A stretch of DNA of 64,000 bases from Vicugna vicugna. Taxonomy: Eukaryota. A program made the position numbers and the translations under genes. Numbering within the stretch: the first letter of the stretch is position 1; each line of letters starts with the position of its first letter. Positions 1-64,000 of this stretch are shown one piece after another. The DNA lies in contig MU057733.1 of assembly GCA_013265495.1 (NCBI GenBank), positions 1-64,000 on the forward strand, read 5' to 3'. Below the pieces are notes generated by a model, which saw only the letters and a list, made by a program, of their open reading frames with translations, did no database searches and was not told where the DNA came from.

Positions 1-1593
1 GGCCTTTTCAAAATGAAAATCTGGTCATGTCACATTCATGTCACCGGGAGATGGGGGAAGGTAAAGGATGTTTCAAAAGAGCAGTACTACCTGGCCCACC
101 ACCCCTCATCTCCAGCTCCCAGAGATGTCCCTGCAGCGTGGTCAGCTCCCTCAGAGGCTGGCCACAGAGCACCACGACTTGGGTTCTCCCAGGGCAGAGG
201 CATAGATTTATACTCATTGTTCCCTGTGATGACATTCATGAAGCCACCTGGAGATTATGTCCCTTATGTCTTGGAAGGAGAGGATGGAATCGCCAATTAC
301 CAAGAGAGTTTCTTGGGTGAACGGGTCATTTGGTCCCTTTGTGTGTCTCTCTTTGCCGCCTCATGTTCCATCCTAGAAGATCGAGCCCTCTGCTGATGAC
401 TGAAGAAGGAAAGGGTGGCTAATCCCCTTCCTCATAAGTTTTAAAAAATTTCTAGTCTATGTGATACGTTTCCCCTCCATAGCACTCCGGGTGGGGGAGG
501 GGCGGCAGGAATGGCATTCCCCTCCCCCACCAATACCATGCAGCAACCTCCAGTGTGCACCCTCAGGGGTCCGCTCAGGGCCACCTTTCCGCCAACCAAG
601 ATCACCTGCTGGAGCATCTTCATCCCACCCCACCCTTTTCTCCTTTCCACTCTCTGCCTTCTCCTCTCTCTACCTCCTACCCTTTGGCTCTCAGGGCTTC
701 CAGCCTGGGTTGTCCACCATTGTTGGCTCTGCTCAGTGGAGAAAGGTGGAAACTCTGGGTCCTGAAAAGGACTAGGGGCAAAAAGGCTATCATTATAGCC
801 GGGCCTCTGGATGAAAAACATACAAACCAGCCAACCTTACTCACATTGGGAAGGTCAGTCTCCTGGTGGAACACTTTTAGCACCTTATAATGCCCAACTG
901 TGTCTGTCTGCCTCCCAGTGTTGAGTTACAAATAGTTTTTTGTTTGTTTGGTTTTTATTTTTTTTAAGGGAGAGGAGTGGATGAGTTCATTGTGGGAAAA
1001 ATAAGATTTTTAAAAACCTTTGGTATAATAAGTTTCATAGAGGTTAAAACTCTTATCGTGTACTATGCTAAGCATATTCTGGAAGGACTTTTAGTGTCTG
1101 TTTACTTTCTTCACAATAAACTCCTCCGAGCTGGCTCTGTCTCCTTCTGAGCTCCCTGACGGAGCAGTGATGACTGCGCCGGGTCAGCTCCATGCCCTTT
1201 GGGATGCGAAGTTCCACACAGAAACGCTCGCTTTCACAGCTCAAGAGTTACTTCAATTAGTACATGGTCAGTTTCCAGTTCTCTACACTTGCTTGACAAC
1301 GTTCTTATAGACATAGATGTTTCTTTTTCTTTTTTACACACCATTCGTCTTGATGTCTGGGTTTTCCTTGGCCTTCAGAATATTTATGAGACCTTGATGG
1401 ACACAGCAGATGATGATTTTCATGGTTATTCTTTTTTATGTAAAAGGGAAAGATATTCTCAGGAGTAAAATCATATTTAGCAGTTTTAACAATAAAATAC
1501 CAACTCTCCAAAAGAGGGGAAACTAAGAATGTGGAAAGGGGGCCAAATTCCAGGAACAGAAAAGAGACCGGTAGGGTTAAAATGAGAAATGCT

Positions 1594-1727
1594 GGAGGGG
1601 AGGCTGTAGCTCAAGTGGTTGTGTGCATACTTAGTACGCAGGAGGTTCTGGGTTCAATCGCCAGTACTTCCTCTAAGAATAAACAAATAAACCTAATTAT
1701 CCCCACCACCACCACACACACAGAGAG
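1594..1727 (+). mobile_element. tRNA-derived SINE of camelid type (Vic-1-like) with target-site duplication
   Basis: A box (tagctcaagtgg), B box (ggttcaatc), A-rich tail; TSD atgagaaatgct at 1582-1593 and 1728-1739. Confidence 0.85.
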
Positions 1728-2194
1728 ATGAGAAATGCTGGAGCAGAAAATGAAGTTCATGTAAATGGAGAAAGCTTGATTCCTGAGCGCGTGAGACCTG
1801 GGACGTAAGTTTGCTGTCCTCTATGAGGCCGGGTCGTTGATGCTGGGGGAGAACTCAGAGCACCTGGAATCCCCTGGGCGCTTTACAAATATTGATGCTG
1901 GGCCCCATGCCTCCTACCCCATCCCCCAAGACTGGATCAGGTTGGTCTGGAATGTGGTCAGGGCGCCGACTGAGAGGTGATCAACCCACACCCCTGCTTT
2001 ATAAATGAGGACACTGAGCTCAGCGGGGAAAGAGCCCAGGATCACAGCAGGCTCGAGGCGGGGCTCAAACTGGCACCCAAGCCCAGTGCTAGCTTCCCGC
2101 CCCCTCTGGCCCTCTGCCCCAGCCCCCGACTCCAACAGGACCAGCTCCAAGCCTCACCGGCTTTCCCTCTCACTCCCCACCCTCACCTGCGCAG

Positions 2195-2325
2195 GTCGAT
2201 GTCACCGTGGTCGGGGCCTGGCAGCTGGTGGGCTTGAACGTGGACCCCGTGGTGTGCGGGGCGGTGGGGACGACGAGAAGTGCACATCCATGAAGGAATG
2301 TGCTAACTGCCCCTCCTACAATGAG
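2195..2325 (+). pseudogene. OTOF: OTOF-like exon ~9 (C2B), 1-bp frameshift
   Basis: VDVTVVGAWQLVGLNVDPVVC..G/DDEKCTSMKECANCPSYNE vs [44 protein letters not shown]; cag|...|gtcag; 131 bp. Confidence 0.92.
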
Positions 2326-4297
2326 GTCAGTGCCCTTGCCCTCGGGGAAGCGGCCTCTAAAGGGTGACCGGGGCTGAGCACTGGCTCATCGTGCCCAACA
2401 GGAGAAGCTGGGAGTCACGGGGCACAAAGGGCTACCAGCTGGGGTAACCCCGGCCCGCTGTGGTCCAACCCCCAGCACACTGATGCGCAGTGCCCTGTCC
2501 TCTGAACCCCTGGTCTGGATCCCAGCCTGACACTGGTCTGAGTGGGAGCCACCCTGGGAAAGGAACACTGCCCCAGGCCCTCCTGCGCCGCTCCCAGCAG
2601 TGCCTGTGAGTGAGCCCTGCTCCCGTGAGCCCTGCTTCCAGCTGCTTCCCAGGCCCGGGCCCTGGCCCGTGGTGGCCCCGGAACCATAGTGAGCACCTGA
2701 GATGTGCTGTGCCATCTCCTAAACTCTTCTAAGGGTGTCATGTCTTGTGATTCTCGCAACTGTCAGAAGTTGTCACCATCAAGCCCATTTTACACAAGGG
2801 ACATTGAGGCTCCTGGAGAAGGACCTGGCCCAGGTGCTAAACGACAGAGTCGGTTCCGTGTGCACGTGCTCCCTGCCCGCTGCCGTCATGCGTGCCTGAA
2901 CCTCTCTCTGCGGCGCGGAGACTGAGGCCTCCATCTGGGAAGGGCCATGATCACAGAGCATTATAGACAGAGGAGGGCCTGAACTGTCCAGTCTCTGCCC
3001 AGCTCTCTGCCTGCCACCCTGGACGGACACCCCAGACCGCACTGTGCCTCGGCTCCAGGGAGGGACCCATCGTAGGCAGCTCTGGGGAGGGAAGCCCTGT
3101 AGATGCCTGACACACATCGGACTAAGCCAGAGGTCACTGGCAGGGGGGCCCTGGGCCTCCCTTTTCTGGAGGGGCTTCCCGCCTGCTTCTCCTGGCAGCT
3201 CCAGGCAGTGAGGGGAGCCAGGCTGGCCCATGTGAGGCATCCTTGTCCCGTGCCTCAGCGTCTCCTGATGAGCGGTGAGGGCAGAAGGCACCATCTCCCA
3301 CATATGAGAGGACGTCCCTTAGGCAGCTGTGGGGGCCCCCAGCTGCGCCCCTTCGGGAAGAAAGCGCGCAGCCGCCCTTCACGGGGACCCGGGCTATGGC
3401 CAGGGCCTGGCCGAAGTGCCCTAAGTGACCACAGATGGGCCCTGTTCCTACAGCTGTTTTCCCGCAGGGCTGGGACCTCAGTGTTCAAGACGTCCCTCAG
3501 CCCCGTGTGGCAGCCTTCCCAGGAGCCAGGAACCTCAGGCTCCCATCTCTGACTTCATGTCAGGACGTATCCCTGACTGGAAAAGCCTCCAGCCCCAATA
3601 AGGTCTAATTTTCCCGAACAGCTATGGAGACGGGTGCCCACGGCCTTCCGTGGTTATCTGATAGTGGCGAGGCCATGTTGGGGTGACTGGAGGGCTCACC
3701 TTGCACTGGACCCACACAGCTCATGTTTCATTCAAATGCCTTCCTCCTTTCCAAGGACACAGAGCTGTTCTCCCCACTCTGTGGCTCCCCAGCAAACTCC
3801 TACTCACCCTGCAGGGCCTAGCGCAAATGTCCTTGCACTGAGCAGCCTTCCGTGCACTCTTAGGTCAGAGATCAGGGCATTCCTGTCTCTCTGACAGTAA
3901 TATTCCTGAGTTGCAGTTGATCCTTCATGTCTTAAACTGGGAGGCTCCTGGTCTCCTGCATCGCTGTAGCCCAGCCCAGGGACTGGCATGCACCTGGAGG
4001 GATTTGGTGACTCATTGACAAATGGATATTTACTCAAATGAAGAAACAGACATGCACGGGGCACCTGCTGTGCCCCAGGCTCATGCCTGGCTACGCGGGG
4101 GCTGCAAACAGGATACCTCCTAGTTCTAGCTTCGAATCTGTTTTCCAAACTTGAAATTTATATCCACTAAGACTATTTATTCTGCTCATCTTTGGACCAT
4201 CTTCAATGTATACCTGATCACATTTTTGTTCCTTTTCACAAACCCAAGTAAGTGATTTGTCCAATTTCTCTTTCCTCTCACCCCGAGCTCCTCACAC

Positions 4298-4453
4298 TCA
4301 GCACTGTGCATCACAGGATGTTGAGCAGCATCCCTGGCTCTACCCGCTGGACACCAATAGCAATCCTCCACTCAGGGGTAGCAACCAAGATGTGTCCAGG
4401 CATTGCCAGATGCACCCTAGGGGTTGAAATTGCCCCCAGCTGAGAACCAGAGC
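4298..4453 (+). mobile_element. MER20-like hAT DNA transposon fragment
   Basis: caggatgttgagcagcatccctggc...ccaggcattgccagatgcaccctagggg...ttgcccccagctgagaacc resembles the MER20 3' half. Confidence 0.7.
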
Positions 4454-6577
4454 TGTAAACTATCTTCCCATGATTCCTTCCAGCCCCGAAGCTGGAATTT
4501 TCTTTCCCTTTTCTTCTCTTTCTGGGGTAAGTTCCTCTTCCTGTTATAATATTCCCCTGGTCCCAGGGGTGGACTGCTTCCTGCTAATTCTCTGAGTTGA
4601 TAGGAGCCTGCCTGTGGCTCCGCTAAACATGATAGAGGGAGGTGAAAGTAATCAACATCACGTAGGTAATGACAAAGGGGAAGTCAGCTCCGGAGATACA
4701 AGAATTATGAGCGCAGACGGCTCAGAGTGCTAGCGGAGCCCCTCCCTCCGCCAGGGCCGGCACAGCTCCGAGGCACCCGGTCTGGCCTTGACCCTCCTGC
4801 CTGGCTGTCGAGAAGGGAGACCTGTCTTTCAAGAAGGGAGGCTCACAACCATCACTCTCCCTGAGCAACCTGGCCGTCCACAGGCCAGAGCAAGACCCGT
4901 TCTCTGTGGGTGCATCCAGTCCTGCCCACAGGCATCTTCCTTCTACCTAGAACCCCCCTCCCCTTTGTCTGGAATCATTCTCTCCCTATGTCCCAGAGGA
5001 TCTAGCAGGACACCCTCCCCTCAGCTTCACCGGCTCTGCCTTTTCTCTGCTTCTGGCTCCTCCTTGGCCTGCAAGGCCTTTCACTCCACAGAGCCTAAGC
5101 GGAGTGAGAACTGTCCTGCTCGAGGACAGGAGCTAGATGCGTGTCATCTGTCTGTCCAGCTACCTGCCCACCTGTCTGTCTGTCCGTCCAGCTGTGCCTT
5201 TCCTCAGTCCCCCGTACCTCCTAGTGACCATCCCTCCCTCACTTTACTACCTGCAGTCACATCTGCCCCACCCCCAGCTTTCCGGGAACTGCCCTCCCCC
5301 GGTCTCCACGGACTTGGCTGTTCCTAAGTTCAGGGTCCAGCATTGTCCCCTCTCCCTTGACTGCCCAGGTCCTTCCATCCTCTCGCTGCCCCCGCCCCGG
5401 GGACCTCCTGCCCTCTCCCGCTTTCCCCTGTCTCGCCAACTCCTGACCTCACTACCTTTCTCCCTCTGCCCACTGCTCAAGTGCTGCTGCTGCTTGGAGC
5501 CCTGTCCTGGGCCACCTTCTTTCCTAATTTCTTACCTACTCTCCTGGGGTGTCTCCCCAAGGGGTCAGGTACCATCTGTGTGTCTAATGCGTGGACCACT
5601 TGCCTCTCCAGAGCTTCAGCCCCCATGATCAGCACCACCTGGGCAGAGAGCTGCTACGCGCAGCACTTGGCATGCACTGTGCCCTGACATGACCTGGGCT
5701 GAGTGCTTGACTGGGGTCATCCCATTTAGATTGATAGCCATGCCTCCCAGCAATGTCGTGAACGGTGCCCCGGAACAGTTCCCCAGGGTGGCTCTGGATC
5801 ATTAATCCCCATGTCACAGAGGGGTAAACTGAGGCCCAGGAAAGAAGTGATTGGCCCCAAATCTCAGGCTTTTTGTCTCTAAAGTTGGCACTTTTACCCA
5901 CAATGCTCTAGCGTGAGCCTCCAGCAGCTGGGAGCAAATCCTCCTCATTTATTCCAAGCACTTGGGCCACATTTCTTCCACCTCCTGCCCACAAGTTCAC
6001 CAAAGCAGTGGGCCCTCTGCTCACTGCCCACACCCTAATTCCCAGGGCTGGCATGCTGAGGTCAGGAGAAGTTGGGGGAAGCTGCACCTGTGCGTGGCAG
6101 ATCCCAGTGGGGAGGACGGGTCCCAGCCATGGCATTTACACTGACAGCCGAGTAAGTTCATCCGTTCTCAGTTCTAAAGCTCAGCTTATTGTAAAAGTTA
6201 ACACCTCTCAAGTTGGGGTACAGCGTGCAGGCAGCATTGTACTTTAATGGCGATGTCTGTGGGACCCCGATAACCACAGTGCACCTTCCAGCACCTCATG
6301 TGCCTCGTCAAGCCCAGTACGAGACTCTAAGGTGGGTCATTGCCCCCACTTGACAGCTTACGAAGCTGGGGTTCAGAAGGTGTGTTGCTCAGGGCCACAC
6401 AGCTCTCAGCTGCGTCACGGTCAGCAGGGTCCAATGGTTCTTGCTTCTCCTGCTTATCCACATTTTGGGGCTCAGGGGACATGGCCAGGTTGCAGACAGG
6501 CGCTGCCAGGAGGGAGGGGCCCGGCACTCAGCCTCTGCCGGCCCAGTGATACCAGGTCTTGGGCCTTCGCCCTCCAG

Positions 6578-6640
6578 CACTTCATCTCTGACTTCCACGT
6601 CTCCCCTGATGGCATGTTTGACAGGATCTTCAAGACCTCG
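6578..6640 (+). pseudogene. OTOF: OTOF-like exon ~10
   Basis: HFISDFHVSPDGMFDRIFKTS vs [21 protein letters not shown]; 63 bp; ag/gt intact. Confidence 0.92.
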
Positions 6641-7059
6641 GTGAGGGGGGCACACTCCCTGTCAGGTGGCGCTCTTAGCTCCAACTGCACCTTTGTGCAG
6701 AATTGCAAAAGGCACCCCCTTTGGGTTGGCCAGCCACAGAAAAACAGACCTGCACCCAGACGCACATCTGAGCAAGCCGAGCACTGCTGGATTTGGGCCC
6801 CTCTCACTCCATCAGCCAGATGCTTCTGGAGAGTGTACAACCTTCTCACCTGTACCTGGGAGCCTGCAAATCACAGAAGGCAGGACAGCCTGATGCTAAG
6901 CCCCAGAGAGCCGCCCCTGCCCTGCTGGATGCCCTCCTGCTTCACCGTGAAGCTCAGGTCCCAAGGAAGAGTGAGGTGGCACCACTAGGAGTCAACCCTC
7001 TGCCCCATGGAAAGCCTCGGCCCCATCCCTCCTGACTGGCAGCTGGTTCTGCCTGGAAG

Positions 7060-7144
7060 GTGATTCACTCCAAGAACCTGCTGCACAGTGGCATCCTCGT
7101 GGGGTCCTTCAAGATGGATGTGGGAACCACGTGCTGCCAGCCTG
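7060..7144 (+). pseudogene. OTOF: OTOF-like exon ~11
   Basis: [28 protein letters not shown] vs [28 protein letters not shown]; 85 bp. Confidence 0.93.
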
Positions 7145-8579
7145 GTGTGTAGTCGCATGGCCCGGTCAGCGTCAGTGCACACCGCTCCGCGAGCGCGGGG
7201 CACGCTGTCCTTCCCACCCTGCCAGCCCCTGGTCTCAGCCTGGCCAGGACCGTGAACTCGGGTGGGGCCACAAGTACACACAGCCATGGGGTGTGCAGGG
7301 CAGCAGGGTGCCCTGTCTGCACACAAACACAATGACTACCTGCACCCAGTCTGCGGGGTTCACAGGAGCCCCACGGGGTGGGCAGCATTGCCCCCTTTTA
7401 CAGTTGGGGAGCCTGGACCTCAGAGCAGCACCCGGGCCTCCCCAGTCGCCCAGCTGGTCGGCGGTGAAGTTAGGCTTTGTGAGTCCCGACAAGGCCCCGT
7501 GGCCCTCAGCACCAGGTGCAGTGACGCTGGGCCCTCAGACACTTCCACTGACCACCCATCAAGGGGCCCAGGCCACCTGAGAACAGCCATGTGGGGCTGT
7601 GTCTACGGGATCCTGGGGCCAAACCTCCATGGGGTCGGTGACGGAACTCCGAGGGGTGGCCCAGAGGGCTGGCGACGATGGCTGGGCCAGGCAGAGAAAG
7701 TGCCCTTGGCCTGACAGACAACAGCTAAGCACATGGCCAGTCCGGGAACCACGGGCGCACAAGCTGGCATTGGGCTCCACCCAAGCCCTGCAAGTGGACT
7801 TGTCACTGGGGGTATAGTAAGGACCTCGTTAGCCCTTTGACAGTGACACTACAATGTGTGACTGTCACATCTGACCCTCACCAAGCAGTGAGGGAGGCAT
7901 CAGCATTCCTCCCCATTCTACAGAAGAGATAAATGAGGCCAAGAGAAGTTGTGTCTCGGAGGTGCCACTAAACTACTAGGTTGAACAAATTGGCGATTCC
8001 TTGTGGTTCACACTAGCAGACACGTGGCTGGTGCACATTATAACTATCATTCAGGCCAGGAAGCTGAAGTTCAAAACCCAAGATTATACACATAAAAATC
8101 ACAAAACCATAGAACATGGAAACTTCAAGAGACCTTAAAAACACCTAGTCCGATCTCTCTATGAAAGGACAGAAAGAATAAACCCACTCCCTCTTCAAAT
8201 AGCCTTTAACTTTGAAGGCAGATTTTATGTCCTTTCTGAGTCTCATTCTCCTTCCTCGCTAAATGTCCCCCAGTTCAGCCAGTCATGCGCACACCTGTCC
8301 ACCTGCCCGTGTATCCACTCATCCACCCACCCGCCTGTCCACATATTAATCCATCCTCTATCCATTTATCCATCCACCACCCATCCATCTACATTTTCAG
8401 CTGGCCTGGCAGCCCCCCACAAACCCTCTATCCGTCTCCCCACCCAGCCGTCTGGCTACCTGTTCCTATGTCTGTCCCGCAATCATCTGTTCCAGCAAGA
8501 ACCTGATGCTCTGGGGCAGCCTAGGCCACGGCCCCCTGCTCCTGAGGTGCCAGTTCCGCCACCCCACACCCCAGGGGCA

Positions 8580-8940
8580 TGACCGGGCCGGGGCTCGGGG
8601 AACGTGTGTCCTCTGGCCCAGAGGCAGGCGGAGCTGTGTCCCTAGGGCCGCTGGGCCCGACGGCCTGGACTCCAGGCGCCAGCACGGCGCTCTGCTCGGG
8701 CTGCGCGGCGGCCCCAAGGGTGGGAGCGGCCCGGGCTCGGGGCCCCGCTCACCGCCGCAGAGCCCTGGCTGCCCCGCGGGCCGGCTGTCCTGCCGGCCCC
8801 CGCACACGTCCCCACGGGGCCGAGGGGCCATGGGAGGTGTCACGTCGCCGTGGTGGGCAAGGGGGCCGACACCAAGCCACCCCATGAGGCCAGCCAGATG
8901 GACGAGGATGGCATCGAGGGGTGAGGCGCCCGTCTTCCCT
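8580..8940. other. Small CpG/GC-rich island inside the OTOF pseudogene
   Basis: Dense CpGs (gcgcggcggcccc, ccgggctcgggg) against CpG-poor flanks. Confidence 0.7.
8761..8920 (+). pseudogene. OTOF: OTOF-like exon ~12, strongly GC-shifted 5' half
   Basis: 3' half CHVAVVGKGADTKPPHEASQMDEDGIEG vs [28 protein letters not shown]; 160 bp; cag/gtgag intact. Confidence 0.88.
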
Positions 8941-9602
8941 GGTCCCTGGTGACCTGGCCCGGCCCTTCCAGGGTCACAAGGGAACGCCCAGGGTGGACCT
9001 GGCCCAGAGACTGTGCCCTCCCTCTGTCTCCCTCAGCCACACACTCAGAAGGACAAGCTGTCCCTGGAAGGAGCCAGCCCCAGTGTCCACGGACTCTCCA
9101 CACGGACAGAAAGGCCTGGGGCCAGGAGGGCTGGGTTCACAGCGGACAGTCAGAAATGACAGTCGTTTGACATCTGGACTTCTGTCTGTGAGAAGCTTGG
9201 AAAAAAAGGGGCAGATTCCCAGAGCTGCAGGATCTTGAGTCTACACCTAGGAGAGCAAAGCCATTTTGTTTTCTGTGCCAATTTTAACCAGCTGACAGTG
9301 GTTGTTGGGAAATATTCTGGGACCTTGTCTGAACACAGTGGGAGAAAGTGCTGGGATCCAGTGAGTCATGACTTTGGTGGGCCGGGGAGGGAGCGTGGTG
9401 GCCATGGGTGAGGTTTCTGTGTGGGAGACAAAAGATGTGACACCCAGCTAGGAAAGGGGACAGTGTTACCAGGATGGATCTCCCCCTCTGAAGTTTACAA
9501 AGTGCTTGTGTGTTTTCACCTGTTTCTCACACTCCTGGAAGGGAGCCTTATCCTACTCCTGGGAAGGGGCTGTTATTCCCGTCTTCCCGGCGAGGAAACT
9601 GA

Positions 9603-10148
<546 letters not shown>

Positions 10149-10311
10149 TGAGTGGAGGTCCAGCTCAGAGGAGCTGGGGGCCAGGCCAGTCTGGGCCTTA
10201 GGGATACCTCCCTGCCCCCAGGTCACAGAGACCAAGAGCTGAAGGGGGGGATACTGTGAGGGAGGAGGGTCTCAGAGGCTGGTCGAGGGGAAGAGTGAGG
10301 AGAGGAGCGTG

Positions 10312-10342
<31 letters not shown>

Positions 10343-10436
10343 ACAGCTGCTATGAGCCACACATAACACATATGTACCCACTCACCCGCAGACACACGCG
10401 CTCACACACACGCAAGCTCTCACCGCCTCCCACCAG

Positions 10437-10619
10437 GGCAGGACCTCAGTGCAGAAGAGCAGCTATGAGCCAATGTGGAATGAGCAGTGGTCTTTACAGA
10501 CCTGCCCCCAAATCTGCAAGTACATGAAATACAGACCTGGGACTCGGACAAGGTCAACGACGTGCCCATAGGTGCCCACTTCACTGACATGCTGAAGGAT
10601 TCCAATGATGGAGACAACG
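10437..10619 (+). pseudogene. OTOF: OTOF-like exon ~14, frameshifted, donor lost
   Basis: [42 protein letters not shown]; several indels; donor reads ctgagt. Confidence 0.92.
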
Positions 10620-11063
10620 CTGAGTAGCAGGAAGCTGGGGGTGGGGTGGGGGTGGGACTGAAGGGGCAGAGTCAGAGAAATTCCCACACAGGCCCCCACC
10701 ATCCCACACCTCTGCTGGAGCAGCAGTGGGCTTGCTCAGGGCTTTGCCAGCAGCCTCTGCCTCAGGGGAGGAATGAGTGGGTGGTCTTTACAGACCTGCC
10801 CCCAACTCTACAAGTGCACGAAAGTACAGATCCGGGACCCGGACAAGGTCAACAACGTGCTTATAGATGCCCATTTCACTGACCTGCTCAAGGTTTCCAA
10901 TGACGGAGACAAAGCTGGGTAGCAGGAAGCCGGGGGTGGGGTGAGGGTGGGGCTGAAGGGGCGGAGTCAGTGAAACTCCCACACAGGCCCCCACCATCCC
11001 ACACCTCGGCTGGAGCGGCAGTGGGCTTGCTCAGGGCTTTGCCAGCAGCCTCTGCCTCAGGGG
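10477..11063 (+). repeat. Diverged direct tandem duplication (~293-bp unit) covering the 3' part of OTOF exon ~14 and adjacent intron
   Basis: ggaatgag..gtggtctttacagacctgccccca....cagcctctgcctcagggga occurs twice (about 10477-10769 and 10770-11063) with many substitutions. Confidence 0.9.
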
Positions 11064-11409
11064 AAGGGTGGAAACTCAGGACTCAGCTCTGCACAGAGCT
11101 GCCTGGGCCTGTCTGAGCCAGGCTGCCCAGATTCGAAGCCCAGCTGCTCTGACAGTTAGAAGCTGTGTGAGCTTTGTATCTGTTTTCGCATCTGTGAAAT
11201 GATGAAATAATGACAATCATCTATGTGTGCATATATATATATGCACATCACATACACATGCGTACTGCCCCCTAGTACCTATCTGCAGACTTGTGGGGAC
11301 TTGGAAGGACTCACCCCGCCTAGGACCTGGGCACTGAACTGGGTACGGGATACAGAGCAAGGGAGGAATCCATCCTGTCCTCACGGTGCTCACTGGGGAT
11401 GAGGGAGAC

Positions 11410-11715
11410 GGATGTGCTACTAAATGCACAAAACCTGAGGCATGAGGCACAAAAGACCACACAGATTGTACGATTCTGTTTACATGAAATATCCAGAATA
11501 AGCAAATTCATAGAGACAGCAAGTCAATACGTGGTTTCCCAAGGGTGGGGGTAGGGGAGGGGGATGTCCTGCTGAAAGCTACGGGGTTTGTTTTGAGGGG
11601 GATAGAAATGTCCTGGATGGTTGCACAACCCAGTGAATACACTAAAAACCACTGAAATGCATACTTAAAATGGTGAATTTTATCTTACACGAAGGATACC
11701 TCAAATTTTAAAATG
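11410..11715 (+). mobile_element. Old L1M (L1MB/L1MC-type) 3' end fragment
   Basis: gaaatatccagaataagcaaattcatagagacag...gtgaatacactaaaaaccactgaa..cttaaaatggtgaatttta is a typical L1M 3' UTR. Confidence 0.75.
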
Positions 11716-12326
11716 CTGTAATGTTTTTTATAAGCTAGGCCGAACAAAAACCAAACAAAAGACATAAGGCAGAATTGGATCCATGTTTCGCATGAGCCAT
11801 GACAAATCCCAACGGGAGAAAAATAGTCGGGACTAGGAAATGGGAGGGCTTCGTGGGGGAAGAACGTTTAACAGGCAGAGGCAGAGAGGAAGGACCTTTG
11901 GAGAGGAGGGGAGGGGTCTGCTGAAGCAGGGGAGACCGTGGTGGCACGCAGCTATCCTTCAAGTGGCTTGTCAGCGGCCTGGGAGCAGGCACTGGGCAGC
12001 GGGCAGCACGACTTCGCGGCACAGACGTGGAGGTGGGTGTATGTGGGCGCCACCGCCAGCTCAGGCCCCGCAGGGAGTAAGGTGACACATGACAGTGCCC
12101 CATGCGCGTGAGAAGGCCACCCCGTCATGGCGCACAGCAGACACGAGCCCTCCCTGAGGCCCTTGAGAGCCTCAAGCCGCCCCCTAGGTCCTCTCTGGCC
12201 TCGGGTGACTCCCCGAACCAGGCATGAGGTCCTCAGCTCAGCAACCAGGAGGTGCAGGCTGGGAGCCCCCTAAAGAGATTCCCCCCACCCTGAGTGAGCC
12301 CCTCCACCCCCTGACCCCACCCGCAG

Positions 12327-12549
12327 GCGTGCTGCCCACGCTGGGCCCTCCTGGGTGAGTGTGTGCGGCTCCACACGCAACCACACGCTGCCCGACGAGC
12401 ACCAGGACCGAAACGAGGGCCTGGGGGAGGCTGTGTCCTTTCTCTCCCGCCTCATGTGGGGCCTGGGGGTGGAAATCCTGGACACCTCCAACCCTGAGCT
12501 CACCGGCCCCTTGGAGGTGCAGGGGGAGCAGGCCATGCCCATCTCGGAG
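12327..12549 (+). pseudogene. OTOF: OTOF-like exon ~15, 1-bp deletion
   Basis: [73 protein letters not shown]; 223 bp. Confidence 0.94.
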
Positions 12550-13011
12550 GTGAGGCCCCTGCTAGGGGGGGGTGCTCTGTGCTGTCCTACAGAGCCCCTA
12601 CTCAGTCCCCTTCCCTCTCCAGCAGCCTGGGCCCAGGCTCAGCCTGTGGCCACCCTGCCTGCCTCGGGGACTGGACCTCAGGATGAGACCTCCCTGCCCA
12701 GGAAGCAGTGTCCCCTTCCACTGCCTGTGACTGCTGTGCCCGGAGGTCCTGAGGTGGAGCCCTCCCTCTGCCCTGTTCCTGGCGGTGGCTGTCCTCGCGT
12801 TGGACAGAGCAGCCTTTCCCCCAGGGACATCCAGGCTGCGGGGCAAAAGGAATTGGACCTTCAGTGTCCGGGCTCCCAGCTCCACAGCTGGGTAGCATGT
12901 CCCCCACCATTAACCCCCAGGGCCTGTCTGTGAGATGGTAGTAGGAGGCCTGGCCGCAGGCCCAACATCCCGGCTAAGTTCTCAGGATGCTCTGAACCAC
13001 CTTCTCCACAG

Positions 13012-13119
13012 AGCTGCATGCGGAAGGTGGGAGAATTCTTTCTATTTGGAGCCTTTCTGGAGGCCTCAGTGATCGACTGGGAAATGGACACAAGCCCATC
13101 ACCTGTGAGGTCACCGTAG
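13012..13119 (+). pseudogene. OTOF: OTOF-like exon ~16, frameshift, donor lost
   Basis: [34 protein letters not shown] vs [36 protein letters not shown]. Confidence 0.93.
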
Positions 13120-13617
13120 GGGAGAGCTGGGCGCACAGAGGGGTCCTCAGGCCTGGGGGTGGTGCTGGGTGGTCACTGCCAGGCCCTGCGCCACAGCCCT
13201 GGGGGGAGGGGAACTTTGACCACTTCCCTCGCGTGTCCTCAGGGGCCCACACAGCACACAATGTCCATCCCTGAGTGCACACACGCCCCACCGGGTGCAC
13301 CTTAGCTCCGCCTAGGGCTAGGCTGTGTGAGGGGCACAGGCAGGGAAGAAGCCCCCCCGCAGAAGGGAGCGAGGCCTTGCCGGGTGGGCGAGGAGAGGGT
13401 GGGAGTCCGGGGCACTTCCCAGGCGGGACCTTGAGCTCAGTGGTCATCGGGGCCCCAGGGAGGTCTCTTTCTCTGGCTAGTGCTCTGTCCTGTCTGCGCT
13501 GGTTCCGACCCCAGCACCTGCCTCTTTCCCTGACTTTCCCTCTTCCCTCGCACAAAGCTCTGGACTGGAGGGCAGGGTGGGGACTCTAGTCCCTTGCAAG
13601 CCCTCCTCTGCCTCCAG

Positions 13618-13798
13618 GCAACTATGGGAATGAATCTGATGGCCTGTCACACCCTCAGCAGCCTCGGCTTCAGAAGGATCCAAGGGAGGAGGAGAAGGTC
13701 GATCTGATCCAGAACACGAGTGATAACGAGTCTGAGGAGGCTGGGGACTTAGCCTCAGTCTCCTCCACCCCACCCATGCAGCACCAGATCACCGACTG
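13618..13798 (+). pseudogene. OTOF: OTOF-like exon ~17
   Basis: [59 protein letters not shown]; 181 bp. Confidence 0.93.
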
Positions 13799-13925
13799 GT
13801 GAGCCAGCGGGACGGAGGGTGCTGGGAGGTGCTGTCCGCTGCCCCCATCCTCTCATGGCCCACTCCCGCTGCCACCTCCCTGGGCACCCAAGTCCTCAAC
13901 CTCCCACCTGCTCCCCACCCCCTAG

Positions 13926-14045
13926 GAACTTCTTCCATCTGCCATACCAGGAGTGCAAGCCCTGCATTTGCATCAAGAGCTGGTGGCCAGACCAACGCCG
14001 CTGCCTCTGCAGTGCCAGCATCATGGACACATCGCAGACAAGCTG
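13926..14045 (+). pseudogene. OTOF: OTOF-like exon ~18, 1-bp deletion
   Basis: [39 protein letters not shown]; 120 bp. Confidence 0.93.
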
Positions 14046-14509
14046 GTCAGGGCCAGGCCGGGGAGGGAGGGGACATCTGGTGGGGGGGGAATGCTTCAAA
14101 TGACCTCCCTCAGCCTGGAAGCTTCCCTCACAACACACAAGGCATGTCTGCCCAGCCGCTTGCCGTCGGGCGGGTGAAGGACTGCAGGAATGGCCCCAGC
14201 AGGAGTTCCTGTCCCCACCCAAGTCCCAAGAGCAGAAGAAGGTCTGAGGGCCACCCAGAGTGTCGTGTTGGAATCCTAGCCCATCCAGTCCTGGGTTTCC
14301 CTGGATGCCACTGGCCAACCCCTCTGTCTGTGGCCTGCACCGCTTCCACCCTTCACATCTAGCCCTAAGTCCCTCCCAGCCCCTGTGAGTCCACCAGACC
14401 ACAGACTTAGGCCAGAAGTGGCTTCCTCCTTCAGGAACTGAAAACCCATGAACATGAAGGCCTCCAGGCTCTGAAAACAGAGAAACTGGTGGTTTCCTTA
14501 TGAAAGGAA

Positions 14510-15000
14510 AGTGGGCTCCTCCGCTCCGCTGGGGTCTATGGAGGAAAAACTGCGCTGGCCCCACGATTCCCATGGCTGCGGCCACCTGCGGCACCAAGGC
14601 CACGTCCCTCTTCAAGTGGACCTCGGGGCGGAGCCCCGCCACGGCGCCCAGGAGCGCAGGCACCCCCCGGGGCGGCTGCCCCTCGCCCCCCGCTGCCTGG
14701 CCCTGCAGGGACCGGCTGCGGGGAGTGGGCGTCTGCGGCCAGCTGCGGAGCCCCGCTGCGGGCCTGCCCCGGCCCCACGCCAGCTCCTCCGCGCCTGCCA
14801 CCGCCATGTGTCTCCACTGCCCCCAGGATTCACTCAGCAGCTGCTTGAAAACTTGCTACAAGTATCTGAATCAGACCAGTCGCAGTTTCGCAGCTGTTAT
14901 CGAGGCGCTGGATGGGGAAATGCGCCATGCAGTGTGCATATTTTATTTGGTTCTCTGAGCTCTGGACACTCTGGAAGATGACATGACCATCAGTATCGAA
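14510..15000 (+). pseudogene. FDFT1: FDFT1 processed pseudogene, 5' segment (intron-1-like CpG-rich leader plus spliced coding sequence)
   Basis: [57 protein letters not shown], intronless across the exon 2/3 junction; Arg codon changed to TGA at 14956-14958. Left edge approximate. Confidence 0.93.
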
Positions 15001-16062
15001 GCGGGGAAGCCATCGTCTATCCCTGAAAAGGTCAGCCCACTTCCCAGCGGATTTGGTCTCCAGACCAACCCCGCCTCAGTGCTCTCTGGTCTGAACGTAG
15101 TCCTCTGTGACCTGGGACAGGGTGCTCGGGTACTGCCAGCTCAGGGCCACCAGGAGCATGACAAATGACAGGTAGATGGGGGAGTAGTGGCTCCGGGAGA
15201 TGAGCTGGCAATTGGGAAGATTCTGTGTTCTGATCGTGGAGATGATCTGCCTTGTTTTACCAGAACATGGGTCGGAGCCAGGAATTCTGTGATAAGTCTC
15301 CTCCATGTACGGGTGTATTATAGCTTTGATGGCTGGCATATTGGTGGCATCCATCATCAGGGTGACTGCTTGCCCTTTCCAAATCTTCACCACCCCTCTG
15401 AACACCTGCTGATTATTGTAACAGGTGGCCAAAGTAGCAATGGCCATGACCTGTGGAATAGCGCAGGAGTTAAACACAATCTGGTTTCTCAGCCGTGAAA
15501 GGTAGGTGATGACATCGGGGATGTGGTGCAGTGTGTTGGCTATCAGCTCGTTCAGGCACTGCACAGCCACGTCAGCGCGCTCTGGCTTAGCAAAGTCGCC
15601 CAGCTTCTTCACGTACTTGCCCCAAACTTCTTGAGGCCAAAACTCTCTTCCTTCTCACTGGTCTTCCAGATAATCACGAATGATGTTTCTTTTCTGCAGG
15701 AACAGGCCCGTGGAGTTGGCACGCTCTGTGTCTTCACCAACTAAGGGGTCTTCAAACTCTGAGGCCGAGAATAGATGGGAAAGGCCAGTCCGCACCAGCC
15801 CAGCCACGTAGTGACAGTACTTGTCCCACTCCTGCGCAGACGTCACTTGCTTATCCAAACACTCCGTCATCCCAAATCCCATCTTCCAGCAAATGTCAAC
15901 AATCACCGTCTGATATTTCTCAGCCAGATTTCTGAACTGCAGGGAGATCCTGGAAAAGTCCTCCAGCACTTGTCGGTCCTTCTCCTTGCTCTCCATGAAC
16001 TGCCAGTCGGGCTCATAAAGGTACGAGTGGAAGTTGTGTAACAGGGGGACCTTTTTTTCGAT
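15001..16062 (-). pseudogene. FDFT1: FDFT1 processed pseudogene, inverted 3' segment (IEKKVPLLHNFH to stop plus ~75 nt of 3' UTR)
   Basis: ORFs 15655-15996 and 15076-15612 are intronless squalene synthase (CHYVAGLV, NIIRDYLED, C-terminal YVQTREH); in-frame TGA at 15655-15657. Confidence 0.96.
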
Positions 16063-16157
16063 GGGGGGACACTCCAGGGACAGTGCTCATGAGAGGTCCT
16101 AGGGCACTAGCCCCTCGTGAGCTGATGGAGGCTGGGGCTGTCACTCCTGGTTCAGAG

Positions 16158-16258
16158 TAAGAGGGCCTGGATGATGTGCAGGAGATGATCAAAATGGACA
16201 AGTCCTACCCTGAGCGACGACTGCAGGGCGTCCTGGAGGAGCCGAGCTGTGGCTGCTG
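16158..16258 (+). pseudogene. OTOF: OTOF-like exon ~19, begins with nonsense TAA
   Basis: [32 protein letters not shown]; 101 bp. Confidence 0.93.
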
Positions 16259-16394
16259 GTGAGCGGCAGGGCTGCTGAACGGGGCGGGGGTGGCGTGGCA
16301 CGCAGAAGAGGGGGCTGGCAGAGAAGGAGGCATTTGCAGGCCTCCTGCTGGCAGGTGGGCTCTGCTAAGCCCTGTTCCCCACTTTCTGCCCCAG

Positions 16395-16485
16395 ACGCTT
16401 CCTCTCACTGGCTGACAAGCACCAGGGCCCCTCGTCCTGCACCAGGCTAGGAGGAGAGTGCCTCAAGTCCTGTGTGCAGGAACAG
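16395..16485 (+). pseudogene. OTOF: OTOF-like exon ~20
   Basis: RFLSLADKHQGPSSCTRLGGECLKSCVQEQ; 91 bp. Confidence 0.92.
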
Positions 16486-16641
16486 GTGAGGATGCCGCTG
16501 GACCACATGGGGGATGGGGAGGATCTGGAGGTGGAAAGGCAACCCAAGGTGGGGGGACATCTGCTCTGAAGTCACAGCCCCCAAGGGCAGCCTCCATCAC
16601 AAGTCGTGGACTGAGCCCCACGTACACCCCCGACCCTGCAG

Positions 16642-16758
16642 GAGAGACTGGGGCAACAGGCAAAGACCCTGTGGGCACAGGTGAAGCAGCACACAGTGTG
16701 GGACAAGCTGAGGCTAAGCCAGAACTTGCTGCAGAAGCTGCACTTCCTGGCAGACAAG
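16642..16758 (+). pseudogene. OTOF: OTOF-like exon ~21
   Basis: [39 protein letters not shown]; 117 bp. Confidence 0.93.
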
Positions 16759-17051
16759 GTGTGCGCCCTGAAGGCATGCACAGAGGGGATGCCAGCCCCA
16801 AACCCCAGTGACCCAAGGCAGAAGTGGGGCTGCACAGGGGGCGCTGAGCCAGACCACCCAGGAGGCCCCTCCTGCTCTGACAGCCATTGGGGGACGGGGG
16901 TGACCAAGCCTTTCACCCTGTCGGGTGTTCTTCCCACTGGATCCACGGGAGGAGAAGGAAATCCCAGCATCAGGGGTCCTTCCCTCCGTGGGTCTAGGGC
17001 TGGCCAAGGGGCAGGACCTCTCCCTTACGGGCCCCCACCTGCCCACCGCAG

Positions 17052-17205
17052 GCCCACACAGCATCCCCGACGTCTTCATCTGGATGATGAGCGACGATGA
17101 GCACATGGCCTCATCCCGGTGCCCCCCACCCCAGGACCTGCTCTTCTCCATCGTGGGGGAGGAGCTGGGTGAGGACCACACCAGATCAAGGTGCTCTTCC
17201 TCAAG
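17052..17205 (+). pseudogene. OTOF: OTOF-like exon ~22, frameshifted
   Basis: [12 protein letters not shown]...[12 protein letters not shown]...LFLK|gtgcc. Confidence 0.92.
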
Positions 17206-17521
17206 GTGCCGGAAGGGAAATCAGATTAGGGGGTGGAGGGGTTCGTGCTTTGTTCAAGGGGTCAGCCTCCCTTGGAGGGAGCAGCGTGCCCACCCCGGGT
17301 CTGGCTGGCCTGAGCTGATGGGGTGCTTAGAGAAGAGGTGGAGAGAGTAGGAATGGCAGGGGGCCCCATCCCATCCATCCTCCTTGGAGCTCTGTTCCCA
17401 ACCCCACAGCCCAGTGGGATGGCTGCAGAGGGACAGAGGCCCTCTGACCACGACCTCCTGTAGCCCCCTGCCCCTTCCTCACCCCACGGGCTCCGGAAGC
17501 TGATCCCACGCCCACCCCCAG

Positions 17522-17710
17522 CAGCCAGGGAAGCGGGTCTTCGGCATGGCGGGCTGGACAGCGCAAGCCAGGCTGGAGCCCTGCCTGTGGCTGGGCCACA
17601 GCAGGCAGCGTGGGGACTTCCAGTGGGGCCTGCCCTGCGGCTTTGAGGGGGCCTAGGGGCCCCAGGTTTGGGCCTGCACTCCCTCCTGCCCAGCAGCCTG
17701 GTCTGCACCA
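17522..17710 (+). pseudogene. OTOF: OTOF-like exon ~23, frameshift/stop
   Basis: [42 protein letters not shown]...GLHSLLPSSLVCT. Confidence 0.9.
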
Positions 17711-17822
17711 GTGAGCGAGGCAGGTTGTAGCCAGGCCCAGGGAAGCCCCTGGCTCCCAATCCTCACCCTGGGAGAGTGCTGGGGTTGCCTGTTCCCAGCC
17801 CTCTAGCCTGCTCTCCCCACAG

Positions 17823-17946
17823 AGAAGCAGGCTTTCCAGCCCCTTGCCCGCAGGTACCAGGCTTGGAGCCTCTGTGCTGCTGACAGCAGTGGCCTCTCAG
17901 GCCCCTTGCCCGAGTCTTCTTTATCAATTCAAGTCAGAGCACAGAG
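17823..17946 (+). pseudogene. OTOF: OTOF-like exon ~24 (C2D start), frameshifted
   Basis: KQAFQPLARRYQAWSLCAADSSGLSGP/ARVFFINSSQSTE. Confidence 0.9.
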
Positions 17947-18336
17947 GCAAGGGCTGGGGGAAGAGGGAGTGACACTGGCTTTGCGGGCACTGGGGGAGGC
18001 CTGTGAGCTTCTGGGGCCTGGGGAGACAGATCAGCCAGCACCCCAGACCCACAGAGGGAAGCCTGGCAGATACCTGGGGACCCGGGCCACATGGTGGAGG
18101 CTTTAATGTGCTTACATTCTGTATGGAGGACAGGGAAGACCTGGTAGGGGCTGAGGGAACAGGGTCAGGAGTAGACCTCACATCAACCTTCATTTTAAGA
18201 TTCCCAGAAGAGTCAGGGGTTATGTCCCTCCTGCCCCTGAGCCCCCTGGAAACCATAGTGACTGGGGGTGAGTCCTGCTCGGGTATCTGCCCACCCACAA
18301 CCACTGATTATCCATCCCCCCCGCCCTGAGCTACAG

Positions 18337-18471
18337 GTGCTGAATGAGACCCTGTGCCCCACCTGGGACCAGGTGCTGGTGTTCAACACCCTTGAGTGCT
18401 GTGGGGAAGCTCATGAGTTCCTAGATGACCCCCCCATCGTTGTCATTGAAATCTATGGCCAGGACACTGGT
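18337..18471 (+). pseudogene. OTOF: OTOF-like exon ~25
   Basis: [45 protein letters not shown]; 135 bp. Confidence 0.94.
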
Positions 18472-19128
18472 GTAGGTGGGCTCCAGCACCAGGGATCACC
18501 CCAATGTCCCTCACTACTCCCGCACTGACGGCCCCCTCCCCCGCTCTCCCCTGAGCCCCTCGGGCAGGTGTTTGCTGGGAAGCTGGAGGGTTGGGCAGCC
18601 CCTCCAGGACACCCCAGGTGTCCCCTGCCCTGTCACCGCAGTCTGACTCCTTCCTGATGCTCGAGGACTCTGGGGCCTCAGGGAGGAGATGGGCCAGGGC
18701 ATTCCGCCTCCCAGCATAGACAGACCAAATTCAGGCCCAGAATCTTCAAGAGATGTGTCAGAAAGGCCTGCTGTCCCCGGCCTCCCCCACCCCAGGGACT
18801 CCCCGGCCCCTGCCCACACCTACCACAGTCAGCTGCCCAGCTTTCCACGGGAGCGCTGGAGTTGGGGAGTGGAGGACTGGGGTGCCACGAGCGAGTTCTA
18901 GACTAGAGGCAGGCGCACCTATTTGTAGTCTGAGTACCGCATCTGCCGTTCACTACCAACCTGGCCTGAGCTAGCCTGAGACTTGGTTTCCCCATCTATA
19001 AAATGGGTTGCTCCCCATGTGTAAAATGCAACTCCACGGGGCTGTGGGGGACTGAATGTGATCTGGGATGTGAACGTGCTTGGTAAATTCAAGCACTGAG
19101 AGGCCACCTTGGCTCTTTGTCGTGTCAG

Positions 19129-19290
19129 GGCAAAGCAGACTTCATGGGCCTGAACTTTGCCAAGCCCGTGGTGAAGGGGGCCAGCGAGGCATACTGCCCA
19201 CCCTGCTTCCCGCCCCAGCTCGAGTCCTACCAGATCTACTGGCGCAGCGCCACCACGGGGGACCTGCTGGCCACCTTGGAGCTCTGGCAG
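19129..19290 (+). pseudogene. OTOF: OTOF-like exon ~26
   Basis: [54 protein letters not shown]; 162 bp. Confidence 0.94.
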
Positions 19291-19503
19291 GTGGGGCTGC
19301 AGGGAAGAGGGGACTGGGTGGGGGCCAGTCTCCTCCCCATCCTGCTGTGAGGCCCATTGTGATGGAAGCTGAGGATGTGGTTCTTGGGAACCCCGGCTTT
19401 TCAGCTTTCCTTGTCTCCCCAGGTCATGAGGCAAATAACTCACGAGGAAAGGGAGCTCTCCCCAGGCTCCCCAGGCTAGGACACTATGTCCCTCATTTCC
19501 CAG

Positions 19504-19548
19504 ATTGGACTAGCAGGGAAGGCCGACCTGCCACTCATCAATGGTCCA
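19504..19548 (+). pseudogene. OTOF: OTOF-like exon ~27, only the first 15 codons (breakpoint)
   Basis: cag|IGLAGKADLPLINGP, then unrelated AT-rich sequence; the human exon continues VDVDRGPIMPVP. Confidence 0.88.
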
Positions 19549-20039
19549 CATTACAAATCAACTCACTTCAATTAAAATATATGTATTTTTATATATACCG
19601 CTTAAGTACTTTAGGTACAAGCTTAAATAAAAAAAGTTTTTTAAAGCTATAGGCTAGTCTGTAACACTTCAGTATTATTGTAAAACGTGTTGATTTCAGA
19701 ATTTTAACTTTGGCTCCTGCCTGTTTTAGAACACTAGCTCTCAAATAGTTTTTCTAATAAATCTACACTGTTTTTTGTTCTCAATCATTGAATGGCACAT
19801 TTTAAAGGAATAAAACTAAAGAATGAATAACAAAAACTCCAACTTAAGGTTACAAAAATAAACCTCTTAAGAAAAACCACACACAATAGGAGATCACTAA
19901 GCCTCTAATTTCCCACTGCAGGTCAAAAATAACAGCGTGCCCACTCGGGCCACACCTGGGCCACTGTAACGCAGCAGTCACAGCTGCCGTCATTTACCGA
20001 GCTTATCCTAAGTAGCGGGATGGTCTCCCGCTCGCTCTC

Positions 20040-21020
20040 CCCCGGGGAACAGGCGACCATCCGCAGCTGCGAGAAAGCGACGCATGCGCAGTGAGCGAGA
20101 GCCGCCCCCGCAGTCTCGGCTCCTCAGGGTTCGAGCGAACAAGTCCGCGTCCCGCCGCGCCGCCTCAGCCGGGCGTCTGCGCCTCCTCGCCCGCCTCGCT
20201 CCAGCCCCGGTTCCTCCGAGGGCGGCCCGGGAGCCCTGTTGTCCAGGGGGCTTGGCAACGCGTGAGGAAACTGCGGCCCCTCCCGGAGGCTCGGACTCTC
20301 GGCGTGGGCTGGAAGGCGGCGGCGGCGGCGGCCCGCGCCTCGGAGGCGCCCTGGGTCTGCGCGCCGCTGCATCCCGGGCCCGCGACCGGTCGCCGCGAGC
20401 GTCGGCGGAGCCGCTTTCCCTCTGCGCCTCGTCTGGTCTCGGGTGAGTTGGCGGCCGGGGGCGCGCGGGGCTTTCCGTGCTGCCCCGCCGACCGGGGGCT
20501 GAGAGGAGCCGCAGGGTGCCGGGCGGGGGCCGGGGCGGTTGGCGGGGGCGCGGGAGGCTCAGGCCGCCGGGAGGGCGGCGCGTCGGCGGGGGCTCGCTTG
20601 TGCCTGTCGCCCCGGGGCCCCGCGCGGACCCCGGTCGCCCAGGCATTTCGGGGGGTGGGGTGTGGGTGCCGGACCCTAGGTTCCTTTGCTGGGGGAGCCC
20701 TCGGGTGCCTGCTGCGGCTTTGGTCTCCGGGGGAGGCCGGTCTCCCCGCGAGGCGGAGGAGCGGAAGAGGCAGGAAGTCCCCCGAGACACGGAGGTCCCC
20801 TCGGCGGGGGTGGAGCTGCGGGAGCGGGCGGCGCAGCCGGGAGGGCACTGAAGGGTCGCGGGGCCGCGGGAGGTGGGCGAGGCGGCGGCGGCCGCCGCGC
20901 TGCCAGCCCCTCGGAGACGCCGGGGGTGTACGCGGGTCGGGTCGGGAGGAGGGGGCGCCCTCGCAAGGGGAGCCGCCGAGAGGAAGATGAGCGCAGTCTC
21001 CCGCTGGCGGGTCACACCCC
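20040..21020. promoter_or_regulatory. CpG-island promoter with NRF1-like site and a candidate + strand first-exon donor; gene not identified
   Basis: About 1 kb of very GC/CpG-rich sequence; cgcatgcgca at 20081-20090; tctcgg|gtgagt with donor at 20443. Confidence 0.8.
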
Positions 21021-21983
21021 TGAGTGTTGGTCCAGAGCAGAGGTGGAGGGAATTTGGGAAACCCAAAGAACTTATGGGGAGGGGGAGACGCGGGAGCTGC
21101 CAAGTATTGTCATCTCCGTCGCAGTTACTTTCCTTAGCGTTTTTGTGCTTGATGGTTTTGCTCCCCAGCTCGGCTGGGTAGCTCCAGATTCGCTCCCTCC
21201 CATCACCCTCTCTGTGCCACATTGACTCTCCTGTGGTTTTCCCCTTATCCCCCACTCCTTTTCCGGTACGTAGTATTTTGCCTTCTGCTTGGTGAGCATT
21301 TGCTAAGGACAGGAGGCCTGAGCTTGTTGTGACCCTGAACTGCCTTGAACTCCTCTCTCTCCCACCTTTTCCTTTCTGGGATCTTACATGTCACCTGGCC
21401 ATCAATAGTTAGCTTTTCTTCTGGAGAAATGGCGAAAGCACTTAGCCAAGATCCCTGGCACTCTTGCTTTATATTAACGAGTCCACCAAAGACACGTCGT
21501 TTGTCATGGATTATCACCTCTTTACTCTTTAGTGAAATTAATTTTTGAGATACAAAAGTGGCAAATTTTGGTTTGAGTGTCGGCTATTCCTAGGGTCAGC
21601 AGAGTGTATCCCTGGCAGCCAGACCTGTGACTTACCAGGAAATGCTTGACTTGGAGGGACAGTTCTTTCCTCAAACTTTGCTGATTTTTTCTTGAGTCTT
21701 TGTTGAAGGATTTCTTTTATAAGGTCTAAAGTTTTCAGGCTGAGGATGATGGGGGGAAAAAGGGTCAAAGAGCCTAGCAGTGATACTACTGAGCCTTGGA
21801 ATTAAGAAAGCCTGAACCTGCCCAAACTCTAGGTTTCTTGTTACATGAGATGATAAACTTAATATTTAAGCCATGCGCCCTGTTCCTGTAGCTATTAGTA
21901 TCTGATAATAGGTGTCACTCACTATATTAGGAATTACAGACATCCTAAAACAAAGCCATGTGACTGACTGTTAAGAAAAGTCT

Positions 21984-22196
21984 TTCATTACAGGTTGCTA
22001 CGAGATATTGAATTTAGTTCCCTGTGCTATATACAGTATTAATTTGTTGTTACATCTATTTTATATATAGTGGTTAGTATCTGCAAATTTTGAACTCCCA
22101 ATATCCCTTCCCACCCGTCTGGTAACCAAAAGTTTGATCCATGCTGTAGACCAGAAGTTGACACAAAATTGTAAACTGACTATACATCAATAAAAC
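21984..22196. mobile_element. Short 5'-inverted L1 3' end (twin-priming type)
   Basis: L1 3' UTR on minus (about 21984-22137) joined to the L1 terminal segment on plus (about 22138-22196); flanks agaaaagtcttt and agaaaatgtcttt look like a TSD. Confidence 0.75.
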
Positions 22197-22351
22197 AGAA
22201 AATGTCTTTTTGCATTCAAACATCCTTTAGATGACACATTCATAAGAATGCGAGCAAGATCATCATGAAAGTTTCACGGCATCCTGGCTTAGTGGAGGAG
22301 TGAAAATCTGACTTAGGAATGCATTTATACCAATTATTTGAAAGTCTAACT

Positions 22352-22500
22352 GGGGTGAGGGGAGGTATAGCTCAGCGGTAGAGTGCATTCCTAGCATGCA
22401 TGAGACCTTGGGTTCAATCCCCAGTACCTCTGTTAAAAAAAAAAAAAAGGAAATAAAAATTAATCCCCCACCCCAAAACAAAACAAAACTTGTTAAAAAA
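22352..22500 (+). mobile_element. tRNA-derived camelid-type SINE
   Basis: ggaggtatagctcagcggtagagtgc...gggttcaatccccagtacctc plus A-rich tail; TSD-like agtctaact/agtctcact. Confidence 0.88.
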
Positions 22501-22961
22501 GAGTCTCACTGGTAAGTTGTTAACAAGACTTTCTCTGGCTCTGCTGTGTAGTAACAAGCCAGGCAGTGAACTCACTGAACTGCTCACTTCGCTGCTGCTG
22601 TCCACTCTCCCTTGTGACCCTCTCACTTCTTTTTCAGGAACAGGAACAGAGGGTACACATCATTAAATAAGAGCATGAATATTCTGCCTCAAGTCATGTA
22701 TTTTAGCCGAACTCTTCCTAAGTCATGGGTTAACTGACAGCACCACAGAATAATACCATTTTTTTAAAAAAAAGAAATGAATCAATTTTTAAAGACAATT
22801 TTGGAGTCCATGTTGATCTCAGACCCACAGAAGAGGCGAGGTCACATTGGAGATGACTCCTTCCGGCAGAGCAAAAGCAGAAACTGACACCTACTCCTGT
22901 AACAGTTCAAAGAGCTTTCTCTTAGGAACCTCCCTGAAAATAGTGCTCTTCTTAATCTGTT

Positions 22962-23053
22962 CTTGATAAATATCCACAGGGAATTAAAGCCCAGTTATCG
23001 TGTGTGTGTGTGTGTCTTGATAAATATCCACAGGGAATTAAAGCCCGGTTATC

Positions 23054-23080
<27 letters not shown>
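22962..23080. repeat. Two-copy ~54-bp tandem repeat ending in (TG)n
   Basis: tcttgataaatatccacagggaattaaagccc[a/g]gttatcgtgtgtg occurs twice. Confidence 0.9.
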
Positions 23081-23084
<4 letters not shown>

Positions 23085-24299
23085 CCACAGGTCGTCATGA
23101 TGTCCAGCTGGGGAAGGAGCATGGAAAGGGAGAGTCAGATGGTGGAAAGGCAGCCCTGCTCATAGCCCCAGGTGTAGACTGTCCCCTTTGCTCAGATTTC
23201 TCAGAGCCATCACACTCATCCAGATATTTAAATAACATAAAGAAGAAAAACACTGAGACATCATTTCGGGCTGTAATTATCTAACTGGCCACCAACAGCA
23301 ATTTAGAACTCGGCTTTGTGCACATGTTTATATCATTTCCATAGTTACAATGTAGTTCAAAGGAGCCCTTTGAACTGTCCTTGGGAAACCAAGAGGGACA
23401 GTGGGTGATGGGCACTGCAGTGACCCAGGCTGGTGTATGGGAAACCAAGGGCCAGACAGGGGACCCTGTGGCATGGGGGAGACAGTCACCCAGTGAGCAC
23501 CACTGGAGAGGAGTGCCCAGTGATCACGCTGAGCCGCAGCCCTGGGTCAGCCCTGGGAGCTTCTTCCACCCCTCACCTTTGGTCAGCAGGATGGCAGAGT
23601 TTGACCCCAGCAGCGGCCTTGTATGCTCGGTGTGGCTGAGGGGAGAGGGGGAGCCAGCTCGGGGGAGCCCAGCCCAGAGGGAGCCACAATTCAGATGCCC
23701 AAGCTGGAAGCCCAGTAATCTCCATGACCCTGTCTCTCCTCTGACCCCCTCCTGGCCCAGACACCACACAGGCCTTCTTCCAGCTCCCCCTGCCTGCACC
23801 TGCCTTCTCCGAGTCAGAGGGATCCCACCAGTGAAGACCAGGTCCTGCCCCCTCATTCTAGGGTCCTGCCCGAGGTGGCAGGTGGGAGCTCCCCCACACT
23901 CCCTCACCCCATCCAAGCTCTGATCGCCCAGGCCTGGGATGGACTCAACTTGTCAACGTCCACCATCACTGTGTGGCTCAGGGGGTGGCAGGTGGGAGAG
24001 GGTCTCATCTGCAGGGCTGCCCTGGCCACCCATCCCTGAGCACTCCCTTGGGGAAGCTGAGTGCACAGAGAGAAGTTCTTTTCAGGCTCACTGAGAACAG
24101 GCAGCCTGGAGTGTGATGTGTATGCTGTTGGTGCTGCAGGAAGCCAGCAGGGTCGGGAGGAAGGAGCAGAGTCTAGGGGGTGGGGGTGGAGCTGGCGGGC
24201 TTGTGGATCAAAGGATGTGGGCATGGAGGAAGGAGGTGGCTGGGCCACTCCCAGATTTCTGGCTGGGACTGAGGCATCAGCGAAGGTGGAGAAACAGGA

Positions 24300-24700
24300 T
24301 ATTACTTAGGTATAGGTATGGTTGCTTCAGTAGGATCAAACCACTAAACTTGTTTCTTCCTCACTGAATAGTCTGGGCATATGCAGTCCATAGCTGAGTG
24401 GAATCCAAACCTTTACCCTCTCGGGGACCCTGGCTCCTTCTGCAGAGGGCCCCACCACCTCTAGGGTATTGGTGAGAGAACTTAACATCAAGTCCACAGA
24501 CCAGCCAGCGGGAAGGCAAAGTGGGGAAGGGAAGGGCATTCTTTAAGCCTAAGTGAATAACCAGAAAGTTTTACACATCACTCCTGCTCACATTCCACTG
24601 GTACAAACTTAGTCATATGCCTGCATCTAGCTTCACAGAGGCTGGGAAATACCATCTTTATTCCGAGTGGCTCAGCTAAGAATTGAGGATTCCATGTCTG
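24300..24700 (-). mobile_element. MLT1-type MaLR LTR fragment
   Basis: catcactcctgctcacattccactggtacaaacttagtcatatg...gaggctgggaaata resembles MLT1 in reverse orientation. Confidence 0.55.
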
Positions 24701-25709
24701 TGAGAGGGATGAGGGCATAAGTTCTGGAATAAGTAACAGTTTCTGCCGCAGCTTACCCCTTTGTAAAACCAAACATCCATAAATGCACATAGAGCATTTG
24801 CTCCACACAGAATATCCTTATCTCCTCTCCCAGAAATATGACCTCGGAGTCGCATGGAATTGCTACATTCGACTCAGAGTTCAAGGTCTCCAGCTGTAGC
24901 TGAGTTCTCTCCATCTAAGAGAGCTTGCGGTCCCTGTCATCTGGCAAAATGTAAACTGAGTGCTTAGTTTATTCTACAGACCATCAGAGAGAGAGACCTG
25001 GAGTAAGAACTATAAAAATTTCTTTTAAAATTCCATTATGGAAAGAAAAGAATGAGAAATACCCAGGTGACATAGGTCCATAGTAGTGATCAAACTCCAC
25101 TGGGCAAGAACTGGGAATGTGCCCCGTCCTGGCAGTGTTAGGGAGCTCAGCCCAGCCAGCAGGCCTGGGTGATGTCCTCCGGGAGGCATCCTCACATCTG
25201 TTGTCATGTCTATCTCATCTCTCCCTTTGGAAAATTCTTTCTTGTTTATCACTCTCTGAGTCCACAAGGAGAGCGCCCTTTGGAGAACATGTCTTTCCTC
25301 AGGATAGCATGGCTTCCGCAGCCCCCTTCCTGCTGATGCAGAACTGAGGTACAGGGATTGTACCAGAAGTCAAGCTGCTTTATATGTCAGATGGCAAGGA
25401 TCATGGTGTCTTGATCCCACACACTTTGAAGCAAAGAGGAATGAGCAGATCCACACTTGCCCTCTGAAAGAGTCTTCCCTTTCAATGGAGAGGGAAGAGG
25501 TCCCAGAGAGACATTACCCAACTTGGAAGTGATGGCAACAGCATTTTGGATGGCCCTGGTGGTATGCGGACACCTAGGTCTAGAAGTCATCATTCTTGGC
25601 CCGTATAATATTCAACTGGCTCTGACTGAGCAGTGGAGAAGGGGCCACTGGGATCCTCATTACCCCTGGCCTCCCACACAGCATTGATCCTTCTAACACA
25701 GTGACACTT

Positions 25710-25949
25710 AAGGAAAAACACCCTGCACCCAAACCCCACACCCCGTGGCCTCTCTCTGGCCTTCTGAAGCAGCCTGCACTTGTCTATGCCGTGTGTATCT
25801 CTGAATAAATCTACATTTACTCAACTGTGGCTCACTCTTGAATTCTTTCCTATGTGAAGCCAAGGACCGCACTTGGCAGGGCATGTCCCGGGGACTTAAA
25901 TAAGACCTGGGACATGGCCATCTTCTAGCCTCACATTTTTCCTGTGTCA
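25710..25949 (+). mobile_element. ERV LTR 3' portion (R/U5)
   Basis: gccttctgaagcagcctgcac...aataaatctacatttactca...gaattctttcct...tgtca; shares motifs with the LTRs at 30.4 and 59.5 kb. Confidence 0.7.
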
Positions 25950-26404
25950 GTGTCTCGTTAAATCTTAAATCTTGATCCATTTATAACTGATGTTAAGGTT
26001 TATTTTGAGGAAAGGAGTGCTTTTTTGTTGTTGGTTTTCAGATGATCACCCTGCTGTCTGAACACCCTGCACTGATGCCCCCTTTATCATAGCCTGTCCT
26101 TCCGCATGTGTTTCCTAACACTTTTGGATTTTCTCTTCTATTATGTTTGTGTATTATTACATTTTTGTTTACTGTTTTAATGATTAGAACTTTATAACTG
26201 GATTATTTTTAAAAAATAGTACCAGCTGCACTACCAGTGCTGGCAGAAATTGGTCCTCTTCTGTTAGGTGTTTGCGCAGGAGGTGGGCATTCCCGGCACT
26301 TGAACCAGGAGTTTCCCTTTCCTTACGCCAGCCCTCTTCTCCACCCTCAGAGGCTAGTCATCCATTTATACACCGGGAATCACAGGTGAAGTCAGTGGAG
26401 AAAG

Positions 26405-26555
26405 GTCCTCTCCCTTCTCTTTCTTCATCTTCTTTCTCTTTTTCCTTCTCCCCTTCCCCTCACCCAACCGCATCCTCTTCTCTTTCTCCCCCTCTTCTTC
26501 TTCCTTCTTCCTTCTCCTTCAGCTTCTCTCTCTCCTCTCTGCCTGTCCCTCTCTA
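26405..26555. repeat. CT-rich low-complexity tract
   Basis: Pyrimidine-rich run of ttc/ctc/tcc. Confidence 0.8.
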
Positions 26556-28874
26556 GCACAAGGCCACAGACCCGCTGCTCCACCCAGCCTTGTCCAGGGA
26601 GACCCTCACCACCTACGTCTGCCCTGCCCATCTCTCATAAGGAAATTGCAGAGGATTAAGAAGTTCCCAGGACTTACCAAGAAATCTTGGTTTCCAGGGA
26701 AGCATCCCTCAGAGCCCTCCTGGATTTGGGGGGTGCGGGATTCCTAGGACAAGGGCACTGTACTGCGTGGTTCACCGTGGGACCTCCTCACGGGTCTCCC
26801 ACTGCTACTGCTGGCCCCTCATCCTCCCCACTGTTAGGAATCGACCACTTCCTGGGGACAGACACCTGTCTGGTCATGAGGCATTCTTTGAGAGGCAGCA
26901 GACATTCAGTGAATGTCTCTAGAATAAATTAGCACTAACATCACATAGATCTAGATATAGGATATTCCTTCCCACCAACGTGCAAGACTCCCTCAGGCTC
27001 GCCCTCAGTCAGTACTGTCAGCAGTGCACGTCCCCGCTGCTGGCCCCCAGCACCGTTGTTTCAGCCTGCTTTTCAACTTTGTCTATAAGACTCTCACTGT
27101 GCACACTCCAGAGGGTGTACCAGTTGGTTCACCAAGAAGAAGACACTAGACAGAGATAGAACAGTGACGGGTTTATTAGGGGTGACAACAGGATAGGCAA
27201 CAGCAGAGGGGGCAGGACTGAGCAGGGAGACACTCGGGCCGTAATGCACATCTGACATCTTCTCTAAATACATCGTTGCCACAGCTCAGGGTCCTCTTCA
27301 AATTTCAAACTGTTCTGTAAGGCAAGGAGATTTTGATTTATTTCAGTGAGATCCTGTTTTTTTCTCCTATATACATTTTGTCATCCATAGTGTATCTGGC
27401 CTCTGATGAACACTTTGATGTGTGTCTCCATCTGTGTGTCTATATGTAATGAAACTGTCTTCAGATCTGAGATATAGATCTCAGATCTTATATATTCTCA
27501 TAATTATCTTTTTTACTTTATTCTGCAGGATCTAAATTTTAATGGAAGAATGGGGGAGGGGCTTGCCTTACCCATTGAAACAGAGATTGCAAATCTCAGG
27601 GTCTGAAGCGTTAAAGGCTTAGTTTAATTTAATGTGCTTCAAAGTCCATCTTTTGATGACTTTCTGTGTGGAGACATTTTCTTTTAAACCATGAGAACGT
27701 GAGTGCCCCTCAGACATTCTGCAGATCTCTTGTGGACTTAATCCCATCTTCCTCTCATGGCATCAGAGAGCACACTTACACCTGTTGCACAAGTAATACT
27801 GCAGAAACTCTGTGGAGGCCCCACTGAGTCTCGGCCTTAGGGGCTGAACAGCAGGAACGAAAACAAAGAATTGGGATATTGTGACATAACCGTGGAAGAT
27901 GCAAAGCTGAGAGCTGGGGTGGTGACTAGAGGGAGCAGGGGTGTGGGGAGAGGGGTCCCCTGATCCCCCTTGGCTTCCCCCAAGGAACCTGCCTCGTGCT
28001 GAAGGGCCAGGCAGCTGCTCAGCTGACCTGGATCCTGGCTGCTCTTTTCAAAGCATTGGGCCTAATAAGTTCAGGCACACAGACTACCCTGAAAGAACCA
28101 AGTCAGTCTTCCCAAACATCCAGGGCATTCTTTCACCCAGATCTAGAACTTTCAGAAATCCAAGAGAAGCAGTTATCTTTATACGAGACTGTGAACTGAG
28201 GGCTTTCTGGCAGCAGTGGGTTCTGATGGGGATAAGGGCACGGCTGCACTGAGGCCCCCGCATACACACGTGGCTGTGCGAGGACCTCACGCTGCCTTCA
28301 CACGTCCCGCCCCAACTGCCTGCCCTGCCGGGAGTGACCTCCCAGCTCCATCTAAGTGAATCCAACAACCCCCCGCCGGGCATCTCCTCAATTTCTTCTT
28401 TCTCCTCCACAAACTCTGCTCTACTCCTGTGTGATTCACGTGCCCCCCTTTTGTACGCTGGGGCCCTGTGCTGGCACTTCTGTTATGAATGTCTCTCTCC
28501 CGTAATCTCTTGCCCACCCCTCCAGGGAGCACCTTGAGCCCTTGAAGTTAGGGGTGTGCTTCATCCATCACAGACTCCATCACATGGTCTGGGTACCAGG
28601 CGCAGCTGCAAAACTGGCGTGTCTAACTTTCTGTCAAAAGCCTCTTTCTTTCTCTACAAGAAGTGCTCGACGCCCAGCTCAGTTTGGGGAAATGATCAGC
28701 CCAATGTACGTGTGCCCTGAGAACCGTGAGGAATGAATGTTACAATGTCCTCAGTCAGGTTTACATCTGCATTGCAAAGCCCTCAGTGCCATCTCTACAT
28801 TGTCTCCAAAAACTCTTGAAGAACAAAGCTAGAAATACTTTACAAGTGGACTCATATTGCTCAGATCGTCTTAC

Positions 28875-29034
28875 CATATGGCGGAGGTGGAGACAGTGGG
28901 TGACAGCCCGGAGGGCACCAGGTTGGTCCAGGTGGAGGCGGCCAGTAGCCCGTGAATGGTGGAGGGCCGCCCATGAAGTAGGGCATGCAGGATGGTCCTG
29001 GGAAAGGACAGGGCTCTCCTGCATCCATACCAAC
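28875..29034 (-). CDS. MIA3: MIA3-like proline-rich exon, open
   Basis: VGMDAGEPCPFPGPSCMPYFMGGPPPFTGYWPPPPGPTWCPPGCHPLSPPPPY vs [50 protein letters not shown]; cag/gtaag; 160 bp. Confidence 0.8.
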
Positions 29035-30389
29035 CTGCAGAATAGAAGAGAGAGGGGTGTTGTATGACAGACCGAAGCGCCAACAGCAACAAAAGCTGAA
29101 ACCAACGCAGCAGCTATCAGCACCTGGCACCCTCCCCTCCACCAGGTTCCCTGAGAGCAGCACAGAGCCACAAACTCCACCCCCACCCCGGGTCCTGCCT
29201 GCAGCCTGGGCTGCACAGGACACCAAGGGGATAAAACACTGTCACCACACGTCACTGCCTGTGTCTGCAAGTGAGAAAGGCAAGGGTCCTGTCCTAGGGG
29301 ATGAACAGAGGTTCCAGCAAACTGAGAAAGTAGCGCCTTCCCGACAGCCAGCCTCTCTGTGCAGGACGGCCCTCCCCACCGCCTTTCCCAGCCCCACGGG
29401 AGCTGGCTCTTCGTGGACTAAGAACACAGAGGGAAGAAGGACGTGGAGAGCCTGTGCGCCACACGTGGAATCAGCTGCCCCTGGGTGCTCGCTCTGCCTG
29501 CAGGCCCCTGCCCGGCCCTCTCTGCTGCCTCCTGACAAAGGGCCCTTCACCTCCCTGGAGGGGCTGCCCCAGGGCACAAAGAGCTCTGGGAGGTGGGCAT
29601 CCTGCAGTCCTGTAGGGCAGCTGCGAAAGTGCTTCTGAGGGGACAACGCTGCCTACAGAAGGTTGTGGCTCAGCTCCAGTCATCTTTATTTACATGTAAT
29701 TCTGAATTTCAAGTACATTATGAGGTGCAGACTAAATTTGTCCTATAGAAAGACAATGTGGGAAGTCTAAATTCCACAACTAACACAAAAGTGATTTTAT
29801 GTCATGTGTAAAATTCCAGATGTGTGATGAGATACAGGAGCAGCTATAACAGCTTACAGGGCAGGACCGACCCTGCTTATAGGAATAAAATGCTTTGATG
29901 GGAATCGGCCCTGCAGGTAATCAGGCATTTTCACTGTGGGCTGTTCCATTGCAGGGTATGTTTTCTACTACAAATGGAACATCTCTGAGATTCAGGCTTT
30001 CATACCAAGAGTACAACTGGAGGGAGTCTGTAAGACACATTTACTTTCAGAGAAAAGACAGTAATGGGTTATTAAATTTACTATATCAAAGAAGAGTTAA
30101 ATTGCACAAGGCACACGTTATAAAGTTGGAGGGAGGACTTTCCTCATTTTTCAGTTATGAGGACTAGAATAGACATTCTAAACAGGAGAATCAGCTCCCC
30201 CAACCAGGAAAGGAACAAAATAGCAACAGTAATAATGTTTCAGTAGCCCAGGGGCAACCCCAAGTAAAGGAGACCAGGAAGGAGTCAGCGGTGCAGGAGA
30301 AGTAAGTGTGGAGTGAGGTGTCCCCATCCTCACGCTGAAGTGGGAGGAAAGGGGACAGGGCACAACCACTGAAGGAAGGACACAGCTAC

Positions 30390-30906
30390 TGAGGACAGGA
30401 CAAGCTGGTTAGAACCAAGATGGCGGAGGACTGGACTTCCAGTGGACCCTGAGCCTCATGGCGCACCCACAGGCGCCATGACAGATCCTAGGCTGACCAT
30501 TAAAGGTCAAAAAGTGGGCAGGGAGGCATTTCCTGGAAATCGTCACCCCTTTCCCAAAGTAGCTGAAGTAATCCCCCTACTCATTAGCATATGAAATTAC
30601 CGAGCCCATAAACCCAACAGCTCTGCACCTGGTGGTGACTCTCTCTTGCCTTCTGAGACAGCCTGCACTCTGTTTAGTTTACTTTAAACTAAACACCCCA
30701 CAGCCCTCAGTCTCTCTCCCTCTCACCGTTATGAGATGCCCACATTCTGCCAATGGAGTGTGTATCTCCTAAGCCATTTTCCCTTCCGAGCAAGAGGGAC
30801 TCCACTTATGGAGTATGTATCTCCCTAAGCAAACGTGCTTTCACTTTACCATGCCTTGCTCCTGAATCGTTTCCTGTGCAAGGCGAGAACCTGTTCTCCC
30901 TCGACA
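30390..30906 (+). mobile_element. ERV solo LTR in an intron of the MIA3-like gene
   Basis: Starts tgaggacagg; caagatggcgg, cccacaggcgccatg and gccttctgagacagcctgcactct are shared with the 59.5 kb LTR; ends approximate. Confidence 0.7.
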
Positions 30907-31162
30907 ATGTTATTTCAAGAAACACAGACAAAACCCGGCGGTCCTCAGCCTCGAAGCCCTTACGGCTTTTGTGGGCACCACCAAAGGTGATGGGCTGAAG
31001 GGAGAAGCCCACTGGCTCTTGGGGAAGAGTCTGAATTTGAAAAGTAATGACACAGTAGACATAGAGCACACAATCTAGAGACGAGGCCAAGAAAGAGTGC
31101 TGTTAAAAAAAAGACCAAAGTTCCCAGAAATAGTTACAACTGCAAATGACCACAGAATTTAC

Positions 31163-31242
31163 CTGGGCTTCCTCGGCCTCCTCAGCCTCCTCAGTAAGGC
31201 CGGCGCTGTCGTTCCTCATAGGGGCGGCACCGGGTCCTGAAT
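31163..31242 (-). CDS. MIA3: MIA3-like exon, open
   Basis: (D)SGPGAAPMRNDSAGLTEEAEEAEEAQ vs [27 protein letters not shown]; 80 bp; phase 1 to 0; cag/gtaaa. Confidence 0.75.
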
Positions 31243-31364
31243 CTGATAAAGGCAGAGCAGTGTTGAAGGTTTACTCTCTCTGACGGAGACCGTGTGGAGG
31301 AAGCACGAGGCCTTCATACCTTCCTCCAGGAGCTCACACTCCCGCCCGTGCCCCTGTCTCTTCA

Positions 31365-31431
31365 CAGAGGCACCGGGTCTCCCTCATGTCTCACGTGACC
31401 CCGAGGACGAGGGGACACTGGACCCCTGACT
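31365..31431 (-). pseudogene. MIA3: Decayed MIA3-like exon ([23 protein letters not shown] equivalent)
   Basis: agtcaggggtccagtgtcccctcgtcctcggggtcacgtgagacatgagggagacccggtgcctctg; indels, TGA and no GT donor. Confidence 0.55.
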
Positions 31432-32399
31432 CTTGACGAGGACACCACAGAGCCCTGGTTCAGGTGTTTCCATAACTAACCAACCTGGATGGGAGCTCAG
31501 GGCTCAAATCTCTGGAAATCAGCACTAAAACAGGGGACTCACAATACACTTCAGGGAAAATCACAATTTCTACAAAGGTTGAAAATTAAAAGAAGAGTCT
31601 TTCGTAGGAAGAGTATCAGCAACCCCTGAACATGAGCTCTCCCTCTCTCCCTCCTTAGCCCACTGGTAAATTTTTTAAATCTTTCAGTCTGATGCAATGT
31701 CTTATACAAGTGACCAGGTGTTTTGTAAGTGTTTATGAAAGAAGTGGCCTTAGAAAGACTAATATTGTAATAATGGGCAAAAGAATGGTGAAATATATGG
31801 AGAATTCTTTGGAAGACTTTAGAGTTAGACTTATAACTCTGGAAAAGTGATATTATGTTGTAATTTAACTTACCAATTGGCTACTCTAGATCACTATGCA
31901 ACATTTTTTATAAAGATGAAGGGACCTGCAAAATTAGTACAGAAAAGCCTGTTGTCTTAAAGCAGGTCTTGAATAGAATATTTATCCATCAAGACAAATG
32001 AAGAAAAATTTTTTCTCATCAGGACTTAATGCCTTCATTCTAAAATGTTGTGCATGTTGTTTTTCTCAAATAAAAGGAGAATTCAGCCTTCAACATTGTC
32101 TCCAGGTAGGAGGAGGGTGCCAATGCTCATTTCCTCTAGCACACAGAAACCAACCAAACCAACCTACCAAGAGGCTGCAGGGTGGCCCACAGTCCCTGGA
32201 GGGACATGAACTCCACCGTGCACAGGAAACAGAGTCCTGCTGGCTGGTGGCATGCGAAGAAAACAGCATCTTGTCAACCAGCTGAGAACCTGTTCTCTGC
32301 GGCGAGTGTATGGCATGGTGTCCAGGAAACCTAACGACTACCCATTTGGCGGCTTTGCAGCAGTAATGAAGCAGCTGCTCTTCACAGTGTGCTCCTTAC

Positions 32400-32494
32400 C
32401 TCTCAGTGGAGGATGCAACCTGTATGGTCCTCTTGAGATGGGTCCCTGCCTCGTATATTCCTCTGCCTGCCCCTGTCTGCAGATTTCTTCCAAT
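32400..32494 (-). CDS. MIA3: MIA3-like exon, open
   Basis: LEEICRQGQAEEYTRQGPISRGPYRLHPPLR vs [33 protein letters not shown]; phase 2 to 1; aag/gtaag; 95 bp. Confidence 0.75.
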
Positions 32495-32616
32495 CTTGAA
32501 GATGGAGAAAGAATGGTTTCAGTAAGAGTTACATCATCAATTCCTCTACTAAACACTAAACAGCTTACCACCCTTAAAAAAAACACCCTTAAAAATGTAT
32601 GTCAAAATTCTGTAAC

Positions 32617-32684
32617 TTGGTTTCAAGTAGGCAACCTCCCATCTCATCTCTCTCGTTGCCCTCCCCTGGTCCAGAGCCCAAGAT
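32617..32684 (-). CDS. MIA3: MIA3-like exon with apparent compensating indels
   Basis: 68 bp, cag/gttac. The shifted frame ALDQGRATREMRWEVAYLK resembles ARAAERAIAEEKREAANLR; the spliced frame is also open. Confidence 0.65.
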
Positions 32685-32763
32685 CTGTGGGGAGGGGGGA
32701 AGCACATCCACATTCAGTTGTGGCCGACTGTGCACACAGGGAAGGAAGGAAACACATTCTCAC

Positions 32764-32799
32764 CCAGTTATCTTGAGCCACCTCCTCAAGAAGAGCGAT
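32764..32799 (-). CDS. MIA3: MIA3-like 36-bp exon, open
   Basis: IALLEEVAQDNW vs IATHEKKAHENW; cag/gtgag. Confidence 0.8.
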
Positions 32800-32909
32800 C
32801 TGAAAAGTAAACACATCAAGAAACACCCCATGGTTAGGGATTCTCAGGGCCACAATGATTGTCTGCATCAGGTGCTAAGGACTCAGCATGTTAGGAAAAA
32901 GGCAAGTTC

Positions 32910-32970
32910 CCGGTATTTGAAGATATCCTCTGATTCCTGCATTTCCTGTTGCAATTCTTCAACTCTTCTC
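32910..32970 (-). CDS. MIA3: MIA3-like 61-bp exon, open but donor GA instead of GT
   Basis: RRVEELQQEMQESEDIFKYR vs [20 protein letters not shown]; tag acceptor; followed by gaactt. Confidence 0.82.
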
Positions 32971-33649
32971 CTATGAGTTACAAATTGTTTCATCAGATAA
33001 AACACAATGCTGGGTATGCCCAAGTCCACATTATCCAAACTACACATGTATATGCATTATCTAATCATATAAAACACATTTCATATTATGTACAGTAGTT
33101 TCAAAGCTATTGCTGCATTAATTCCTTCCTTAATTATTACTTAATGCCTGCCAGGTTCTGCGCTGACATAATTTGCTTTCCCATACTCAACATTTTCCTA
33201 ATTTATCCTGCATGGAGTATCTTTCATCATAAAGTTTGATTCTTCTTTTCCTTACATCCTTATCCTATTTCTCAGGCTTACAACAAGTGGGTCTCTCCAA
33301 CGGCATGGTCATATTTATTGATGTGATTGATGCTACAACAAACTGCTTTCCTAAGGTTGGTAACAATTTATATCATCTACAGAAACATCCTTGTGAACCA
33401 TCTTTCCACATAGTCCGGCCAGCACTGGGGACCAGGAAGTTCTTCGTAACTTAATCTTTTTAAAGTTAAAACTTTAACTTAATGTGTGTAAAACATAACA
33501 TTTTCCCCCTTGTGTGAAGTATCTATACAGATGTCTTCTGAACATTGGTTTTGGTCTGTGTGTGATATTGTGTCTAAACATTTTAGAAAAGTTAAAAAAA
33601 AATCCAACAGGGGTTTTCTAAGCCACGGGTGTTGAGGAGCTGAACTCAC

Positions 33650-33748
33650 TTGTACATTTGTATCTCTTCTTCAGCCAATTTCAACTTCTGCTCTACTGCT
33701 AATAGGTGCTTCTTTTCCACCAGCTCACATCCTTTCATGTCCAGCTTC
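33650..33748 (-). CDS. MIA3: MIA3-like coiled-coil exon, open
   Basis: KLDMKGCELVEKKHLLAVEQKLKLAEEEIQMYK vs [34 protein letters not shown]; phase 2 to 2; cag/gtgag. Confidence 0.8.
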
Positions 33749-35139
33749 CTGAGTGGGGAAAGAAACCCAGTGAAATTCTGCCATTATTTTCTCCCAGCAA
33801 TCTGAAGGGAAGAGTTCAATGTTCTTTCTGCCCTTCCCCATAAATACATAGACTGACAAATACAAAGGAAGAAATTAAAGGCCCCACTAATAGATATGAC
33901 AAAACTAAACTCAGGCCTCTGGCAAGTGTTTGGTATCTGAGCTTCCCTTCAGTCTCCATCCCTATTCATTTGTAGCTAAAGTAAACACACACATGAAAAG
34001 CCCACATGAAGTGCACTCTGCCCTCCCAGGCTCAGGCTCCTGTGACGGGGACAGTGTGAGCTCACTGTGTTTCAGTGTGGAAAACAGAGCCTGCCCAAGT
34101 CATCACAACCAAACACATCAGGATGAAGCAGGCATTTGTGATTTATTTGTGGAGAGCCCTGCTTTTCAGTCAAAGCCTTGACAAAACCTGATTCTTCACG
34201 GAATATAATAGAATGTTTGCTTTTTAATGTGGGTTGATGGGTGTGATGTCCTTGACCTCCTCCTGAGAATGACGGGAAATGCTGGACAAATTATGAAATT
34301 CATGATCAAAGGTACCAAATTGCTAACAAGCCAGGAAGGAACATGAGGCCAAGATGGAGAAGAAGGAAGCCTAGGACTAAGGTCAGCCTGGCATTTAGGG
34401 CCACCTTCCCCAAGGGTCCTCCATTAGCTGCAGAGGAAAGTACTGAGATGCAGAGCAGCCCAGCAGCTGGTGCCCCCGCCCCCCACGCACGGGCACCACA
34501 ATCAGACAACTGGAGCTCATGGTCCTTCAGCAAAGGTGATCCCTAGAAACGCCCACAGGCCTCAGCTGGGACCCATGAGAGTTAAGTGCCAGGAATAAAG
34601 GTGGACAGGAGACACACTGGCCTCAGGAGGGCTGAGCCTACACTGAGTGATCTCCATTGCTAACTGGGTTCACAGGATGCAGCACTGCTGGCGCTCTGAT
34701 CACCTGCCAGCAGTAAACCCTCATCTTCTCTGCAGCAAGTTAACCTCACACTAGGCGCCAAATTTTCTCTATTTTCTACTCAATGTCTAGAGTTTAATGA
34801 AAGATGACAGATGCATGGCAGGTTGTTACAACATGATGGGACTGAAACCTGAGGGCAATGAAAATGGACCCAGTGGATCCAGATAATGAAGAGATCAAAT
34901 CTAGTCCCAGTACCCACTCCAATCTCAAACTAATTACAAACAGGTACTCTGGTAACCAGTTAGAGTGGAATGGAAGATGCAGATTACAGAAATCAAGGCA
35001 GAAAAGTAAACACAAATCTGTACTTACTGAATATGGTAATAAAAGATACGGTGGCATGTACTCTAAAGCGTATTATAGCATCTACATGGTTCCACATTCA
35101 TTCACACGATTTATCATAATTAACACATGAACACCTTAC

Positions 35140-35275
35140 TCTTCTGCGTCCTTCTTTCTTTGTCCACAGATTCCTTCAAGAAAGTCCACGTTCTTCTGCC
35201 TGAGGAATTTGGCTTCCTTGCCCACTTTCACAGACCCCGATGCAGCATGGCAGTCTTGCCTTTTCTTTTTACTTT
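35140..35275 (-). CDS. MIA3: MIA3-like coiled-coil exon, open
   Basis: ESKKKRQDCHAASGSVKVGKEAKFLRQKNVDFLEGICGQRKKDAEE vs [47 protein letters not shown]; phase 1 to 2; cag/gtaag. Confidence 0.78.
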
Positions 35276-35414
35276 CTGTAAAGCATGAAACAATTGTCTT
35301 TGTACGTGTACATGTGCACTCAAGAACTTGGTTGTGGTGGGGAGTGGAGAAAGGAGACAATCTTGGAGGCAGGAATCCATTATTTACCCTCCCAGTGCAA
35401 ACTCATTTCTACTA

Positions 35415-38400
35415 CAGGCATGTCTCATTTTATTACTCTTCATCGAACACGTATTTTTTACAAAAGCCTTGTGACAACCCTGAGTCCAGCAAGTCTATCA
35501 GTGACACTTTTTCCAACCTCATTTGCTCATTTCTAGTCTCTGTGTCACTTTTGGTAAGTCTTAAAATATTTCCATCTTTATCCTTACCCATTCCTTTAAG
35601 GCAAAGCCCAACCCAGAGAAGTCCCTAACTCTCATTTATTCTATGAAACCAGAGAGAGATACAGAGGCTACAAAAGAAATGTCTGAAGCCAGCAGATTTT
35701 GGTCCATGAAGTTTAAGGAACGATTCCATCTCCACTATATAAATGTGCAAGCAAAGCAGGAAGAACTAATCCAACAGCTGCTGCAAGTTATCCAAGAGAC
35801 CAAGCTAAGACAATTAATGAAGGTGGCTAGACTAAACAACAGGTTTTCAATGCAGAAAATTGGAAGAGGAGACCATCCAGCACTTTCATAGCTGGAGAGA
35901 AGTCAGCACCTGGCATCAAAGCTTCAGTGGACAGGCTGATTTTCTTGGTAGGGGCTAATGCAGCTGGTGACTGTCACTTGAAGCCAATGCTCATTTAACA
36001 TTCTGAAAATCCTACATCCCATAAGAATTATGCAGAATCTACTCTGTGCTCTATAAATGGAACAAAGTCTGGGTGACAGCGCATCTGTTTACAACATGGT
36101 TGACTGATGATTTTAGCCTGCAGTTGAGACCTACTGCTCAGAAAAGGAAAACATTCTGTCAAAATAGTACTGCTCAGTGACTGTGCACCTAGTCACCCAA
36201 AAGCCCTGATGGAGATGTATGAGATAAACACTATTTTCATGCTTGATAACAACATCCATTCTGCAGCCTGTGGATCCAGGAGTCATTTTGACTTTCAAGT
36301 CTTATTATTTAAGAAATACATTTTGTAAGGCTATAGCTGCCACCTATAGTGATACCACTGATGCCATGGTTTCAATAGCATTGGTTCACTCCATGACTTC
36401 ATGTCACATTTCTGTAATCTTGCAATATATCCCCATCTTTATCATTGTAAAGAAATAAAATATATTTGTTGAGGTGACCGGGGATCAGTGATTGTTCATG
36501 TGACTTTTGCAACTATTTTGGAGCCCCACAAACTGTTCCCAATAAGAGACATCAAACTTAACTGATAGATGTTGTGTGTGTTCTAACTGCTCCACAAACC
36601 ATCTCTTCCCTCATTTCCCCCTTTCCCTTCAGGCCTCCCTATTCCTTGAGACAAAACAATGTTGAAATTAGGCCAATTAACAACCTTACATTGTACTCTA
36701 TGAGTTCAAATGAAAGAAGGTGTAGCATATTTCTCACTTTATGTTAAAAGCTAGAAATGATCAAGCTTAGTGAGGAAGGCATGTCAAAAGATGAGATAGG
36801 CAGAAAGCTAGGCCTGTTTCCCCAAACAGATATCCAACTTGTGAAGGCAAAAAACAAACAAACAAACAAACAAACAAAACCTGAAGCAAATTAAAGTTTT
36901 ACTCTTGTGAACACGAGAATGATAAAAGGAACAGCCTTAAAGCAGATCCAGAGAAAGTTTCACTGGTCTGGACAGAAGATCAAGCCAGCCACAACATTCC
37001 CCTAAGTCAAAGTCTAATCTGAAGAAGGCCCTAAGTCTCTTCAATTGTATGAAAACTGAGAGGGGAGGAAGCTGTGGAAGAAAAGTGTGAAGCTTATGGA
37101 GGTTGGTTCATGAGATTTAAGTAAAGACGCCGTCTCCATCACATAAAAGTGCAAGGTGAAGCAGAAAGTGTTGGTGCAGAAGCTGCAGAAAGTCATCCAG
37201 AAGGTATGGCTAAGATCATTAAAGGAGATGGCTAAACTAAACACCAGGTTTTCATTACAGACGAAACAGCCTTACATTGGAAGAAGACACCCCCTAGAAC
37301 TTTCACGGCTAGAAAGAAGTTAATGCCTGGCTTCAAAGCTTCAAAACAGGCTGAGTCTCTTGTTAGTCTCTTGTTAAAATGCACTTAGTCAGTTTAAGTT
37401 TTGAAGCCAATGCTCACTTACCATTCTGAAGATCCTAGGGCCCTTAAAAATTATGCTAAATCTACTCTGCCTCTGCTCTGTAAATGAAACAACAAAGCCT
37501 GCATGACAGCACAACTGGTTACAACACGGATGACTGAGTATTTTAAGTCCACTGTTTAGACCTTCTGATCAGAAATAAACATTCTTTTCAAAATATTACT
37601 GCTCACTGACAACTCACCTGGTCACCCAAGAGCGCTAATGGAAATGATATTAATGCTGTTTTCATGGCTGCTAACACAATATCCATTATGCAGCCCATGG
37701 CTCGAGCAGTAATTTGACTTTCAGGTCTTAGTATTTAAAAAATAGATTCTGTAAGGCTATCGCTGCCATACATAGCAACTTCTCTGATGGATCTCAACAA
37801 AGCAAACTGAACGAATTCTCCATTTTAGATGCCACTTAGGAATATGAGTGGCGTCAGGAGAGGGGAAAGTATCAACAGACAGGGAAGTTTGCAACAGGCT
37901 GATTCCAGTCCTCATGGATGACTCTGAGGCGTTCAGACTTCACAGCAGGAAGTAATTGCAGATGTGTGCAAATAACAAGAAACTAGAATTAGAAGTGAAT
38001 CCTGAAGATGTGACTGAACTGCTGAAATCTCATGATAAAACTTTCAGAAATGAGAAAGTGCTTCTTAAGGATGAGCAAAGAAAGTGGTTTCCTGAGATGG
38101 AATCTACTCCTGGTGAAGAGGTGAAGACTGTTGAAGTGGAAGAATGGAGTTGGAACAGCATATAAACTCAGCTGATAAAGCAGCAGCGGGGTTCAGAAGG
38201 GTTGACCACAATTGTGAACGAAGTTCTACTGTGTTTACCAAACAGCACTGCATGCTACAGAGCAATTGTTCACGAAAGGAAAAGTCAGCTGATGCTGTGG
38301 CAAACTTCCTTTTGCCTTAAGAAATTGCTAAAATAAAAGAAAAGAAATTGCTACAGCCACTCTATCCTTCAACAAGTAGCACCCTGATCCGTCAGCGGCC

Positions 38401-38676
38401 CTCAACATCGATCCAAAACAGTCCACCAACAAAAAGATGATTCTCTGAGGCTCAGACGATGGTTAGTAGTTTTCAGCAGTAAAGTATTTTTTACCAAAGG
38501 TATGTACATTTTTTTAAACATAATGCAATTGCTTACCTTAATAGACTACAGAATACTGTAAACACACCTTTTATACTATATGCACTGGGAAACCAAAAAA
38601 CTCATGAGACCCACTTTGTTGTGGTAGCCACTGTGGGGGCCCAGAACTAAGCCTGCAATACCTCCCGGGAAGGCTG
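35415..38676 (+). mobile_element. Tigger1 (Tc1/mariner-pogo) DNA transposon, near full length with an internal duplicated segment
   Basis: TA|caggcat start and ggctg|TA end; decayed transposase motifs ([46 protein letters not shown]). Confidence 0.9.
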
Positions 38677-38709
38677 TACACGGGGTTTTCTTCCCAACAA
38701 GGAACATAC

Positions 38710-38782
38710 CTTCCAGGCTGCATTCATGAGATGTCAAGGCTCTGTGCTTCGAATCCTCAAATCCTGCCCTCAGAATGCTTGA
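38710..38782 (-). CDS. MIA3: MIA3-like exon, open
   Basis: SSILRAGFEDSKHRALTSHECSLE vs [25 protein letters not shown]; phase 0 to 1; cag/gtatg; 73 bp. Confidence 0.72.
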
Positions 38783-38982
38783 CTGCAAGACAGATTTGAG
38801 AAAGCATATTCAACAAGACTGTACACATGTGAATGTACTTAACACTAACACAATGTAGACTTGAAAATCATTGTTGTGGTAAATTTTAAGTTTTTTAAAA
38901 ATAAGAAACTTAAAAAAGGAATAATCATAGCCTGGGATCAGATCTCTGATTTATATAATCTTTAAAACATACATTTTGTTAC

Positions 38983-39069
38983 CTGATCCTTCTCGTTCTC
39001 AAGCTGAGCATTTTTCTTCTGGACATGATGTTCTTTACTGACATGAACTCCATGAAGGGAGAACTGAAC
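38983..39069 (-). CDS. MIA3: MIA3-like exon, open (in-frame shortened)
   Basis: VQFSLHGVHVSKEHHVQKKNAQLENEKDQ vs [35 protein letters not shown]; tag/gtaac; 87 bp. Confidence 0.8.
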
Positions 39070-39260
39070 CTAAAACAGTCTCACTAATGACTTAGTTCCC
39101 AAGAACAAAAATCCTCAAGCAGATAACATAGAAATTTAACATTCTAAGACATGACATACTTGTTCTTCATCAAAGCTAAGCTGTACAACAGAACTCTGTA
39201 GCTAACAAAGTTAATTTACATCTGGAATTTCTGAGATGTTCATTTCAGTAACAACTTTCA

Positions 39261-42200
39261 GGGCAGGGTGGTGGGGGTTAGTGCCAAGACAGCCGAGTAG
39301 AAGGATGCTCTTAGCTCACCCTCTCCCACAAATACCTCAAGAGATACATCTGCAGACCCACCCATTCGCTCTGAACCCCTGCTGAACTTTGGCAGAATAT
39401 CTCTTACTTCAAAAGAAAAAATTTCTCACAGCAGCTGCTTGGCTGACAAAACTGACAGAAACCAACACAAAGGGTCCCTGCGATCAATCCTCAGCTCTGC
39501 ACACAAGCTGGTAGGGGTGGGCCAGAACTGGCTGCTGGAGGCCGGGTAGAGGGCTAGGGCCGACTGTGCAGAGGCAGTCTCAGGTGGCTGGGGTGTGCTG
39601 TAGGTGGTGGTTGGGGGTGTATACAGAACAGAATAGCCTGGGATCCCCACAAAAAAGCAACACTGCTGGTGCACATGGGGGTGAGGGGTGCAACAGAGCC
39701 AGGCCATAGCCACTGTCTCCCAAGCTCATAGCAACACTGTTGATGCATTCTCATGAGACGAGAGGTGGGGTTCAGTCAAGCCATCATACTAGCTGGTGCA
39801 GGGCTCCTGGGTGGAGGTGGGTGAAACCTGAATCCATACCCAAGGGCCCTGCAACTTCACAGGCGAGACTGAGATTTCTTTGCAGCCCCAGGCAGAGGGG
39901 GCGGATTTGGTCCATGGGTGCCTTTGTGGGCACGTGCCTTTAGGACAAGTGAGCAAAGAGCAGAGTTCTGGTGCACCGCACAGGCACAGGCAGCCTTTTC
40001 AGCAGATCTGCATAACGTATGCAGACTTGGCACTGGGGATGGTGCTGACCCAGTAACACACCACGGACCCACATGTGTGATTGCACTATCACTGTGGTAG
40101 GTCCTAGTGCCGGATGTTGGCAGATCTGCACTGCTGGCTCTGAGGGCACACATCTGTAAAACAAACAAGCAACAAGTAGAGTTCTGGTGCACCACAGGGA
40201 TGGGTACAGGTACAGTGTTTTCAGTGGACCTGTGTACTGTACATAGACTGGGTGCTGGGAATGGTGCTGACCCGGTAAATGGACCTTGGATCCACTACAT
40301 AAGCAAGAGAAGAGACATAAATCACATGATCACCTCAATAGATGCAGAAAAAGCATTTGATAAAATTCAACACCCATTTATGATAAAAACTCTTTGCAAA
40401 GTGGGTATAAAGAGAACATATCTCGATGGAATAAAAGCTATTTATGGCATCCCACAGCCAGCATAATACTCAACAGTGAAAAGCTGAAAGCCTTCCCACT
40501 AAAATCTGGAACAAGACAAGGATGCCAATTTTCACCATTTCTACTCAACATAGTCTTGAAAGTCCTAGCCACAGCAATCAGGCAAGAGAGAAATAAAAGG
40601 GATCCTAGTTGGAAGAGAAGAGGTAAAATTATCACTATTTGCAAAAAACATGATACTATATATAGAAAACCCTAAAAGCACCACACAAAAACTACTAGAG
40701 CTGATAAAAGAATTCAACAGGGTTGCAGGATAGAAGATTAACAGGCAGAAGTCAGTTGCATTTCTTTACATTAACAATAAAAAAATCAGAAAAAGAAAGT
40801 AAAGAAACAACCCCTTTTAAAATTGCATCCAAAACAATAAAATACTTAAGAGTAAATCTGACCAAAGAGGTGAAAGACTTGTATGTGGAGAACCACAAAA
40901 CATTGATTAAGAAAATTAAAGATGACTTAAAGAAATGGAAAGATATCCCATGCTCTTGGATTGGAAGAATCAATATTGTTAAATGGCCATACTGCCCCAG
41001 GCAATCTACAGATTTAATGCAATCCCTAGCAAATTACCCAGGATATTTTTCACAGAACTAGAACAAATAATCCTAAAATTTATGTGGAATCACAAAAGAC
41101 CCAGAATTGCCAAAGCATTACTGAAGAAAAGGAACAAAGCTAGAGGAATAACACTCCCAGACTTCAGATAATCCTATAGAGATACAGTAATCAGAACAGT
41201 GTGGTATTGGCACAAAAACAGACATGTGGATCAGTAAGACAGAACAGAGAACCCAGAAATAAACCCACAGACATACAGTCAATTAATCTTTGACAAAGGA
41301 GAAAAGAATATACAATGGAGAAGAGACAGTCTCTTCAGTAAGTGGTGTTGGGAAAACTGAGTAGCAGCATGTAAATTAATGAAGTTAGAACACTCCCTCA
41401 CACCATACACAAAAATAAAGTCAAAATGGCTTATAGACTTAAATATAAGACAAGACACTATAAACCTCCTAGAAGGAAACATAGGCAAAACATCCTCTGA
41501 CATAAATCTTAGCAATGTTCTCCTAGGGCAGTCTACCCAGGCAATAGAAATGAAAGCAAAGATTAACAAATGGGACTTAAGTGAACTTATAAGCTTTTGA
41601 CAGCAAAGGAAACTATAAACAAAATAATAAGACAACTTATGCAATGGGAGAAAATATTTGCAAATGATGTGACTGACAAAGTTTTAATTTCCAGAATATA
41701 TGAACAGCTCATACAAGTTAATAACAAAAAAACAAACAACCCAATCCAAAAATGGTCAGAAGACCTAAGCAAGCAGTTCTCCAATGAAGACATGCAAATT
41801 GCTGATAGGCACATGAAGAAATGCTCAATATTCCTAATTATATGAGAAATGCAAATCAAAACCACAATAACGTATCACCTCACACTAGTCAGAGTGGCCA
41901 TCATTCAAAAGTCCACAAACGATAAATGCTGGAGAGGCTGTGGAGAGAAGGGAACCCTCCTACACTGGTGGTGGGAATTTAGTTTGATGTTGCCATTATG
42001 GAAAACAGTATGGAGAGTCCTCAAAAAACTAAAAATAAACTTACCATATGATCCAGCAATCCCACACCTGGGCATATATCCAGAGGGAACTCTAATTCTA
42101 AAAGATATATGCACCCCAATGTTCATAACAGCACTATTTACAATAGCAAAGACATGGAAACAACCTAAATGTCCATCGACAGATAACTGGATAAAGAAGT

Positions 42201-43279
42201 TGTGGTTTGTTTATACAATGGAATACTACACAGCCAACAAAAAAAATAAAATAATGCCCTTTGCAGCAACATGGATGGACCTGGAGATTGTCATTCTAAG
42301 GGAAGTAAGTCAGAAAGCAAAAGGAAAATACCATATGATATCACTTACATGTGGAATTTAAAAAAGGAAAAAGAAGACACTAAGGAACTCATCTACAAAA
42401 CAGAAACTTATCTACAAAACAGAAACAGACTTGCAGACATAGTAGACAATCTTATGGTTACCGGCGTGGGGAGGAGTGAGTGGGAAGGGATAAATTTGTG
42501 AGTTCGAGATTTGCAAATATTAACTGCTATGTATAAAAATAGATTTAAAAAGCATATTTCTTCTGTATAGCACAGGGAACTATATTCAATACCTTGTAAT
42601 AATATTTAATAAAAAAAGAACAAGAAAATGAATATATGTATATATATACATATACATAAATACATATACATACACACATATATGTATGAGTGGGACATTA
42701 TGCTGTATACATGGATAAAGAAGTTGTGGTTTGTTTATACAATGGAATACTACACAGCCAACAAAAAAATAAAATAATGCCCTTTGCAGCAACATGGATG
42801 GACCTGGAGATTGTCATTCTAAGGGAAGTAAGTCAGAAAGCAAAAGGAAAATACCATATGATATCACTTACATGTGGAATTTAAAAAAGGAAAAAGAAGA
42901 CACTAAGGAACTCATCTACAAAACAGAAACTTATCTACAAAACAGAAACAGACTTGCAGACATAGTAGACAATCTTATGGTTACCGGCGTGGGGAGGAGT
43001 GAGTGGGAAGGGATAAATTTGTGAGTTCGAGATTTGCAAATATTAACTGCTATGTATAAAAATAGATTTAAAAAGCATATTTCTTCTGTATAGCACAGGG
43101 AACTATATTCAATACCTTGTAATAATATTTAATAAAAAAAGAACAAGAAAATGAATATATGTATATATATACATATACATAAATACATATACATACACAC
43201 ATATATGTATGAGTGGGACATTATGCTGTATACCAGAAATTGACACATTGTAAGTGACTATTCTTCAGTTAAAAAAAAA
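39261..43279 (+). mobile_element. L1 LINE with 5' UTR, large internal deletion (ORF1 and N-terminal ORF2), decayed RT/C-terminal ORF2, duplicated 3' end and poly(A)
   Basis: G-rich 5' end with caagacagccgagtagaagga; ORF2 motifs [56 protein letters not shown]-tail 43271-43279; degenerate TSD cagtaacaactttca / aaataacacctttaca. Confidence 0.93.
42188..43233 (+). repeat. Near-perfect ~523-bp tandem duplication of the L1 3' region
   Basis: Identical ORFs at 42271-42501 and 42794-43024; the only difference noticed is A8 vs A7 in one run. Confidence 0.95.
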
Positions 43280-43956
43280 GAAATAACACCTTTACAAATA
43301 CTCTGTAGATTTTTCCTTTCCACTGTGTGCATGTAGGATGGAAACATAACATGTACTAGGATTTCAAAAGAAACACTAGGCCATGTGCTAAAAAGAAATG
43401 TCTAGTAGCACATCCCATACCAGCCTTTGTGTCATTAAAGCAGCTGATCTAGTTTGGGCCAAAGAGAAAAGTCAAACACATGGAAGTTGTAAGAAGGTAT
43501 AAATAGTTCATGGGAAGTTGAATTTCCTGCTTTCAAGACAATGGATTAGTCAACTGAGTGACAAGGCTAAATAAAGGTCTGAAATCTTTCAAGCCATGCA
43601 GCTTAAATGAATGAGTTTTCCTAGTGAAAGATACGTACTGTGCCCAGATTCACTGTGAAAATTCTCTGCTTTTATTAAGAGGGGTAGGACTGTTCAATGT
43701 GGCTTGAAATCTATAGGATTCTCTTCTACAGTTTCTCAGTTCTATTTTTCTTAAAGGGTAGTGCTAAACTATATAAAAATTACCCAGGTTCGTGAATGAA
43801 ATTATTCCTAGGCCCTTAAATTTAAAAAAAAGAAATGTTACTGTGGTATTAATACTTGAAATGAGCAGCATGGAAGAATGCAGGGTCTAATTCACCCAAC
43901 ACACAAAAAAGCCTCAGAAACCAAATGACAGTAACACTGAGTGGCAAAATTCTCAC

Positions 43957-44067
43957 CAAGTTCCGATTCTTGACACTCTGATCTCTCTTAGATTGCAGTT
44001 CAGTATGTATATCTTGAATGACATCATCAAGGATTTCATTCATCTTCTCAAGTGTTTTGATATCATC
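43957..44067 (-). CDS. MIA3: MIA3-like coiled-coil exon, open
   Basis: DDIKTLEKMNEILDDVIQDIHTELQSKRDQSVKNRNL vs [37 protein letters not shown]; 111 bp; tag/gtgag. Confidence 0.9.
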
Positions 44068-44166
44068 CTACAAGAAAACACAGAGGTCAGTAATAGCCAC
44101 TCATTACTTTACTTCTGTTTTAGTGGTCTGTAATCTCAGAAAAAGAAGGGTTTTTGTTTTTTTAAC

Positions 44167-44244
44167 CTTAAATCTATGTACTTCATTGGAGAGAATCTTA
44201 TTTTCCCTCATGGCTTCTTTAGTACATTTCTTTATTTCGTTGAT
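44167..44244 (-). CDS. MIA3: MIA3-like coiled-coil exon, open
   Basis: INEIKKCTKEAMRENKILSNEVHRFK vs [26 protein letters not shown]; 78 bp; tag/gttaa. Confidence 0.87.
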
Positions 44245-44505
44245 CTATACAATTATGTAAGAATGGATTCAGAAATCAAAACCATTAATTATAGCAAAAC
44301 CGATCTCCTGTGGGTGAGTCCTTACAGAAACAAAGAAAACAGTACTTTACGTGGGTATGATGTTTGCTTTGAACGGGCAAATATAATGAATATAATGAAA
44401 CGGAACACCAGGAGGAAAGAAGAGACAGTGAAGTCAGTGAGCTAGAAGGAGGCAGACGTCCTTCAAGGGGAGGCCATGAGAATGGGAATGAAGGGATGAT
44501 TATGC

Positions 44506-44594
44506 CTTCTGTGTGCACCTGCATATTTCTTCTACAAGTTCTGAGTTTTCGTTCATGCAATGCTTGATCGCCTCAGAAATTCGGTATAAATTAA
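44506..44594 (-). CDS. MIA3: MIA3-like coiled-coil exon, open, GC donor
   Basis: VNLYRISEAIKHCMNENSELVEEICRCTQK vs [30 protein letters not shown]; 89 bp; in-frame ATG at 44556-44554. Confidence 0.87.
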
Positions 44595-46150
44595 CTAAAA
44601 AGAGATAAAAAAAAAACAATCTCTAATATTATCACCAAAACAAGCAAAATCAGATTACCCCAACATTTCAAAAGCAAAGCCACATTATCCTGGTACTCTG
44701 AGCAAAAATATCCTTTCAGCATTACTGTGATCCCTGAAGAAGGCAAATTTAGTTAGTAGCATTTTAAATGTAAAAAACAAATGTGAAGGTAAGAACTCTA
44801 TTAAAGTGAGATTCCTATTCAACCTTTCTTCAAAAATGGGGAAACACAATACAATGTCTCCACCTAATATCACATCATTAAGGAACATACAGCTTAGAAA
44901 ATGTCAACGGTTCAAATAGCACCTCCATCAATAGATACAGAAGAGAAAAAAATCAAACACCCTATGTACTTAAATGTTGTCCTCCTGTCACCAATAAAGT
45001 AAGCAGATTGTTGCAACTGCTTTAAAAAATCAAAAGAAAGAAGAAAATTCCTGACTTCTTCCAGATTTTCCCCACCTCCACCCACAGTTTAAATTACCCA
45101 GAGAAATCTTTCTAATACCACTTGCTTGGTTACTCAGACCTCCAATGTCTTCCTGCTGCCCAGAAAATTTCCTTTCATAAGAACCAGGGTGGGTGGCTTG
45201 GAAGGACACAGCTGTTGGAATCACACACCTTTGGGTACAACCTTGGCTTTACCACTTACTTGCTGAGAACACGAACACCTTACAATCTGAGTCACAAGGG
45301 TCATCAGCCCCAGACGCGAAGGTTTTCATGCACCGTGTAGGTAAACACTCGCCTTACAGGTGGATAACACCATGGAAAGCCCCGAGAGCAGGGACCAGGA
45401 TGCCACAACCTCCTGCCAGGCATTTAATTATATTGTCTGACCCCAAAGTACAGACTTACCCTCTATCTTAACAACGTGACATCTCTGCTGCCCTGAGGTC
45501 ACACCTCTCTATACCCTACCCTGGGGGTGCACTTCGCCACAAGAAACACCCGCATTCGAGGACCTAATAAATGTGTGCCAGACGGCTGTCCTGCCTCCCC
45601 ACACACAGCTCCACATAACCGTCACAGCCTGGGAAGCCTGCACAGACCTCATTATCCGCATTTTACATCCTTTCATTTCCACTCATTCGTTAGTGACATT
45701 GAAGCTCCTTCCACTGAGGACTCAACGCATAGTTGAAGCCTCTGCTGTGACACACACTTTGACTGGCGATACCTGTCTTCATCTCTAAGCCGTAAGTTTG
45801 ATAACCTCAGACAGTATCGTAATCTTTACACTTCCCCGTGAGCCAGGTCAGGCCAAAGTACTTCCCTCAAACTTCAGACTCACCAGATTCCCTAACTTTT
45901 CTAAATGGAATTAAATGCACCCGCTTCTTCCTACCAGTGTGACCTGTTCCTTCTCCTGGGCTCCTGTCTCAACAGGTGGTGACTCAATCCTAAAATGCTG
46001 TCATTTAGGCCACAAACCAGGAAAAGTAAAATTATGAAGAGGCAAATTAGACCTGAGAAGTCAAGGTATTTACATCCACTCAAATTAGAACCAACACAAA
46101 CACCTGTACTGAGAAAATATTACAAAGAAAACAGAAGCCTGAAATCGTAC

Positions 46151-46172
46151 CTTGAAATATTTGAGGCTTTAC
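46151..46172 (-). pseudogene. MIA3: MIA3-like 22-bp micro-exon, acceptor mutated (AA)
   Basis: VKPQIFQ+G vs VKDRVYQ+G; donor gtacg; preceded by tctcttctaa. Confidence 0.7.
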
Positions 46173-49100
46173 TTAGAAGAGACAGAAAGAAAATTAAATT
46201 TGATGTAAAAGCATATTATTTTGTAGAAATTTAAGTTCCTAACAAGCCAAACTTTGACCCAATGGCAGTATACAAGTGATGCAGCACAGCATAATTAATT
46301 CATAGAATTTTTAAAAGTAAAAATAAAAAATTTCCTATTCAGTTGGTGATATTTCCTAACCCATTTCTGAGAGAGAATCAAGGTAAATATCTTATTTTAG
46401 AGCAAAAGCTCTGTTTACAGTCTTCTAAATGAGCACCAGTCTATTTAACTTTAATCATGGAAATGGCAGATATTTATAATTACTATCCTAGTGCACCATT
46501 TACCTGGCATTGTTTTTTCTCAAATCCAATGGCCATAATAATCCAGAACCAAGGACCGTTTCAAAGACTCTTAGGAAACAGTAGCAAAGGCAAAATCATT
46601 GGACTAAGATATGCCTCTTTCACACACCAGAAACACCTTAGAACTCTTTTATTCACTGTTAACTATTTGCTGAACCATCAAATGGTTCCAACAAATCAGG
46701 TCCTATGATCTTTCCCAGATGACTAGTGACAAAGGTTGCCAAGTGAGAGGTGGAGTGGAGACTGGCTAGAGAAAATGCACAAGCAGCAACAGTAATGACA
46801 GCTGACATTTATAAAAAGGGTATAAAGAGCTCCCATGTGTGACTTACCCCCAAAGACACCACTGGATGGCAGCTCAAAAAAATCCAAGCAAAGCCCCTGT
46901 CAAACACCATGTAGACACACACTGTCTTGGCCCCTGGTACCTAGTTCCCAAATCAAAAGTTATAAATGGCGATCAGATGCTGAGTTTATCCTGAAAAACT
47001 TGCCAAGATATCAGAATATCATGCAGTAGTCAAACAGCACCTACAATAATGCTATCACAGGAAAAGCACCGGGAAAGGGGAAAGCCAAGGATATCCCTTT
47101 AAAGTCACACTTTGCTCAGCAGTGAGCCCCTTCTGTCCGATGGCATCTCACTCACAGGCAGAGATGAGCGGGAGGAGCAACAGGCATGTGACCCAGAGGA
47201 AGGACTGAGGGGCAAAATATGGACACAGACAAGAGTCCCTTGAAAATCAGAACAGAGGGCTGTTCCAAAAGCGGGAAGCAGAGTGGGGACATGAGCTGCT
47301 TCCCTTCTCCCTCTCCAACCTCCTTTGCACCCTGTGATGTTCTTTCTTCACAGGGCATCTCATGGCCAGTGAGGGATAAAACACGCCACAGAAATCCAGG
47401 AGAAAGACCTTTGATTTGAGTGAATTTTCCAATCAATACGCATGAGGATATTTCACTTACAATGACAGGTCTGTTACAATTAACAAGTCAGGGGATCTGT
47501 TCTCAATTTTAGAACTTTGCACTCCAAACTCTGCCACTTGGACCAGTTAATTTAAGTCATCTGCAAAGCTCGTTTATACAGAATAATTTGTTCCCGACAA
47601 CGTTGGATAACTGACGCATCTCTCAAATAAGCTCTTGTCCTGCTCTCTCCTAAGTTAACGTATTAACAGATCCTAAAATAGAAACCATGTCCAAGGGTGC
47701 CTGGGACATCAATGTGCTTAGAAATGAGAGGATGTGACAGAGTAAACAGAGGATGCTTTTTGCCAGGACCATTTCACTTCACTACAGTGAGTTATGTATA
47801 GCAGTTACCTATGCCCTAGTGTTGGTCTTAATCTAACCACATCTTCAAGTTTCATCTTGGTTTGTTAATAAAAGACTGCTGCACATGTTCAGAGAGTATA
47901 ATGCTTTTCCAAAGAAGGTATTATATGAGCACAACAAGACATAATCAAATCAGCAAGTTTTGTAAACAGAAATGCATTAGAAAAAACTTTAAAATTACCT
48001 TGTCCCCTATAGAAAAGCATGTTTCTTTTTTCTATTTTATGATATTTTCATGCAACACTTTTAATTTGTTCTTACTGTACATAGAAGCATATACCTTTTA
48101 AGCTACACTGTATAGAAACTCATGGTTTCTGCTTTTTCCATTTGACATTAACCTTGTCCATTTCTCTTTTTTGCATTTTTGAATTTTTTTAGGTAGAATT
48201 ATTACAATTTGACTGCACATATACAATATACTGCATGTAAAAACATACGTACAATATACTGCACATATTTTTAAAATTTACATATATGTATTATTGTTTC
48301 TAAGAACAGTTTAGAGCTTTAGCTTTTTTTTTTTCAGTAGAGAAAAATTCTTAATGCATTCTTGTAAGATTGGTCAAACACAAGTAAAAATAAATCCATT
48401 TATCCAAAGAATAGTCTTTAGAGAAATAATTTAAAATAAAATTGCATGCACTCTTATTTTTTTTATAATGGCAATCAAGGGGTTAAACTAAAAATGAGAG
48501 AAAATGCTTTTTTTTTTTGTCCAGAAACTCAAAATATACATGTGTGATTATACCCTCGGGATAAAGGACATTGTTCAGTTATTGAAGGGAAAAGTTTCAT
48601 TAGTGTATTAATGATTTGGGGACAATTGGATAATTATTTGGGAAGATAACATAAGTTTCCCATTTCCTTTATGTCCTGTATGTATAGAACATATAGAAAA
48701 GTCCACTGATCATCCAGGGATGGAACTGATCTATCCCAGCGTATATCCACAGATCACGAGCCACATAGGAAAAGGTTCATAGATGTGACAACAGAAAACT
48801 CAAAAAACTTTGTGTTACTCCTTTGAAAAATGACTACTCCCCAAAAAAACTTACTGGGAAAATGTTTTTAATATGTGCAATTAACAAATGATCAGTACCC
48901 ATAGTGTGTTGTGTCTGTAAAGGGCTCCTACTGATCAGTAAGAAAAGGCAAGCTTCATTAAGGATCAGGAGATACAACATAAAGGGTCACATGTATTCAG
49001 CATGCATAGGAATAATTTGCCGAATTGACAATCTCATAAAGATGAGGACCGTCCAGAGTGGGGGTGTGAGAAATGGGTTCTCATGTCTGGTTGGAAGGAT

Positions 49101-51884
49101 TCCAGAATGTCCAGATGTGATCTCTACACTGGCAATTCCACATCTAGGAGTTTATTCCTGGGATCGTCACATATGTACTCAAAGACGTAAGTAAAGGATG
49201 TTCATAATTTTCAGTGGGGAAAATTTGGGATTGAACTAAGTGGTCACCAATAATGAGTTAAATAAATGATGGCCAGTCAACTTGACAGGCTTCTGTACAG
49301 TTGGGAAAAGATATGTAGTTTTATATACAATGAGATAGAAATGTTTGGTCATATGTTAAGTATAGAAATACTGATTCTCTTTATAAAAATATAAAATACA
49401 TGTCTACATGCATTGGTAACAGGTCTTTGGAAGATGTACACCAAGTATCTCTTCGTATAGTGAGAGCTGCTTTGAATCAGTGATGCAGTTATGAGAGATT
49501 TTCATTTTCTTTAACTTCTATCCTTTCTTTTCTTTCCTTTTTAAAAAGAAATTACAGTGTGCATGTGTTAGTGGCAAATGTAATTAGACTGTTGTCTTAT
49601 CCTTACCAAACACCAGACTTGACTAGAGTGGGCTCATTAAATATTAATTAAAATTTCTTAGTGAAATGAAAACAACACAGACAGCTCACAAGATGGATGC
49701 ACTTTAAAGCACTTTTTTGAGATATAAAGTAACTCTCAAATTATGGCCACACTGGACACTTTGAGGCTGAGGGAGTAAACTTTCTGTGGGTCCCATTCTC
49801 CTTTTAAGTGATTAATTTCTTGTAATTGAAAAGCTGGCCAATGCAATCTAGCTGACACTTACAAACTCTCTGAAGATGATGACGGATGAGTTTATAACTG
49901 AAACTCGGGTGAATTACAACTTTTCTTCTCTCATGGCTTGATATCTGGAAGGTCTGAAGGATGAGCCCTAGGAAGTGTGGAAAGGAAGATGATTCAACCA
50001 TCAAGAGAGCCAAATTTGCATGCTCCATATGATTTCTCTGATGCCTAAACATCATACTTTATACTAATAAAAATTCGGTTTAAACTACAGGTCATTGTGA
50101 ATAGTGAGTGAGATATTTTTGCACAGGCATTATCTTTGTATTCGAGGTTTTAAAATTTAAAAACCTCATTCTAGTTTTAGTAAAGCCATTTAAAAATGAA
50201 CCCAAGTTGAAAGAAATCAGCTATATTGTGAAACACATCATATCCCCGAATACAGCAGCTGCAGTCAGAAGCGTTTGCTCCGATGTTACCTCGAAACATC
50301 GGATAGTTTTTAGAATAGTACTTAGAGCAGGACACCAAAACGGAAGTTACACTGTGATTTAGTTCCCTGCATGGAATCGGGGTAGTTTCTATGAAGAATG
50401 CAAAACTTAAAAAAAGAAAATACATGAATGAGCCGGTGTGTTTGTTGTCCAGCCAAATCTTGCAATGTATTACATATGAATGCTCTTTTAATAATAGTAT
50501 GTAGGTAAAATATGAAAATGTTGTGTATCAATATAAGATAATGAATTTGAAGAATGCGGGTCATAGGTTCAGATGGTATGTGAATTAACAGTTACAAGCC
50601 AGCAGGGGTTGCGGCTTCAGGGAAGGGAAAAATGGGGTGACCTGGAGTATAGACTGAGGGTGAGGACACTGAGGTGGGTCTGGGACAATACTTGGGATTT
50701 AATTCAAAGGCAGACCCTGGAGGTCTTGGAATAGATTCCAGAAACCCCAGGGAAATTATCAGCAACTCACCCATCTACTTAGGAAGCATTTTCTGTTATC
50801 TCTGATGATTTAGGGAAAAGGGTTTAATATAACATCCTTCATCATCTAAGTGTTTAAACATTTTTCCTTACAAATAAATGAATGAATAAAAGCTGAACCA
50901 TCAGCCAGGCAGGGAACTAGCATTTAAAGACACACATTTCTTCTATCTTCCTTCATGATCTTTGCTATGGTATTTACAGTTATTCTTTAAATGCTAGCAC
51001 GGCAGAACTAAACCTGTTTAGAATTTGCGACCAGCTGCTGTCTTCTTTGTTCCTTACAGAAGCCCTGGTGTAGGTCTGTTACCTTCCTTCTGTGAGTGAG
51101 GAGATCCAGGAACAGAGAGGTTGACTTTCCTGGTCTTACATGTCCTAGAAGACCTGAGGTTGGGTCCATCCCTGACTCACTCACACCCTGTGGCCTTCTT
51201 ACTGGGTGAGCTTTAGCCTTTTAAACCTACCTAGTTATCAAAGGAATAATGCCAACCACAAAATAAGAATCAACAAAATGTGGTAATCCAATCATAAAAG
51301 TCAAATGTGCTTACACATACTAAAGAATATTGTCCATTTCTTAAAATGTCTTTGCAATATATGAATTCTAAAAGCTGCCTAATATCACACTGTATGGATG
51401 TACAGTAATTTAACAATTCTCTTACCAAGCATCATTTAGGCTGCTACTGTATTTTCCCTTCTCACACATCTTTAAATGCATGTCTGATTATTTCATTGGG
51501 GTTATGAGAAGTGGAATCACACTGAATTAAAGGAAATGAACATTTTTAAGGTTTCATATATCCTTAAATTGTATCTAAGAATCATTATGATAAGTCACAA
51601 GTCCTTAACAGTGTAAGAAAGTGCCTATCAAAGGTTGAGATCTATGACTTCCTTTTCATAGAAAAGAACTAGGTCTTAAAGTTTTCTTAGTGAGATTATA
51701 GTCGTCATACTGAGTTCCTTATTTTAAAAGTTTAAAATATTTTCTAAGGTTATTTCGATGTCAAACATCAATTTGCATTCATGTTAATAATCTGGAAGGA
51801 AACAAATGCAAGGTGCAGGGACTATCAAAGCCCTTGCGTATTTATGATTCAGGGGACAGGTACAAAGTACCATAATATACTCAC

Positions 51885-52012
51885 AGCAAGGATCGTCTTC
51901 CAGAGGTAAATGGCCAGGATAGCAATCCCCAGGCAGGCAGCAAGGAGAGACTTCAAAGGAAACCATAAAAGTCAGGGCCAGGATGAAGGTGGTCAGGCAC
52001 CACACCAAGGAG
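51885..52012 (-). pseudogene. MIA3: MIA3-like transmembrane exon, disabled
   Basis: LLGVVPDHLHPGPDFYGFL/KSLLAACLGIAILAIYLWKTILA vs [44 protein letters not shown]; 128 bp (frameshift giving TGA); acceptor tttcac; donor gtgagt. Confidence 0.88.
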
Positions 52013-53914
52013 GTGAAATCAAAATCATGTTAACATAATTTGAATTAACTAATAAAATGTCTCAAAGACATTTATTTAAAACATAGCTGTCACAAAGATT
52101 CATCTTCCACAATCACAAGCCAGTGTCCAACAGGTAACCACAACCGCACATATCCCCAGTGGGTCCCACTGCTTCCAAAAAGGTTGCAACTTGGCACCCT
52201 CGTGGTTGGTTAGTGGCTTGTAGGATGGTTAGACATTGTGACTGTGGGTGTCTTTAAGTAAAGCGCCATTTCCAGTTCACCTGGGACACAACCAGTTCTT
52301 GTGTGTAATGCTGTGCTGAAATTTCTGAATCACACCTTTAGTTGGATAGTTGATTTTTATCACTTAAAGATCAGCATAGGACAAAAATACTTATGTCAAC
52401 AGAAATATGACGTTAATCTGAAATAAACAACTTCTGAGGCTTGTTTAAACCAAAGGCATTAAAATGTATGTGATGCTAATAGGTGTAATTTCTCCGATTT
52501 CCTAGATTATGTGCAAACTGCTCCTGAGCACTGTTCTACAGGGATGGCTCTAGATTTCACTGTATTTTCTTGAAAATTAGATGCCATAATTCCAAATGCA
52601 TCCTTGAAGACAGTACATTAAACAAACAGAGGTATTCATTTAGAGGAATACAGCTCAGCAATGGGAATGAATTAATTACTGATTCGTGTAACAACATGAA
52701 TAAATCTCAGACCATTGTGCTGAACAGAACAAGAAAGAAGAAGGAGCAATACAGTATGTGTTTATTTACATGAAATTCTAGAACAAGGAAAATTAACCTG
52801 TGATGAGGGCAGAGATTAAGTAGACGGAGGGTAAGAGCACAATCTGGGATGACAGTGATGTTATTTACCTAATGAAGTTTGGATTGTACTGGTGTATGTA
52901 TTTGTCAAAACTCAGTGAATGTACACTTGAAATTTGTATATTTCACTCTTAAGTTTTATATTAAATTAAACTATGTAAAAATATAAAACTCTAGTTCTCA
53001 TAGGAATGGTGAAGTATTTAGGAGGAATTATACTGATGGCTGCAATCTAATGTGAAATACATCAAAAATACGATGGACTGACAAATTTGTGAGAAATCAA
53101 GTTTTGTAAAATGTTAATAAATCAATGATGCTGTGTGTGTCAGTAGTCCCATAATGAAATATATGTGGTTATTAGCAAGACCAAATGCCACATATTTTTG
53201 TTCTTTTGAAGGAAAGTTCCCCAAATTAGTAGATGTTTAAAAAAGTTTCGCAAAGCCCAAGTGGACTTTTTCCCTTGACCAGTTCATCATGGATGTGCAA
53301 ACTGCATGTACACACTGGGACAGTCCTGCAGAGGAGCCTCTCTGGGTTTACGCTTTAAGGCCCATAAACAAAAGGAAACAGTCAGCTCCATTTTAAGGTA
53401 AGGAATAAACCACCGTGGCATATCCCATACCAAGGAATTCTATAAAACACACACCAGAGTTTGAGGGGAAGGAGTGTACGCGTAACAGGAGGTAAAGGAC
53501 AGAAAGGAGGAAGGAGCATGAAAACCCTTCGGGATGTAGTGATAGTGGTGACAGTAACATGGCTGCACACATACATTAAAATTCAACAAATTACTTTCTT
53601 GAAATAAGTGCTGCATCTTATACATCATTTATTCCTCAATCTAGGTTAGGGGTAAAAAATCACTTACAAAAACTGGTTTTTAAAAAAATTTTCCTGACAA
53701 AAATTCAAAAAATTTTAAACATAGTTAATCATTTTAACTGATGAATTTCTAAGACAATTTGTAACTGAGAAAAATAAGTTACTAACTTAAACTGGAATGA
53801 AAACCACGATTTTGTGAATTCATGGATCGCTTAAGTATAATCCTTTGAAAAATACCTAAAAATACACCCATCCTGTATGAATGAATGGGAAAAAAATTAA
53901 AAGTCTGTATCAAA

Positions 53915-54092
53915 GGGTGGGGGAGGGTATAGCTGAAGTGGTAGAGCACGTGCTTAGCATACAAAAGGTCCTGGGTTCAATCCCCAGGATCTCCTCTAAA
54001 AATAAATAAGTAAACCTAACTACCTCCCCCCACCAATCTAAATAAATAAATAAAAATATATAAAAGAAATTTTAAAAATAAAAAAAATTTTA
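53915..54092 (+). mobile_element. tRNA-derived camelid-type SINE
   Basis: ggagggtatagctgaagtggtagagcacgtgcttagcat...ctgggttcaatcccc plus A-rich tail; TSD-like aaagtctgtatcaa / aaagtctatattaa. Confidence 0.88.
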
Positions 54093-54398
54093 GAAAGTCT
54101 ATATTAAAGGTATAAATAAGAGAAGTATATCAGATATGGGGCATAACTAAGGTAGACACCTGCTATTACAATTACATTGGGATTAACAAGCCAATAATAA
54201 TCAAACAGAATATTCTTACGACCAAATGACTAAAACCATTTTTTTTTCTTTCAACATTGATTTCCATTCTGAACCAGGTCACATGGTGTCAGATTTCTGA
54301 AATGCCTAAGCGACTTGCATAACAGAGGAATCCTGCATATTGTATAATTAAAACTATGAGAATCAAAGCAAGTTAAAAACACAGATTCAAACACTCAC

Positions 54399-54709
54399 CA
54401 GCAAGAATTCATCTTTAGGTGTTAGCAACATAATGGAGTGCAAATCTATCTTTGTCTCTTTCCTTATTCTACAACCAGAAAAAGCATCATCAATGCAACT
54501 AAGTTGCCTTTGCCCAGCACACCAGGATACCGGAGAAGCTCGCACTTCCGCCCTTTTTACTTCACCTTCTGGTTCCACTGACCAGACATGGAGTTGTCCC
54601 GGAATGTCCTGGTATTTACGTAGCATTTAGTGTATTCACGCTCCCACTCAAGGCAGTTTCCTGTTCTCTCAATTTGCGTCAGGATTTCTCCCCAGAGACA
54701 TTCTTGAAT
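54399..54709 (-). other. Candidate exon downstream of the CpG-island promoter (unidentified)
   Basis: tttgtttacag acceptor and CTG|gtgagt donor; contains ORF MLRKYQ...TPKDEFLL ending in phase 0; no homology recognised. Confidence 0.35.
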
Positions 54710-54859
54710 CTGTAAACAAGGAGACAAACCACTGCATCTACGATTTAGAGTCGTCAAGGCTTCAGCCTACGGATACTTTCATCAGTAAGCCCTCTTCAAA
54801 CTGCTTTTGTAAAAGTAAAGACTAAAGCAGCAGGAACAGCCCAGAAAACCCGAGGGTCT

Positions 54860-55210
54860 GTGCGGCTCACCACCCCGTCCCGGAGAAGCCCCACAAACCT
54901 CCCCCCACTCAGCACTCAGCCCCAGGAGGCAGATTCAGGCTCACCAGTTGGTCCAACGCCTCCGAGTCGCCCCGCCAGGCTCGGCACTTTCCCTCCATGC
55001 GCAGCAGCGGCCGGCAGAGGGCGCCCGCGTCGGGTGGCTCCGACCGACGGCGCCTCCCGGCTGGAGGAGCTGAGTTCCCGTCGCGCAGCCTTGGGCGCCG
55101 TTTCCGCGGGGAGAGCCACGGCTGCGTTTGCCCTCCTGGCAGTCCGGGGAATCACTGAACTTCTCCATGCGATGGTCACTCCTGGTGGGCAGCGGGTGCT
55201 CCGCTCCAGC
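54860..55210 (-). promoter_or_regulatory. Small CpG island / probable promoter with candidate first exon (ATG 54998, donor at 54944)
   Basis: CpG-dense patch in AT-rich surroundings; MEGKCRAWRGDSEALDQL|gtgagc (18 codons, phase 0), on the same strand as and upstream of the MIA3-like exons. Confidence 0.6.
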
Positions 55211-57769
55211 CCAGCCTTTCCCCCTGACTGAGATGTATCCTACCCACAGGGACTGGAAAACGAAGAAACCTTTGCGTTTTGAATGTTGAAAGGTACCTAG
55301 AATTTATTAATGTCTTTGCATAATATGTACTGCTTTAAGCACTGGTCTCAAACCCAGGCTACTACTTTACATATGCTAGATGACACATGATTGTGTTTAT
55401 CCACGAAGATAGTTTTCACACATTTTTTACGCTATTTTCCAGATTTCTCATCTCCATTTTTTAAAAAATTTCTGGTCGTTTGAAAATATATGAAATTCAG
55501 TTTATACCGGTTTCTCTAGCATCACCATCCTGATCGTGAGCTTATTTCAAAAGTTGCCATTTGGCCACATACACAACAGGGTCAGGATGCAAACACCAAA
55601 GGGGCTACATACCTGATGTTAATTCACTGCATGCATCCTTGGCCAAGATTGTCAATGGAAAGTGCTTTAGAGATGGCAGGCAGAGAAACAAACTTCCATC
55701 AGTCCTACAAGTGTCCAATGTTATGACCTTCAAATAATGACTTTTGTCACTTCACAACCAGAGGAAGATATGGTGAAGCAAGACCTTTGTTTCATCGGAA
55801 GAGAAGGCTGTGGTGTTTTAAACTGTGCACCTACCACCTGGCACCCCCAGATTGGCAGTGCGCATGAGGGTAGCAACCCAGTATGGTGCACGTGCTAGTG
55901 CCAGAGTGGGAATACGGGCCTTACTCTAAAGTAATTTTGGTTGTGGGTCTCCACCTGTCTGTAGGCTTCCTCAAGGAACAGTGGAAAGTCTTCCTTTGTT
56001 TTGCCCAGTTAAAGCTATTCTCAGGCCTGAGTTGACTTCACACACATCTTTTTCCCAAAGGCACATGTGCGGGTCTAAGAGGCTGGGGCAATTTAAGGCT
56101 AATGAGTTGAGGTGCAGGTTTCATAGAGTTAACAGAGCACTTGATGTTGCCTGCAGCCTGGCCCTGTGGGGATTTGTGCACACTTACCTAGGGGAGGGAC
56201 TCTCAAGGAACATGGGACGCACAATTGTGTAGGAATGACTGGTAAAAATGTTTACTGAGAACAGCGTGATGAATACAAGTCCCTGTATTCACTCATTCAT
56301 ACAGTCACTCATTGACCAAAGACCCAGGATCCCTGAAGCCTGCTCAGCCTGGATGGGACTCAGTCCCTCCAGGCTGGGGGATCGTGAGGCCAGCACGGCA
56401 CCTGAAGCCCAGCTGTGGGACCAGGAAGGCCCACGGTGCGGTTGGAAACTCAGCCCCACTGGGTCTGTGAGGAGTCAGGGTCAGCTCCCCACTGGGCAGG
56501 CTCCAGAGCTTCCTCTCCAAGGGCAGCCCACGCTCCTGGAAGTCAGCCTGACAGGGACAGACAGAGGCTGGAACCAGCAGTCCCAAGAAAAGTGGGAGGT
56601 ACCAGTGTTTGCAAGTATGGTGACCCCTGGGGAGCTCAGCTCCAGGGAGGCCAGAGCCTCAGAATGGGAGGGACTGTGAGGCCAGGGTTCCTGCCTTTTC
56701 TGCTCCCTCCACTCTGGGCCCTTCCCAGAGTCGGGCCACCCTGGCCCTTCGTCCCCCACCATGCACCCTGGGCTCACTCCCTCTTTCCTTCCTGCCTCCT
56801 CTTGTCTCTGCTTCTCCCTGCCTGGACCCCTCTGTCACCTCCTGTCATGCTCCAGGACTTGTTCCCCACCTCTCTCTCAATCGCTCACACACTGTCTCTC
56901 TTCCTGCCGGCCTTTTTCCCCATCTCTCCCCCGAGGCCCTCCGGCGCTGGGCTCCGGTCCAGCCCTGTCCAGCCCTGTCCAGGGCCACAGGGACCCACCT
57001 CTCCCAGCCCTCCCACCCTCATGGCCAAGTTTCAGCCCAGGCCCTGCTCACAGTGGATGGAGTCTGGTTACAGAGGCTCTTCATTGGGCATCAAGAGTGT
57101 CCTTTTCCCTGGGCTCTTTCACATTGTGGTTAAATAGCTGCTTTCTCACGGGGTCCTTGATGGGAACGCATCGTTGGTGCAGACCGAGGCCCTCAGGGCA
57201 GGTTTCTTGACCAGCCTGGAGCGGCCCTGGCCACCGAAGTCCTCATCAAGATCTGGGTCCTTTCGGAACTTCTTAGACCAAACACAGCAGGTTGACAGGA
57301 TGAAGCCTGAAATAGTTACTTTATTGCATCAAAGAAGAAAGTGTGAATGCTCTAAGAGCCGTTAAGTTATATACTTAAAATGGTGGGAAATGTGACTTAT
57401 ATCTCAATAAAGCTGTTTTTTAAAAAGTGGGAAAGAAACTCTTATTTACTGAAAGTCATAGAGTTAGACTGGCTCCTGGAAAGCGTGTCAAGATCCTGCT
57501 CCAAGCTGTGCACATTCGGGTCCAGTACCTGTGCAGGGTGCTCTCCTGTGAGTGCGCCCTTCCTGGTGGTGACATTGGCAGCCCTGGGAGCAGTGGGGTC
57601 TCAGCATTGGGTTGGTGCTGGTCTGTTAAACAGTGAAATGTCATCTGTGCTCTGTGCTTTCTGGTTTGTTGACTTCTAGCAACTTCTTTTTTTTTTTCTT
57701 CTTTCTTTGAAGTGTACTCTTTTATTCAGAAATTTTAATGTAACAAAAATATTCAATAGCACGATGTTT

Positions 57770-58185
57770 TTTAAAACATTTGTATTGAAGTATAGTCAGT
57801 TTACAACTTTTTGTCAATTTCTGGCGTACAGCACATTTCAGTCATATAGGAACAGACATATATTCCTTTTCATATTCTTTTTCACCGTAAGTTACTATAA
57901 GATATTGAATATGGTTCCCTGGACTATACAGTATAAACTTGTTGTTCACTTTATATATGTTCGTATCTGCAAATCTCAAACTCCCAGTTTTTCCCTTCCC
58001 ACCTCTTTTCCCTCCAGTAACCTGTAAGTTTGTTTTCTATGCCTGTGACTCTTTTTCTGTTTTGTAAGTTCGTCTTTTTTTCTTGATTCCACATATAAGT
58101 GATATTATATGGTATTTTTCTTTCACTTACATCACTTAGAATGATATTCTCCAGGTCCATCCATGTTGCTGCAAATGGCAATCCT
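57770..58185 (-). mobile_element. L1 3' end (similar to the 39-43 kb L1 3' end), 5'-truncated
   Basis: [15 protein letters not shown], plus a 3' UTR matching the 42.3-43.2 kb L1 in reverse. Confidence 0.88.
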
Positions 58186-58189
58186 TTTA

Positions 58190-60062
58190 CCACTCCCAAA
58201 AGCCATCCCTACTTATCTTAAGAAACTTGTGAGTATTGAAAAAAACTTTTTCTGGCATTAGGAGCATAAAGCCATCCTAGGAGCAACTTGTTTTTCTCCT
58301 CAAGCCTTTGAGACGGAAGTGTTACCTGGTCTTCTCCAGGTAAACCCCTATTTCACTATCTTTTTAAAATACACATTTCGAGAAAGGGGGTAAGTAATTT
58401 GGAAACGGACTTCTTAAGGACAAATAGAAATCTTGTGTCTTAGTCATCTAGATGTGCAACTTTGACTGTTTTCATCTTCCAGAAACCTGATTTGACTCCA
58501 ATCTCTTGTAACTGATGAGTCTTAACATTGTACCTGATTCATGGCTGACATTCTGGAATGGGAACTATGAGGTCTGTGTTTGTGTGTTTGTATGTATCTA
58601 TATGTGTGTTGTAGACCTGTGGCATTGCCAAAATTAATTTGTAAAAGAGCACTATCTAATTGGCTATAGGAAATTGCTTGCTTATGTAAATACTTAGAAA
58701 TAGAAACATAACTCGCCAGAGTGAATTTCAGGTTCATGGGATCTGGAAAATATTCAGTATTGAATAGGTATCTGGGATAGAAGCTAGCTTACATCTGTTG
58801 GTTTGATTAATACAGACATATCTTTACAGTCATCAACGTTAAGCATAATGCTTCTGTTGCACCTAGGAAGGAAAGTAAAATTAAAGGTACTAAATGAATA
58901 AGGGAAACATGTCAGGATGCCCGAAAGTAAGATGCGTGTTTTCAGTAAAAGAAGGTATAAGGAATGGAATTGCATTTTGTTAAGTGAGAAGAAAGCAGAT
59001 TTTTATACTAAAGCCGTTTGCTTCTAAATGGAAAAGAAAATAGGGGACAAAATAATATGGATACAGAAAGTTGTGGAAGGTTTGTGGAAGAGGAACCCTG
59101 AGGCATTTCAGAGAAACAGTAAATGAACTAAGATCATTTGGTAAGTTAAGTTAAATGTAATCGGTCATAATTCTGGTGGTTGTGACCAAGTCTTTTCACT
59201 GATTACGTTGTAATTCGGTACTTAACCATGCCTTTTAAGTCTTTTGTCATTTATAGACAGCTCTCTGGTGCTATTGCAAAAGTGCTTCATCTTCAAGAAG
59301 ATTCATAAGAAGGCTATGGAAGCGGTGACAACAGTTACCACATCAAAATGACAGCTATGTGAGGACACCGCCATCTAACTCAAAACAAGCTGTCCTGTCC
59401 CGGGAGCCCTAGATTAGGTATTGAGATAGAGGGTCAGTGCCCCAGCTCAGCCCTTAAGCAGTTTCCAAAGACAGACCATTGCTCCTCTGCACCCCAAAAA
59501 ATTATGGGAGTAAAATCTCTGAGGGGGGAATGAGACAGGATGGAAGGGGGCAGGCAGAGCCATTCAAGGAATGACAGCAACTTAACACCAAAATGGTGGA
59601 AGATTCAACTCCCAGTTGGCCTTGGGGATGAAGATGGTGGGAGGTTTAACTTCTAGTAGACCTTGAGCTTCCATATACACCCAATGCAACATATTAGCAT
59701 GATAAATAACATGCCCACAGGCGCCATGGCAGTCCCAAGGTGAGCCACAGAAAGTCAGAGAGTGGGCAGTGGCCCAATTCCTGGGAACCCCAGCCCTTTC
59801 CTCAGGGCAGCTGGACTAGACCTCCCACTTGTAGGTATGGAGCTAATGAGCCCATAAAAACGCACCACCACGCCTGGTGGCCGCCTCTCTTGCTCCCTCC
59901 TCCTCAGAGATGGCCTGCACCCTGTCTGTGGAGTGTGTGCCTGCTTTTACTGTAACCTGAACACCCAACCCCTACACCTCGTGGCCTTTCTCTTGCCTTT
60001 TGAAACAGCCTGCACTCTACGCAATACTGCGTATCTCTCTAAATAAATCTACCTTTACTCAG
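58190..60062 (+). mobile_element. ERV remnant: probable internal sequence, polypurine tract and 3' LTR (LTR about 59531-60062, truncated)
   Basis: ctctgaggggggaa|tgagacagg is a PPT-TG junction; LTR motifs are shared with the 25.7 and 30.4 kb copies; aataaa near 60042. The internal boundary is uncertain. Confidence 0.7.
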
Positions 60063-62839
60063 AAAAAAACAAAGTCTACCTTGTCTGATATGAACATTGC
60101 TACCTCGGCAGTATTTCAGTTACGTGGGGTGCTGCAAGGGTATCGTCTTCAAAAATGAATCTACTTTACATTCTGATGTGTAGCGATTAACGCTGTGTGG
60201 CTTGTCAGTACAATAGGCTACATTTCCTGTGCTGGGCGGCCAGTTCTGTCCAATGAGTTGAATAGAAGTGTTATGTATGACTTCTTACGCTAGAATTTAT
60301 GTTATACTCCAAAGCCTTTTTTGCCTTCTGTCACAACTAGCACTGTTTCAGAGAGCAGACACTCTATAAGCTAGGGTCCCTGTGACAGGTATGAAACTTC
60401 AGTGAGAAATGAATTCAAGTTACTCTCAGGGTTGGTGGTTTCTGCAGCATATTTTAGCCTATCCTGACTGAATTCAAGAAGGCTTTTCTGCAAAAGTAAA
60501 AAAAGGGTTCAAGCTCAACGAAGAAATTTACAAAATCACAGTATTTACAATGAACATTGTAAGAACAATGTTCTTAAGAAAAAATATTTCTATAGGCAAC
60601 GAGTTCAAGAACTCAAAAGCTTTAACAACTGGTTACATTAAAAAATGGTGAGGCATATACACACAGTCATTGCAGTGTGGTGTAGTGGATCGTCACACAG
60701 GTTTGAATCCCAGAGTTTTTACCACTTAACAGCTAGGCACCTAACTAAAGGCTCAAATCCCTTATGTATAAATTTAGGACAATATAGGATTATTTAAAGG
60801 TAATCAAACTACGAAAATTACATTATAAAATCTTTAATAAATGGTAGCTGTCATAATAGCTATATTAATCATCTGGTTAGTCTGGCAATATATATCAAGT
60901 TGTAGAATTACTACGTCTCCCATTCATAATGCATACAACTGGCTTAATTAATTGAAGGCCAATATATATATACATTTTTCTTGGCTTTCCTTCTAAGATT
61001 CCGCTTAGGCTTATTACCCCAAACAATGCATAAACGTTGTGTTACACACTTTAAGCCTATCTTGAATTTTCAACTCAGGTGTTGAGGTACATACTATTTA
61101 AGGAACCAGGGGATACACAGGATAAACATGTAGGGCAAACACTTCATGTTTTCTCAAAACTGTACTTCAAAAGAACTTCAGTGTCTACGTACGAAAAAAA
61201 GTAATCACGCTTCCATTTCCCTTTGAAATTACATTGCTTTGAACGCCAATAGAAAGCATTGACTGGGGTACCCAAAATTTGGTGACCAAAATCTGATGAC
61301 ACCAGCTTTTGTATTCTCTGCCATACTCTTAAATGTTTAGATATTAGATGAACAGAATGGCATTTTAAAACTGATTCCAGAGATTGAGATTCTGAAGCCA
61401 AGTTGAGGGACCACAGTATCATTTTTAAGTGCTTCAGCTGGAAGGGGGACGTGACCAGAGGTGATCGCATGCCTGGATTGGACTGGATGCTTCTAAGCAT
61501 GGAGCTATGGGAACAAAAGAGCACTGTCCTGGGAAAAGGCATTAGGAGGAATAACAAATGAAGGTTCAGTGCACTGCTGCAAGTGACCGTTGGCATTTCT
61601 AGTTTTTTTTTCTTCTTCTTTCAACTTAAAAAGACTGCGTTTTCCCTTGTTATGACTTAGTAATGCCAACATTTTTGTCCTCATAGACAAGCCTAGTCAA
61701 CTAGTCGCTATTTACATCATCCTATTAAGCGAAATTGTCCCAAATCAACTAACCAAATTGTAGAACACCATCTGATAACTTCTTGTGTTCAAGACCTGAA
61801 CTCATTATTTCTACTTTAACTATTACATGTATGTCATCTCCTAGGATGTATTATGGGTATTTCTGTTATTAGTCGTATTTATGAGATAAAATATACTTGG
61901 ATAAAAAGCAAATCTCATCATGTTAAACACTATACAGGTAAGGTTTATAAAGTAAACTGATTTTTAGCACCATATATTTGAACTAAACGTTTCAAACTCA
62001 AGACATTTTTCATGAGTCATGATGGCACCTCCTCTCAATAAAAACAATGTTTTATGGGTTGTATAATTATTCAGTAATCAATTACACAAAATCATCTTCC
62101 CAAGAGTAGGCTGCAAACAAAACTACCCATGTTAAGTTACTAGCCCCAGTCACAAAGACCTCAGATTAAAAAAGGCAATCTCCCTCAGGTGTCCTTTTTG
62201 TTCCTTTTTCCCTGGTTCTAAGTTTTCAGAATGGAGTATATTAAATGCTAAACTCGCATGAAGAGATGGAAGCAAATTCTTTAAAACATGAAGTGGAGAA
62301 TCATTTTTTACTCAAATTTTGAGGCTTTTACTTAGTTTTATCGATTAAAAAGGGGACAAGGATGTTTGTCCCTTTAGATTAACAGGAGCTATGCAGAAGT
62401 ATTTCAGATTAATGAAACAACAGTTAAGAACTCACATGCCTAAAACTCATTTGAATGAATTCCAAAACCTATCAAGGTATGTAAATATTAATATGCAAAT
62501 GAGAAAAACCAAGGCTCAGAAGTTAAGTTGTTCAAAACCAGTCACTAGTTGGTGGAATGAAGTTCAAACCAAGGGCTTCCTCTACTAGTTTCTCCTCGGT
62601 ACAGAACAGTACATTGGTTCAAAATTATCTAAACCTTTAAAAATATTTTGTTTGTAATGCAAAGTACTCAATATGAAACGGTTCTCATAACCCTATTAAA
62701 GAGCTTATCGTGCTAACTTCATCTGCTCCTTCATTTGTTAAAGAAAAATAACACACTTTACTTCAAATGGCACTAAGTGAAGCACAATTGTTTCATATCA
62801 TTTCTTTACAAACTAAGTTAACTTTAAGCGAAATAATGT

Positions 62840-64000
62840 CAATGATGATAAATGCATTTCATTCTTTATTTAATGTTTAAGCTCTCGCACTAGATTTTTA
62901 CAAGCTGGTGAACACTGACAAATTATTTCCCCCACAGAACTATAACCACATGTTCCCGGACAGTATAAATATATGGTTGAGCTAACGTTAATACACATCA
63001 CCATTTTATCAATTACATAATAAAACAAATTGTCAAGTATCCAAATATTAAGTTACACAGCTCAAAAGGCATATAAAATATTAAATGTCTGCTCAATTCA
63101 TTAGCAGAAACCCTTTTTTTTTTTGCAAGAGACTGGGAATCATACTTCAAACAAAAATAAGTTGGTAAACAACTTCAGATTAAGTATGAAAAAAAATTAC
63201 AAGAATTTCAGAAATTTTATGATTAAGAATTGTTTTAGCTACAATAACAAAGTATTTCTACCTTTTAAAAAAATATTTACTAAATTAAAGCGCATATTCT
63301 ACATGTTCTGCACAAGACAAAGGCAACATTTTACTAAAAATACTTAATCGCCCCCTCCCATTCTTTTTTCAGGCCCTCCCTGTAAGTTGCACCCCAAAGT
63401 GCAAACGTTAAAATTAACTGTAAGGCTTTTTCGTCTGGATACATTAAAGACATGTGCTTCTGTACAATGTAGATTTTCAAAACGGAGGTTTTCCTTAACA
63501 GCACAAAATGAGATTCATAGAAAGACATTAAATAATCACTGTTAAGACTTGGTTAATAAAAAGAAAAAAAAAAGGAGCAAATCTGATGTATACTGGGATG
63601 ACGTGGGAGATGTAAACATACTGTGAGCAAATAACCACATAGGCCCTTACTTATGTTCTAAGTTTGAAATGATGGAAGGAATAAACCACGTAAGGTCCAG
63701 AGTTTTCATAGTTCCTGGGATTTTAGTTCTATATGATACTAAAAATATACAAGTATTGTGCTGGGTATTTTGGCACCTAATCTTTCTAAATTTCTTAAAT
63801 ATTGATAAGATTCTGGCATGGAAACATTTAAAGACATAACTGAATACTGCGTGATTTCAGGAAAGGTCAATTGGTACAAATGAACAAATGATAAGCACAT
63901 TTTAAATGCTAAACAGCAAGAATCTTTTGCTAAGTGTCCAAATCAGTTGATCATAACCCAAACATAGAGGCTGTAATTCTGCCAGGCTTGTGGTCTGGTA
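62840..64000 (-). other. Probable 3' UTR of an unidentified minus-strand gene extending beyond the window
   Basis: AT-rich sequence without recognised repeats; AATAAA on minus at 62866-62871. Confidence 0.35.

What the first reader, a model, noticed from the sequence alone, without database searches (positions are those of the whole stretch)
28875..44594. Hidden TANGO1/MIA3 paralogue whose surviving exons still splice into one long open frame
Seen: 13 minus-strand exons (44594-44506, 44244-44167, 44067-43957, 39069-38983, 38782-38710, 35275-35140, 33748-33650, 32970-32910, 32799-32764, 32684-32617, 32494-32400, 31242-31163, 29034-28875) join in compatible phases with no stop codon. They give about 378 aa from the ATG at 44556, although by eye well under half the residues match human MIA3. 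The neighbouring OTOF copy is less diverged at protein level yet full of frameshifts. Known: TANGO1 coiled coils bind cTAGE5, and its proline-rich domain binds Sec23 at ER exit sites. Inference: this copy stayed under coding constraint for a long time while evolving fast, so it may belong to an undescribed lineage-specific TANGO1-like family, still active or only recently disabled.
Basis: partly seen in the sequence, partly recalled or inferred. Interest (0 to 1): 0.85.

Follow-up and report, generated by a model that had tools for sequence, protein, structure and literature searches.

The report
Broken duplicate of camelid TANGO1-like gene
The exons are real, but they belong to a recently disabled duplicate of a small, fast-evolving TANGO1-like gene that has multiplied in camelid genomes, and an open frame like this is what a young pseudogene often still shows by chance.

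Summary
The 13 minus-strand exons join into one open frame of 378 codons from the ATG at 44556. All 13 acceptors are AG, but only 11 of 13 donors are GT.

The locus is not hidden. [quoted passage not shown]

The same genome holds a colinear sister copy on contig C4763, 84-95% identical over about 33 kb. Its spliced frame is intact and matches P0001 at 391 of 397 residues.

Against that sister, the window copy has six structural lesions:
- the start ATG is lost through a 17-nt deletion;
- a 22-nt micro-exon has lost its acceptor;
- the exon 1 donor is GC;
- the exon 8 donor is destroyed;
- exon 10 carries a +1 insertion;
- exon 10 has a mutated donor.

Exon and intron divergence are 3.2% and 4.2%, and dN/dS is 0.63, not significantly below 1. 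An open frame is expected by chance in 23-47% of trials.

Verdict: a young unprocessed pseudogene. It belongs to a eutherian-wide, fast-evolving short TANGO1-like family that expanded in camelids. RNA evidence could not be obtained.

The parts
23374..56322 (.). Segmental-duplication block colinear with contig C4763 (44,504-74,346) of the same genome
   Evidence: blastn: successive colinear pieces at 84-95.5% identity. No match outside this block except short repeats.
54561..54626 (-). Remnant of the first coding exon. A 17-nt deletion (about 54593/54594) removes the ancestral ATG. An upstream ATG at 54626 falls in frame by accident.
   Evidence: Alignment with C4763, whose ATG is at 72655. The GT donor after 54561 is kept.
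51885..51950 (-). Membrane-anchor (hydrophobic) exon, 66 nt, open, AG acceptor and GTGAGT donor
   Evidence: tblastn to P0001 residues 17-40; alignment with C4763; boundaries fixed.
46151..46172 (-). 22-nt micro-exon whose acceptor is AA instead of AG. The neighbouring AG would put TAA in frame.
   Evidence: The C4763 copy (67343-67322) has TAG|GTA...GAG|GTAAGA. Skipping it puts the anchor exon out of frame with exon 1 (frame 0 stops after 13 codons).
44506..44594 (-).
44167..44244 (-).
   Evidence: A homologous stretch is present in reindeer P0002, muntjac P0006 and alpaca P0013.
43957..44067 (-).
   Evidence: 7 of 111 nt differ from C4763.
38983..39069 (-).
38710..38782 (-).
35140..35275 (-).
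   Evidence: 196/196.
33650..33748 (-).
32910..32970 (-). The donor is destroyed by a 1-nt deletion (GTAACT in C4763, G-AACT here).
32764..32799 (-).
32617..32684 (-). A +1 T insertion lies near its start, and the ancestral donor is mutated (AAG|GT to AAGTT), which leaves a weak GT one base upstream. Its length stays 68 nt, so 22 codons are read in a shifted frame.
   Evidence: The ancestral frame is 100% identical to P0001 over 20 residues.
32400..32494 (-).
31163..31242 (-).
28875..29034 (-). It is identical to C4763 and lies in a tract where the 1,561-nt downstream intron differs at only 8 sites.
27298..27314 (-).
   Evidence: Same peptide end as P0001; C4763 has TAA.

Best explanation
The 13 exons are the surviving exons of an unprocessed, intron-bearing duplicate of a short TANGO1-like gene.

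The intact sister copy lies on contig C4763 of the same genome. [quoted passage not shown] That protein has a short N-terminus, one hydrophobic anchor, coiled coils and a short proline-rich tail.

The window copy arose by a segmental duplication of about 33 kb. It has since lost its start codon, the acceptor of a 22-nt micro-exon, the GT of two donors and the frame of exon 10. By ordinary splicing it can therefore no longer make the membrane-anchored protein.

The frame across the 13 exons is still open because the two copies differ by only about 3% in exons, and parts have been homogenised by gene conversion.

Shown: the homology, the duplication, the lesions and the lack of significant constraint.

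Inferred:
- that the copy is non-functional as a protein gene;
- that it may still be transcribed;
- that the intact family members act at ER exit sites like TANGO1-short/cTAGE5.
For: - Exon 13 is 100% identical to alpaca P0001, and 12 of 13 exons map to P0001.
- C4763 is colinear with window 23,374-56,322 at 84-95.5% identity.
- The spliced C4763 frame is fully open and equals P0001 at 391 of 397 residues.
- Six lesions are present in the window and absent in C4763:
  - a 17-nt deletion of the ATG;
  - micro-exon acceptor AG to AA;
  - exon 1 donor GT to GC;
  - exon 8 donor lost by a 1-nt deletion;
  - a +1 insertion in exon 10;
  - a G to T change in the exon 10 donor.
- Exon mismatches are 41/1,275 (3.2%) against 722/17,051 (4.2%) in introns, after I dropped three badly aligned segments (upstream, after the anchor exon, after the last exon). 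Fisher p=0.08.
- Nei-Gojobori counts are 10 synonymous and 24 non-synonymous differences, dN/dS 0.63, P=0.16.
- By simulation, an open frame is kept by chance in 47% of trials with 17 substitutions and 23% with 33.
- Alpaca P0010, an 'uncharacterized protein' on the same record as P0001, resembles the window copy in exon 3 (97% against 84% for C4763). It reads the anchor exon out of frame without the micro-exon, as expected if the window-type copy was already broken in the common ancestor.
Against: - There is no stop in 1,173 nt.
- In the 3' half, exons differ less than introns (10/725 against 337/10,624, p=0.005). Gene-conversion tracts, such as 8/1,561 beside exon 13, can explain part of this.
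- The exon 10 insertion and the donor shift cancel each other, so the downstream frame is kept.
- GC donors can be functional.
- I polarised the 24 non-synonymous differences with 13 outgroup paralogues. 9 are derived in the window copy, 9 in the intact copy and 6 are unresolved. The window copy is therefore not evolving visibly faster in residues than its intact sister.
- The one- and few-base lesions rest on a single assembly and could not be checked against reads.
- No RNA data could be laid.
Confidence: 0.8

Rival explanations
1. The window copy is still a working gene. It would make an anchor-less, cytosolic coiled-coil and proline-rich protein from the internal ATG at 44556, using the GC donor of exon 1, an unusual donor at exon 8 and the new donor of exon 10.
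For: The frame is open over 378 codons plus a proper terminal exon with a stop. The exon 10 shift is compensated. 3'-half exons are less diverged than introns. Nine ancestral residues are retained where the sister changed.
Against: The exon 8 donor is GA, and the next GT downstream brings a TGA into the exon (read from the alignment). The start, the micro-exon and the anchor are lost. dN/dS is not below 1. An open frame is expected by chance in 23-47% of trials.
Confidence: 0.07
2. The lesions are assembly or consensus errors, and the window holds a second intact paralogue.
For: Two of the six lesions are single-base indels, the kind that assemblies get wrong. The genome is fragmented (12,405 contigs).
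Against: Three lesions are substitutions and one is a 17-nt deletion. The alpaca model P0010 independently skips the micro-exon in a window-like copy.
Confidence: 0.05
3. The copy is protein-dead but transcribed, as a non-coding or regulatory pseudogene RNA of the family.
For: Alpaca has a transcript-based model (P0010) from a window-like copy.
Against: There is no laid read evidence. The words held may come from the sister copy or from repeats.
Confidence: 0.3

Closest known systems
MIA3 / TANGO1, short isoform (TANGO1S)
   Same: The layout is the same: hydrophobic anchor, cytosolic coiled coils and a C-terminal proline-rich tail. The best named long relatives are TANGO1 homologues (E about 1e-16 to 1e-12). 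The intron-bearing gene structure is also shared.
   Different: The protein is about half the length (414 aa against about 785 aa for mink TANGO1S, P0056). It is only 30-38% identical in the matched part. It sits in a separate, long-branched eutherian clade. P0001 has no SH3 domain and no Pfam family at E<=0.01. Function at ER exit sites is untested.
MIA2 / cTAGE5
   Same: It has the same general anchor, coiled-coil and proline-rich layout. The Atlas feature search puts MIA2-named clusters among the nearest (score 0.96).
   Different: Sequence searches reach a named cTAGE5 only at 4e-8 (fish P0109), weaker than TANGO1.
Primate CTAGE retrogene family (CTAGE1, 4, 6, 8, 9, 15; recalled, not from a call)
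   Same: It is a lineage-specific multi-copy family derived from a TANGO1/cTAGE5-type gene.
   Different: The primate copies are intronless retrocopies (recalled). The camelid copies keep 16 or more introns and spread by segmental duplication.
NPIP (morpheus) / LCR16a core duplicon of primates
   Same: - NPIP is a fast-evolving gene that spread by interspersed segmental duplication, with fusion transcripts (PMC7419210, passages read).
- The Pfam NPIP model PF06409 matches TANGO1 proper at 42-44 bits and many short family members at 22-45 bits.
- A preprint noted NPIP-MIA3 similarity (10.1101/116087, passage read).
   Different: P0001 itself has no NPIP match. None of the 123 scanned representatives, out of 150 listed hits, scores like a true NPIP. 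The mouse lemur member P0068 has no NPIP match at E<=0.001. Orthology is untested.

Membership tests
TANGO1/MIA3-like (MIA/cTAGE superfamily) | Significant sequence similarity to the cytosolic coiled-coil part of TANGO1 | tested here: met
   P0001 hits swallow TANGO1 at 6.8e-16 and swan and gerbil TANGO1 at about 5e-16 to 2e-15. Window exons map to P0001.
TANGO1/MIA3-like (MIA/cTAGE superfamily) | Hydrophobic membrane anchor upstream of the coiled coils, joined in frame | tested here: not met
   The anchor exon is present (51950-51885). The micro-exon that links it in frame has lost its acceptor and the ATG is deleted. The feature is met in the sister copy C4763 and in P0001.
TANGO1/MIA3-like (MIA/cTAGE superfamily) | C-terminal proline-rich domain that binds Sec23 | not testable with these tools
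   Exon 13 encodes a proline-rich tail with three runs of three or more prolines. Binding was not tested.
TANGO1/MIA3-like (MIA/cTAGE superfamily) | Lumenal SH3 domain (long isoforms only) | tested here: not met
   Pfam finds no SH3 in P0001, whereas full-length TANGO1 hits carry SH3_2. The protein resembles the short isoform only.
Intact protein-coding gene | Start codon, canonical splice sites at every junction, one ancestral frame | tested here: not met
   There are six lesections relative to the intact sister copy, and 11 of 13 donors are GT.
Intact protein-coding gene | Purifying selection on this copy | tested here: inconclusive
   dN/dS is 0.63 with 34 differences, P=0.16. Exon against intron divergence gives p=0.08 overall, 0.60 for the 5' half and 0.005 for the 3' half.
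Intact protein-coding gene | Spliced transcripts from this copy | not tested
NPIP (PF06409) | Match to the Pfam NPIP model above its cut-off of 27.5 bits | tested here: not met
   P0001 matches 0 families at E<=0.01. Some relatives pass: reindeer 27.8, alpaca P0026 30.1, rabbit 38.1, zebu 44.3. So does TANGO1 proper.
Processed (retro-) pseudogene | No introns | tested here: not met
   Introns are kept and are colinear with the sister copy.

The most novel reading that the evidence does not exclude
Camelids have undergone their own burst of interspersed segmental duplication, seeded by a fast-evolving, eutherian-wide short TANGO1-like gene. This would be a camelid counterpart, and possibly the orthologue, of the primate NPIP/LCR16a core duplicon.

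The supporting features are:
- copies on many chromosomes;
- fusion gene models with actin, ankyrin and JAKMIP parts;
- long C-terminal repeat expansions;
- an intact copy that keeps its frame and splice sites while changing residues as fast as its dead sister.

The window copy would be one casualty of that process.
Probability: 0.35. Interest if true: 0.65.

Novelty: new member of a known kind. Interest (0 to 1): 0.33.

Why it matters
The window copy itself is an ordinary young pseudogene.

The family behind it is worth a note. Small TANGO1-like genes occur across placental mammals under automatic names only. They evolve several times faster than MIA3 and have multiplied in camelids: family exons lie on 18 contigs here, and alpaca paralogues lie on at least 10 different records.

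If the intact members act at ER exit sites, they could modulate or compete with TANGO1/cTAGE5.

If the expansion behaves like a core duplicon, camelids would offer an independent case to compare with primate NPIP.

I found no paper on this in three full-text searches.

Tried and rejected
RNA evidence:
- The look-up of sequencing runs listed 24 runs. Four runs recorded as RNA hold 0.27-0.28 of the words of window 28,800-35,300, and DNA-like runs hold 0.67-0.69.
No junction, variant or expression evidence exists, and the shares above are not evidence.

Other steps that led nowhere:
- The earlier-findings look-up returned nothing.
- A Pfam scan of 125 window ORFs of at least 100 aa gave no family for the finding's exons.
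- The Atlas structure search gave TM scores of at most 0.35, and the Atlas model of P0001 is poor (pTM 0.18), so I attempted no fold.
- I did not fold or dock anything, because coiled-coil and disordered proteins with no partner in hand would not change the verdict.

Ideas considered and rejected:
- Haplotig: 4-7% intron divergence is too high, and alpaca has both copy types.
- Retrocopy: the introns are kept.
- MIA2 origin: the similarity is weaker than to MIA3.

Left open:
- Orthology with NPIP: none of the 123 scanned representatives scores like a true NPIP.
- Whether the neighbouring ferlin fragment is OTOF: only FerB was confirmed.
- A frameshift in exon 3 of the alpaca window-like copy is suggested by the P0010 protein alone and was not checked on DNA.
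Full report
**1. The observation**

Joining the 13 minus-strand pieces gives 1,173 nt with one frame open throughout. From the ATG at 44556 this is 378 codons, with no stop and no terminator. All 13 acceptors are AG. Eleven of 13 donors are GT; exon 1 has GC and exon 8 has GA. Each exon sits in a stop-to-stop frame only slightly longer than itself, as expected for real exons in a stop-rich background.

**2. What the exons are**

The proline-rich exon 13, searched against longer proteins, returned one hit at 100% identity. [quoted passage not shown]
- a hydrophobic anchor exon upstream at 51950-51885;
- a different reading frame for exon 10, 100% identical to P0001 over 20 residues;
- five more codons after exon 13.

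The terminal piece with a TGA lies at 27314-27298, behind an AG. A 22-nt micro-exon lies between the anchor exon and exon 1. The homologous stretch is present in the reindeer, muntjac and alpaca P0013 proteins, and it is open in both copies.

**3. The sister copy**

The window's own genome is held (2.03 Gb, 12,405 contigs). Contig C4763 (115.6 kb) is colinear with window 23,374-56,322 in successive blocks of 84-95.5% identity. That is far too diverged for a haplotype.

Spliced according to the alpaca model, the C4763 copy is open from the anchor exon to a TAA. It equals P0001 at 391 of 397 residues, and its first exon carries the ATG. C4763 is therefore the orthologue of the annotated alpaca gene, and the window holds a paralogue.

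**4. Lesions of the window copy**

Exon-by-exon alignment shows six structural changes in the window copy that are absent from C4763:
- A 17-nt deletion removes the ATG. An upstream ATG at 54626 falls in frame by accident.
- The micro-exon acceptor is AA. The adjacent AG would place TAA in frame.
- The exon 1 donor is GT to GC.
- The exon 8 donor is lost by deletion of the T. The next GT downstream brings a TGA into the exon.
- There is a +1 T insertion at the start of exon 10.
- A G to T change hits the exon 10 donor and leaves a weak GT one base upstream.

The last two cancel in length. There are also two in-frame indels: 3 nt in exon 4 and 9 nt in exon 12. Without the micro-exon, the anchor exon runs into a stop 13 codons into exon 1 (frame 0).

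**5. Is this copy under constraint?**

A MAFFT alignment of the two loci gives 41 mismatches in 1,275 exon positions (3.2%). Introns give 722 in 17,051 (4.2%), after I dropped three badly aligned segments: upstream, after the anchor exon, and after the last exon. Fisher p=0.08.

| Region | Exon mismatches | Intron mismatches | Fisher p |
|---|---|---|---|
| 5' half | 23/438 | 385/6,427 | 0.60 |
| 3' half | 10/725 | 337/10,624 | 0.005 |

The 3' half contains clear conversion tracts. Exon 13 and the 1,561-nt intron below it differ at 8 sites only, and exon 6 with its flanks is identical.

Nei-Gojobori counts are 10 synonymous and 24 non-synonymous differences, dS 0.041, dN 0.026, ratio 0.63. Ten or more synonymous changes out of 34 have P=0.16 under neutrality. 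Random substitution of the sister's 13-exon sequence leaves no stop in 47% of trials with 17 changes, 23% with 33 and 17% with 40. The open frame is therefore no evidence of constraint at this divergence.

One result cuts the other way for the family. I polarised the 24 replacements with 13 outgroup paralogues. Nine are derived in the window copy, nine in the intact copy, and six are unresolved. The intact gene changes residues as fast as its dead sister, yet it kept every splice site and its frame in two species while the sister collected six lesions. Selection there seems to act on the integrity of the protein rather than on most residues.

**6. Age**

Intron divergence of 3-6% corresponds to roughly 7-31 million years for rates of 2.2e-9 to 1e-9 per site per year (the rates are assumed, not measured).

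Alpaca has a second model on the same record as P0001, namely P0010, a 234-aa 'uncharacterized protein'. Its exon 3 is 97% identical to the window copy and 84% to C4763. It reads the anchor exon out of frame and goes straight to exon 1 without the micro-exon. This suggests that the duplication and the micro-exon defect predate the split from alpaca, and that the window-type copy is transcribed in alpaca. The inference rests on a protein model only.

**7. The family**

Searches with P0001 and name look-ups show two things.

Alpaca has many paralogues, named 'TANGO1 homolog' or 'uncharacterized protein'. Judged by record length, they lie on at least 10 different records. Some carry long C-terminal repeats (P0012, P0013), and some are fused to actin, ankyrin or JAKMIP parts.

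Short relatives of 350-500 aa also occur in reindeer, muntjac, zebu, horses, mustelids, bears, rabbit, armadillo, mouse lemur, tree shrew and guinea pig.

A quick maximum-likelihood tree of 30 rows gives these results:
- All 20 short proteins fall in one clade (SH-aLRT 90), apart from a vertebrate MIA3 clade (95).
- End branches of the short proteins are several times longer.
- Seven alpaca representatives form one camelid clade (100), with P0001 branching first.
- Alpaca P0026 lies outside the camelid clade.
- The root position of the short clade is unresolved and may be affected by long branches.

In the window's genome, family exons lie on 18 contigs including the window. One or two of these may be MIA3 or MIA2 proper.

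**8. Relation to known families**

Named long hits are TANGO1 (about 1e-16), while a named cTAGE5 appears only at 4e-8. The Atlas feature search lists MIA2- and MIA3-named clusters at 0.94-0.96.

The Pfam NPIP model matches TANGO1 proper (42-44 bits) and many short members (22-45 bits). It does not match P0001, and none of 123 scanned representatives, out of 150 listed, scores like a true NPIP.

A preprint notes similarity of NPIP to MIA3 (10.1101/116087, passage read). [quoted passage not shown] Whether the short TANGO1-like family is that orthologue is open.

**9. What could not be done**

Three full-text searches found no paper on a camelid TANGO1-like expansion. Supplements were not consulted.

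**10. Verdict**

The exons and the open frame are real. The locus is a young, unprocessed pseudogene copy of an automatically annotated, fast-evolving short TANGO1-like gene (confidence 0.8). Its interest lies mainly in the family expansion behind it.

Noticed in passing
window 16904-17347 (+): An ORF holds a FerB ferlin domain (Pfam 35.5 bits; Atlas FerB clusters at 0.93). Near-copies at 65-88% identity lie on at least five other small contigs, two of them in tandem on C4392. The ferlin fragment is therefore itself a multi-copy duplicon. It is absent from C4763. Which ferlin it is (OTOF or another) was not settled.
   Followed up: partly
window 15079-16086 (-): Two adjacent ORFs match the squalene/phytoene synthase family (SQS_PSY, 31.7 and 48.8 bits) on the strand opposite the ferlin fragment. 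This may be a retrocopy or a further duplicated fragment.
   Followed up: no
window 40101-40672 (+): There are reverse-transcriptase (RVT_1) fragments of a LINE-like element inside the large intron between exons 3 and 4.
   Followed up: no
window 27315-29034 and C4763 48779-50498: Exon 13 and the 1,561-nt intron below it differ at only 8 sites between the copies, against about 3-6% elsewhere. This looks like a recent gene-conversion tract.
   Followed up: partly
proteins P0015, P0060, P0116, P0036, P0104 and others: The Pfam NPIP model (PF06409) matches the anchor and first coiled-coil part of full-length TANGO1 of birds and reptiles above its cut-off, and it also matches many short TANGO1-like proteins. 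NPIP therefore appears to be a TANGO1-derived family.
   Followed up: partly
proteins P0009, P0088, P0014, P0021, P0061, P0012, P0013: Some camelid gene models fuse the TANGO1-like part to actin, ankyrin repeats or a JAKMIP coiled coil. Others add four to eight tandem C-terminal repeats of roughly 137 residues. This may reflect real chimeric genes in duplicated regions or annotation artefacts.
   Followed up: no
window 46151-46172 and C4763 67322-67343: In the micro-exon, the broken window copy keeps the residues shared by the outgroup paralogues at two of the four differing positions (one more is shared with a single outgroup), while the intact copy and alpaca P0001 carry derived residues at those positions.
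   Followed up: partly
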